64,000 nt of DNA from Podospora anserina (GCA_017654855.1 CM030336.1:3162001-3226000), one strand, 5' to 3'. Numbered from the stretch's first letter, positions 1 to 64,000 are shown. Translations and numbers: made by a program. Notes: a model not told the origin generated them from the letters alone.

Positions 1-437
<437 letters not shown>

Positions 438-2615
438 GGTTGGTGGCAAGTTGAGATGCTGGTTAGATGAATAAACGATATGATCCAGCGGTTGACGCAC
501 CTGTTTCCCATGATGCACGGGGAGGGGTGTAGCAAAATCAGTTGAGCAAACACCCCTGAGTAGCGCCGCCGGCAAGTAGCTTGGCGGTAGCTTGGCTAGT
601 GTACTACTGGGCGTCAGACGGGACAACGGCGGCCGACTGACGCTATCGCGGGGGCTTATCTCTCTTCAACCGTCCGTCTCGATGGTGGCGGCCCATTAGC
701 GCTTTGGGTGGAACACACTGGTGTCAGTTGTTACGCGTCATGTTCCCAGGTTGCAATGTTGCTGGATGAAGACCAAATAGTGCCATGGCATACCCCGTGT
801 AAGGTAGGTAGGTAGTTTCCAGGACGAGATGCACATACGAGTCGCAAAGGACACCTGAAGAGGGGTGCGGAGCTACGTGATTGCAAAGGTAAGGTATATT
901 GGGGCTGTCTGTCGCTCTTTGGAGACGAAATGCAGTCCATTGTGCACGACAAGGGGGGGGTGGCTCCATGGATCAGGAATTCCGATAGCCCTAAAGGACG
1001 CTAGGTCTTGTCTCCTACACCTGCCTTGTTCAAGCAAACCCCCCCCGCAGACGGAATCCAAATACAGTAGGAAACTCGTCTTGCTTGTTGACGGACTCTT
1101 GATGGACCCCTTGCAATCCTTCCCGCGCGATAGCGGTTGCGGGGGACCAGCCAGTGCACCAACCCCTGAGTTGATCCTTCTAGCGTGCTTCGAGAGCAAG
1201 CCCGAAGCTTGATCGCAGCGATTGCTTGAGATGATGTGACACGTCAACCACACGAACCACACCGCGACAGTGTGTAGCATCGCGGGAGGCGCCATTCTCC
1301 GGTACACTCGCTAATTCGGCCTCTCTGCCTGGCCGCTCTGTTTTTGCTACCACACGCAGCACGCTACTGACATGGTCTTTCTATCTTCCAGGTTCTCACC
1401 TTGGACGTTGTGATAGCTTATCATGACCCCTCCGCGGCGAGACAACGTGCGCGAACCGGTTGGTATAGAGAAAGGACGATCCCTCTTCACGATGGGCACT
1501 CGGTGGAGAATTCCCATTGGATTCTGGGTGGAATTGTCACTCTGGCATGTTTCCCCCGATCTGTCTCTTGTGTGGACCCTGCTTTTCTCCAGTCTCCACA
1601 ATAATACTACCCTGCCAATGCGCCCGCATCGATACAGCCAACCATGCTCCTTCTGGTCACCGAAACATGCGAGTAAAAGAGCGGGTTCTGTTAGGTAAAG
1701 AGAGCTACAGATTCAGGTCCCCCCATCGGCTTCCACTCACCCGAGTCAGCATGCATCCTCCACTAGGCGCCGAGACTACCTAGTGTAGATGTAAACATCG
1801 CCAGATCCAGTACGGGCCGTTGAAGCCGCCATGTGCAGAGCGCTAAGAATTGCAACGGTTCCGCACCTCGATAGGGAGTTGCTAATGCCTAGGCATCTAG
1901 ATATGCCGAAGCCCTGAGACACCGTCGCTGATCGCAAACAACACAGCATGCGTTCGACACCAGCCTTCGGTTCCAAAACCTGGGTCAAAAAGCCAAGACC
2001 CTATGAACAGACAACGCCAATGTAGGAAAGCGAAGAATACTACAGCTAACAATATGAATGGCAAGTATGTGCAGTGGAAGGCTGGCGCCGTCAGTGTTGT
2101 ATTCATATCGAGGTGGCTCGATGGTGCCAGACTTTACTGACATCGGGGACTGGGTGGGTAGCATACAACCGCCTCATGTGGCTGCGACCAGTGAGCTGAG
2201 TAGATTGCGTCCGTGTAAACGGCCCTCTAAAGGGCCCGCACGCTTCTGCCAAAAAGAAATACCCGAACCGCGAGGGGACTGTGATGTAACCCTAGCCACG
2301 CCTCGTTCGTCATTCGGCGCATTTCCACAATCAACGGCAATATCGGAATCCCGGTCGGCACTCTGCCCGTGATTCAATCTCAACTCCTCTCAACACCAGG
2401 CGACGCCAGCCAACACTTTGGATATCACCGAATGCTGCACGGTTGACAGCGATGCCGTGAGGAATCATTAAGGACGCGGGCTCGTCGCCATGGCTCTCTC
2501 ACCTAGTCTACCTATCCGAGACCTCTCGCTCATCCCGTCAGATCTCCGCAGCTGCGCAGCCGCCACTACGTCCCCATAGACACTGCTACGACTTTCATCT
2601 CTACCAGCCAACATA

Positions 2616-3887
2616 ATGCATGTTCTTATCGTGGGCGGTGGCTTGGGTGGGCTCAGCCTGGCCCAGACTCTTCGCAAGCAGGGCATCTCGTTCGAGGTCT
2701 TTGAGCGCGACGAGTCTGCGGACAGTCGTTTTCAGGGATGGGCCATCGGAATCCACAGGTGCGCTGTCTCTTCAGAGAGTCCCACGTTTTAGTGCTAAAA
2801 AAACGGGCATAGCATCATCGGGGACTTGAAGGCGTCGTTTCCGGATGACATGCCGGACATGAAGCAAGCGACTGACCATCTCCAACCAATCGATCTCCCA
2901 TGCCAGATTGGCTTGTATTATCCCGGCCGCCAAGGTAGGGTGGGTGTTCAAGATACCCCTGAAAACCCGATCATTCGTGCCGAGAGACTTCGTCTCCGCC
3001 GGTGGCTCTCCACCAATATCGACATTCAGTGGAACAAGCACGTCAAGAGCATCAACCACAACGACCAGGGCGTCCAAGTCTTCTTCCAAGATGGCAGCAG
3101 CGCCAAGGGCGACATTTTGGTCGGAGCGGACGGCATCAACAGCGTGGTCCGCGAGCAACTGCTCCAGACTCCCAGCTCGGCCCTCCTCAAGACGGTCCCC
3201 CTGGCAGCTATCATTGGCGAGGTGACCCTCCACGGCGACGCCTTCAAGCGCCAGCTCGAGCTAGGCCACTCAGCCTACATTTACGTCGCCCCTGACCTCG
3301 GCTGCTGGATGTTTGGCGGTCTGCACCACGCCCTCCCCGACGGCGTCTCCGGCAAACACTACTGGATGCTCATGAAGCCCGATCCCACCGTCGCCGACCC
3401 CAACCACTGGCTTCAGACTGCTACCCAGCAGGAGAAGCTCGATTACGCTTTGGCCCTTGTCGCGAAGCTCCCGCCCAAGTTTAGGGAGATCTACGAGGCC
3501 ACGCCCGCAAGCGGGATCAAGCAGGAGAGTCATGTGTGGAGGGATCTTGAGCTGGAGAGTCTGCCTGCCGGACGGGTCGTTTTGCTTGGTGATGCTGCTC
3601 ATGCCATGACGCCGTTCCGTGGTGAGGGGGGGTATAATGCGCTGATCGACTCCATGAAGCTGGCCAAGATACTGGCAGGCGTGGATGGGAGTGATATTGA
3701 CGCTATCAAGAAGGCAGTAGAGGAGTATAACAAGGAGATGCTTGAGAGGGGCGTGGAGGCTGTTCGTGCTTCGAGGGGTGAACAGAGTGCTCAGAAGACC
3801 AAGAGCGCAAACGCAAAGGTCATGAGTGCTGGGCAGGAGGCGCGGGTTTTGCCGGAAAGGGAGATTGTTTTGACGGCCAGGGGCTGA
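2616..3887 (+). CDS. FAD-dependent monooxygenase (aromatic hydroxylase-like)
   Basis: ATG at 2616 gives MHVLIVGGGLGGLSLAQ (GxGxxG). LVGADG and VVLLGDAAHAMTPFRGEGG motifs follow. One intron at ~2759-2811. Confidence 0.9.
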
Positions 3888-4906
3888 TTGAGGGTGCTTT
3901 GTGTACATGACGTCACTGATGGGAGTGCTAGAATTAAGGGGTTGGAAATATTGAATGGGAATTGTTTGACATCTCTTTGTTTATTACGACTCCTTGAGTA
4001 GTTTTCGGGCAACCCTTAGGACCGAGTGCTCTTTAATTCCATTGCTCACAGCTAGGTTTTGATGTTCCAGACCTTGATCCGACGAAGAAAAAGGGAGGAT
4101 TGAGAACAAACAAACAGTTTTACAATCTCTTGTTCTTCTAAGATCTATGTTACCAAATCTAGACCTTCAAATCCCCCCACCAGCGAGAATGAACGTGGCA
4201 CCACGCCAGCAATGTTGAAGCAACACCCACGAGTTGCTACGGTAAGAGCACATTTGCAGTCAGTTATGAAGTCTCTACTTCCTGGCAATGGTTGAGCGCA
4301 GTGTTATCCACGGCATTGCCCAGTGGTGGCATTCCAGGTCGCTAAAACGCATGTCTCCAGGTTATGCAATAATAGTAGGCCTTACAAGGGACGGCAATGT
4401 GTAAGCCAGAATGCGTTCCCATCGGTCGTGGCCACATCTCCTATGTGGCCCGGCTATCAGGTCGACTCTGATACTTCCTCCCACTTCCTTGTGATCGACC
4501 GCAGGGTCTGTTTTTTTCCTTTTGTTGTTCTGGTTTTCTTTTTTCCTTTTTTTTTGTTTTGGGCAACGGTATACGAACACACACAACACACGCAGAAACA
4601 GAGGAAGACGCACCGACCGACCGACTCAATCGATTAGCTGACCTTGATAGATGGGTCGCCAATGTCGCCGAAGTGTAAAACCACCGATAACACCTTGCGT
4701 AACAAAGCACCGAATTACCTAGTTCCAACAGCCAGACGAGGATTAAGCAAAGTAATGTGGTACGATCGCAACTTCAGTCAGTCTCGGTGACCTTATCGTC
4801 AACACGTCGTTTCCAGCACATAAAGGAGATTTCGAGCTGACGTTCCCGTCTTGATCCACAGTATCAACACCGCAATCTTGAAACTGAATCGGCTGCCAAC
4901 ATCACA

Positions 4907-5968
4907 ATGCCCTCCGCCGACCTCATCCTCCCCCTCATCGACCTCGCCCCTTACCTCTCCCCAGACGCCACCACGTCATCCAAAGCAACAGTCATTGCCC
5001 AAGTCCGCGCTGCCGTCGCCGAGTTTGGCTTCTTCCAAGTCATCAACCATGGAATCCCCATCGCCTCCCAACACGCCCTGATTGAGGCGATCCGCACTCT
5101 TATGAGAATCCCCAAGGAAGACAAACTGGCCATGAGCTTCCTCAAAAATCCCTGCCGTCGGGGGTACGAGGGGTCAGGGGATACCTTCCGGACTGGAGAC
5201 AAGATGCACGACGCCAAAGAAGTCAGTCCACCCTTTCCAACTCCCTCCTTCTTCCACACGCTTTGTTGACACGGAAAAAAAAAGGCATTCTACATTGGCC
5301 GTCCCTCCGAAAAGATTGAGCCTCCTGGGTTCCACGGCCCAAACATTTGGCCTTCGCCTGAGCTGGTCCCCGAGGCCGAGTTCCGCGACCCGGTCTGGTC
5401 GTACTATCAGGAGACGAACCGTCTGGGCAGGGAGATCTGGCAGCTTCTCATCCAGGGACTTGGTCACCCGGGGGAGCTGCTCTCCCAGTTCACCAAGAAG
5501 CCTGTCGTGATGATGAAGATGATTCGGTATCCTCCCTTTTCGTCTACCTTGCCGGGCCAGTTCGGTGTAGGTGCCCACACCGATTTTGGGGGCGTCACAG
5601 TTCTCCTGCAAGAGGCTGGACGAAATGGGCTGGAGGTCGAGCACAAGGGGGAGTGGATTCCTGTGCCTGCGCTGGAGAATGTTTTGGTGATCAACGCTGG
5701 TGATATGATTGCTGGCTGGTCCGGGGGCGTGTACCAGAGTGCGAAGCACAGGGTTATCAACAAGGGTGAGGAAGAGAGGATCAGCTGTGCGACGTTCTGG
5801 CACGGGGACTTGGATGCCACGAACCCGTTTATTGATGGCAAGGGAGAGGGCGCGGCCGGGGATGAGACGGTGGCTGATTTGCTGGTCAAGAGGTTTAGGA
5901 GCCAGTTTAGCTTGATGAAGGGGAAGAAGACCGAAGAGGTGGTGAGGGGAGAAGTGTTTGCTCATTGA
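4907..5968 (+). CDS. 2-oxoglutarate/Fe(II)-dependent dioxygenase (DIOX_N + 2OG-FeII_Oxy)
   Basis: LPLIDL...GFFQVINHGIP, the HxD motif AHTDFG, HRV and RIS. Intron at ~5223-5284. Confidence 0.92.
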
Positions 5969-6265
5969 GTGGAGAAGGCCGAATTACTGGGCGAGGTTGA
6001 GGGTTCCAAGGAAAGGGACATGTTTAAGTTAATAAAGACGTTTTATGACATTTCAACGAAAAAGGAGCTTGCATCATTCAATCAGTGAAGGCCAAAGAAA
6101 GTCTAATGAAGAACCTTTGATGAAGGGGAAGACACCCTGCATTGTTGAGATGAATGAATCTCCCACCACTCAAGTGATCCCATTCGCTCTGTGATTCGAG
6201 GATATGCAGTGGAGCTTTGGAAGAAGAGAGAGCCTTTATGGAATACCCTGTAAAGCATATTTAAT

Positions 6266-6416
6266 GAGCTTTAAAAGATAGTTAAGAGGCCTTAAAAGTT
6301 ACACCAAAGGCCCTAAAAGAGAGTTAACAGGCTTTAAAGGATAGGTAAGAGGCGTGAAGAAAAATGTAAGCCTTAAGAGATGATTTAAAGGCCTTAGATG
6401 ATAATTTAAACGTCTT
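6266..6416. repeat. Degenerate 21-bp-period minisatellite (AGGCCT-core family), copy 1
   Basis: Consecutive 21-mers aggccttaaaagttacaccaa / aggccctaaaagagagttaac / aggctttaaaggataggtaag, and further degenerate units. Confidence 0.75.
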
Positions 6417-6631
6417 CTACTATGTTATAGGGAGGGGGGCGCTGGTAAGATAACAAGGGGGCTCCGTAAAGGTTCGCCCCAAGTAAAAGCACCCTGTTTG
6501 AGCCGGGTGTTTGGAGGTGACACCAGGTCAAAATTTACCCAAAAGAATACATACATCAAGGTGAAATAACGCTGCTAAATATACCATCATACCCACAAAG
6601 TTCCACAGAGATCCTTGCCACCAATACGTCA

Positions 6632-7850
6632 TCACACCACGGAATACACCATTTTCTGACCTGACAACGATTGACTCCGGATGATATCAACTCCCTTCAT
6701 GACCCCCTCCCACCCACCGGGCATCACCTTGATTGGATGAGCTTGAATCTTACCGCCGTCCAGTAAGTTTTGCACAGCAGCGAATGCCTGAGCGCCAAAC
6801 CTTCTATCCTCCGGAGTTGCCTCTCGTCCATATTCACCCTCCAAACCCACCTTGATTCCGAAGATGCTGAGAACCATCACCCACGACGGCTCAATCGTCA
6901 GAGCCCGCGTCTGCGCTACAGTATCTCTGAACGGTTCAAGAGAAACATAGCGACCGCCAGCACGCCCGATTGATTCGAAGCAAAGCTTGGTAGTGTCGGC
7001 CTGTGAGACGCAGTCGAGAGCATACTCGAGCTCGTTGAGGGTGTACTCGCGGATCTCTTGAGCACATGTTGGGGAGTGGTAGTCAAAGACCTTTTCGGCA
7101 CCGAACCGTTCAACAAGGGCAAAGTTGGAAGGGGAGCATGATGCGATTGGTCTGAGGCCGGCACTAGTGAAAGGAAGAGGAATGGTCAGCGGAGACTCCA
7201 AAGAGATGATGGGGACCGAACTTACTTTTTCAGAAGTTGAATGGCTCTGGTTCCAGACGCCGTGCTGCCTCCAGCAACAAGAACAAATTCTCCTTGCTTT
7301 GGCTCACCTCTGCGGAGGTCGTCCAGAGTGGCAGGTACACGAAGTCTGTCAAACAACGATAGCGTTGCGGTGGCAACACCGGTTCCCAAGCTAGCACCCT
7401 CCTCGAAGCTCATGTCGTCGGGAAGTCTGAGTAAAAGATCCGCCATTGCTCCCACGTATTGAGAGAACCCCCCAATGGTTTTGACGTTTGAATTGCCGCC
7501 AAAAACCATGCCGGCGACCCTATCCCCGACTGAGAGATGCGCAGGAGCGTCTTTCCCGAGGGCAACAATGGTGCCTGCAAAGTCATAACCATGAATAGCT
7601 CCCTGAGCTGGGCTGTAATCGAGCATCTTGGCATCTGCTGGGTTGATCGCCACCGCGGCCGTTTTCACTGCCAAGGTTAGATTACGGTGGGTATGGGAGA
7701 GGAGGCGACGAGGGTAAACAAACCGATTGCCATGTCGGGTGCGAGCGTCGGCACTGCGACATCGTGCTGAATGGCGAGTTTCCCAGGTCCCTGAGCAATA
7801 ATCGCCGTCTGTGTCCTTGGGAGGGAGAGCTCTGCGTTCAACGAGGGCAT
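6632..7850 (-). CDS. Trans-acting enoyl reductase (LovC-like, MDR superfamily)
   Basis: MPSLNAELSLPRTQTAII..., AVAINPADAK, GYDFAG, VLVAGGSTASGTRAIQLLK, FGAEKVFDY, and C-terminal SGQKMVY. Two introns. Confidence 0.9.
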
Positions 7851-8366
7851 GATTGTGAGTGTTGGTTAGGTGGAATGAAGTTGGATCAAAGGGGTGGGGT
7901 AGATAATTAAATTGTCCAGATTATCAGCTTTCAAGATGTCAACAACCCGTTGCAACAATGCCGTCAGACGCCTTGCTTTAAACTGGTGTTCCACAGCATG
8001 TTAACCGTTAACCAGATCGGGTGAACCAGACTATCGGGCCTGTCCTGCCGCCGCATTTGCGCTGTCTCGGCGCATTGCACGAGGCAAAATCACCGAACAC
8101 AACGCCGAACAGAAGGGCCCGAAATATTTATCAATCAACCGCCGAGCCAAGACTTCACTCTCAACCGCCGAATTTCGATGGCTCCATCGAATCTGCGGTG
8201 ATGTTGCTTACCTATTTCTGCAGAGACCCACCGCAGCAGGATGGTCCTCGGCGGTGACGGGAATCTAGCATATCCTCCAGCACCCAATTTCCAGCAGCGG
8301 CTTGAACTATCATAGCCTTTCAGAATAACAGAATCATTTCTGTTCATTCTGGCAATCCAAACACCA

Positions 8367-11300
8367 ATGGCGGCAACCGAAATCCTAACCTGCCCCGTTG
8401 CAGTCGACAAGGAGGCCAACCTGACTCTCTGCCCAGCTCTGTACCCAGGCCAAGCACTCGACACACCCAAGAACCCCCAAAAGATCGAAGAAGCGGAAAT
8501 TATCGACCACTCCAAGCTCCTCAAAATTCCGTCTCCAAAGCATGGCCATTACTTCGGCCTGCTGGGTCACGCCCCAGATCTCGACCCTGACCTGCCTGTC
8601 AAGTCGTTCTGGAAGCTGATGGACCAGTATGGAGAGATATTCCAGCTTGACCTCGGGATGGCCTACCCCCGGGTGTTTGTCGGTAGCCGAGAGCTGGTCA
8701 ACGAGATGGCGGATGACGAACGGTTCAGCAAGTTTACTCATCGACTGCACAAGGAGATGAGACCGGTGTTTGGGGATGGTTTGTTTTCTGCCGAGTCAAC
8801 GGACAAGGCTTGGTGGAAGGCTCATAGGCTGCTGGTGCCGATCTTTGGTGAGTTTGTCAAAGTCTTTGATGGGGTTGGGGCTAACATCGGAAAGGATCGC
8901 TGGGGTTGAGCAAGATGTTTGATGACATGTAAGTTTCCTGTGCAGCTTGATATTTTTGGGTGACCTCTTTCTAATTTCTTCATCCCAACAGGCAAGATCT
9001 TTCGGCGCAGCTTGTGATGAAGTGGGACAGATTTGGCCCAGATCACGAAATCGAATGCATCGACGACATGGCGAGACTGGCATTCGACACCGTTGGGCTC
9101 TGTGCTTTCGGTTACCGGTTCAACGAGTTCTACACTGCGGATCATCACCCTTTCATGACCCAGCTCAAGGAAGCCATTGTCGAATCGGGGAGGCGAGCGA
9201 ATAGGCCAGAGATCCTCAATCAGTTCTACTGTAAGTATGGCCCGTCAGAGAAACTCTAGCAGACCCATGCTAATCCCGTCATTCAGACAAAGAGGAACAG
9301 CACCGTCAGGAGAATATCGCCAAGATGAAGGAGCTGTGCAAGAAGATCATCCAAGACCGGATTGACAACCCAAAGTCAGAGGCAAATGATCTGCTCAATC
9401 TGATGATCCACGGCGTTGATAGGGAGACGGGAGAGAAGCTCACGCGAGAGAATATCGAGTACCAGATCCCAACCTTCCTAGGCGCTGGGTGAGTCTGCAA
9501 TATATCGACCAATCCTTTGACAGACATGTACTGACAGCTTCTATTAGATACGAGACAACCTCGGCAACCTTGAGCTTTATCTACTACCTTTTGTGTACGT
9601 ACCCGGAGACCATGGCCAAGGCCCAGCAGGAGGTGGACGAGGTTGTCGGTGACAAGGTTCTCACATACGAGATGCTGCCCAAGTTGAAATACCTCGATGC
9701 GTGCATCAAGGAAGCGTTGTAAGAAAACCCCCCCTTACACTCTGTCCCATATTGCTTCAACTAACCCACTTCGAGACGTATCCAGCACCCCAGCAGTTTG
9801 CTCACGAGGTTTGCAGTCAAGGATACAGTCTTGGGAGGAAAGTACTTTGTCAGAAAGGGTCAGATGGTGTCGGGCGTCTGGAGGCATTTCCATAGAGACC
9901 CCGTCGTCTGGGGTGCTGATTCAGATGAGTTCAAACCGGAAAGGATGCTGGACAGGAATTTCCAGGCGTTACCACCTAATTCCTGGAAGCCGGTGAGTCG
10001 GAGCCATGTTCCCGGTAACGGTACAATACTGACATTACAACCTTTTCAGTTCGGCGATGGTCAGCGAGCGTGCATTGGACGTGGATTTGCGGAGCAAGAA
10101 ATTCTCATTAATGTAGCCATGGTCCTACAAAGATTTGACGTTGAAAAGGCAGACCCCAACTACATTTTGGAGCTCAAAGTGCGTATTGTTGTCCTTTCCA
10201 ACCTGGCTTCTTGGGCTTGTCTATTTTCTCTCTTTCTTCTACTCAAAGAGGTGATTAGCTGGCTAACCTGAAAACAGGGTCAAATGGCTTTGAAATGTAT
10301 TGACTTCAAGATACGAGCGAAAAGGCGGTCAGGAAAATCTTCCTTGAGTGGTATCCCTGGCGGCGGCTCCCAGCCAAAGACGGCTGCCACCAAGACAAGA
10401 CAAAACGTTACACCACAAACCGACAGCAACACTCCCAAAAAATCCATCACCGTTTTGTTTGGCGGCAACATGGGGACCGCCGAGAGTCTGATGCAATCGC
10501 TTTCGCGCATCGCCCCCGACTTTGGGCTCGCGGTTGACGATGTGAGGACGCTGGACTCTGCCACTGACAGTCTGCCCACGGATCGGCCCTGTATCATCAT
10601 CACACCCTCCTACGACGGACGACCTCCGGATAACGCCAAGAAGTTTGTCAAGTGGCTTGAGCAACTTTCTAGCAATGGCACCAAGCTCTCAGGCGTCAAA
10701 TATGCTGTTTTCGCATTAGGTAATTCCGATTGGGTGAATACCTTCTACAAGATTCCTAAGCTCATTGACTACACGCTTGAGAGCCTCGGTGCCGAGCGCC
10801 TCGTCGAAACAGGTTATGGAAACGTGAAGCAAGACCTTGTTGGACCGTGGGAAACCTGGGAAGAAGAGCTGTGCTTGGCCCTCTCAGGAGTGTCGGCTGG
10901 CAAAGCCCACAAGGCACAGGCAGGCGTCGAAGTGAGCATCGAACGCCATAACCTCAAGACTCTTCCCAGAGTTCTAGGCGGTGATCAAATGGGCGTTGGG
11001 ACCATTGCCGCCATTCGCCAACTGGCTGATACCTCGGTGGGACCAGCGAAATACCACGTCGACGTCCGTCTTCCTCCTGGCTGCCACTACCGAGCGGGAG
11101 ACTACCTCGTTGTTCAAGGCCGCAACTCCACCGAATCCGTTCACCGAACCATTGCCCGTTTCAGTCTCAGCCCAGCAGACACCATGACAGTTCAATCCTC
11201 CAAGAAGGATTTCCTACCATCCCAACCAATGGCAATAGAGCACTTTTTAAGACAACGTGTCGAGCTCGCCGCACCCATCACCAAACGCCAGCTCCTCACG

Positions 11301-12167
11301 CTCTCCCTCCACGCGGAAGATTCCTCCCCGGAGAAAGCCCATCTTCTCAACCTCACCCAGGACTCCGCCTATGAAGACCTGCTCACAAACCGGCACTCTG
11401 TCCTCGATGTTCTCAGCACTATCCCTACCTTGGCCCTCCCTTTTGGAGTCTTTATCGATCTCCTCCCTCCCCTTGCACCGAGGGTGTACAGCATTTCGTC
11501 ATCTCCCCTCTCCCCGTCCTCGGGAACACTCCAGTCTGGCCTCGTCGCATCCATCACGTTTGACCTGTTCCAATCCCCTGCCTTGAGCAGTCACGGAACA
11601 TTCAACGGCGTCGCCTCATCCTACCTCTCCTCCCGCAAGATAGGGGATGAGATATCTTGTCTTGTCCGTCCCACAACACTGCCGTTTCAGCTCCCAAAAG
11701 ACATCTCCAAACCAATCGTCATGGTTGCGGCAGGCAGCGGGATTGCCCCCATGAGGGGTCTTCTCCAAGAGCGAGCCGAGCTGATGAAGCAAGGTGGGGA
11801 GTTCGGCGAGGCGGTCCTCTTCTTTGGGTGTAGGGATGAGGAAAAGGATTATTTGTACAAGGAGGAGCTGGAAAGGTGGGAGAGAGGGGGGCTGGTCAGG
11901 GTCGTGGCGTGTTTTTCTCGGCCGGGAGGGAAGAAGGGGAGGTATGTCACTGATGCTTTGTGGGAAGAACGGGATAGGATGTGGGAAGTGGTTGAGAAGG
12001 GGGGCAGGATTTTCACTTGTGGGAGTGCTGCTAGACTTGGGAGGAGTGCCGGGGAGGTTTGGAGGAGGATTTGGGAGGAGAAGTCGGGACAGGGGGGGGA
12101 GAGAGAGGGAGAGGAGTGGTTGGAGGGGATCAAGGGAGATGGGAGGTATGTTTGTGATGTTTACTGA
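8367..12167 (+). CDS. Self-sufficient cytochrome P450/NADPH-P450 reductase fusion (CYP505 clan)
   Basis: GDGLFSA, I-helix AG|YETT, KEAL|R, FKPER and heme motif FGDGQRACIG. These are followed by a flavodoxin domain (LFGGNMGTAE, SYDGRPPDNA, GNSDW) and an FNR domain (RVYSISSS, AAGSGIAPMRG, FFGCR). Multiple introns. Confidence 0.93.
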
Positions 12168-13329
12168 GGGTTTGTTTTTCGCAGTGATTTCACGTATGGT
12201 AGGTATTTAGCCAAGTATGGTTCTGAGGTAATATAGAGTGGAATTGAACGGTAAACGTGAAGCAAGAGCCCAACTGCGTTTGACCATGCCTGGCGTGATA
12301 TGACGCAGTTCTTGGAGGGCTTTAGCATGTGAGCCTACCTGCATATAGAGGTCCATCTTGGCTTTCTGCAATTTGTGGAATATTGCGGTGCCGGTAAATA
12401 GAGCAAGGTCTGAGATGCCTGTGGGAGCGGACACCCACTACGGGTTTTATAGGGAACAGCGAAAAGGTGGTCTGTACCCAAGGGCGCAACTGCTTGGTTC
12501 ATAAGCAGGTTTGCTCTCTCTAAGAAAACACAGGCCCGGGTAGCACAATTGGTGATTCGCTCTGCTTGGACTTAGACCAGAAATCAGTTTAACGACTGAC
12601 AATGGTGTCCGAGAAGGTTCTGAGTTCGTCTCACCTCCAACAGTCAGATTACCTATCCCCTCTCCAAGATAGTAAGAGATTGCCCAGTTCGACTCTGGGA
12701 CATGGCGCATTTTTTTCCTTTATAAAAAGCTGTTACCTATATGTGGTTTGGAGTAAGTCAGATCAAGTACGCGGTAACTTTCCAGTTTCATTTCTTCTGT
12801 TCCTTTAGTTTTTAAGCACCTTCGAGGTGACGTTCTGCAATCCAATCAAAGTCTCCGGGTCGTCTTGACGTCATTTTCAAAGGGGAAGGGGGGATGAAGC
12901 ATGCTGCCGTCAAACCACGCCCCAGAGCCATTGTAGTTTTGGCCAAACACCTTGTCGTCATCCCAGCTCGCGGAAGATTTAGTCATCATCAGCAATGGGG
13001 TGTAAAGTATGCAAGGTACGTAGCTGCACTTCCGGCTTTGATTGATTAATGGAGATACACCCAAGGTAGGTGCACGACCTCGGACCGATGGTGGGAACGG
13101 CCCAAGTCCGACTAAATGCCTCGCGAATTAGGTAGGACGGACTTAGGAGTTAACAAGGACTTAACCATCTACATGGAACCGGGTGGTGGCAATCATTAAA
13201 TAGCTGCCAAGCTCTCAATCGACAGTCTTCAATTCATTGTCTGATGTTACGAATACCGCATTCCGGTGCCGTCGTCACCCGCCTACTTTGCAAGTTCTCT
13301 GCCTTTGTACCGGTCAAACCTCCCACCTC

Positions 13330-14226
13330 ATGGCCACCTCATCTCCTCGGACGACGAATGTCTGGGAGGTTGTCGACTTTGTGGGAACTCATCACGACAC
13401 GTACGCGGCAATCTCCCCGGCCGATGCGGACTTGTCTGGAAAATCGGTTCTCATCACGGGCGCCTCCAGGGGAATTGGCATGGCAACCGGCATTCGCTTT
13501 GCCGCGGCTGGATGTTCCAAGATTGCTCTGGTAGCCCGCTCTTCTCTTCGTCAGGCCGAGCAAGAGATCAAAGCTGCTGCTGTTGCCGCAGGCCGAGAGG
13601 AACCTCTCGTCCTTACCCTGAACATGGATGTGACCGTGGAGGAGTCGGTCACTGAAGCTGTGGATAAGGTATCCAAGGCATTTGGAGGAAGTCTGGATGT
13701 CCTGATCGCCAACGCGGGCTACCTGCCAGAATGGAGACCCGTTGTGGAGTCTGATCCGACGGAATGGTGGAAGACTTGGGAGATCAACATAAAGGGGACC
13801 TATCTTTGTGCGAAGTCTTTTATCCCCCTGCTGTTGGAGTCGTCCATCAAGACTTTCATCACCGTCTCCTCTGCTGGAGCAAACGCACTGTTCTACGGAG
13901 CCTCAGCATACCAGACCACCAAATTTGCAACCCTAAGGTTCACCGAGTTCATCGACCAGGAGTACCACGACAAAGGCCTGATTGCTATTGCGATTCACCC
14001 AGGAGCGGTCAAAACAGAACTGGCATTGAATATGCCCGAGGAGCATCATACCATCCTCCAGGACACGCCCGAGTTACCTGCCGACGCCATGGTATGGCTT
14101 GCCAAGGAACGCAGAGAGTGGCTTGCGGGCCGATTCTTCAACTGCTGCTGGGATGTCGATGAATTGGAAAATCGGAAAGATGAGATCATAAGCCGTGACT
14201 TGCTGAAATTTAGACTTACTATCTGA
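13330..14226 (+). CDS. Short-chain dehydrogenase/reductase
   Basis: TGASRGIG, ANAG, YQTTK (YxxxK) and IHPGAVKT. Intronless. Confidence 0.92.
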   Translation: MATSSPRTTNVWEVVDFVGTHHDTYAAISPADADLSGKSVLITGASRGIGMATGIRFAAAGCSKIALVARSSLRQAEQEIKAAAVAAGREEPLVLTLNMDVTVEESVTEAVDKVSKAFGGSLDVLIANAGYLPEWRPVVESDPTEWWKTWEINIKGTYLCAKSFIPLLLESSIKTFITVSSAGANALFYGASAYQTTKFATLRFTEFIDQEYHDKGLIAIAIHPGAVKTELALNMPEEHHTILQDTPELPADAMVWLAKERREWLAGRFFNCCWDVDELENRKDEIISRDLLKFRLTI

Positions 14227-15195
14227 GCGAGTCTGTTTCTTAGTAATGAACTAGAGCCATGGTTAAATTGGTCGAGTTCATTTATTTATCTCACCTGAAG
14301 CTTCAGGGAAAAGGGTGACTTTAATTTACAGATGTTGTTCTCTAGGAACGGTTGTGGATAGACCCATCCCAATATAATGGAGATTAACAAAATGGAAATT
14401 GGAACCAAATACAAAGAAGACATCCAATTGAGGTCCTGGCTGTAATGCGCGGCAGTGTTGATCAAGCATTCCACACTCCAACCCACTGGCAGCGTGAGGA
14501 GCCCATGCTATCCCCATCTCAACATTCAAAAATAAATGGCAGTAGGAGGAGCCGTTGTTGTTATCTCAGCCTTTAAACACCTAACCTCTCAGCAGCGTGA
14601 TAACTGTCCAACATCATTACCTATCAGGTATCCAAGTATCTGAAATATTTCTACAACGTTCCTACACTTGTTTCTGCCACTTGCAGGCATTTTCGTGTGA
14701 TCAAATGAAGAACTATTACATCCTGGATAACTTTCGATCAATGTTTGCACAGCAGGATAGCGCGAAAACATGAGATGGGAACGTCACGAGAGGTATATGC
14801 CTCTGGCTCAGAACCTGGACTTGAGCAGAAGAGCCAGCTCAAGGGCCCAACCAGCCAGTGTGTCCAAATATGGTGCCGTTCGAAACAGCAGGCAATATTG
14901 AGCCTGGCTATATCTCGGCAGGTCACACAGTTAGTTGTCGACGTCGATGGCTGTAGGCTGTGCTCGATCCTGTGATGGAGTTTTGTGCACTGTGTAAATA
15001 ATTTCCTCAATGTGCAACCTGCCAGGAAGCGCTGACCCAACACTGCTACATACGGCCCGCGTTTCACCTCGCGGGTTCTTGGCCACTTTGAGGCTGACTT
15101 CGCCGCGGCTCAAATCTTCCAGCTCAAACCCCAAAAGCAGTCGCCCATGACGAAATCAGTCACCAAGATCTCTTAGGAAACACCACGAAATTGCC

Positions 15196-16044
15196 ATGAT
15201 GGATTCAGACTCAGATGCTGAAGTACTTGAGCGATCTAGTCTGCTTTCTCCTCAGTCAAACGCCGCGTCGCCATTAACATGCTACTTGGCCTCACCCCAA
15301 ATGGGGTGGCGTTATGGAGAACATTTGAAACCCGGCGTAGCTCTGCCGAATGGTATTTGAGTAGATACTACGAGCATCTCAACGTTCCGGAGCCCAGCGA
15401 ACCGATCGAAGATCTAGGTGGGTTTCCCTTCCCGATGACCAGTTGTACCTCGATATCTTACACATCTGCTATACATGTAGATGCCGCAATTGATGCTGCG
15501 GTTTCCGGAACGCACCAAAGTCAGCACCTCACTGGACTTAGGGGCTGTGCTGATAGAGTTGCACGGGCCGTCTTCATGATGCAAGAAATACTCGCCTATA
15601 TTCAGGAGGTGAGGAGCTCCTCTAACGCGCCGAAGCAGCTTGCCATCCCGGGTATTGCGGCAGCAGGAAGGTAGGATTATGATTTCACTTTGCTCTCTTG
15701 CCCTTGTCCTCCAATTATACCAGCTAACATCCGCATCTAGTCTCACAAATATCGCTGTTTCCGCATGGCTTTTCCCGGCGAAGATCGCTATATGGGTCGC
15801 GCTGTTATTTAATGGAGTGGCCGTATTAACCGGGATAGTCGGCTATGCCCTATGGCATCCTGATCTCAACAAGCACTACCAAAGTAAACAAGCCCAAATA
15901 CAGATATTGAGGCGTGCAGTGGAGGAGCAGTATGATGTCGTCGAAATCAACAAGCAGCAGACTTTGCTCAGACCAAAGACTTTTGCACACCTAAAGTCAG
16001 ATTTGATGTATCACCGGCCAAAAGAAGATGAGCCTGAGAGTTGA
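15196..16044 (+). pseudogene. Paralog A of a small membrane-hairpin protein; apparent frameshift in exon 1, or a shorter product from ATG 15279
   Basis: Three-exon structure and peptide similarity to 19662-20510. The N-terminus MDSDSDAEVLERSSLLS (ATG 15196/15199) is out of frame with the downstream homologous segment LGLTPNG...SAEWY. Confidence 0.6.
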
Positions 16045-16995
16045 AGTGTCCAGAGGGCAAGACGTGCAAATTTACTTATCGCTGGAATTTACCTGCTCAT
16101 GCCCGAGGTTGAGAAATTTACATCTGTGATCCTCCTTCCCATCCTGAGGGTGTTGCAAGGGCATTTCATCAACCCAACCTGGTAGGTATTTAGATTGGTT
16201 CCATTTGCATTAGCTGTCGTCTTGCTGGGCTCATATTCTGATATTGGTCTCGGAACGGATCGTGAAGAAGGTACCCCACAATGACCACGATTGCGGTCCT
16301 TTCTTCCTTGCTGTGGTCTTTTTGGAAAGTTTAAGAATTGAGACGCCCTGAAATGTCCCAAAATGTCTCACCGTCCTCCCAGCTTCATTTGAGAAGCGCT
16401 TTGCAACCCTGGCCCATCTCGAAGCATCTGGAACATTTACCTCCCGCCACCACAGTCGCCCATGTTCAGCAAGATGGCGCCTCCCTTGCGCTCACGCACC
16501 CCTGGTAGGTCTTTATTTGCAGCTAACAGTCTGCAATGTCGTAGTTGGTATCGAGAACCATCGACTGTCCACTGACCAGGTTGCTGCGATATGGTGATAA
16601 CCTCCAGCCTTTCCCATGGCATCTGCCGCTACTGATAATCTACTTTGTAGATTCAGTCGAGATCGCCTGTCTTTGCCCATAGAGAAGGCATGAGCAAATA
16701 CTTTCGGACCCTGCCCCAGACACAACAACACCCGATCCTTTCTTCAGCTCGATCTGTTAGACGGTGGAATCAGCGAGATATCTTTATCCTTGGTTACAAA
16801 GTCCTGGTTCAACCCAATTGCGACGATAGCTCATACAAGCCCGGGCTGCTCCCGAGATCAGACCGGTGCCACTCTTCCAACTACCGGTTCCTCAAGAGCG
16901 CTTATCAGCTTGTCTTTTCAACCCGTCATCTTGATGGTGCAGCTATAAGCTGGTATCTACTCAATCAAGAAAGAGAAAAACATCCAAGATTTTAA

Positions 16996-19093
16996 TCACC
17001 TAGTGGTTGAGCTCCTCATCTTTGGTGCTGATCGAGCTGGGTCTGCAGGGTTCACTCGGCTTTGACCGGTCAAGGGGCCTGTCTTTGACTGTTGACTTTG
17101 ACGAGATGAGCCGGCGTTCTTTGACGGTCGACTTTGAGGAGATGGGTTGTCGTTCTTTAATTGAATTGGCAGAGGCCGCGGTTGTGAACCAGAGGCCTGT
17201 TGACTTGGTGCCGCCGGCAAGGAAACGGGTTGTTTTCGCTGCTGCTGCTGACGTTGCTGACCGGGGGCGCCTTGATTGACAGCTACCGGCGAAGCTCCTC
17301 GTGGCTGAGGCTGACGGGGGTTCAACCGTGCTGATGGCGTCGAGATGGAACCAATGGCCCGCTGTTTGGATACTACGGGCATAGGGTTTTGCGGCCTAGG
17401 AGCCGAACGATTCTGGAGCCCCTGCGGTGGTTGAGCGGGAGAATTCGGGGTGAGACTTTGCCTAGTTCTGACACGGGCTTCTTTTTGCACTTGGGCTCTC
17501 GCGACGAGGAATTCGTTGTACATGTTCAAAACTGTCTCTAGGTTCTTTTCAAGTGCCGGGCGCTGGTAAGCTTCTCTCTTCAACTGCCGGGTATCTACGC
17601 CTAGCTGTCGAAGGATCTCGTCACGCTGAGCGGATGCACAATGCGACGAATGCAAAGGAAACTGCAGAACCTGAGAGCTGTAGGTTGCTGCTAAGCAAAT
17701 GTTGGCATCTGTGAGCGCCTTGCCAAGGTTAATGATGCTCCGGCTAACTGAGATGGGCATTAATACAACTAGTCGGTACATCCTGACATTCTGGTGATTA
17801 CACGGCTGAATCTCGAGGAAGGGGATGATGCTGGCAGCGTGCGGAGATGAAGGGAACTTAGCTACTGGATGCACATACAACTTTCACACAATGAGGCATG
17901 TTTGTTGCGTTTCCACGCTCCGATGCCCGCTGTTGCGCCGCCTCCTAGAATAGCGCCTGACGCACCGCCGGCAATGATAAGGCCAGTGCCTCCTGTGAAG
18001 AATGTGTAAACCATCAAAGCAGCGGCGACCATAAGTGCTGTTGCGGTAGCTCCGACCACGGTCTTGGCTCCATTCGGTGGCCTTAGAATGGTTGGGGTTG
18101 CGGCGGCGATGCTCAACATTTGGTCCTCATACGCAGAGAAGAAAATGGTTGCATTCCGGAGCCCTAGCATCGTCTCGTAAAGTTGCTGGGGTGGGATATC
18201 TGTGAATGATATCAGGATACAATTTCTCTGATGGATGAGGCATCGTGAAACTTACCCTTTTGTTTGGGAATTCGGCTCAAGTCCAAGCAGTCTTCAATGT
18301 GGCGGATTATGGTGGACATGAGGTCAAGGCAGGGCTCCGCCTTGTTCCAGGCGTTGGTGACGTCCTCGACCGTCTTGAGTGGTCCGTTGACCTCAGGCTG
18401 ATTCATTTGTATCGACTTGCGGAGCTTATCAAACTCCTGAACCATTGATGACCCCATCATCCACTTGGCCGGAAGCGTGCGCACCATAGTCGCTAGATCG
18501 GCACCTATTGCAGACCCACGCACAACTTCTAACGCAAGATTGCACCTGATTGAGTCTTCGGGTTAGTTTGGACATGGTTGAGATTGAAAGCCAGCAGGAG
18601 ATGTGGTATAGAGGAGGTCCTACATATCAATTGGCGTAATCAGATTTCGTTCCACAACCGTGCTCGTCCGGACTTCTAGAGACCTCAGGATCCTGATACG
18701 GGTATTCTTGTGTACGACCTCCGGCGAAATCTTGCCGACAGGCACCAACACCATGTGGTGTGCCGTTGAGTTTTGTTGTTTGGCAAGAAAGAATTCCTCA
18801 ATCTTGGAAGGGAGCACAGCCTCAAAAAGTTCCCTGAGATCAGCCAAGTGATCGTAAACGCGGCGGGCCCCTTTCACAGCTGATCCTTTAAACCGGAAGT
18901 TTACTTCCAGAGGAACGAAGCTGTCTTGGTCGTGGATGCTAGTGAGTGAAGTAGGGTGCACTGTCCAACCCTTCAGGTCGCAATTCTGCGCCAAGAATTG
19001 AGCTGTCCCTTCATTGTCCTTGTAGTTCCATCCTCTGGGAGTGTACCTCCACACCTGCATCAGAAAGTCGGTGATGACGGTGCTGGTAGACAT
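16996..19093 (-). CDS. Unknown multi-exon protein: N-terminal globular domain, helical region, Gly/Ala-rich hydrophobic hairpin, Q/P/S-rich tail
   Basis: Four successive minus-strand ORFs separated by GT-AG gaps with branch-like sites. Contains TALMVAAALMVYTFFTGGTGLIIAGGASGAILGGGATAGIGAW. The start is uncertain (possible upstream exon at ~19243). Confidence 0.7.
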
Positions 19094-19661
19094 CCTGATA
19101 AGACTGCATTTATGGGTATGGTTGGAAGGTTAGCGAGGTGAGTATGTAGAGACTAGAAGAAAATGGTTTGAGTTCGATGGTACTTGATGGTCCCGTCCCC
19201 ACTCATTATAGAGGAAGACTGGAGGCAGGCTTCGAACGGCCATCGTGGTCAAAGATGGCGCAACACGAAACAGGAGAACCGCCAGAACCGCCAGGACGAG
19301 ACCGCGCCCAACTGTACGTACAGTTTCTTTCTCTGTGGCTGAAAATGATGGGAGACATGCAGTGTTCAGGGTGCAGTGAGGTGTTACTGTATACCATGCG
19401 CTGAAGCGTGGGTCTGAGACGGCGTTGTTGGCGTGACCTGTTTCACCAGCTCGGCGGCCAATTGAATGTTGACCTTGCCGCAGCCGCAAGTCTAAACTCC
19501 GTGTTGGACACACAGCTGCTCACGTGACAGCCTGCCCAGCTCATGCAGAAGAGCGGTACCTGACATGTTATCTCCAGCCGCCTTCCTTCCAACGATTCAC
19601 ATCATCGTTACCTTATCATTGTCTCAAACCACCGCGGTCTTTACCATAACCCCATACAATC

Positions 19662-20510
19662 ATGGAATCCGACTCACATGTAGAAGTTGTTGAACGCTCC
19701 TGGCTTCTATCGGGCCAAGAAAATCCTGCATTGCCATCACAACAAGGAGGAGCCACAGGGCAACCAGAGTCGATCGGAGTAACCCCAACTGGCAGAATGA
19801 TATGGTTGAACTTTGACGCTCATCGACACTCAGCCGAGTACTACATGAAAGGATACTATGAGCACCACAGCAGGCTGGATTTGAACCAGCCGACCACAGA
19901 TCTGGGTAAGCCGACATTGTCAACATGCGTGTTTGATATCCCGGAACTAATTAGGAGCAGAAGCGGCTCTCGACGCGGCTGTTCCTGGATCTGAACACAG
20001 CGAGCACCTCTTTGGACTCAAGGTCTGTCTCGATAAGGTCATTCACGATGTGTACCTGATGGAGGAACTCCTTACCTATGTTCAGGAGGTAAGGAAAGAG
20101 ACTGATCGTCCGAAACAATCTGGTATCCCGGGTGCTGCCGCCGCAGGAAGGTATGTCTCTTTCCATCTTTTTCCTGTGCTATATCAGCCAACATGAACCT
20201 ACCTAGCCTTGCCACTATCACCGCCTCCGCGGCCCTTCTCCCGGCGAAGATTGCCACCTGGGTTGCTTTGTCGTCCGTTGGAGTCGCCGTATCTACCGTG
20301 ATGGTAGGATGGGCGATATGGCCAAGGGACATCAACAGGCATTACGAAACTCTTCAAGACCAGATACAGGCCTTCAGACTTGCGGCGGAACGTTTCGACC
20401 AAGCAGAGATCAACAAACAGCAGCAGCGTGTGCTGAGGGGCAACACATATGCGCATCTAAGGACAGACCTCATGTTTCACTGGCCCAATAATGACAACGT
20501 ATACACATGA
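19662..20510 (+). CDS. Paralog B of a small membrane-hairpin protein, apparently intact (3 exons)
   Basis: MESDSHVEVVERSWLLS..., with introns at ~19906-19953 and ~20151-20206. The hydrophobic segment LATITASAALLPAKIATWVALSSVGVAVSTVMVGWAIWP is followed by a predicted coiled coil. Confidence 0.75.
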
Positions 20511-20813
20511 TACGTAGAGATATGGACGCCAAGCATGTAACAAAGCGCTCCCGGGAGGAGTCCAATTATACAGCAGCTCATAGCTGCATCGTCCAAGCAT
20601 GAAATGCTTCCAGGTTCTTCGCGCCGTTGCAATGCCCCTCGGTTACCCTTGAGCCCCTTTTTTCATAATCTGCTTGCTTGCATTGAGTTCACTTACCCCA
20701 ACGTCCCCGCATGGAACGACACGGCCCTGACCCAACCATGATTCCCCAACATTCTGCATCTGCCGATTAGCCCGTTGTCAATAGTACCATTCGGATATTC
20801 AACCAAAGCCAGA

Positions 20814-20826
20814 CGAGTTGGGGTCA
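20814..20826 (+). promoter_or_regulatory. Shared upstream motif CGAGTTGGGGTCA (copy before the SnoaL/LdpA-like gene)
   Basis: The exact 13-mer also occurs at 22194-22206, upstream of the adjacent dioxygenase. Confidence 0.45.
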
Positions 20827-20999
20827 GCCGTGTGAACTGCTTGCCGTTCTCCGAGACCCCTCACTAAGATCCACCATTGTTGCGATTGGACCCTCCGGAC
20901 TGCAATGCAGATACATAACTCGAATGACATCCACCTCACTCACCATCCAACATCCAATAATCTCGCAAAGACCCCAATCACAGAGAAACCTAACTGACC

Positions 21000-22019
21000 A
21001 TGGAGCAAGAATTCGCGGAACTCAAGAAGCAGGTCGAAACGCTGCAGAAGGAGCTCAGCCGGGTTTCAGGCAAGTTTGTTGTCAGGTCTTGATAAAAAGC
21101 CACACACTAACCAGAGTTCTCTCCAGACGAGGCCGAAGTCCGCAAAACCCACTTCAAATATGGCTACTATCTCGACAAGTGTCTCTACAACGAGGTAAGT
21201 CACCCTCGTTCGTTCATCTCTCTCCTCAAGGTTGCCAACACCCCAAAAGGTAGTTGATATGTTCTCCGACCACCCCGACGCCTACGTCGAGTTTCTCGGC
21301 GGCCGCTACCGCGGCAAAGCCGGCATCGCCCGCCTCTACCAGGGCCGTTTCCAGCAATCCTTTGTCAAGGGCCGCAACGGCCCAGTCGAAGGCTGGCTAT
21401 TGGACCACCTCATGATGCAAGAGATTGTCGACGTCGACTCCACTGGGAAACACGCCTGGTGTCGGATGCGTGCACTCATGCAAGCTGGCACACATGAGTC
21501 GATTGAGGAGTATTACCCGTTAGTGTCACCGCAAAAGGCCGGCTAAAGAAGAGCTACTGACAAATAGACAGCCGCGGGCATCGTCAGTGGTGGGAGGGGG
21601 GTCTCTACGAGAACGAGTACATCAAGGAGGATGGAGTGTGGAAGCTGTTTAGGTACCGGTACTTCCCCTTTTGGCATGCGGAGCATGAGAAGGGGTGGAG
21701 CCACACGAAGAAAGAGTACATCCCTTTTGCGAAGTCCATATTTCCTGAGAACCCTGATGGGCCGGATGAGCTCGTCGAGCAGAGGAGCTTGTGGCCGGAC
21801 ACACGGGTGGTCCCCTTCCATTACCCAAATCCCGTAACTGGGAAAAGGGTAAACCCTGATGATCTCAGGGCCCCGCGGTATGGGGAGCCGGTGGAGACGA
21901 GTGAGCCTGCGCTGGTGTTGGATCTGCCGAAGGATCAGAAGAGAGAGGGGGCGGAGATGAGGGAACCCAAGGTGGGGGAGAAGGTCTTGCCTGAGCTGGT
22001 CCAATTCAAGGCAGAATAA
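21000..22019 (+). CDS. SnoaL/NTF2-fold protein resembling bacterial diarylpropane gamma-formaldehyde lyase LdpA/LsdE
   Basis: Spliced product MEQEFAELKKQVETLQKELSRVSDEAEVRKTHFKYGYYLDKCLYNEVVDMF...GGRYRGKAG...NGPVEGWLLDHLMMQEIVDV...QWWEGGLYENEYIKEDGVWK...VVPFHYPNPVTG. Three introns, the first GC-AG (21070-21126). Confidence 0.8.
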
Positions 22020-22193
22020 AGTAGCTTGCTTTCAGGGGCTGTTTTGAGGGGTGTTGCTTTAGCTGCACAATTGACATTTTGATTTGAGCACATCTTGACA
22101 AATGTTTTGCTTCGGTGTGTCTTTTGTCTCTTGCTCGCCGTCCAACCGCTTTGAGTGCATGTTTATCTGACACTGACAAGGCCTGACAGTTGC

Positions 22194-22206
22194 CGAGTTG
22201 GGGTCA
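22194..22206 (+). promoter_or_regulatory. Shared upstream motif CGAGTTGGGGTCA (copy before the dioxygenase gene)
   Basis: Identical to 20814-20826. Confidence 0.45.
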
Positions 22207-22494
22207 AGCTACCCCCCTTCTGATCCCCCGCACGTACCTAGCTTACCCGGGCACCCTTTGCCGGGAAGAAACAATCCCCCACCTGCATCTCGGAACCATC
22301 CGATCTACCGTCGGAGGTTTAATTTGGACGATTTGAGGGTGTCGCCACTTTTGTGATGGTTTGCGGGGTTGAGCCCACCCCTGAAGATCCGCACAGTGGA
22401 TCTGGAACAGCAACACTTCTTCTATCCACCCTCCCCTAGTCTTCTTCTCACTCATCGCAACAAGCAAAAAGTAAACAAACCACTTCAGGAAAAA

Positions 22495-24356
22495 ATGGCA
22501 CACATCTTCCACCTCGCCCCCCACATCGACACCTCCCCAAACTACAGCAACAATGAGCTCACCTCCCCAGAAAAGGTCGCCTTCCCTAAAACAGACGCCT
22601 TCCGGTCTATGAACGCCCCCTCGAGATTCGAAGGCTCCGTCTTCAACCTCGAAGTCACCGGCACAATCCCACCCGACATCTCCGGCACGTTTTACCGCGT
22701 TCAGCCTGACCACCGCTTTCCCCCTTTGTACGAAGACGACATCCATTTCAACGGCGACGGCTCCGTAACCGCCATCCGCATCGCCAACGGCCACGCCGAC
22801 TTCCAGCAAAAGTATGTCGAGACCGATCGATACAAACACGAGACCGCCGCGAGGAGGTCGCTGTTTGGGAAGTACCGCAACCCCTACACAGACAATGAAT
22901 CTGTCAAGGGCGTCATCCGCACCGCGTCAAACACCAATATCGTTTTCTGGAGGGGGATGCTGCTTGCCATGAAGGAGGATGGGCCCCCTTTTGCGATGGA
23001 CCCCGACACACTCGAGACGTTGGGACGGTATGACTTTGAAGGGCAAATCCTGTCCCCTACTTTTTGTGCGCATCCAAAGTTTGACCCTGACACGGGGGAA
23101 ATGGTCTGCTTTGCTTATGAGTGTGGTGGTGACGGGGCGGATTGCGGGGTTGATGTGGCTGTTTGGACGGTGGATAAGGATGGGAAGAAGACGCAGGAGG
23201 GGTGGTATAAAGCCCCGTTTGCGGGTATGATTCATGATGCTGGGTTGACGGAGAATTATCTCGTTTTAGCGTTGACCCCGATCAAGATGAATTTGGAGAG
23301 ACTGAAGCAGGGAAAGAATAAATTTGCGTGGGACCCGGAGGAGGATCAGTGGTATGCCGTGGTCCCGAGGAGGGGGACTGGAGATCCTGGAGAGATTACT
23401 TGGTTTAGAGGTGACAACGGTATGTGCTTGCTGTCTGGAGCTTCACAGTCTCTGAGGATAACTGCTAACAGGGTCAAGCTTTCCATGGACATGTTGCCGG
23501 CGCTTATGAGCTAGCCTCAGGAGAAATAGTCTTTGACTTGACGGTTGCCGACGGAAACGTTTTCTTCTTCTTCCCACCAGACAAGAACGTCACACCCTCC
23601 GCGGACAGCATTGCGAAGAGAAACAAGCTCAGCTCGCCAACCACGCGATGGATCTTTGATCCCAAGGCCAAGAAGTCGGCTATCCGGAAACCTGAGGCAG
23701 GGGATTCTGACGTTTGGGTGGCGGATGAGCGTGTCAAACCAGCGGTTGTTTGGCTGACCAACGGGGAGTTCTCACGAATCGACGATCGGTATGTAACCAA
23801 GCCCTACCGTCACTTCTGGCAAGCCGTCGTAGATCCGACAAGACCGTATGACTTTGCCAAGTTGGGACCGCCTGCCGGCGGGTTGTTCAATTCTCTGGGC
23901 CACTACACATGGGGACCCGAGCATTACCACACCGGCTCAACAACATCATCTGTGACAAACGGAGAGACCAAGAAAGAAAAGGCTGGCCTGGAGGATGTGT
24001 ACTTTCCTGGGCCAACCATGACCTTCCAAGAACCGACCTTCATCCCAAAGGAAGAAGGGGCAGAAGGCGAGGGATACCTCATCGCGCTGCTGAATCACTT
24101 GGATGTGCTGAGAAATGATGTTTTGATTTTTGACGCGCAGAACTTGAGCCAAGGTCCGCTTGCGGTGATTCACCTGCCGTTGAAGCTCAAATTGGGGTTG
24201 CATGGTAACTGGGTCGATAACAAGGACATCGAGGAGTGGAAGGCAAGGAGAGAGGCAACTGGCGATGTTGGGCCTGTGAAAGTGGCTAGTGAACCACTAC
24301 CATGGCAGAAGAAGTTCCAGTCAGGGCAGGCAAATGGCCAGGAGAGGAGCTTTTAA
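22495..24356 (+). CDS. Carotenoid-cleavage oxygenase family, lignostilbene/resveratrol dioxygenase-like (copy 1)
   Basis: [46 protein letters not shown] across an intron (~23420-23478), [20 protein letters not shown]. The four iron-binding His contexts are present. Confidence 0.93.
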
Positions 24357-24808
24357 ACAAAGGGGGGAGATAATGATGTTGAACTGGGCTACTTCCACAG
24401 CTTCTCCTGATGGCGGAGTAAATACCCATTCACCTCTGATATTCTGATGATGATTTTGAGTTAGAGCAACAAAATAGTAGGCATCTCCGGAGTTCTCAGA
24501 CGCTTAATTGTGCAGCTGCCCCTGTGAGAATTGGATATTCGCACAGGATGACAAACCGTGCAAAAGGCGATCTAGATAACCTGGTGGCGAGTTGGATACA
24601 GTACATTACACACAGCCATCTACCTCAACAAACAAACAAATAAATAAAAAAGTTCTACTAATAGGGGCGCGTCACCTCCAACATGAACAATGACGTCTCC
24701 CACATGTGTTGTCCTCCTTTGTGAGCGCTCACAAACCTTCCAACATCTGTACACCCATTGCAACAACAATATTCCTCTAACACCCCAGCCATTTACCAAC
24801 TTGGTCCT

Positions 24809-26580
24809 TTAACACCTCCCACGCCAACAGGAGGAGGCGACGATTCGCCAAGTGCTCCAATCTCGGCTTCCTGGCCCTTCCGCTCGCACGCGCCTGCCAC
24901 CGACACGGACATCAGCGCCTGGGAACGCAAGCCCCGTGTTTTTGCGCTTGCTGGCGACGGGGATGTCTTGATCTGGGATGGCGTCCATGCCCCGCGTCTT
25001 TGACTTTTTGCCAGCGTTGGCATCTCCATTCCCAACATCAGCCAGGTCCCTTTTGCGCTTCCCAGTTGCCACTTGAACTTGGCGACTATGACCTTGAGCC
25101 TTGAGCTCTTGACCAGTGACTTTCCCATCCTTGCCAGCGTCGCCCGTGTTGGTTGGGATACTGACGCAGTTGATGGCGTTGGCACTAATGCTGACATCAC
25201 TAATCTCGACCTTGACGATGTCCCCGGCGACACCACTGTCCTTGTTGCCACCAAGACCAGGCTTAATACCAGCACCGCTATCCAGAGGAACGAAGATGCA
25301 GTTCTCGACGATCCAGTCTTCATACCGCTTGCCCGTTTCATGAAGTAACTCACTCTCGGCAGCCTGTTCCGACATCTCATCATCCACGTCCCTCATCATT
25401 TGCGGCATGTTTCTAGTCATCTTCCAAACTTCCATTCTGGCGTCGGCCACCTGTTTTCTAGGCCTGCTCAGCTCGATTGCCTCGGCGTTTTCTTTCGAGA
25501 TGGCATTGACTCAATTCTTCGATGATGTGGTTGAAGACGGGCCGGTTGTCGTGTTTGGGACGGCTGGCGCCACAGCACTGCCCACTGTCGCGTTAGGCAT
25601 GTCAAGTAGGGGGTGCCATCGCTGCCACCTAGGATAAGTCAAACGCTGTTGAGTCGATAGCGGTGGCAATGACGGTCCGGGCACACTGAATGTGAACGCA
25701 GGGCCAGTGTCTGATGAGGCCGGACCAATGGTGGCGGATGGGACCGTTGAGGGTGGCGTGGGGAGCTTATAGCGACGGTTGTCTTCTGCATCGAAGAGGT
25801 GCTTGACTTCCGTTGTAGGGGTTTGAGACTGGGGGACCCAGTGAGGATTCTCTGACCAGCTACCTGGTACATGCTCTCCTTTGGCCAGTGTCTGATTTTG
25901 ACTAGCAAACCTGTCGGCGGTGTCGTGGGGTTCCATTTGATGCCCGGGCAGCCAAACATACTTGCAGCTGATAAAAACACCCCGGGACAACTGGGACTTT
26001 CTCAGCGCCCTCTCTTTGTCATGAATTTCCTGGATCAATCATGTTTCCAGCGGCCCTCTGAGTTTGTCCTTGCCCAGCACCTTGTTGAGAGCGTTTAGAC
26101 AATCTGTGTGGACGATAACGCTGGCAGCAAGTGGCCTCTCAATGGTAGCCAATGTCCCAAGTCTTCTGACAATGGTCTGAACCTCAAATATGGCCAACAT
26201 CAATGTCGCTAAGATGGCCACAAGCTTGGTGTACTCAGGTGAGAATGTCGGTCCCAACTTCCACCCAACAGCAACGTGTTGGGCGGGTTCGTAAACGCTG
26301 GTTATGTCATGCCGTTTGCAGGCTATGCCAATTCCTCCGAGGCTATACCTCTCAGCATAAGGCGCGATAGATCCGTCGCAAAAGAATGCCAATTGAATGC
26401 ACAACGGCGAGGGTACATGAACCGAAGCTCTGTGGGCAGCCTCTAAGGCGTCCTTGTGTTCTTTCCGGTCGAGGGAAAGGTTTTGCCGTTTTCGGACTCG
26501 CTTATGGGGTGTCGCAATAACAAGTGGCACCCCACCCTCTTTGCTGTTGTTGTTATTTTCATCATCATCTGAAAATAACT
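24809..26580 (-). pseudogene. Stand-alone RNase H-like domain protein pseudogene with a long low-complexity C-terminus
   Basis: Three track ORFs share one frame, separated by TGA codons at 26039-26041 and 25511-25513. Motifs: FFCDGS, EYTKLVAI (K at the usual catalytic E), VHTDC, WLPGH, DTADRFA. Confidence 0.7.
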
Positions 26581-26796
26581 GTCACTGCGACGTTGAAATT
26601 AGCTTATCGTTTTCAGTAGCAGCAAACTATATATAAGTTAAGATATATCTAACGTTATAGACTAATCGGTCGAAAGAGTCTGGTGGAAACGGTGACGAAT
26701 TTCGAAAATGAAATCAAATAGGGGTCTCAGGGATAGATACTTAAAGTAGTAGCTCTCCGACAAACTCTTCGAATGAACTATACAGCTCTCTATCTA

Positions 26797-26990
26797 TGTG
26801 ACGAACCCCTGTACAGAACCTCTGAAAGGGATACTCGGTTGAAGGCTACTTCTAACAATTGGTTCGGTGCAGCTAAACAGTGCATAACAAGATATCTCAA
26901 TGTAAACACAAGATACCGTGAATACAAGCTGTGATTGCATACTGCGGAACTATCTACAAGCTATCTAGTTTCTCTGTATATATAGACCGA
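26797..26990 (+). mobile_element. 5' half of an LTR (same family as 34932, 51811, 54223), truncated by the DNA transposon
   Basis: Begins TGTGACGAACCCCTGTACAGAACCTCTGAAAGGGATACT and matches the other copies up to TATATATAGACC. Confidence 0.85.
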
Positions 26991-26993
26991 TTA

Positions 26994-28854
26994 ACGTACA
27001 TTATAAGCGAGCGACCAATATAAGCGAGCGACCACTTTTTTCACGCAACGCCTAACCTCACCCTCAAAACCTAATTTTCTCAACAATCCAAAATGCCATC
27101 TACTTCAAAGGAAGCCCATATAATCTTAGCCCTTGAGGCTCTTCAAAATGATAAAAATCTAAGTGTATTAGCGGCAGCCAAGATATATAACGTCGATCGC
27201 AGTACGCTCAAATACCGACGCGCCGGCCGGCCTGCACAACGCGATACTACGCCCAAATCGAAGAAGCTTACTCAATCCGAAGAGAATACTATTATTCAAT
27301 ATATTATTAAGCTATATACGCGAGCTTTTCCACTAAGATTACGTAGTGTGGAAGATATAACTAACCAACTACTACGCGTACGCGACGCGCCCCCTGTTAG
27401 CAAGCTCTAGGCATATAACTTTATTAAACGCTAGCTAAAGCTCCGTACACGCTTTACGCGTAGATACGATTACTAGAGGGCTAAATATAAGGATCTAAAG
27501 GTTATTAGCGAGTAGTTTATACTTATACGGAATACTAAAGCTAAGTATAGTATTATAAATAACGATATTTATAATTTCGACGAAACTAGGTTTATAATAG
27601 GTATTATTTTCGCGGGTATAATAATTACGACTTTAAACGGTTTTAATAAAGCGAAACTAACTTAGTTTAGTAACTATAAATAAATAACGGTAATTTAAGA
27701 AGTTAATACCTTCGGCTAGACTATCCCTTTTTTTATTATTTTAGCCGCGTAGTATTATTTTACTAATTAATATACCGAGTATAATTTATTATTTATTTAG
27801 CGTATCGTAACTATTAATAATAGCTAGACTATTAATGCGGTAAGTCTAGATAAATTAAGTACTTCGATTATTATATAGTATTTCGTATAAAAAGTAAATA
27901 CCGGTTATTAATCTTTAACGGTTACGAAAGCTATTACTCGACCGAATTCGAGCGCTACTACCAATAAAATAATATTATTACGCTTTATATACCTTTACAC
28001 TCCTCTTACCTCCTCTAGCCACTCGATATTAGCTGCTTTGGGCCGCTAAAACAGGTATACGGTCGCTAGATCGAGGACTTAATGCGCATATATATTAACT
28101 ATATAAGTAAGCTCGAGTTCCTCTATATCTTCCGCGAAACTTTCTTCGCCTCTATAATAGAGAGGAATATATACGGTAGCTTTATAGGTACTAGCCTTAT
28201 ACCGTATAATCTAGAGAAGGTGCTTTCTAAGCTAAATATAAAGCTTCGTACGCTAATACCTCCAAACTTACGGCTCGGCACTGTATAACTTTAGGTCTTC
28301 TAGATATTACATAACCCTCGAGAAGCTAACTCACAGTCAACGCTTATTAAGACTCGCATTACTAACTATTAAAATAGCTCCCCGACTTCAATACTGGCTG
28401 CGGTAGACCAGCTTGCTAAGGGTACAACGGCTATAATGCACCAGGTAGCTCTCCTTCGTGCAGAGGTCTCTTCGCTACGCAAGGCCAATGAGGAGCTTAG
28501 TAAGAGACGGAGAGCCAAAAAAACACGTGTGCGGCTTGGAGGGTCACTTACTGTACAAGAGGCACAGGATATACTAGACCAGAAGGCTGTGGGTGAGCAG
28601 GTGGCCCAAGAAATACGACAAAGTGGTGGTGGTGCAACGGGGTCTCGTACGAAGATTCGGTGCTGTGGTGTGCGTGGCAAGCCTGGCCATAATGCGCGCA
28701 CTTGCCAGGAGGCTGCAGATGCCTCAGACTCAGCTGTTTCTGATGTTATTATAGTTGGTTCTCAATATTGTTGTATAGCAATCGAGTTTAGTTGTGGTAG
28801 ACTGGTAGAAAGTGTTTCACTCGCTTATCTGTTTCACTCGCTTATAATGTACGT
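26994..28854 (+). mobile_element. Fot1/Pot2 (pogo-like, Tc1/mariner superfamily) DNA transposon, RIP-inactivated
   Basis: Flanked by TA. TIRs start ACGTACATTATAAGCGAG. Length ~1.86 kb. HTH-type N-terminus from 27093 (AAAKIYNVDRSTLKYR), a DDE region full of stops, and a C-terminal knuckle remnant CGVRGKPGHNARTC. Confidence 0.93.
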
Positions 28855-28864
28855 TAGCTATATT

Positions 28865-29045
28865 TTTTACCGCCCGTTTTATTTTCGATTTTTGTTTTCT
28901 GTCGGCGCTTACATGCTTCAAGTTCATTGGAAGGCTGAGGGGTGTGAATGTAGAAGATAGGGAGAGAAATCTTCCTCAGTCTTTGGCAGTATGTCTTCCG
29001 AAATCTGCATCGGATTTCCCTGGAAATGACAGTCTGGGTGCATAC
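28865..29045 (-). pseudogene. Gene remnant homologous to 35597-35780
   Basis: PDCHFQGNPMQI...KTEEDF / FYIHTPQP here versus PDNQFKGNVMPI...TEEDCPVVFYIHSPQP at the second site. Both are frameshifted. Confidence 0.55.
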
Positions 29046-29785
29046 TACAGAACTGTCTACACCTAGCCAGTTCCTCCGTATATATATACCATAAATCATC
29101 GTGGGAAATACCAGAAATGACTCAGACAACTTGAAGCAAGTAGTACTCTACGAGTTAGTAAAGCCCAACAAAATGGACGGAGACAGCAACTCTTCGCGAG
29201 GCCGGGGAGTTCAGAGCCAGGACCCGTCGGTAAAGCCTAGTGGATGCCCGAGCTAAATCCCAAGTTCTCTATTGCCCTTCAGGTTTGGTCCTGCAACCGT
29301 ACCTCATGCTCTTTATAGAAACTAGCAACGCCGGCCTATTAGCCCGCCAGATCAACTTCCCTTATCCCCTACAACCCTCCTAAAATATTAGATCTACTGT
29401 CGCGGCCCAACATCTCACCAAGCCGTCCACTCTTGCACACATCGTTTTTGCAGATGGCTAATCGGGGGTTCCGAGACGGAGCGGGACTAAAACAACCATC
29501 ATTTTGGTGAACAATTTCAACGCGTAGGACCGGGCATAGGAAGAACAGGCCATGTCACCACTGAGATAAGGCAGAACAATCGAGATTATTGCTCATCCGC
29601 GAACACTGTTTTTGCAACACTTCCTCGGAGGGACGAAGACACGGCAGTTAAGGAACCCTGAAAGCACGATCGATAGCAGTACAATCCTAAACCTGCTATT
29701 CTAGGAGCACCAGCAAGACCGTAGACGTGGTCTAAGCGTGCTATTTCTAGATCCCTGTGAGGATCTACCACGTCTGATAGCTTGC

Positions 29786-31117
29786 TTACTGGCTAAACTG
29801 CCACCAGTTAAACCGGAACAGCTCGCCCCCGGCCCCAGTAAAGCGAAAGAAGAGATCCCTGGTGCCTGTGGCGCCGCCAACAGCGCAATTAACGTTGGTC
29901 CATGTCTGCCAACCGCCAGTGCCAGGCACATTGCAGGTCCCGACAAGCGTGCCGCCGGTGCTGTCTAGGCGCACCTCGATCTTGCCGCCCGAAGTGGCGG
30001 ACGAGACCCGCGCAGTGAAGGACTTGGCGCCGCTACCAAACGCGACGCCCTTGACCTTGATGTAATCTCCGTTATTGATGGACAACACATTCATACCGCC
30101 CTCGCTGCACGGCTCTGTCTGCACGCCCGATTCCCATGCAATGGTCTCGGCCTCCTGGCGCACGTAGGGGTTAAGGTTGCCGACCTGGGGTGCGCCGTCC
30201 TTGGACATGTTGATGACGGGAATGGAGCCGTTGGCGCCGTACGTGAAGGGCTCGACACAGACGGAGCGGGTGTAGCCGCCGCCGCCGGGCAGCGCGCCGT
30301 TGTGGTAAAAGAAGTAGGACGAGCCCTGGTAGTCGATCACGCCCGGGTGGTTGGTAAAGCTGCTGCCCTGGGTGGGCATCACGACACCGCCGTATGTCCA
30401 GGGGCCGGTCGGGCCGGGCCCGGTCGAGTAGCCAATGTGCTCTGAGCAGCAGCTGGCGGCGAACACCATGTAGTATTTGCCCGTCCGCTTGTAGATCCAG
30501 GACCCTTCCTCATACGTGGTCGGCCGCTCGGCGTTGCCGGAGCGGGTGCCGAAGCCAGTCGTCGTCAACGTCACCGTGTTGATGCCGCCGCTGTATGACA
30601 CCATATCCGGGTTCAGTTTGACGTACCACAGCCCCGGATTTCCCCAGTACATGTAGGCCTGGCCGTCATCATCAATCCACACAGTCGGGTCGATCCCCCA
30701 GTTCTCGACCAGCGGCCTGCCCAGCGCGTCACGGAAGGGCCCTGTAGGGCTGTCGCTGACGCCCACGCCGACGGCCATGGCACCATTTCGGCGGCGCATC
30801 GAAGCGTACCAGTAAAACTTGCCATTGCGCTGGATCGTCTGTCCCGCCCACGCGTTAGCATCGGCCCAGCTAAAGGTCGCCAGGCTCATAGGCGAGCCGT
30901 GGTCCTGCCAGTTGACCATATCGACCGAAGAGAAGACGCGCCAATCCTTCATGACAAAGGTGGTCGACCCGGGCTCATCATGGCCAGTGTAGAGGTACAC
31001 ACGTCCATTGTGCACGAGCGGCGCCGGGTCGGTGGAGTATATGGTCTGAATAATAGGGTTGTCGGCCGTAGCCACGCTGGCCAGGGCGGCAGTGAGTAAC
31101 GGCGCTGAGACTTTCAT
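29786..31117 (-). CDS. Secreted GH43 beta-xylosidase/arabinofuranosidase with C-terminal CBM6
   Basis: Signal peptide MKVSAPLLTAALASVATA, TDPAPLV, AWAGQ, IDPTVWIDDDG, YEEGSW, TNHPG. CBM6 motifs RQEAET and TGGWQTW. Intronless and GC-rich. Confidence 0.93.
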   Translation of the reverse strand: MKVSAPLLTAALASVATADNPIIQTIYSTDPAPLVHNGRVYLYTGHDEPGSTTFVMKDWRVFSSVDMVNWQDHGSPMSLATFSWADANAWAGQTIQRNGKFYWYASMRRRNGAMAVGVGVSDSPTGPFRDALGRPLVENWGIDPTVWIDDDGQAYMYWGNPGLWYVKLNPDMVSYSGGINTVTLTTTGFGTRSGNAERPTTYEEGSWIYKRTGKYYMVFAASCCSEHIGYSTGPGPTGPWTYGGVVMPTQGSSFTNHPGVIDYQGSSYFFYHNGALPGGGGYTRSVCVEPFTYGANGSIPVINMSKDGAPQVGNLNPYVRQEAETIAWESGVQTEPCSEGGMNVLSINNGDYIKVKGVAFGSGAKSFTARVSSATSGGKIEVRLDSTGGTLVGTCNVPGTGGWQTWTNVNCAVGGATGTRDLFFRFTGAGGELFRFNWWQFSQ

Positions 31118-31859
31118 GGTCAGGCTAGGGTGAGCATTGGCTTGGGGACCGTGGATAATGTCGAGGACTGCGATCTGAGCCGATTCTCGAGTGCAATAAC
31201 ATCCTGATGTCGCAGCGATCAGGTCAAGAGTTGATATAATTTTCAGGGGTGAGATGTTCTCAATCAGCAAACGACAAACTGTGTACCTAGGACTCCGAAA
31301 TTGACGGCCAGCGGCTTGCATATTATGTCACGATGCAATATACGTGCGTAGCTCATCACCGCTTTTGGCAAAGCGGACCCAACTTCCCGGTCGACATAAG
31401 CTCCCGTAGGCTTAGTCGTGAACCGCACCAGTCCGAGAAGGCTTCCGTTGTGACATTCCGATAACCGGGGCTTTATAACCTGTCCGACGGTCCCAGCGAT
31501 ATAAGCGCGCCAAGGGAAAATCACCACTTGCCGAACAATACATAATAAAGGTTGCCGTATGTAATCGAGTGAGCAGGGGTCTACCCTATTAATCCCATCT
31601 TCACCTAAAAGCCTCTAAATTCGCCCCTATGTTTATCTTTCCATAACCCTTATACGGTCGTGCAAATGCGACCGTTAAATGTAGCTTATGGAGGCCATTA
31701 AAATGATCCTTTGTCTAGAAACTTTGGTGCAGAAAAGTTCAATGGAATCTACTATTGAAGTGTTCAACGGAATCTACCCCCTGTTTCTAAAGGGGCCCTT
31801 TTTTTGCGGGCAACTTCATCGGAATCTACTATAGTCCATCGGAGAATAATAGATAGGGG

Positions 31860-32870
31860 CATCACGGCCGGCACGAGCACAACGGCGTCTCACATCCTCC
31901 TGGGCCATCGAGGCACCCCGGGCATCAGCAGCCGCCAGTATAGTGTCGTCGTCGACGACAATATGCGTATCTGGCTGCACAACCGCTACTCAACGCATGG
32001 GACCGCGGTCGGATACAATGGGCAGAACGAGAAGGAGATACGTTTAAATGAGATGTGGATCCTGGCGTTCGATCCCGGCGCGGAGAGTTCCTTTCGCCTC
32101 ATCACCGTTGCCTCGAGCGGTCTCGCCATCCTCATCGAGTTTTCCAACCACCAAGGCAAAGAGGCACAGTATATTGAAAACCTACGCGCACTTATTAAGA
32201 AAGCTACGGAAGACGAAGTTCCGGGCCTTACGGCCTCGACCTGGTCAGCCCGGCTGTGACCGAACCGCCGAGTGAAGCTCAGACCACCTCTGAACGCCTG
32301 ATCTATTTCAAAGAACGTAAAATCGGGAGCGGCATATTCGGTCGCGTGTTCCGGCTCATCAGAGCCCGCGACGGCCAGTATTTCGCTGGCAAGGTCTTCA
32401 CGCCGCCGCCGACCAGCAAAAAGAGGCGCCGCGGGGAGACCGACCCAGCATAGCTCATTGGGATTCGGAGAGAATATACCCTTGCGAAGGAAAATCCCCA
32501 TATACGTTACTATTCTGTGTTCCTCTCCTCCCCTCCTTCCCTTCTTTTTCCTCCTTTCTTGCTTTTTTCTGTTTCTTTTCCTATAGTTTACCCAATATAT
32601 ATCAGGTGCGCTTCCCCAAGGTGTCTCGGGACCAGTGGCGTGCCTGTCCCAGACCTGGGTGGACATCCTGACGAATCAGTTGGATGACCAGGAGGAGGGT
32701 GTCGATGTTGAGTTGCTGCAGGACATGCTGGTTCTCGACCAGAAGAAGAGATCAAGTGCGTACCAGTGCCTCGAGGAGGGCCTCAGCAATGGCTTATTCA
32801 GGCGACGAACCGTCGACGGGCTCGTCGCGTGTGCCTGGACCCGCACTGGCGGTTCCCAAACGCAATGATC
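31860..32870 (+). pseudogene. FHA-like domain + Ser/Thr protein kinase relic
   Basis: FHA-like GISSRQY...STHGTAV, a frameshift, then IGSGIFGRVFRL...FAGKVF and an in-frame TAG. After that only the C-lobe end remains (LLQDMLVLDQKKRSSAYQCL). The catalytic core is absent. Confidence 0.7.
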
Positions 32871-33815
32871 CCAACGCTACTCTTATAGTAGCTTGAGAGG
32901 CAGTCACGAATCGGACGACCAAACACCGAGTCTTTTTTACTGCCGCGGCGAGCAAGCCGACCGCTGCAAGCGGGATAAAAGCATTTGCATACCTACTGCT
33001 TCCCGAACCTAAGCGCTATGTACTTCAATAGTTCCTCCTTTGCTCGTACTCTTGCGCTACGACTTGACGACTCCGAAATCGAACGCCGGCGGCAGCGTGC
33101 CCTTGACGTCCTCCAGGGCCGTCAGCTTAGGCATTTCGCCCTCGTAGGTGCTCGCCTGCATCCTCCAGGCCCAGTCGGAGACTCTGACGTACGACAGCCG
33201 GCAGCATCGCAAGACGAGCTTAGCCGCTAGGGCCTTGGCTTCTCTCCGGTCTAAGGCCTGGTCAGTATCCGGACTGTCTCTGCTGCCTGCTGTAACCCAC
33301 AGTTTGCGGAGGAAGCTGGAACATAACTACGTGCTTGGAGGAACATTTATGTGCCTAGAGGAACTTTGCCTGGAGGAACTTTGTTCCGGAAGGTTCGTTG
33401 GGACGAAAAAACCATGCCCCTACCTAAGCTCAGACCATCTCTTCTCCTCCCCTTTCCCGCTTTCGAAAACAGTGTCGTTTAGTTCGTCCTATTAAACTCG
33501 TGATTGTGTTGTTCTTTCCACACTTATCTCGGTCGGAGACGCCGTTTACCCGTTTCTTGGCTCGTTTTTCTTGGCTCGTTACTCGCCGGAGACAAGCAGG
33601 CCGGCTGCCGAGGTTCGGAGTATCGACCGTCACCATCACTGTGCACCCGCCTCTGACCCGAAGGCCGCAGAGACGAGAACGTCATGCAAAGATATATATA
33701 ACTATGGAAGCAACCGTGAAAGAAGTTTCTTGCGTTAGGTTGCCGCCTCAGTCTAGAGGGTCGCGTCCTCTTCGTCGGCGGCTTTAGGAGCTGGGGCTGA
33801 TTCAGGCATAGATTG

Positions 33816-34845
33816 CTATTTCTGAAACCACGTCTCGTGCCCGTGGTCCAATTCGAACCGCTGTCTGGTCTCCTCGCCCCGACTTTCCAGCCCGCGGATG
33901 GCGTCCCTTATCTCTTTGTCGAGCACGTTCCTCCGCTCAAAGAAGTCGCCCCGCTCGGGTCTGCGAAAGAGTTGCAGCCCCTCCCACCTCTCCGCCCTCG
34001 ACAGCTGCACGTAAAGGCTCATAAAGCTGGGCCGCGTCGCCGTGCCGCTCGGGTGGACGCCTTTAAGGTTGACAAGGACGTCCGAGATGCAAAGTTACAT
34101 CGCTGGCGAGCGCGATGGTGCCGGAGGCGAAATCGGGAAGGATGTCGAACGGCTCGGAAAGGCGCCTAGTTGACCACCTTCAGCCCGGCGAACTGGTTCC
34201 GGGTCACCACCACCGGCATCCCTTGCGCATAGAAGAACAGGCCGGGCATCGACAGCTGCGAGTCATCTCCGTACCGGAGCACGTTGCGCAGCTCTTCCAC
34301 GCCCAACCGCCTCCCCGACTCGGTGTCGTGCTTGGCCACGAAGATGGAGATATGCCTGCCGTGCGCACGAGTCCACTGGACGAGGGCGGCCATGTTCAGG
34401 TCCCACTGGTCCCGATTCAGCGGCGTGATGGCTCTGAGGCCGTCTACGAAAGTGGACTGAGACGATGGCGTATAAAGGCGGCGGCACAGCCGCTGGAAGT
34501 CCAGCTCGGTCTGCTTGCCGTTGCGCAGGCGCCCTAGGAAGCCCCGCAGCCTTGGACAGCCGGCCGCGCGGGCCTGCTCGCGGAGGATGACGACGTTCGT
34601 GAACTGGAGGAACAGCTTGTGCGCTGCCAGATGCTTCGCTAAGCTCTCCGTTTTCCGCACGCCGCCGTCCCTGGGCTCGGGTAGGAGGAGGCTGGTCCAT
34701 CGGACCGGGTCGAACTAGAAGAAGTCGCCGAAGAACATAACGATCGGGATCCCGCTGAACGGGCGATACTGGTCGTCCCTGTATTACCTTAGGCGGCTGT
34801 CTACCGCCGTAAGCGTAAGACCGCCCACCTGGCTAATCTCCTACT
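33816..34845 (-). mobile_element. PIF1-family helicase relic (Helitron-like element)
   Basis: PFSGIPIVMFFGDFF*FDPV, FTNVVILREQARA, GMPVVVTRN and YVQLSRA are PIF1 motifs. Stops and deletions are present, and an AT-rich flank lies toward the LTR. Confidence 0.75.
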
Positions 34846-34931
34846 TATGGGCCCTATGCCCGGGCGTAAGTAATTAAGTCGAAATACGGAGTTATAAAAT
34901 AAAGTTACGTATTAACCCCGTAATCTAGCTC

Positions 34932-35382
34932 TGTGACGAACCCCTATCCAGAACCTCTGAAAGGGATACTGGTTGAAGGCACTTCTGAACAATCCTGGTT
35001 CGGTACAGCTAAACAGTGTACAACAATGGCTTGTCTCAATCACAATAATCTGAATACCAACGATTGTGACTTCTATTGCATAGTGCGGAAGTGTCTATCT
35101 ACACCAGCCAGTTCCTCCGTATATATGGACCTTGAGACCCCGAAGTGCTCATCGTGCTATGGCCCCGATCACTCCTAGCACATTGCATCCTGCAGAGTGC
35201 TCGTCGTGCTATGCCTTCGATCACCCCGAGCATCTTGCATCCTGCAGAGTGCTCGTGGGTCTTGGCGTCATAGCACTCTCTGGCCAGCCCCAAATTGGCT
35301 GTCTCCTGACTTTCCTAGTGATTGGCTGGGGACGTCCTGCGCCCCACATACTGCGCGACCTGCCGTTGGGTTAACTGTGACA
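34932..35382 (+). mobile_element. Solo LTR (TG...CA), possibly crapaud-like Ty3/Gypsy family; no TSD
   Basis: TGTGACGAACCCC...TTAACTGTGACA. The flanks AGCTC and GCCGC do not match. Confidence 0.85.
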
Positions 35383-35596
35383 GCCGCACTCCAGGCTAGC
35401 GAATAGTATATGCACCGATATAACCGCTTTTCAAACATGCTCACATACCACCCAGGCTTGGCGAACATGAGTGGAGAATGCAACGATTATGAGAAACTCG
35501 GAATGAATGTGTAATTAAGTGTCAATAGACGCGTCATGGTAGATAGATGAGGTACCTCGTCCTGCCGGAGCTGGAAATAGAGTGTGTGTCGTGATG

Positions 35597-36330
35597 GTTG
35601 CCGCCCGGTTCTATTTTCAACTTCTTATGTTTATTTTCTGTTGGCGCTTAGCGGCTAAGCAGGTATCGAATGGCTGAGGGGAGTGGATGTAGAAAACCAC
35701 AGGGCAATCTTCCTCAGTTTTCAGCAGATATTTCTGCCAGAATCGGCATCACATTTCCCTTGAATTGATTGTCTGGAAGTTCTTGCCACGTTGGTTCGGT
35801 GCTGCCGGTGAACACAAAAATGTCTCTTGCGGTGTCATTATCCTCAGTCCCAGTCGTCTGTTGGGCGGTGGTATGATTGGCAGCACCATCTTGCATGGCG
35901 GCAAGGGCAGTGGCATCGGGAACTGCTAATTCTTATTATTAGGACATCAGAAAGCGTATTGTGACTGGGGGCATAGTGTAGACTCCGGCAGTATGACAAA
36001 CCAATCACAGTTGTACTCGTGTCGGCTATGGTGGTGGCGACCACCTCTGGGTTTGACAGGGAAGCGGAGGGAGTCGTAGTCGGGGTGGGCTCCGGATTCT
36101 GGACGGCGAGGCTGCCTGTCGTGCTGGCTTGGTCTTCGACAAACATGGTCAGCGAAGGTATTCCATACTTCTCATGGCAATGAAACTTTACTCACTGCCA
36201 CGGCTGCGCCTGTTGCGCTTTGATCTTCGTCCTTTTGTTATGATTCTTCGACTTTCGGAGCCACCTTGTTGCTGTTGTTGGCAGGGATCGCAGTCGAAGA
36301 TTTTGCTTCAAGACGGAAAGTGATCGTAAA
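35597..36330 (-). pseudogene. Degenerate gene of unknown function, partly homologous to 28865-29045
   Basis: Short T/P-rich ORF pieces plus the shared FxGN...TEED...FYIHxPQP segment. Confidence 0.4.
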
Positions 36331-37033
36331 ATACTGGGACAAAGCTCCTGTCTCTCCATGGGGTGGGGTACCTACCTACCCTTAAACACTTTCGGGAGGG
36401 TGCACTTCGCTAATGTGCCTGATTGGGGTCAGGATAAGGGAGCTAAAATGCAGCTGATAGCAGAGCAACCTGTGCCAACGGTATTTCTCACCGCCCGGAG
36501 CAGCAGGTGTCAACACCGTCCCCCGCCAGAGATATCCTGACTACCAGAGCGCACTGGAATCAGGCTCCTCGCCCAACCTGACATGGGGCCCTCAAGACCA
36601 CTCAGCAGGTTGATTCTGACGCCACCTAGCCTTTACACTTCTGGACCAGATGCCTCTAACGTCGGGAGTCCCCGAGTCACTAAAATCGCCCGTTGAGATG
36701 GATCTGACGAACAGCATGGTTTCTTGAGAACAACAATTCACTTGAACGTTGGAAATACAGTTGAGAGCGACGGTCCTAGCATTGAAAACAGGCAAAGTGT
36801 TAGAGTCTATGTGGGCGGCTAAACTCCGGCGCTCATCGCCATTCCTCCCCTTTTCTGCTCCACCCCGGACTCCACCATCAACCACATCTCTCAGAAAGAA
36901 ATCCCCTCAGAATCAGAAAAGAAGAAGGCTGGTTGACATCTTGTTCAGGTAAATAGAGCAATTTTCACTACTAGACAGGAAGGACCATCCGACTCATAGA
37001 AAAGGGCTGCCTAGTACAACCACTCGATCAGAC

Positions 37034-38001
37034 TCAATCTTTGTGAACCTTGTTACAGATGTCCCCAAAAACGTCCAAGGCATGCTGATACCCCCCGATA
37101 ACCTCCCTGAGTCTTTTATCGAGGTCTCTTCCCAGAGGCAACATTCGTTCCTTTTCTTTTCCAAAACCCACCCCCTCACCAACAATAACATCATAGACTG
37201 CCTTGGCAGCTTTCTTTGAATCACCATCTGCCACAGTGGCCAACTTGCCTCCAGTCAGGGACTTGGTAATTTGGCCGGCCACTGACCCAACATACTCAGT
37301 AGGCACATCCCCCTGCCGATATTGTCTTGCAGCCCTGGCGTTGTCGCCCATAGATGTATGATCAAAAGCTCCCAACTGAACCGTCAATACTCTAACACCT
37401 AACGGCGCAATCTCTGTAGCGAGAACCTTGGAGAATCCTGTTGTGCCAATCAGCTTGCTTTCGTTCGTACCTCCATTGTACCTGGTATAGTCTCACCATC
37501 CAGCGCCGCCATAGCAGCCGCATAGCCAGCCATGCTCTCTCTTCCTTCCAACCCAGCCCCACTACTCATATTCACAATCACACCCTTCTTCCGCTGTCTC
37601 ATGAACGGAAGAACAAGCCGTGCAAGACGAGCGGGACCAAAGTACATTGTGTCCATCATCTCTCTCAACTCGTCTTCTTCCAGCAGCTCTGCAGGGCCAA
37701 GGATGCAGAAGCCAGCATTGTTGACCAGTACATCAATGGCGGTACCGTTGGAGGTTTCCAGGTCGTTGATGAGCTCGTGGCATCTCACTGGGTCGTTGAC
37801 ATCGAGTTCCAGCCACTGGCGGGTTCCGGCACCGGGGTGGGAAAGAATCTCGTCGACGACTTCGCGAGTTCTCGAGGGAGAACGGGAGGTGGCGATGAGG
37901 TTGTGGCCTTGGTCAAGGACAAGCCTGGAGAGCAGAAGACCAAAACCTGAGGAACAACCAGTGATGAGGAAGGTCAAAGGTTGCTGCGGAGAGCTGGTCA
38001 T
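37034..38001 (-). CDS. Short-chain dehydrogenase/reductase
   Basis: FLITGCSSGFG, VLVNNAG, NMSSG, and YAAAM at the YxxxK position. Intron at ~37437-37494. Confidence 0.88.
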
Positions 38002-38477
38002 TGTTGAGGCCGTTATCGCTGAGTGAATGAAAGTAGCCGCTGCCCACAATGCTCGGGGCGAGGGTCCAAACCCTTGTCTGTTCTTAACTTTTTCACCCCT
38101 TGGCGGACTTAGCCGGTGATGACCTTCTTATGTCCGGAGCAACTTTCTTGCTGTCGATATTCAGATCAGCTTTTCAATGCCCTTCTCTCGCGCGATTGGG
38201 TATGGTGGGGCGGTTAGGAGTTATTGCCGAACAAATGCGAGACGATGCGAAAGGTGGCACAGTGCCATTCAGAGTCGCGCGGCTTGACATCATATCATCC
38301 ACCCATCTCACTTGGGAAGCCATATCCACATACAGGAAAGTATGGAATTGATGTAAAGGCAAAAGGAAAACCATAATATCTACAATACAATGGCTATCTG
38401 AAACTGTTACTAAGCCATTAAAAGACTTCTAGAGTGCCTGAAGCGAAAAAAAAAACCCCCGGGTACAGAAAGGAGAA

Positions 38478-38582
38478 TAGCCGTGGTGAGATTCAAACTC
38501 ACAACTTTCCAAGCACAACTGCTTTAGTCATGCTAGAGCAAATGCCGTAGTTCAGACTGCTATACCACTTGGCCACCATACC
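38478..38582 (-). tRNA. Degenerate tRNA-like sequence (probable pseudogene, possibly intron-containing)
   Basis: The minus strand shows an A-box TGGCCAAGTGG, a T-arm GTGAG-TTTGAAT-CTCAC and a downstream poly-T. The acceptor stem pairs poorly, and the anticodon is not assignable. Confidence 0.45.
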
Positions 38583-39190
38583 ACTTGACCATCGAGCCAT
38601 TTCTCCTATTGTTAGTTATTTGCCAGGGTTTGTTTATTAAGCCCAGCCTGCTTTCGAGAATAAACCCAGTTTGGAGAGGGGAGCAGCGCTGGTGAGAGAC
38701 TTTACGCCTTCAAACTGCGACCGGGAATACCCATCGGCTTGATTACCTGTAGAAATAGCACTTAAGACTGCCAGTGTGCGTCTGTACCTATTATTAGATA
38801 GATTCGCGGCACCCGCTTCGTGGGGGGTCGCTTTCGGCGAAAAACGCAACAATAACACCAACATGCTCTCGGGAATAGAGCTATAAATGAAAGAAAAGAT
38901 GAATGGTAACTATAGGTTAAGAGGAATGAAATACTATAGGGGAGTTATTATTGGAACTGCTGTCAAATAATACATATTTTCTTTTTGGAATAAAAAAAAG
39001 AAAACGACAACTCAACCGGCGACCCTTGCACAGTGACGCTGTTCAAACTGAGGCTCGCAACCATTTCATACTCAGGATCACCAGTGAACCTCTTTCTTCG
39101 CACTGGCATTTCCAAACGTAACATGGGGTACATTCAAAGCTCGCAATAACTCTCATCACCATCGCCGCCCAGATACCTATCTACAAGCCA

Positions 39191-40447
39191 TTACAAAGAA
39201 ATCACCTTCGGAAACATTTGTATACAGGTCCCCCGATTAATGTCCTCCCCCAACCCAGCCGACATCCACATCTGCTGCCCGCACCACAAAATGTTTTTCC
39301 GCCCAGCAACCGAGAGGGTCAACTCGCCCGTCAACGAGTTGATACATCCCTTGATTTTTGAAATGGCAGCTCCGCCTGCAATCTGCGCATCCACCGACGA
39401 AGCAGTGTTGACCTGCGGCCAGTTGCTCCCCGGAGACGCCGTGCTCATGTACGCCGTGTAGGAATAAGTGTAAGGAGGGACGTTGTACGCCAGACCGAGA
39501 TAGCCATTCTGATCGATCGACCATATATATTTATTTTGAACGCTGGCGGCTGTGGAGCTGCTAGGTCCTTGCCAGCTGATGCCGCCAGTGAGGCCGTTGA
39601 GGAGGTTGGCGTAGATGTAGTATACGGGGGTGGTGCCTGCCTCGAGAGCAAAGGCTTTGAAGACTTGGGGGCCGGGCTTGCAGCTTGCTTGTGGGGAGAC
39701 GGTCTCGACGACGGTTTGGGTGATTGTGACGGTCGAGGGGGTGTCTACTGTCAAGGTGGAGGAGACGGTGTCGGTGACCAGCGCGGTGCTTGTCTCGGTG
39801 TCGGTCACGGTGGTGACGGCGGACTCAACGACGGTGGTGATAATGGAGATCGTGGTGGGAACGGAGATGATGGCCGCTGTGTCGGTGAAAGTGGAGGTCA
39901 GAGTGGTGGCTGACGGGCCTTCGGCGGTGATGGTGGTTGCCGTAACGCCCGCGCATTTGCACGCCTTGACGTACTTCTCCCACGAAGGGCAGTTTGCCGT
40001 GGCATATGAGGGCATGGAGGGAGACAGCTCGGTCTCGGCAGCACGAGCATAGATGCGAGTCGACGCCGGAGCGACCGTGGTGGTTAAGGTCTGAAGGCTG
40101 GTGTCGGTTGCCACAATGGTTTTGGTGACGGTGACCACAACCGTCTCGGTGTCGGCCGTTGTGGTAATATCAACGGTTTGCAGTTCTGTCTCTGTTACAA
40201 GAATGGATGTCACCGTTTCAGTGAAAACGACCGTCTCAACCCAGCTCATTGTAGGAACTTCGGTCACCGTTTCGGTCACTGTGCTGGCCTCTGGCGTGAT
40301 GGTGACAGCAAGAAGCGACAAGCAATCCTGCGGGCCATCAAAGAGAGGATTGGTGATGTCTTGCAAACATTTGTTTGACCGGCAGCATCCAGCAGATGCT
40401 AGCTGCAGCCAGCCGAAAGCCGATAAGAGGGTAACTCCCTGCTTCAT
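39191..40447 (-). CDS. Secreted Thr/Val-rich protein with Cys-containing modules and a globular C-terminal domain (cell-surface/adhesin-like)
   Basis: Signal peptide MKQGVTLLSAFGWLQLASA, CCRSNKCL, CPSWEKYVKACKC and long TVT repeats. Intronless. Confidence 0.8.
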   Translation of the reverse strand: MKQGVTLLSAFGWLQLASAGCCRSNKCLQDITNPLFDGPQDCLSLLAVTITPEASTVTETVTEVPTMSWVETVVFTETVTSILVTETELQTVDITTTADTETVVVTVTKTIVATDTSLQTLTTTVAPASTRIYARAAETELSPSMPSYATANCPSWEKYVKACKCAGVTATTITAEGPSATTLTSTFTDTAAIISVPTTISIITTVVESAVTTVTDTETSTALVTDTVSSTLTVDTPSTVTITQTVVETVSPQASCKPGPQVFKAFALEAGTTPVYYIYANLLNGLTGGISWQGPSSSTAASVQNKYIWSIDQNGYLGLAYNVPPYTYSYTAYMSTASPGSNWPQVNTASSVDAQIAGGAAISKIKGCINSLTGELTLSVAGRKNILWCGQQMWMSAGLGEDINRGTCIQMFPKVISL

Positions 40448-40981
40448 GGTTGCTGTCGTTGCGGCAAAGTAAACGAATGACTTGAGTGAGAATGTTGGCA
40501 AAAGAGTGTGAGAGATGGTCGAGGGCCATCAAGAAGAAAAGGGAAAGTCGGCTCTTTAAAACCCCATTCCCCGGACCCCGACTGCATGGTTGGATTTGAC
40601 CCCTGTCGAGATGAAGTCAAGAACATTGTTTGGCGATCTAGAACGTGGCGTGGCTCAATTATTGCTGGGGTCAAATTTCCCGGGACGGGGCTGGAAGGCT
40701 CAATAGCGCTTTTTGGCATCCCAAAACGGTTAGTTGATGCCGTTGTCGCGTCGTTCAACAAAGCTGAAGACCTGAAGCCCTGCTGTATTATCTCCACTTT
40801 TATTTCCAGCTGTCGAAGTCCTTTACAACGCGGTATGGGCCAACAACATTGATGCTGCAGCCTTGCTTGGTTATTTCTTTTTTTTCTCAGCCGAACTGTT
40901 CCCACTGCAAGCCAGCAACAGGGTGATAAGCACAAGCTCACACCTCTCCAAAAAGCAAGTATCCCCCCTAACCTCCCTTCC

Positions 40982-41155
40982 AGGCCTATTGGCTATCTTT
41001 CAACGCCCATTAATTATCTTTCGAGGCCTATTATACATCTTTCGAGGCCCATTAATCATCTTTGGAAAGGTGTTAATCCTCTTTAAAGGCACCTCGATTA
41101 TCCCTCGAGGCCCATTGATAGATGCTTCCAGGCCTGTTGGCTATGTCTCAAAGAC
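40982..41155. repeat. 21-bp-period minisatellite (AGGCCT core), copy 2, reverse orientation
   Basis: aggcctattggctatctttca / acgcccattaattatctttcg / aggcctattatacatctttcg / aggcccattaatcatctttgg, and further units. Confidence 0.8.
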
Positions 41156-42428
41156 TCGAGCTTGGGTCCATCCACACCTAGACACTATCACACCATTTGG
41201 ATTTGCTAACCACTGCACCCACAGGGACTTCTCCGGTTTTGCACATCCTGTTGCCCCCCTGTTCAACGTTGTATGTAGTTGGGAGGCTTAACATCAGCGG
41301 GATGAATAGGTATAGTTACCATATGCCACCCAGATGATGAATTCCATGCTACTTGTGTTGGCCCAGTACAATCCTGCATTTCTTTCAAGGCCTGAACAGA
41401 ATCGATGTTTCTGTGTTTTGTCTAATATCTTATCACTTATTCTGTCCACAGCCATCGGGTTACGCTTGAGCAGGTCCCCCACCCAGCCAGTGGGCAGATA
41501 GGTACCCTCGATGATTATTGTTCGGTTAGAAAGTCATTGGCTGGCATACGTGTTCTCCGTGATGATCCCACGATGTTCCCCCCTATGAGTACTCTTGTGG
41601 GGTTCTCATACTTCTCATTCAGGGGCTAAGAGGCCGGGTTGAGTGTATCTATTCAGTGAAGCATTTCCTGCGCTGATGGGGATGTGTGTTTAGTGGATGT
41701 CTCAATGGCTGAATGAAGCCGTCATTATGTACTAACAAAGAGGTGACACTGATTGCCCAGACCCTTCGTCGTACATGCAATGGGTGACTGCAAGCAAAAG
41801 ACCAATTATCCAACAGACATCCCTTTTACCTTGGGAGATAACCATCGTGGACCTCCCTCCTCTTGCAGCCTGTTGATTTCTTTGGCGACCAAGACACCAA
41901 GAGTCGTCAGCTGCCAACAACAAGGCCGTCAGTCTCCATCCTTCCCAACTGCCAACCAATCGGCTTCCTGCCACGCACTAAGGAGCCAAGCAAGCGGGAC
42001 ATCATTGCTTGTCTTCGGATCATTCCGAAGCGCGGACAGATTTGCCGAGAATCATGTCGCCAAACTGTAGGAGGAGGACGCAACCCCACAATACCCGAGA
42101 AGTTGCCCCCATTCTGCCGATAGGTCAAGACATACAACATGCCAAATTATTAATCTGAATAGAGTGCCAACCTCCATCGAGATATGATGTTCGCTATGCT
42201 CGGTTGGTTGGACCGAGGCGTGACTGCAAAAGCAGTCTAATTTTGGGCTGCAATTTGCTGGTGGTGTGGCAAGGCATTTCTCCCCCTATGAAGTCGTCGT
42301 GTTGCACAACACTGACGAGGAAGAATATGAAAGGGCTCCTGCGTCGAAACGGGTTTGAAGTCCTTTCTGCCTTTCTCTCCATCACCCTTCCCCTTCTGAG
42401 CCCAAACTAAGTGCCATCCTCGTCCACC

Positions 42429-43940
42429 ATGTATTGGAAAGCCCTTGCCCTGGCAGCGGCCGTCAACGGTCAAGGCTTGAACGGCCTCAACCACTTACGG
42501 TTCGGGTGCTCCCAACTCACCGTCGAACGTCTGGATCCTCTTGTCAATCCAGGAGAGTTCCCGACGCCACATATGCATCAAATTATCGGCGGTAACGCGT
42601 TTGTAAATCTTTCCGAGATCTAAGGGTTGGTACAAGAATGCTAATGTGTGTATAACAGAACGCGTCCATGCCCTACAATACCGACATCGCGAATTTGGCA
42701 ACCTGCACAACTTGCGGCCCGGCAGATGACTTCTCCAACTACTGGACCGCCAACGTGTACTTCCGGGCGAGAAATGGTAGCTACAAGCGCGTCCCGCAGG
42801 CGCCCAACCGGTATTTGTGTCTGGTGTTGTCTGGTGGTTGGTGTCACATCAACTGACTTTCTCCCAGCTTCCTGTTTAATGATCGTTTTACCACCCAAAT
42901 TACAGGCGGAGCCGTAGTTTATTATGTCCTGGCTCCCGTTTCCTTGTCACTCTTCACTTTTCCTTTCTCAGGCGGTTCTGGCCATCCAGAACGCGTCTTT
43001 TTTTGGCATACCCTAGCCCTAGCCCTCACTGTGGGCCGAGTTCGATGTTCTTGTTTCCCCGGCAATGGAGAGATTGAATCTGTATTATACCTCATAAGCT
43101 CATACTAACAAAAAACCAGATTGCTCCCCGGGCCAAGACTGTGACTGCATTCAAGCCTGTAAGCTGTCCTCAGAAGGGCCAATAACTCCTGCTAACACAG
43201 AAAACAGGGCTTCAGAATGTTTGTTGGCGACGTAAATCGACGAGAACCAAAGTAACCAGTTCAGTATGACCTTTGAGAACTTCTATTTTAACAACATGGC
43301 AGATACAAAATGCAGAGCTGCTTCCGATGCTACAGCGGGCCCAACTTCGGCGGCGATGACATGGCGCCGTGCGCTGATTCCCGCCTCGACTTTGAAGGCT
43401 TCCCGACTGGTCCCTGTCTCGGTGGTATAAGGTCCAACGTGTTGTACCCAACGTATGTCTCTTGTGGGTCCTTAACACGCACATGTGCTGATTCTCCACA
43501 GATGCTGGGACGGGAAGAACCTCGACACGCCCAACCACAAGGATCACGTCGCATATCCCACCTCCGGCCCCTCCAACTTCCTGTCTACCGGAAACTGCCC
43601 TGCCAGTCACCCCGTCAAAATTCCGCAGCTCATGCTTGAGATTGTCTGGGACACGACCAAGTTCAACAACAAGGCTGAGTGGCCAGCCGATGGCTCGCAG
43701 CCGTTTGTGTTGTCGACGGGTGACAAGACGGGGTACGGCCAGCACGGCGACTACGTCTTTGGGTGGAAGGGCGATGCGCTCCAGCGGGCCATGGATGCCA
43801 ATGGTTGTTTCAGCGCCACTTGCGGAAACCAGAAGAGCCAGGATATTGCGACGGCGAACAAGTGCCAGATCAAGAAGACGGTCCGTGAGGATGTCGAAGG
43901 TTGGTTTAATAGCCTTCCAGGTAGCCCAATGGCGGCTTGA
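42429..43940 (+). CDS. Secreted DUF1996 domain protein
   Basis: Signal peptide, LRFGCSQLTVERLDPLVNPG, HMHQIIGGNAF, DFSNYWTA, CWDGKNLD, HGDYVFGW. Many short exons. Confidence 0.9.
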
Positions 43941-44720
43941 GATGACGAGGGAGGCTTGCGGTGGGCGTTGTTTGTCGGTGGCGGAGAGAACGGAGAGGAC
44001 GGCAATCAACAGTGTGGGGAGTAGGGTAATCTCGCATTGTGACTTGATTAATTCTCTGACGCTATGCCAGCGTGTGATAAGCTCTGAGTGGGAAAGTCGT
44101 GTGCCGTGTATTGTGTCATTGCTTCAGCTTTGTCCGCGTCTGCCGTTTTGTGCCAGCTGTGTCTCCGTGTCTGAGCTGGGGAGCCTGCGGGATCCGCCTT
44201 ACTCCCCGCCCATGCTGGGCGGCTGAAATGAATCAGCCAATCACGTGTCACGAGGTCGCTAAAAACGGCAGGTCCGTGCATTGACCACAAGCGTGTCATC
44301 CACAATCCCCAGCTTCGCCTTCCACGGGACTTAGCTCGGTAAGACGCTTCCGACATGGAAGGCTACTTTGTTGCCTGGCTTTGTTGTCGGAACACATAGC
44401 ATCTGAGATCCCGACATCAATTCGTGCTTTTGGCATACTCGAATCATGGGTTGCACCAAGTTAGAACAAACATGGCCCACCACAGGCCCTGTCACCATAG
44501 GAGCGCGCCATATAAAGCTCATGAGTAGCAGGGAAGTGAGCACATCGCCGGACTTTACGGGTAGTTGAGTTCCTGGCGGCGATGGAGTTGTTGGATGCTG
44601 GACGACATAGCGATCTGGAAATGCTCAAGCAACAGGATATTGGTTCTCCTCGGTCCATCCCCCAAGAATTATTCCAAGCCCCATTGAAGAAGGCATGACA
44701 CGTCTATTGTCTGTGTTGTA

Positions 44721-44786
44721 AGGCCAGTACGCTATCTCTTTGGGTCTTTCAACTATCATTCAAGGCCTGTTGGCTATCCTTCAAGT
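44721..44786. repeat. 21-bp-period minisatellite, copy 3 (about 3 units, reverse orientation)
   Basis: aggccagtacgctatctcttt / gggtctttcaactatcattca / aggcctgttggctatccttca. The last unit is nearly identical to units at 40982 and ~41130. Confidence 0.55.
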
Positions 44787-44966
44787 CATGGGATTTAACC
44801 CTAACCCTCCACAACCCACGAGCTACAATTGTCTTTGACTATCTCTGAACGCCTCCAAGTCTAACACCATCCCCCATCTTCGTATCAAGATGGAACATAA
44901 GTTGCTTGAATCGATTCTGTCACCGTGTTGACGCCTACAAACCCCCCACCTCCCCCGCCCCCAACT

Positions 44967-46785
44967 TTACTCATAAATGTAACAGAACTTGCCCATCAAC
45001 CCACCCATTGTGCTCATCAGCTCCCTCACCTCGACATCGGGCGCCAAAACACCCAGCCCGCTCAGGTCGTCAAGGGTCCCGTTGGCAGATGGTGGGAAGT
45101 TTGACATGGTTCTCGTGTGACTGACCTCTTTGAGTCTCTTTTCCAAGTTCTGACAATATCGTATTAGTTTTTTGTTCCAGGTTCATAAAGGCTTTATAGA
45201 CGATAGTTGGACATACTTGGATTTGCCAGATCCACCAAACACGGTCAATCATGGTGTGATGAAGCCAAAAGGCGGGATCACCCGGGCTGGTATAGAAGTC
45301 CTGTTCCAAGGTCCGTCAGCATCTCCAGGCAATAAGAGCAATCGAAGGCAGTTCCTCACCCCTCCGGGATCCCCCCCGACAGTGTAGTGCCCCCCCTGTT
45401 GTTTCTCAAACGTTAGCTTGGTTGATTGGGATCAGAGTCTTTGGTGAAAACATGAAAAAAATCAAGAAAAGGAGAAAAAGAAGAAATGTGGCATCGGCGT
45501 AGCACAAATTGGTATATCGCTAGCCCGGCCCGCTGTAAAAGACTCAAAGAAAGGTCTTACAGCATGGATTCCCCATTTCCCTTGAGGAAATTGACCCTAA
45601 TACATCAAGTCAGCCACATATCGTCCCAACTGTCAAAGGTCGTCTTACCTCCATCACTGTCTGGAACCAATGAGCATCGTTGTTCTTGGTGATGACGTCG
45701 TAAACGTCCTTTGCGGATGTTACAGCAGCTGAGTTCTTATTGATGTCGCGGCGCAGACATCTAGGATTGTAGCCGAGCCCATCAGCACGGGGGTTGCGTG
45801 TCAGCTGTAAGATAGGGGCAATTGGTCCTAAATTGACGGTCATACTGAGCAAGCGGGGTTAGCATGGCTGTTATTGCTTCATGGGTGTTGTACCATCTCA
45901 GCCCGACACCTGAACACCAAAGAATGGTACAGACATACTTCTTGAAAGGCCCAGTTGTGACACAACCACCTCCGTCGGCTGGGGGAATGCGGTCATATGG
46001 CCTAGGGGCGCTTCGTACCAGGGTAAGGTAAGCTACTAGTCAGATAATTCCAATAGCGGGAGAGAACAAACCCTGGGATCATGATGCCATTGTAGCTGGC
46101 TTTGGCGCCGTTGCCTCCCATGCTGCCTTCAGAACCGTCGAAGAGAGGGGAGTTGGCAGGGTCTTTGTGGTAGCGATCCCAGTTCCAATACTTGAAAGTT
46201 GAGTGTCAATGATCGGTAGTGTAAGGGGGGACAGGAACGGTGAAAGCCACATACCGGTTGATATCCCTTGTATCCACACTCGTTGCGAAGGGCTTGCTCG
46301 TAGTGCCATACGTAATAGCGGTGCCAGGGTAAGAAGAAGGTCTGCGTACGGGTTAGAGATGAGCACAGGATATGTATTAGAAGTATAGACTCGTACGGAT
46401 CCGTGGTTTCTCGGCGTCTGCTGGACGTGGACGACGATGTAATCATCGAACCGGCTCTTTGCTCCGGGGGCGGCAGAGGAGGTTAAGGCTGGCTTGGACA
46501 TCAAACAGAGGACAGCATTGGTGTACTCCTTTCTCTGGGCGAGGGTCAAATCCATCCTGCAATTGTCAGCCTTTGCTGGGACGAGATATCATCAGCACGG
46601 CACCGCTACACTCACCATTCCTTTCTCCTCACCGCCGTCTCCAAAGTGCAGTTGCCCTGGGGATTCTTTGCCAGCCACTCCTTCACCTTTGGCAGACTAG
46701 CGGCAGCAAGTTGATCGACAACATCAGGGGGGTATGTCTGCGCAGCCACCAGGCTGGCAAGAAATGCGGTTGTCCAAAGAAGCAT
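44967..46785 (-). CDS. Secreted tyrosinase / type-3 copper protein
   Basis: Signal peptide, VRRKEW, SRFDDYIVVH, FLPWHRYY, ECGYKG, CLRRD, SPGDPAFWLHHTMIDRVWW, and C-terminal FCYIYE. Many introns. Confidence 0.9.
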
Positions 46786-48692
46786 TGTTGACACCAGACT
46801 TATTGCCTGTCTTTCACTACCTTCTGGAAACCACAAGAAAAAAAGGGTTTTGATCCGGGGGCCTGGTCCCCTTTTCTTCTTTCCCTTTTTTGGGATCCCA
46901 TGCGTGTTTTCCACGTGCCCATCCCGGCTATTATCATCTTTCATCAGGAGCACGTTTTTCTTACCTGCCTTGCATAAGATGGAGACAGTCATTAAACTGA
47001 GGAGACTGACCGACCAGATGGAGTTTATCCATTACACAAGGACCCATTATCCCTCGTCAATTTGACTTTGGATGACGATCATTGGAGCGTTGGGCCCCAG
47101 ATGGACATGTTTTTATGCCGGAAACCGGCAAAGAGTAGCATGTTCATATGGATTGGTCACAAAATAAACAAGGTGCCAAGCTGTTGGGCGGATCCTGTTT
47201 TTTATGAAGGCGCCGGCATTTCACTCACCTTACCAGACGGCTGTCTTGAGTGGTAGCTTATGTGGAGTTGATTTGTGGTTGTTGTTCCGAGTCGGAAGCC
47301 AACGAACCGGCCGGCAAGCGAATGAAGGTTAGGGCAATATAATTATGCTTGTTTTGGACACGGCGGCACACACTGGAATGCAACTCAGTCTGGGGTGCAG
47401 GCATGATGCAGAGCGTCTTCTACCGGTAAAGACCCTATTGGACAGGAGGGAGGGAGGCAGCAAATCCTTGCCTACCAGGTAACTTACAACACGATATGCC
47501 TGTTTTCCACATGACATTCAAATAATTGCGCTCACCGTCTTGCACTAGGTGTACGTTTTGCAATGTTTGAGGTGGACAATTCATCATATGCAGCGCGAGG
47601 CCTAAGCCTAGGTAGTTTAACCCTAGTCCTGAGAAACCCAAGGCACTGCTCCAAGCCCAACCCGCTTAAGGGTTATCTGTGGGTAATGCAAGTAGGTCTG
47701 TCTGCCAAGAAACTTCAAAAGATGACTGCATTATTTCTGCGCGAAATGACAGCAAAACTCCGAGATTCATAACTGATGCAGCTTTCTTTACATATAACAA
47801 CTCAAAGGTGACGGATATGACATATCTCCCGAATCCCGCCGGTAGGCAAGCATCCTTCTGCTCGAGAACACCCGGCAAAGCACCTTTTCCCCGCCGCCCC
47901 TGCTTCACATCCCCCTCTTCTGCGCTCTCCTTTCCAGTCGATTCCTCTTTTCTCTTGTAGCAAAAACACACTTCTACAAAAGATCTTCTATCGCTCTCTA
48001 CATCTTCCTCTGTCGGTCACGTGGTCGACGAAGCCCAGTCGGGTGTCAATGTAGTCGCTTCTTCCTAATTTAGCTCTATAAACACGACTGAGCTTCTCAA
48101 TATTATCCATACCCCTTTTCTTTCTTTTTGTCCTAATATTATTCTCTTTTTATTATTCTATTTACTCTTCATTTTTTTTGCCTATCTCTATCTCTTTTAC
48201 ATCGTCTACATCAAACCATTACTATCACAGATGTCGCACTAGGTGTCTACGATAGCTGGTACCTATCAAGCTTTATTGAATACAACATACTATTTTAATG
48301 GTAGGTTACACACGATGGCAGGCAACTGGTAGATACCACAACCTTTGCCCTGCCGACTCAGCAGATAGCGAGATTCTCCTTCCTGTGGGCAATATCGACA
48401 TGGTCGCACTGGAGTGTATGAAACATCGTTCGGGGAACAAGCTACAGGTAGAAGCCTCGCCGGAACTGGAAGGTTGCTTTTCGGCTTTGCTCCGATGCTG
48501 AGAAAGACATGCAAGTCTACGGTGAGTATGGGCACGGTTAAGAACATCCAGCTGCCCGAGCCGGACACACGCTCAAGCGGAAAAGGTATGAACAATTGGT
48601 GAAGACGGAGGTGAAGAGGACGAGGACGAGAGGCCTTGAAACATAGCGGAAATGTATTCAAAGATAGTGAGAATTCCTGTGAGGATAGGCCA

Positions 48693-48820
48693 AAGACCTA
48701 CAAAGACTGCACAAGGTCTATAAAGATAGTAGAAAGGCCTATGAAGATAGTGGGAAGGCCTTCAAAGATGGTGTAAATTCCCTTAGATATGATATAGACG
48801 TCCTTGATAATATTCTTAAA
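48693..48820. repeat. 21-bp-period minisatellite, copy 4
   Basis: aggtctataaagatagtagaa / aggcctatgaagatagtggga / aggccttcaaagatggtgtaa, and further degenerate units. Confidence 0.75.
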
Positions 48821-48980
48821 CCAATCTGCAATGTCATCAAGGCCTCTAGCGTAGCGGAGCATGTAACACGAGGCTGTGTTAAAGGTGCACTGGCAACTAT
48901 AGAACCTGTGTAGCGTTAAAATGGCGACAACCCATTTCTTCCTCGGTAGAAAGGGAGCCTGCGCCACATTGGCTCATCCC

Positions 48981-50483
48981 TTATTTTGGGGACCACCGAG
49001 GATTAGGATGTTTCCCTGAAACTTAAAGTCAGCGAGCTGAGACATCTAAGCCCATTTGACGATGCCTTACCATCAGCCTTGGTAATTGTCAGCGCGGCAG
49101 TATCATGCGCCTTGACCTCCAACTCAAAATACTTCCTAAAAATCCCGAGATCCTCCCCTGTCCACATGTCGTGTACCAAATAACCCTTGCCCCCAGACTT
49201 CAAGGGTGGGATCTCGGCAAAGACAGCCCGCATGTTTACAGCCGTGTCATGTGTATTGAGCAGAAAAACATGGATCCCCTTGACCGATGTGCCCACCCAA
49301 AAAGCAGCCGGATGGTCCCTGTCCGACGTGTTGGCGGGCCTGTCGTTGCCCCATTTGTAGGGCATGGCCGAAGCACCATAAACCGGGTCTTGGTTGAAGT
49401 CGATCAGCTCCTTGTTGGAAAGAATGTCGAGAATGGGCTTTCTCAACGCCAATGTATCCAGGGGGGTTCCGACGATAAGCGCGCTTTTCAAAGCACACCA
49501 AAGAGCAAAGTGGCTGCGGTTCTCCTCGATCGTCAGGTCCCCATTGCCAACCTCGAGCATGTCCCAGTCATTGTGGCTTCCGAAATCAGTATAATTCCAC
49601 AACAGTGATGCCTGGTTGACAATCGGCATCAGGCCCCAGCTCCATTTCTCTTTGCCCTTCCACGCGGGGAAGATGTCTCCCCACATTCTCCACGAGTGAC
49701 CGGTGCTGTTACCCCAGCGCTCGACGTGTGCGTGGCCCCAGGCGCAGAGTGAGTATTGGATGGTGCGGTTCTGTCTTTGGAGGGCGTCATGCATAACACG
49801 GTAGCGTTTAGCGGTGTTGGATGTCCCCCAGTCATAGCCAGGGGGGGCATTGTTGGCTGGTTCCTCGGGGATGTACTCGTATTCATCAGCCCATTCTGGT
49901 GGCACATTGCAGTTGTCGTACTTGAGATCTTGGCCCTCTGCTGTGAGTCTTAGGCAATAACACGTGGGCGAGGAACATACAGTCAATGCCCCATTTGCTG
50001 AATGTTGCAGCATCCAGTTCTTCATACCCGAGTGATCCTGCGTAACCACCACATGTATCGGTGCCTTGGCCAAACCACAATGGTTAGTGTGATGAATAAG
50101 CACCGTCAAGAGGGTGAAGTGAACAAACCTGCATCACTGTAGATGCCCAACTTCAGCCCCAGTGAGTGGACCTCCTCTGCCACCTTGACAATGCCCCGAG
50201 GGAATTTCTCGGCGTCGGGTATCAACTCGCCGGTCGTTGCGTCACGTCTTAGTTCTTTGTCGCTCCAGCAATCATCAATGTTGACGTATTCATAGCCGAG
50301 GTCCTTGAGCCCCAAGTCAACCAACTGCCTGGCCACGGTGATGAAGACTCCCTCGCTGATGTTGCATTCGTACTCGTTCCAAGAGTTCCATCCCATAGCT
50401 GGGAGACGGCCGGTCCCGTCTCGACTGACAAAGGCTGAAGCCAAAGAAGCCAGCCCGAGGAGCCGCCCTGCAAGAGACGCCAT
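48981..50483 (-). CDS. GH27 alpha-galactosidase
   Basis: [55 protein letters not shown] predicted short last exon ends at the TAA at 48981. Confidence 0.93.
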
Positions 50484-51538
50484 CGTGTGTGTGTGTCGTG
50501 GAGGAGAAAGTTGTTTGTTATTGTGTTTTGTGAGAGAAGAAGTTCCGGGTCACATTTGGAAATATTAATGAATCGATGTATCACATTTGGCTCTTTTGAA
50601 TACCTGTGGGATGAGATCGCGACCTGCCCTTTGGAGGAACATTGAAACTCGGGCGGGGTTGGTCCGCGCTCCCGGCCCGGAATGGCGATATTTCCACAAC
50701 TTAACTCCAGTAGACTTGGCTAGCCGCCAGGCCCACTGATAGTGACAGCATGTAATGGTTTCGATTTGACGGAAAATACCATTTACGAAGGAGTCATACC
50801 TATCTAATGGGCCCACACACCTCACTCGAGTACGTCATCATTAACCCGTAGAGAAACAACGCCATGCAACATTCTGTGCGAGCGGTGTTCCACGCAAAAA
50901 GAGGGTTCCGGTGAGAAATGAGTACCCGTAAATATAGACTTGAATACCTTAGTTGCGCTTTGGGCTGTTGCGCTCCAGACGCAGTGAGACTGAAAAGATG
51001 GCTGAGTTGTTCAAAACCAACAATACTGCTTCCGGATCAATCTCCTCCTACCCCCCATCATCCTCCTCCTCCTCTATAATTAAAACCTCATCTGGTGTTT
51101 GCAAACGCTGCTCCTTGGCTTGTCTTGTTAGCTCGGGGGCGACAGCTTCCTCGGCCGAGCGAGTGTCTTGCGTCTGTACGCGAGATCTCTTAGACCTTCT
51201 TAAGGGCTCAGGGACGGTAGGCAGGGGCTCAGGGGCGGTGTCAGGGGCGCAAGGCGGCGCCTTGTCGACCGTCTTGGGCGCTCGGGTACGGCAACCTCGA
51301 TCGAGTTCAGGGGCTCGGGGGCGACCTTCTTGGAAGTTCTGTTGCGTAAGGAGTCTTTTCATCGCACATTAGTGAGGCCATCACACAGGGCATGCCAGAG
51401 CATGTCAATGCACTTCGGGCACCGGGTATGTCAGGACATATCAGAGGATTGGGGTAGAGGTGACTCGAAGCATATCAAGGCATATGATCGAGGCATATCA
51501 ACCATGCCAAGCATGTCAAGGCATCAGGCCATTAGGAC

Positions 51539-51585
51539 ACAGTGGGACAGTGGGACAGTGGGACAGTGGGACAGTGGGACAGTGG
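51539..51585. repeat. (ACAGTGGG)n tandem repeat, nearly 6 units
   Basis: Perfect 8-bp tandem units visible directly. Confidence 0.9.
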
Positions 51586-51810
51586 AAAAGTGAGGTAGCA
51601 GCAGTGTGTATATTCGTCGTATTTAGTACATGTGAACAGGCCAAGGTAAAGGCCAGGCACAATCTCACGACAAAAGATCACGGAACAACAGGAAAAGAAA
51701 AGAGAAACAGAAAGACTAAATCAAGATTGTAAACTAAGAAAAATCGCAAGGGACTGACCTATAAGGCATTATGCATAATATTCGAGATTAATATTTTAGC
51801 TAAGGGTGGA

Positions 51811-52295
51811 TGTGACGAACCCCTGTACAGAACCTCTGAAAGGGATACTGGTTGAAGGTAACTTCTGACAATTGGTTCGGTGCAGCTAAACAGTGCACAA
51901 CAGGATGTCTCAATGCAAACACTAGATACCGTGAATGCAGGCTTGAATTGCATACTGCGGAACTGTCTATCTACACCAGCCAGTTCCTCCGTATATATAG
52001 TCCTTGTGCTAAGCCATGATCAGTCTCCTAAGGCCACTGATCACCTCTGCTCAGTCTGCTCAGTGCCCTGATCACACTGATCACTCTGCTCAGTCTGCTC
52101 AGTGCCCTGATCACACTGATCACTCTGCTCAGTCTGCTCAGTGCCCTGATCACACTGATCACTCTGCTCAGTCTGCTTGGCGCCCTGATCAGACCGATCC
52201 ACTCTTGCTCCACTATAAGTGGTTCCCTATACGTTCTCCCGATTGGCCCCTGATTCCCGTGGCCCCCACAACCGTTCTGTACCAGGGTTGTGACA
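51811..52295 (+). mobile_element. Solo LTR with 5-bp TSD GTGGA and an internal 39-bp tandem array
   Basis: TGTGACGAAC...GGTTGTGACA is flanked by GTGGA on both sides. The unit TGATCACTCTGCTCAGTCTGCTCAGTGCCCTGATCACAC occurs about 4 times. Confidence 0.9.
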
Positions 52296-52647
52296 GTGGA
52301 TTAGTGCTATATCTATTATTAGGATTTATGTAATACTATACGGATTAAGCTACCAATATACCTTTACGAAGGATAGGAATAAAAATAAAAGAGGACCGCC
52401 CTGATCGGAATAGGTTTATTTAGATATTTTTATCTCTCGGGCCGGCAACTCTTGACTTAGGAAAGGATCCACACACATATAGACACACCCACATACACTA
52501 CTCTACCACCTCGACTAATACGAGTACCAACCCTCAAGGAATCAGTCAGACAGCCTAAAAAGGACCGCCCCGGAGTGATCCGTTTAGTCTAAAAACTGTC
52601 CTTCTAATTCTAGAAGGAGGCAACACGATACGGGATGGGTCGAGCAT

Positions 52648-52698
52648 CGCAGCGGCGGTAGCGGGCGGCAGCGGGCGGCAGCGGGCGGCAGCGGGCGA
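52648..52698. repeat. (GCAGCGGGCG)n GC-rich repeat inside an AT-rich, probably RIP-degraded segment
   Basis: About 4 tandem 10-bp units. The surrounding 52300-53010 region is TA-rich and lacks credible ORFs. Confidence 0.6.
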
Positions 52699-54222
52699 GC
52701 CGGGATATAGTGTGTAGGCGCCGTATGGAGAGCGAGGAAGCGCGAGAAATAGCTAATAATAGTATTGATAATCGCTTAAAATCAAGTACAATAGTCTGAA
52801 GGAGAGGAGAGAGGAAGAGGAACGAGAAAATAGACACCTATACTTTTCATACACGTTCCAATACTCCACTTACCCGTTCCTTCCCCTTTCCCTCCCTTCC
52901 TCCTTCCTTCTTTTACTTTTCACGTATTAAGCGCGTCCGGGCGTATATTTATCAGGCAGATATAGAACCCTTAACATAAAGGAAAGAAGGAAGGAAGGTT
53001 TAGGTTATAATTCGGAAGGGACTCTTGGGGCAGAAGCCAGCTCAGCCGGCCTATTGAAAATAACTTTATTCACTTCCGTTCATTATAGTTCTTGAGGGAC
53101 AACCGTTTATTCTGGAATAAACTTTCTTTCGAGGCAACTCTGAAAGAATCACTTACGGTTCAGTGCCAGGTGGGATACCAGTCATTTGACTCTAGGTAGG
53201 TATGTGGCAAGGCTGTGCGTCCCTCAACGCAGTCAATACATAAGAGAGTGAGAAGGAGGAGATGTTCCGCATGCGAAAGAAAGAGCCAGGTGCGGTTATA
53301 ATACGAGTGATAGCCTGGAAACATTGACGACTGCTTTCCTATCTTCCAAGTTTCTCTTGTCTTGCCACAGTGATTGACTATGTGACATTGATCACAAAAC
53401 TCCTGCTTTTAGGGCCGCAATACTTGCGCACCATGCACGCGCAGGGGTCAACAGGGATCCAGGTTCTTCCACTTGCACAGAGCACAACCACCATCTGACC
53501 ATCACCCGCGCCAGTCAATCGATCAATTGCCCGGTGGCCATTAGGAGTCCTGGACAGAAGAGATTAGTCATTGCTTGCTGCACACGAGGAACTGGATTAC
53601 CTGGGTGTGTTGCCGTGGATGTGGATGCTGTTGCTTGATTTTGGTGATTTTCAAGGTTGAAGATGCTCGCTTTGCAAGGCTCTGTAAGCTTAGCGTGTCG
53701 CACCGTATTGACAAAAACAGATCGATGCTTGCACCACTTAAGAGTCCTACCAAGTTAACCTATTACCTTATAAAAACATATTAAGTGATAAGGTAGAATG
53801 CTTTAGATGTACAGTATTAATAAATAGTTTATAAATTGTTAAAAATGAGGCCCTGTAAGCTCTATTTTACAGTAAGTTACTGCTGTAATACCATAAGGCG
53901 TTTAGTTCCGAAACTAGTAGATACGGCGAAGACGGTCACAATACACCTACCTGGCACCTCAGAGGATCTACTTAGTACAAAGTCAACTTCGAAGTCCTGC
54001 ATCGGACGCTACGGTGCCAAAAATGGCCTATATTTTGGATTTAGGCTACAAAGGCTCTATAAATGCCCTGTAGAAATAGCGGCCCTGTGTGCCCACAGAT
54101 ACCCGCCTCTACAGTAGGCTGGTGGCCGATTTTGCCCTGTTTTGTATGGGCGTGAGCACGTCTTTTGCAAAACGCAGCCAAATTTTTGACTTCCAGGTCA
54201 GACCCTAACACATCTGCGTGGT

Positions 54223-54700
54223 TGTGACGAACCCCTATACAGAACCTCTGAAAGGAATACTGGTTGAAGGTAACTTCTGACAATTGGTTCGGTGCAGCTA
54301 AACAGTGCACAACAAGATGTCTCAATATAAACACTAGATACCGTGAATATAAGCTTGAATTACATACTGCGGAACTGTCTATCTACACCAGCCAGTTCCT
54401 CCGTATATATAGACCTTGGGGCCGTGAGGTGCTCGCCCTGCTATGGCCCCGATCACTCCTAGCACATTGCATCCTGCATTGTGCTCGTCGTGCTATACCT
54501 CTGATCACTCCTAGCACATTGCATCTGCATTGTGCTCGTCGTGCTATGCCTCTGATCATCCCTAGCATCTTGCATCCTGCAGACTGCTCGTGAGCCTTGG
54601 CGCCATAGCACTTTTGCCTAGCCCTGACTTCCTGAATGATTGGCTAGGGGCGACCTGCGCCCCACATGTGGCGCGACCTGCCGTTGGGTTAACTGTGACA
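54223..54700 (+). mobile_element. Solo LTR with 5-bp TSD GTGGT and an internal ~52-bp tandem array
   Basis: TGTGACGAAC...TTAACTGTGACA is flanked by GTGGT on both sides. Its 3' half resembles the 34932 copy, with one additional repeat unit. Confidence 0.92.
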
Positions 54701-55320
54701 GTGGTGGAGGAGGCAAGACCCTGTGAGGCCCCCGGGGGTATATGGTAGAGGTCGAGTGCGAACTCTGCTGCAGAGTACTATAGTGGAATTATAGAAGGAT
54801 AGCGCTATAAATACAGAAAGTCACCTATTATTGCTCTGTCTTATTGAATCAAATCTCACCAGCTTTCAATGCACATCTCGGACTATTGAAAAGTCCATAA
54901 AGAAGCAACTTCAAGTTACCAACGAGAACTTCTACCGCAACCAGCTGAAAACAGGAGCGGCATTGTGGGAATCTGCAAATGGCAGATTCTGCAGTTGTGG
55001 TGACTTGCCTGTAAAGATAGACTTAAACACCTTAGTTAGGTACGCTTTGTACTGTTGCGCTCCCGACGCAGTAAGACTCATAAGATGGCTGACCTTATCC
55101 ACAGTTAGTGGCCCAATACTGCTCGCAACGCCAACTATTCCTTGGCAGAGGCCTCCTGTATCGAGCTCTCAACTCTTCTTCATATCAAGCCCAGAAAATA
55201 CCTTGATACATGATCATTCTCCGGCCCAACTTCTCCACTCGATACCAGTAATGCTATAACCTCGTCCATCGACCCATGATTATGCGAAAAGCCCTGACCG
55301 GTCCCCAAGCTATTCCCGTG

Positions 55321-57573
55321 TCAAAACGCATCAAACAGACCCATCAAATCCATTCCAACATGGGACATGTCAGGTGGCGCCGCCTCTGGGTAGTAAAAGC
55401 TAGAATTGAAAAAGTCCCTCATCTCTTTATCAGCATCCATTTGATGCGGTGGCTGTGGAAACGGCCGTGGCGTCTGATGTTCATCTCCACTGTGATGTGC
55501 CTGCTGCTCGGCGTGGCGATATCCCAAGCCCAGTGCTGAAACCGCCGAGACAATCCCGCACATGCTCTTCCATAACCGATGGCCCGCGATGCTGGTCTCG
55601 GAGAAGCCCCTGACAAGGTTGACGGCGTCGGCAATGTCTTGACAACAGGCGGCGGCGAATAATTCTGGTGCATGGCAGGTAGCGAGGAGGACTATGGCGA
55701 GCGCCGATATGAGGTAGTGGTTATAAGCCGGCTGTTGCCGCGCGTAGATGTCGGTTTCTTCACTCAGCGTGACAATGACCTGGATAGAATCCCTTGCTAT
55801 TTGGACGACAAGGCGCGCTTGGGGAGGGTTGGCGGCAATGGCGCTGCTGGTGAGGACATGGTGGCGGTTTACTAGGGACCGCAGATGGTTGCCGCGAAGA
55901 TGCATCATTGAGCGCACGTTGCGTGCAGCTCTTGAGGGCGTCAGGGTGGGGTAGTCGAGGTCAAGGGTGGGCGGGTTTATGGGGGGATAAAAGTGAGAAG
56001 ACAGCCTGAACGGGGAGGGTATGCCGCAAACCCAGTCTTGGATTTGCTGATCAAGAATCAGCGCGGGAGATGGGGAGGTTGATGTGCTGCCGAACTGGGG
56101 GAGGGCTTCCCAGACCTTGGAGCAGAGGCGAGCATAGTCGACAAGCAACCGAAGGTAGACTTGATGTGCTGGCTAAGACCTGTGTTAGCAAACGAACTTG
56201 CAGAGGGGGTGACATGCAAACCAAATCAGGAAGCTCAGGGTCAACATCACGGTCAACTATGGCAAAAGACAGGCCAGTACCTAAGCTCCATCGACGGTCA
56301 AGGCAATAAACAGACCAGAAAACAACCAAAGCATCTTCTCGATCTGCCGGGTCAAGAAAGTTCGTGATCAAACTCTGCCGTCGATGCAAGCCCATCTCTA
56401 GTACCATTCTAGCTGCAATGCCCAGAGCTTAGGGTAATGTCAGCACGCCCATTATTTTCTCATATCATTAGGCAACTCACTGCGCCAGGCGTAGAGCTCT
56501 TCGTCACAATAAAAGTGGTACGTTGCCTGCCCCTCAATATCAGTCCCCGGAATTATCCAATCTTAACGCAAAGGCTCATTCTCACCATGATAGCCGCCGT
56601 TCGAATCTCGATGAGCTCTACCTGAGGATGGGCATACATCTTGCCAGTCTCATGCTCGACCGAGGTGTAAAGGTCCATTGCCAACTTGTTCCCAGTTCTT
56701 TCTAAAACAAGAGCTGTCGCAATGGCTATTTTGAGAAATTGAGCCTGCTTCTGGACGCGCGCGGCATCATCCTGATGAGCAACCCCTGATAGCCGATCAA
56801 CGATGTCTGGTATTTTTGCCTCCACATCCCGACAGTAAAAGGCAGGGTATGACGAGGCTATTTCATCCTGAAAGACAGCATAAAGGCGCTGTATTTCTGG
56901 GAGGGCAAGGCGCAGCAATGGATCATTTCCGGCGACTGAGCATGCATCTTGTCGTGGCAGTGATGGTGCTGGCTCCAGGTGAGCGTTATCGTTGTCCACA
57001 ACAACCCCCATCAGTTCTAGAGAAGCCTTGGCAATGTTGAGGGTGAAAGTGGGCCGTGTCATGCCCACAAAATGTGGCTCAACCCGAGTCCGAACTTGAG
57101 AGATGGTGAAAGGTTTTGCTTCGTCAGAGTATCCAGAAGCATGAGACTGCTGTGCCGGTGGGCTGGGGCTTTGGTTCTGATGGAATGAGGTCAACTGAGC
57201 AACCTGGTGACGCAGAATATTGAGCTCATGTTCCAACTGGCGAAACCGTGCGATGGGGTCATCGTTTTGGCTGACGTTGGTGGGAGCTGGTATATGACGC
57301 AGTTGACTTCTCAGGCCTCTCTGTGGGCGAGTGATTCGACATTGTAGGCCCTGAGCTCGACAACGATCACAGCAGCCAGGAACTGTAGTTCGACATTTGA
57401 GCTTGCGGCCTCGGCACTCCTCACTATAAGACCCATTAGCTGCCACGTCCTTCGGTGGGCTATTATTGTAAAACAACAGACCACGCAATACTTGAGTACT
57501 TTTCTCTCTTGAATCGTGTAGCAGGACGAGGGGTTATGGTGATGGCGGTGGTGGTTGCGGGTGTCCCGGCCAT
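55321..57573 (-). CDS. Zn(II)2Cys6 transcription factor with fungal-specific TF domain
   Basis: The spliced motif reads IAC-EECRGRKLKCRTTVPGCCDRCRAQGLQC. Middle-homology region LEMGLHRR...FWSVYCLDRRWSLGTG. Confidence 0.9.
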
Positions 57574-58178
57574 GTTTGCAGCGTTCTTTAGTTCCAGGTT
57601 GATTCGTTCGTAGATATGGAAATAAATCGGGACTTGGAGAGAAAGCACAAGTTGTTTTGAGTAAGTAGATATTTGTCGTCGAGTGTGTGGGGTACTGTCA
57701 GAATAGTCAATGAGGCCCACTGTTAAGGAATTAATATCTTGGCAATGGGACCTGAGCCACTGGGTTCGGCCTTTTCCAGCCACCCGGGGCAACACACCCT
57801 CTTGCAACATAACAATTGACACCTTTTTTGGACCCCATATACGATTTGACAGGTACCAATCCCCACTTTGCGGCAATGATCTTCCAGCGGACGCCGTTTC
57901 GGGGGTGTGAGGAGTCCGAGTACCTACCTTAGCAACCGCAATCCCGTGGCGCTCAAGCTGTGGGCAAAGGTCATGAATCATACCTCAAAAGATAACAGGA
58001 CTGAATAAAAGATAGTGAAGAGGCCATCTGCTTTTTAAAAGGTGTACATTGCTCGTTATCACGCATCCAGGAATTCCGTTCTTTTACCCGAGTTTGGACA
58101 AATTCAAGAACTCGTTAACTAAGCTAAAAGTAGAGAAACAACACAAACATCCGAATCCTACCACCAACCCCAAATCAC

Positions 58179-59895
58179 CTACTTCTCCTCAAGCCCCAGT
58201 CTTTCCAACTTCGCCGTCGAGTTCCAAATACCCTGCTTCCCTGGACTCAAAATTCCGTTGGGATCAATAGTATCCTTCAACATGGTGGTAAATCTCCCAA
58301 ATGCACCGTTATTAAACGTCTGGTGAGCCGCCGTAGCATCCATGAAGCTGATGTGGGTGCGGTACTCCAAATAGCCCAGCTTCTTGGAGTCCTCCATGAG
58401 AGCGTGCTGGACATCGTGCAGTCGGGCCTTGGCTGAGGGATGGAACATGATCAAATTAATGCTTATGATGTATCTGTCGAAGACGTGAAAATCGGCAAGG
58501 AAATTAAGATCGTGATCCTCGGTGATCTTCTTGGCCCTGACGTACCACTCGTACAGCTCGCGGCCCGAGGGTGGTAGGACAGGGGAGTAGCAGTTGTGCC
58601 AGAGACCGTCCTCTTTTGACGAGAAGGCCAAAACATGATCGATGGAAGGAACTCCGCTCTGAGGGAGGAAGTCTTGTGTGACATCCTCGCTTCTGAGATA
58701 CTCGCCAGGCACGGCATTAAAAGTCTCATGTGTAACCTTTGCGCCCTTGACCTGCTTGAAGCGCCGCTTGACAGCTTCCAAAAGGCCCGCCTGGGCTTCT
58801 GGGGGACCATAGAGAGCGAAACCTGCACACCAGGCTGGCAATCCCAGGATGGAGGAAACCTTGCTGATAAGATCATGAGGGATGTGACGTGCAAAGTTGC
58901 CGTGCTCGCCCAAGATTTTGGCAATCTCGGGGTCGCGACGCGCTGCACCGATGATCAGAGTCATCCTGCCATACAGCTGTGGAGGGTTGGCCACAATGCG
59001 CCGGCGCATCAGGTCAGTCATGGTGCCAACCAGCGGCGCCAAATCTTGTTCCTCGGGGACTTCGACGAGAATTCTAGTGTAGGCTTCGGGGGCAGGGGAG
59101 AATTGAATCCCCATCTTCGTGACAATGCCTACCGTTTCCTCCGTCAGCCATCACGTCAGAGGTGGCCTCGCCAAGGGAAACGTACCATAATTTGACTGGA
59201 AGAACAGACCATCCAACCCGGGCCCAAAGCCCCCTGAATACAGCGGCCACACCTTGCTGTCCTCCACAACACCCATACCAGTTCGCAGCAAATCACCATC
59301 AGGGAGGACGACCTCCATGCCGCACTGGTGCTTGTAATGGGCAGCATCCTGCGTGTAACCAATACCTCGCTCCAAGGTATTTCCAACCACGGAACCCCAT
59401 CCAATGGCCGGGACAGAGATCCAGAGGTTGAGCTTGCGCTTCTTGATCTCTTCGTATAATTGTATGAATGTCACGCCAGGCTCCACGATGGCGTAGGCAT
59501 ATTCTTCGTTAATCTCGATGATCTTGTTCATTCGGTGCAAATCGAGGATGACGTTGCGGTCTACGACTGGGGCAGAGCCGCCATATCTAGACGGTAATGC
59601 GTTAGAACGAGTGGGAAAGGAAGCCGAGTTGAATGACTTACCCAAGATTCTTTCCCCTCGACACTGTCCACATGGGTACCTCGAACCTGTTCGCCGCCCG
59701 GACAAGCTCACGCACTTGTTCAACCGTGTCGGGACGAACTGCTGGCCCAGGGCGGTGCGGCCGAGACAAGGGGAATGGATCACCGTAGGCGACACTCCCA
59801 TCCAGGCCCTCTGGGGCACCAGAGGTTGGCTCTCTCGACACATTCTCGGAGCCCACGATAGCCTCGGCGGCGGTAAGAAATTTCTCCAGTTGCAT
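58179..59895 (-). CDS. Vanillyl-alcohol oxidase / eugenol oxidase (VAO/PCMH) family flavoprotein
   Basis: WTVSRGKNLG|YGGSAP, AIVEPGVTF, GSVVGNTLERGIGYT, WHNCYSPV (His at the position of the FAD-tethering His of VAO-type oxidases), and DPNGILSPGKQGIW. Confidence 0.9.
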
Positions 59896-60308
59896 GGTGA
59901 CGTTGTTATGGATGCAAAGTTGAAGAGATCAAGTTGAAAAAGCGACCAGCTTCTGTGTTGGGTGAAGGATTCAACAGGTACATATTGAATCCAAAAGCAT
60001 GGAGTTCTAGGTTCTCGGAACCTCGGACAGGTCCATGTTCTCCATCTTTGGTCATGCGTCCCCTTCCATCGCGACGCTGGCATCCATGGAAAGCATCATA
60101 GAATGTGGAACGTGGCCGCTCCGAAAGACAATCTCCATAAGGTCGCCATCGAGAAGCCTGTGACGTCGGAAAGTTGATAACAAATTGCTGGTGTTTTGAT
60201 TCGCGGGATTGGGAATAGAGGCTCGGAGGCTGGGGTAAGGTGTGGAGAATCGAAGCTGTTTGGAACCTAGCTTGTAGATCGCGGGGGAGGGCCGTCTCAC
60301 AAACTAAT

Positions 60309-60330
60309 CGGAATCACGGAATTTCGGAAT
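60309..60330. promoter_or_regulatory. Three CGGAAT direct repeats (8-bp period) in the divergent VAO/dioxygenase promoter; candidate Zn2Cys6 site
   Basis: CGGAATCACGGAATTTCGGAAT. Confidence 0.45.
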
Positions 60331-60539
60331 ACAGTGGGGCTTGATTTCCGAGCTGTTTGGAAATGCGCCTGGGTCAAATGATGATCCCCACAGCCACAGC
60401 GAGTTGATATCAACCCAAGTTATTCAAACAGAGAGGCTCGTGTCGATGCATATATTGATGACCAAAGACCTCAAGGCACCTAAGGTATGCTTCATTCATC
60501 ATTCATCATCGTTTTTCTTTCTTGCTGACTGTTGCTATT

Positions 60540-62255
60540 ATGCTCCCTCCACCACCTAACCCCAACGGCCCAAATGGGTTCTTTGGGCTGCATTCATCAT
60601 GGTCCAGCGTCAGGTCTCCCTTTGAGCACGGCGTCGTGGGACGCTTCGAGGGCGAGGTGACCGAGCTAGTGGTGTTCGGCGAGATCCCCAAGGAGCTCAA
60701 CGGAACCTTCTGTAAGTTGCCCGGTGTTTGCTGTCTCTTTCTGTCAAAGAAACACACGCTGACGAGAGTGCTCATACAGACCGCATCATGGTTGATCCAT
60801 TTTACCCCCTCCAAGAAGGCAATGCACCTATAGAAGGTGACGGGAACGTATGTGCCCTGCGCATCAGAGATGGCCGGGTCGATCTAAAGATCCGCTACGT
60901 CGACACTGAACGCCTCGTAAGTCCAGTTGCATACTTGCTCTCTGTTCGCTCCGTGGTCAGTTGGCTGACGTGTCGCATTCACACAGAGGCTGGAGCGTCA
61001 AGCCAACAAGCGCTTATTCGGATTGTATCGTAATCCTTTCACACATCATCCCTGTGTCCGCGCAGCTGTGGACAGCACCGCCAACACCAACCTCGTCTAC
61101 TGGGCTGGAAAGCTTCTCGCCCTCAAGGAATCCGCGCAGCCCTATCAAGTCCACCCCGACACGCTCGAAACAATCACCTACGACCCCTTCAACTCCCCAG
61201 GCTTGACATTCTCTGCCCATCCCAAGGTTGACCCGTATACAAGAGAGCTAGTTGTGTTCGGTTACGAAGCGAAGGGCCTCGGCACAGACGACGTCGTCAT
61301 CTACGCCCTCGACGAGCAAGGTGCAATTCACGATGAGCAGTGGATCAAGAGCCCGTGGCCCGCATTCATCCACGACTGTGCTCTCACCGCCAACTTCATC
61401 ATCCTGGTTCTGTGGCCCTACGAAACTGACGTAGACCACATGAAGAAGGGTGGTCAGCACTGGATCTACAGCAAGGACCTCCCAGCAACATTCGTCGTTG
61501 TCCCTCGACACCCCAACGACCTTCCTACTGGATGGAAGACGGGAGAGACCAGAGTCTACCACTCGGATCATGCCGTCCTTCTCCACACAGCCGGGTCATG
61601 GGAGGAAACAGCCGAGAACGGTGACGTGAGGCTCTATTTTGAGAGCTCGCGGATCCGCTACAACCTTTTCCCTGTCTTTGGCCCGCCAACTGACAAGCCA
61701 TTTGGAGACTTCCAGGCTGATTACGTCAGGTGGGAGATCGACCTCACCAAACCAACTAACACTCGCGTTGTTGACCCTGCTGTGATCTTGGATATGCCTG
61801 GAGAAATGGCCAGGGTTGATGAGCGCTTCTTGACAAAGCCATACGACAAGCTTTTCTGTCCTGTTATCCCCCCAGGGAAGCAGAGACCTATCCCCCCAAT
61901 TCTGCCTATCGGTCTGCATGCATACGTTATGCTTGACAAGCCCAGTGGGAAGGTTGATATGTTTGATCCTGGCCAGGGGTGCACAGTGGAGGAGCCAATC
62001 TTTGTGCCCAGGACAAAGGATGCGCCGGAGGGTGATGGTTGGGTGCTGGGGATGATTCAGAGGATGGATGTCAACAGGAGTGATTTGGTGGTGTTGGATA
62101 CAAGGGACTTTGGGAACCCGGTGGCGGTGGTTCAGTTGCCCTTTAGGATAAAGGGGCAGATTCATGGCAACTGGGTTGATGCGTTGCCGGGAGAGAAGAG
62201 CATGACAAGAATCCTGGAACCGGTTGAGAAGATTATGGGGAAGGGAGCTTTGTAG
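60540..62255 (+). CDS. Carotenoid-cleavage oxygenase family, stilbene/isoeugenol-cleaving dioxygenase-like (copy 2)
   Basis: GRFEGEV, LNGTF, IEGDG, LFGLYRNPFTH, STANTN, FSAHPKVDP, FIHD, LLHTA, VEEPIFVP, IHGNW. Two introns. Confidence 0.93.
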
Positions 62256-62332
62256 AATCAGTAACGGTAGATATCGAGTTACGTAGGTACCGTGCGGTAT
62301 CATGTCTTTGACTTGTATCGGCCAGGTGTCGA

Positions 62333-64000
62333 TCACTGCCTCGGAACATAGCTCAGCCCTCCAGGTTCTCTTGGTGTGAACACGGCGTTGAACGCCCCAG
62401 CCTTCAAGATCAAATTGTCCTTCGACTCCAAGTAGATCCTCTTTCCGTCCTCACCTGGCGCAGAGTTCCAGGTGTAGCTATAGACGGTGTAGGCCAACAC
62501 AAGTCGAACAACGGCCATGCCCATTCTCTTTCCAACACAATTGTTTGGTCCAACCAACCACGGAATGAACGCCTCACGGTCCTTTACAAACTTTGCTTGA
62601 TCCAACCATCTCTCCGGTTTGAACTCTTCGGGCGCCAGGTAAAACTCTTCGCTTCGATGAAGCGCGTATCCCGGCACTCGAACAGCTACACCCCCTGGAA
62701 TGTGAATGCCGTCCACAGTGATCCCCTTAGGTGGGGTAAGTCTCGGTCCGTTATTGGCCACGGGGTTGTCTAGCCTCATCGTCTGCAGCGCTTGTGTTAG
62801 TGCAAAGGTAACAGAGGGACCAGCCGGTCACCAGCAAGCCAGACGGGACTGTATGGACACACCTCATTAATAAGCGCATCCAGAAGCGGGATCTTGGAGA
62901 GGTCTCGGTCTGTGAATTCCTCTGGGATAGTCTCGCCGTAGACCTTCTTGATGTGGGAATGAAGGAGATCCTGATAGACTCGATGGCGGGCGAGGTGGTA
63001 GAAGAGATATGAAAGCACCACGCCGATGGTGTCACTGAGCAGAGGTTAGTTGACTGGAAAGAAAGGTATGAGGCTGAAAGAAACTTACGTAGCCCCAATC
63101 AAGACCAAAGCCGAGTCTGAATAAAAGATATTCTTGTTGAAAAAGGCAATCGGCTTCTCTGATCTCATGTCATCCAAAAAGTGCTGCAGGATGTCCCCCT
63201 TGTTGCTGTCTTCTTCCTGTTGTCACGCACTTTTGTCAGTAACCCCGGTCGAAGATCAATCACTGCCAAGAAAAACTCACCGCAGCCCTCCGATCAGCCA
63301 TCTCCATTGTCAACCGATCAAACTCCGCCGACTCCTTTCCCAAGTTCAGATCCTTAGCAATGCTCAACGGCCAGCAAAGCTCCCCCGTTCGTCCAAACTG
63401 CCCAAACAAGCTCTCCAGCAAATGCAGCATCCTGTTCTCCTCCCCAGCCTCAATACTCCTAAACTCATAGCTGAACCCAACCTTGCCCATGTGATCAAAC
63501 GGGATCAGCAGCGAGAACAACGAAGTGTTGATCGGTTGACCGTTCAAGCTCGCAATCTTGTTCAGCCATCGATGACAGATTTCTCGTGTTTTGGGCTCGT
63601 GGATCGCGAGGGCTATTTCATGTCAGTTCCACATCCTGCCACCAACACCGAGAGACTTACCCTTGGTGGTAAACGCCCTCTCCCAAATCTTCCTTCTCGG
63701 CCCATGCTCCTCCCTGCTAAGCACAGAGTTGAGATTATGCGCCCCCTTGAAGTGAATCACATCGTATATGCCCGCGTTCAACTTGCGGCATCTGCTGTCT
63801 CTGGCATGAATCTTTTGTATCCCCTCTACACTCAACATAAATACCTCGTTGGGTGCGATGCGCACAAAGTTGCCATATTTTTTGAAGAGTTTTGTTTGCT
63901 CGAGGTGCATTTGACCATTGCGCGCGGTGTATGGACCGTATAGCTTTGTTATTTTTGCGAGAAACGGGCCTGGTATGTGTCGGAGGGGGTGGAAGAAGAG
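62333..64000 (-). CDS. Cytochrome P450 (5' end outside window)
   Basis: KKYGNFVRIAPNEV, LDALINE|TMR (ExxR), FKPERW, and heme motif WLVGPNNCVG. Several introns. Confidence 0.9.

Follow-up and report, generated by a model that had tools for sequence, protein, structure and literature searches.

Does a filamentous ascomycete carry, in two neighboring genes, its own route for dismantling lignin-derived dimers? To our knowledge, the pathways known for such dimers are all bacterial. According to a review of February 2026, fungal pathways specific to these model compounds "have not yet been reported", and the degradation of oligomers is suggested there to be mainly the work of bacteria (PMC12997858). 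In our literature search, no paper was found on a fungal homolog of the bacterial lyase LdpA (LsdE) or on its pairing with a stilbene dioxygenase in fungi. The question is raised by a locus of Podospora anserina within the window, that is, the whole stretch of 64,000 nt that was analyzed. In an earlier note made from the sequence alone, a spliced SnoaL-fold gene (gene A) and a stilbene-type carotenoid-cleavage oxygenase gene (gene B) were proposed to form an intron-bearing version of the bacterial two-step pathway in which LdpA acts on a beta-1 dimer and a dioxygenase cleaves the resulting lignostilbene.

The region at 21000-24356 extends exactly from the start codon of gene A to the stop codon of gene B (Table 1). 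Gene A (21000-22019, plus strand) has four exons and a coding sequence of 855 nt that yields a 284-aa SnoaL/NTF2 protein, and gene B (22495-24356, plus strand) has two exons that yield a 600-aa stilbene-type carotenoid-cleavage oxygenase. These gene models, 475 nt apart, bear out the proposal that the SnoaL gene lies upstream of, and co-oriented with, the oxygenase gene. The model of gene A is supported by an end-to-end match to a 284-aa database protein (P0001; 2 differences in 284 positions), and annotated 284-aa fungal proteins align to it over residues 1-284. Further, the N-terminus of P0001 and of the homologs is obtained only with the chosen boundaries of intron 1. The five motifs quoted in the earlier note all occur in the spliced protein, where they start at residues 34 (KYGYYLDK), 63 (GGRYRGKAG), 89 (NGPVEGWLLDHLMMQEIVDV), 141 (QWWEGGLYENEY), and 217 (PFHYPNPVTG). 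The Pfam SnoaL_4 domain was detected on exons 3 and 4. A protein atlas look-up with gene A returned bacterial SnoaL clusters only. Over the N-terminal 50 aa, maximum Kyte-Doolittle hydropathy in 10 aa is 0.28 (gene A) and 0.80 (gene B), such that both proteins lack a hydrophobic stretch at the N-terminus; the proposed absence of signal peptides agrees with this result, which comes from a hydropathy check rather than a signal-peptide predictor.

Table 1. Coordinates of the gene A-gene B locus, counted from the first nucleotide of the window.
Feature	Position	Strand	Length and contents
Gene A exon 1	21000..21069	+	ATG; start of N-terminal helix; full-length match to P0001 and annotated fungal proteins
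Gene A intron 1	21070..21126	+	57 nt, non-canonical GC-AG (GCAAGT...CTCCAG)
Gene A exon 2	21127..21194	+	KYGYYLDK with Tyr35, Asp40
Gene A intron 2	21195..21249	+	55 nt, GT-AG (GTAAGT...CAAAAG)
Gene A exon 3	21250..21518	+	Tyr76 (LdpA Tyr74), His99 (LdpA His97)
Gene A intron 3	21519..21571	+	53 nt, GT-AG (GTTAGT...AGACAG)
Gene A exon 4 and stop codon	21572..22019	+	Glu144, Tyr148, Tyr166 (LdpA Glu143, Tyr147, Tyr165); His171 (LdpA Gln170), Glu184 (LdpA His183); C-terminal arm and low-confidence tail
A-B spacer	22020..22494	+	475 nt, between co-oriented genes
Gene B exon 1	22495..23419	+	Tyr and Lys for 4-hydroxyl; first two iron-binding His
Gene B intron	23420..23478	+	59 nt, GT-AG
Gene B exon 2 and stop codon	23479..24356	+	Iron-binding His 3 and 4 (FHGH, LHGNW)

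Residues 6-230 of gene A match the LdpA chains 8ABV, 8ABT, and 8ABU (E 4e-51 to 3e-48), which are the SpLdpA and NaLdpA entries (PMC9942872). These are the only significant solved relatives by sequence; the next is BaiE (E 0.83). An AlphaFold2 model of gene A (pLDDT 89.5, pTM 0.85) consists of three helices and a curved sheet, and a Foldseek comparison of this model against the PDB likewise recovered SpLdpA (E 6.5e-25, target TM 0.84, 40% identity). The runners-up were a putative scytalone dehydratase (8e-9), LinA (1e-7), and BaiE (2e-7), at 16-17% identity; LinA, BaiE, and scytalone dehydratase are 16 orders of magnitude worse than SpLdpA. Identity between gene A and LdpA is 37.6% by BLAST against an LdpA ortholog and 39-40% in the fold alignment, and the C-terminal arm region of gene A is also alignable with LdpA. 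Taken together, sequence and predicted fold support the membership of the gene A protein in the LdpA (LsdE) lyase family, as had been proposed, with LdpA as its closest characterized relative, ahead of LinA, BaiE, and scytalone dehydratase.

The active site points in the same direction, with two exceptions. In LdpA, His97 and Asp40 are described as an acid-base dyad, Glu143 as an acid, and Tyr35 and Tyr147 as an oxyanion hole, and mutation of these residues inactivates NaLdpA (PMC9942872). All five are present in gene A (His99 and Asp40, Glu144, Tyr35 and Tyr148) and in 27 of 28 fungal rows; per site, His97 is found in 28/28 rows and both Asp40 and the stacking Tyr165 (Tyr166 in gene A) in 27/28. 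The motif II triad Glu143-Tyr165-Gln170 is called exclusive to LdpA in the same study (PMC9942872). Gene A carries the Glu and Tyr of this triad but has His171 in place of Gln170, and this position is His in 27/28 fungal rows versus Gln in 16/16 LdpA-clade rows. Similarly, His183, a beta-ring contact, is replaced by Glu184 in gene A and is His in 0/28 fungal versus 16/16 LdpA-clade rows. In LdpA this residue is reported to contact the beta-guaiacyl phenol, and its mutant to be approximately fivefold less active, with activity not abolished (PMC9942872). Of the LdpA positions that were tabulated, gene A keeps 7 of 9 that are conserved; a tenth is variable within LdpA itself. The expectation that the LdpA active-site residues would be retained therefore holds for the five essential residues and fails for Gln170 and His183. 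The Gln-to-His change in motif II can be regarded as an experiment of nature on how this family selects its substrates.

The phylogeny separates a fungal clade (17 rows, SH-aLRT 99) from the LdpA clade (13 rows, SH-aLRT 96), the latter anchored by a row that is near-identical to 8ABT throughout (E 3e-159). The fungal clade groups instead with bacterial proteins of the His type (27 rows, SH-aLRT 91). Because an AU test of fungal and LdpA rows as one clade was borderline (p 0.048, for a group named after the tree was seen), the distinction rests on the signature residues and the tree, and on those grounds gene A is not an LdpA ortholog. Among the matches listed, the nearest relatives of gene A are His-type bacterial proteins (50-52% identity), including proteins of Novosphingobium umbonatum, Hyphococcus (two proteins), Nocardioides cheoyonin, and a Sphingobium MAG; the bacterial His-type sister group is itself 43-46% identical to the LdpA ortholog. 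The surroundings of His-type genes are those of aromatic catabolism and encode LigM-like GCV_T, VanA-like Rieske, MFS, PQQ dehydrogenase, DUF3237, and aldehyde dehydrogenase proteins. Judged by its residues, gene A is part of a separate "His171" subfamily that also includes uncharacterized bacterial proteins.

Gene B matches the Pfam RPE65 profile with E values of 8e-83 (exon 1) and 5e-37 (exon 2), its exons covering profile positions 2-262 and 267-469 of 469, and a Podospora pseudopauciseta protein (P0387) differs from it at 5 of 600 positions. At approximately 75% identity (E 8e-158 and 1e-104), the structure 9LP3, deposited as "lignostilbene dioxygenase", confirms the partner of gene A as a stilbene-type dioxygenase; a literature search for a paper describing 9LP3 found none. 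Identity to Neurospora crassa CAO-1 (5U8X) is approximately 50% over exon 1, and an identification of gene B as the CAO-1 ortholog was rejected given that it is closer to 9LP3. The His residues of AHPKFDP and GMIHD align with those that we take to be His197 and His248 of CAO-1, numbers that agree with a count on the alignment, and both 9LP3 and 5V2D have His at the positions of the FHGH and LHGNW His residues, such that all four His iron ligands are present. Additionally, GKYRN and LAMKED align with Tyr133 and Lys164 of CAO-1, which presumably activate the substrate 4-hydroxyl. The best NCBIfam models, LigStilDioxAlpha and NOV2, are both lignostilbene dioxygenases; gene B scored 345 and 140 bits against a cut-off of 800 when scanned as halves with these models, which were built for bacteria.

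The explanation that accommodates these observations best, and that we consider reasonably probable, is that genes A and B form a catabolic module without secretion signals in which a lyase from the LdpA/PcfL family, working without a cofactor, and a stilbene dioxygenase would process a lignin-derived or lignan-type dimer. A short-chain dehydrogenase (SDR) gene at 13204-14226 was considered as a further member and rejected as generic, with no LigD/LigL-like best matches, and no Pfam link to the pathway was seen for the other neighbors in the window, a P450-reductase fusion and a GH43 among these; the module is therefore taken as two genes. By analogy to LdpA, gene A, as a putative trimer, would accept a dimer with a 4-hydroxyphenyl ring, a benzylic leaving group, and a gamma-hydroxymethyl group. 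[quoted passage not shown] Flux would then pass to gene B, a dioxygenase whose iron is bound by four His; this enzyme would cleave the stilbene double bond to yield two aromatic aldehydes of the vanillin type and, in doing so, would also remove the stilbene product, a strong inhibitor of LdpA.

Which dimer would enter this module? The phenylcoumaran gamma-formaldehyde lyase PcfL (Saro_0796) of N. aromaticivorans is reported to convert a beta-5 dimer to a stilbene and formaldehyde, a reaction followed by the stilbene dioxygenase LsdD (PMC11323797). Since the family includes this beta-5 enzyme, and since the identity of gene A to LdpA is low and its signature residues are changed, the substrate is not readable from homology; as far as sequence can indicate, the dimer could equally be of the beta-1 type (a diarylpropanediol), of the beta-5 type (a phenylcoumaran), or of another kind.

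A narrower case of the module, and the one chosen in the earlier note, is that gene A is isofunctional with LdpA, converting erythro-diguaiacylpropanediol (beta-1) to lignostilbene that gene B would cleave to two molecules of vanillin. LdpA is the only characterized relative that was directly compared, the five residues essential in NaLdpA and the stacking Tyr165 are kept, and the nearest solved relative of gene B was deposited under the name of this very activity. Set against these points are the position of the fungal clade, apart from LdpA and with the His-type bacterial proteins, and the replacement of both Gln170 and His183, residues invariant across the LdpA clade; the AU result counts only weakly. 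Moreover, sphingomonad paralogs that are at most 40% identical to LdpA are described as inactive on either DGPD diastereomer (PMC9942872), and the 37.6% of gene A lies within this bound. At 37.6-40% identity, in a separate clade, and with both signature residues changed, the beta-1 assignment could not be upheld, and we consider isofunctionality with LdpA somewhat unlikely.

A second narrower case, which we regard as doubtful, is that gene A resembles PcfL and acts on a beta-5 dimer (oxidized dehydrodiconiferyl alcohol) by opening its phenylcoumaran ring, giving formaldehyde and a carboxy-stilbene for cleavage by gene B. PcfL is an LdpA homolog with 44% identity and 8 of 11 active-site residues shared (PMC11323797), the bacterial proteins that are sister to the fungal clade have 43-46% identity to the LdpA ortholog, and gene A itself keeps 7 of the 9 conserved positions. 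The His that replaces Gln170 could conceivably protonate a phenolate leaving group. In a Nocardioides operon (dioxygenase, His-type lyase, aldehyde dehydrogenase), the lyase is immediately followed by the aldehyde dehydrogenase, as pcfL is by ferD (PMC11323797). On the other side, no N. aromaticivorans row was among the best 120 matches to the N. umbonatum His-type protein, NCBIfam holds no model for LdpA or PcfL, and a literature search on PcfL returned the original paper only. Further, the pcfL-ferD-ligW-lsdD arrangement was found in none of the sphingomonad His-type loci whose gene context was scanned, and ferD, ligW, and lsdD were not seen in the window.

Gene A might also have a different reaction or role altogether, such as a biosynthetic step, or the dehydration or decarboxylation of a defense compound from plants (a lignan, neolignan, or stilbenoid), with the dioxygenase serving detoxification rather than lignin catabolism. 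CAO-1 is a stilbene-cleaving enzyme of a fungus. Cleavage of resveratrol and isoeugenol by fungal stilbene oxygenases has been reported (PMC12333492), and in NTF2 enzymes the same His-Asp dyad is used for dehydration, dehydrochlorination, and decarboxylation (PMC9942872). The changes at Gln170 and His183 also suggest that the beta side of the substrate differs. However, the residues specific to the quinone-methide route, Glu as the acid and the two Tyr of the oxyanion hole, are retained, and the link to a stilbene dioxygenase in bacteria tracks these catalytic residues among the matches listed, rendering such a role very unlikely. 

The bacterial link, which counts in favor of the module, was observed in a sample obtained with a degenerate DNA pattern scan (at least 120 loci), and this sample favors proteins that carry precisely the scanned motif. 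An RPE65 homolog occurred in 22 of 120 eight-kb blocks with a family member (of at least 120 bacterial matches, those listed). Among the 91 single-domain bacterial proteins listed, RPE65 was nearby in 15 of 52 with the five catalytic residues versus 1 of 39 without them (Fisher p 8e-4, for rows that are not phylogenetically independent).

In fungi, synteny was assessed from gene-model fusions, locus tags, and same-contig hints. A total of 18 species were named in the homolog lists of both genes. Fused SnoaL+RPE65 gene models were present in 5 of these and consecutive locus tags in 2 (Mycothermus 1691/1692 and Diaporthe 009817/009818); in Sarocladium the tags are five apart, 4 species have a same-contig hint from equal-sized contigs, and in 6 the two proteins are on unequal-sized contigs, some of which belong to different assemblies. 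As we take these fungi to be classified, the orders with the pairing are Sordariales and Diaporthales; for Xylariales, Amphisphaeriales, and Pleosporales there are same-contig hints. Join points vary among the fusions, which are probably merged annotations; the A-B spacer contains 19 candidate in-frame GT...AG read-through combinations. It is highly improbable that the adjacency is metabolically meaningless, with unrelated genes as neighbors in Sordariales: although the generic SDR, the P450-reductase fusion, and the GH43 are neighbors without a pathway link and 6 of the 18 species gave no adjacency evidence, the pairing recurs in two ascomycete orders, with hints from three more, and bacteria show an independent link between the two families that has been established by biochemistry (PMC9942872, PMC12997858). 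With five fused models and two species with consecutive tags among 18, the pairing is seen to recur in other ascomycetes. Neither a closer kinship to another SnoaL enzyme, nor a loss of the catalytic residues, nor an isolated pairing was found. The pair thus appears, from its genes, to be a real, conserved fungal version of a known type of two-step pathway.

For the two-gene module, it follows that a fungal intracellular route for lignin fragments by way of the A-B pair is plausible from these gene models. Named fungal matches belong to the Sordariomycetes, Eurotiomycetes, Dothideomycetes, and Leotiomycetes. More tentatively, and with less than even confidence, it can be suggested that filamentous ascomycetes possess an intracellular, cofactor-free route for C-C-linked lignin dimers, in which a lyase of bacterial ancestry that has gained introns and belongs to the Glu-Tyr-His subfamily acts together with a neighboring dioxygenase that splits the stilbene into monomers; some Sordariales might even produce both activities as a single fused polypeptide. 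If true, this would be the first fungal catabolic pathway for lignin dimers, and oligomers would be assimilated by the fungi themselves rather than left to bacteria. A conserved pair in a fungus of dung and plant litter and in many other ascomycetes provides a concrete two-gene hypothesis. The orthologs in Mycothermus and Thermothelomyces could, in addition, be thermostable eukaryotic enzymes for the conversion of C-C-linked dimers to vanillin-type aldehydes.

Compared with known systems, gene A shares the NTF2 barrel and the His-Asp dyad with LinA, BaiE, and scytalone dehydratase, but these are proteins of approximately 150-170 aa without the C-terminal arm, and their Foldseek E values are 1e-7 to 1e-5. 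PcfL, compared by published description only, belongs to the same family as LdpA by its authors' account (PMC11323797). The bacterial His-type proteins share with gene A the His at LdpA position 170 and the lack of His183; unlike gene A, their genes are intron-less, and a dioxygenase lies within the 8-kb block in 1 of 7 among the matches listed. Gene B resembles the stilbene-cleaving oxygenases 9LP3, CAO-1 (5U8X), NOV1 (5J53), and LsdA (6OJR) in its four His and its Tyr/Lys pair. LdpA is like gene A in fold, length class, N-terminal helix, C-terminal arm, and the presence of a dioxygenase as genomic partner, and gene A differs from it in an extra tail of approximately 50 residues, the end of which is of low confidence in the model, and in being a eukaryotic gene with three introns.

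Reading and translating window positions 20500-25000 in all frames recovered the two co-oriented, spliced plus-strand genes that the earlier note had proposed as a fungal module for beta-1 lignin dimers: gene A, encoding a SnoaL/NTF2-fold protein, and gene B, encoding a stilbene-type carotenoid-cleavage oxygenase (see table). The proposed span, 21000-24356, runs exactly from the start codon of gene A to the stop codon of gene B, and all five motifs that had been quoted for the lyase are present in the spliced protein. The gene A introns measure 57, 55, and 53 nt, and the first has GC-AG borders with the donor GCAAGT rather than GT, a splice confirmed by the protein match to P0001 (a 284-aa database protein matching the gene A product end to end with 2 differences) and to homologues. 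Annotated 284-aa proteins of other Sordariales align to residues 1-284 of the product at 79-83% identity; because these proteins and P0001 match, the model is more than an open frame.

Features in and around the gene A/gene B pair (window coordinates)
Feature	Position	Strand	Remarks
FAD-binding monooxygenase fragment	2799-3887		Upstream; Pfam
Zinc alcohol dehydrogenase	6632-7920	-	Upstream; Pfam
P450 fused to flavodoxin/FAD/NAD reductase	8316-12167	+	Upstream; Pfam
SDR, generic	13204-14226	+	Upstream; Pfam
Small ORF set, first	15240-16044	+	Upstream of gene A
Small ORF set, second	19650-20510	+	Upstream of gene A
Gene A exons	21000-21069, 21127-21194, 21250-21518, 21572-22019	+	CDS 855 nt, 284 aa
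Gene A intron 1	21070-21126	+	GC-AG
Gene B exons	22495-23419, 23479-24356	+	59-nt intron, 600 aa
Same-frame ORFs	24809-25510, 25511-26038, 26039-26581	-	Split only by stop codons; no Pfam match
GH43-CBM6 hydrolase	29786-31327	-	Downstream; Pfam

Pfam finds in gene A the generic SnoaL_4 domain and nothing else. When all PDB sequences were compared with P0001 as a full-length proxy, three matches were obtained (E 4e-51 to 3e-48, residues 6-230), and the next was BaiE at E 0.83. The three matches represent NaLdpA (8ABT), its H97Q mutant (8ABU), and SpLdpA (8ABV/8ABW), gamma-formaldehyde lyases of erythro-DGPD, a beta-1 dimer (PMC9942872). An AlphaFold2 model of the gene A product (45-sequence alignment; pLDDT 89.5, pTM 0.85) likewise placed the LdpA entries at the top of a Foldseek search of the PDB (E 6.5e-25, target TM 0.84, 39-40% identical across some 225 columns), followed by a putative scytalone dehydratase, LinA, and BaiE (E 8e-9 to 4e-7, 16-18% identity). 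LdpA ranks first by both sequence and predicted structure, so the possibility raised in the earlier note that another SnoaL enzyme is the nearest characterized homologue is not borne out.

NaLdpA activity is abolished by substitution of His97, Asp40 (to Ala), Glu143, Tyr35, or Tyr147, and substitutions of Tyr74 and His183 have smaller effects (PMC9942872). LdpA numbering was anchored here on the Novosphingobium subterraneum orthologue L037_1, which is near-identical to 8ABT throughout (E 3e-159). On this basis LdpA Tyr35, Asp40, Tyr74, His97, Glu143, Tyr147, and Tyr165 correspond to gene A Tyr35, Asp40, Tyr76, His99, Glu144, Tyr148, and Tyr166. Gln170 is replaced by His171 and His183 by Glu184; the five residues essential in NaLdpA are all present. 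In the alignment, 27 of 28 fungal rows keep all five essential residues, 27 of 28 carry His at LdpA position 170, and none carries His at position 183, while Gln170 and His183 are both kept in all 16 LdpA-clade rows.

A whole-library HMMER search returned 1161 relatives of gene A at E <= 0.001, and a pattern scan of bacterial genomes supplied a sample of at least 120 loci. Trees were built with FastTree (97 rows) and IQ-TREE (58 rows, a subset picked by the author); before the first, 36 of 91 bacterial single-domain proteins (each >80% identical to a kept one) and all multi-domain proteins were removed. The two trees agree in giving the fungal proteins a clade of their own (support 99), apart from that of the LdpA orthologues (support 96), and the fungal clade groups with bacterial proteins carrying His at position 170 ("His-type") with moderate support (85 and 91). 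These bacterial relatives come from Novosphingobium umbonatum, a Sphingobium MAG, Hyphococcus, Nocardioides cheoyonin, and others; the gene A product is 50-52% identical to them and 37.6% identical to the LdpA orthologue. A tree constrained to unite fungi and LdpA is worse by 27 log-likelihood units (p-AU 0.048), a borderline value for a group picked after the tree was seen. The LdpA study describes sphingomonad paralogues at <=40% identity as inactive on DGPD (PMC9942872). Positions 170 and 183, where gene A departs from LdpA, lie on the side facing the beta ring and the substituent at C-alpha, so the gene A enzyme may act on a beta-1 dimer or on another one. What is supported of the proposed beta-1 module is membership in the LdpA family and the dioxygenase partner; the beta-1 assignment is not supported as proposed, given these changes, the 37.6% identity, and the separate clade.

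In many bacterial relatives (P0066-P0120, P0121-P0267; loci such as L004, L006, L032, L054, L089) three LdpA-like domains stand in tandem within 650-720 aa, and some reach about 1000 aa with an added esterase/lipase domain; as LdpA is a homotrimer, these proteins may be covalent pseudo-trimers.

The gene B product has 5 differences in 600 positions from a protein of Podospora pseudopauciseta, which places the window in the Podospora anserina species complex (Sordariales). Pfam RPE65 is matched by both exons, and the best NCBIfam models are lignostilbene dioxygenases. Among solved structures the closest is 9LP3 (E 8e-158 and 1e-104, about 75% identity), a deposited lignostilbene dioxygenase for which the literature search found no paper, followed by Neurospora CAO-1 (about 50%), NOV1, NOV2, and LsdA. 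The four iron-binding His and the Tyr and Lys acting on the substrate 4-hydroxyl are kept; the CAO-1 residue numbers of these sites agree with a count on the alignment. Fungal relatives from Moesziomyces and Thermothelomyces are alkene-cleaving dioxygenases for 4-hydroxy-styrenes/stilbenes (PMC12333492). Several orthologues (P0387, P0428, P0443, P0475, P0493) bear the public name "transcriptional regulatory protein rco1", although they are enzymes of the RPE65 family; Rco1, for resveratrol cleavage oxygenase 1, seems to have been expanded wrongly.

Adjacency in other fungi was judged from names and contig data in the two homologue lists, and among the matches listed 18 species are named in both. 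The pairing recurs outside the window: five species (Podospora fimiseda, P. australis, Cladorrhinum samala, Achaetomium macrosporum, Rhypophila decipiens) have a fused SnoaL+RPE65 gene model and two have consecutive locus tags (Mycothermus thermophilus 1691/1692, Diaporthe amygdali 009817/009818). The tags are five apart in Sarocladium strictum, the two proteins are on contigs of equal length in four species (Canariomyces, Xylariales sp. AK1849, Periconia, Apiospora kogelbergensis), and six show no evidence of adjacency, their contigs differing in size and coming partly from different assemblies. The fused proteins (P0016, P0017, P0026, P0028, P0033; 832-883 aa, five Sordariales genomes) run from gene A, left at about residue 256-265, straight into Met1 of gene B. 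They are probably merged annotations; a read-through fusion transcript could also lie behind them, and window positions 21900-22494 hold 19 in-frame, stop-free GT...AG combinations able to give the same fusion.

Among the bacterial loci, an RPE65 homologue occurs in 22 of 120 eight-kb blocks with a family member, a lower bound because blocks were not centred on the gene. For the 91 single-domain bacterial proteins among the matches listed, a dioxygenase shares the block in 15 of 52 with the five catalytic residues versus 1 of 39 without (Fisher p 8e-4, indicative only since the rows are related). In Nocardioides a dioxygenase is followed by a His-type lyase and then an aldehyde dehydrogenase; other His-type genes lie among LigM-like, VanA-like, MFS, PQQ-dehydrogenase, and DUF3237 genes. 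Separately, loci L016 and L077 share contig JAFAZM010000144.1 (13.4 kb, Sphingomonadaceae MAG), which carries one lyase of each subtype (His-type and LdpA-type) along with a stilbene dioxygenase, a VanA-like oxygenase, a LigM-like demethylase, and an MFS transporter, and looks like a compact dimer-catabolism island.

By homology with LdpA, the gene A enzyme would bind a 4-hydroxyphenyl dimer whose phenolate is stabilized by Tyr35 and Tyr148, Glu144 would help to expel the benzylic leaving group to give a quinone methide, and His99 with Asp40 would cleave the bond between C-beta and C-gamma. Formaldehyde would be released together with a 4-hydroxystilbene, which gene B would split into two aldehydes. 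Lignostilbene is a severe competitive inhibitor of LdpA (PMC9942872), and a dedicated adjoining dioxygenase therefore makes physiological sense. Hydropathy reveals no N-terminal hydrophobic stretch in either product, consistent with a cytosolic pathway.

Pfam analysis of neighbours revealed no extended pathway around the pair in the window, no link between it and the five Pfam-matched genes in the table, and no Pfam match in its immediate flanks. The two upstream ORF sets are clearly paralogous: both contain a hydrophobic segment, and their C-terminal part is conserved; nearby ORFs tested had no Pfam match. The minus-strand ORFs just downstream of gene B may be a decayed gene.

Named eukaryotic matches to gene A (best 120 of 274) all belong to Pezizomycotina. 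A literature search for a fungal LdpA-type lyase or lyase-dioxygenase pair found no report, and a 2026 review describes fungal dimer pathways as unreported (PMC12997858). The enzyme family, its chemistry, and the lyase-dioxygenase logic are already known from sphingomonads; no fungal counterpart is known. A second characterized member, PcfL, has 44% identity to LdpA, with 8 of 11 active-site residues in common (PMC11323797), and turns a beta-5 phenylcoumaran acid into formaldehyde and a stilbene (PMC11323797; reviewed in PMC12997858). The bacterial His-type group, at 43-46% identity to LdpA, comes close to the figure published for PcfL, a resemblance offered as a lead.
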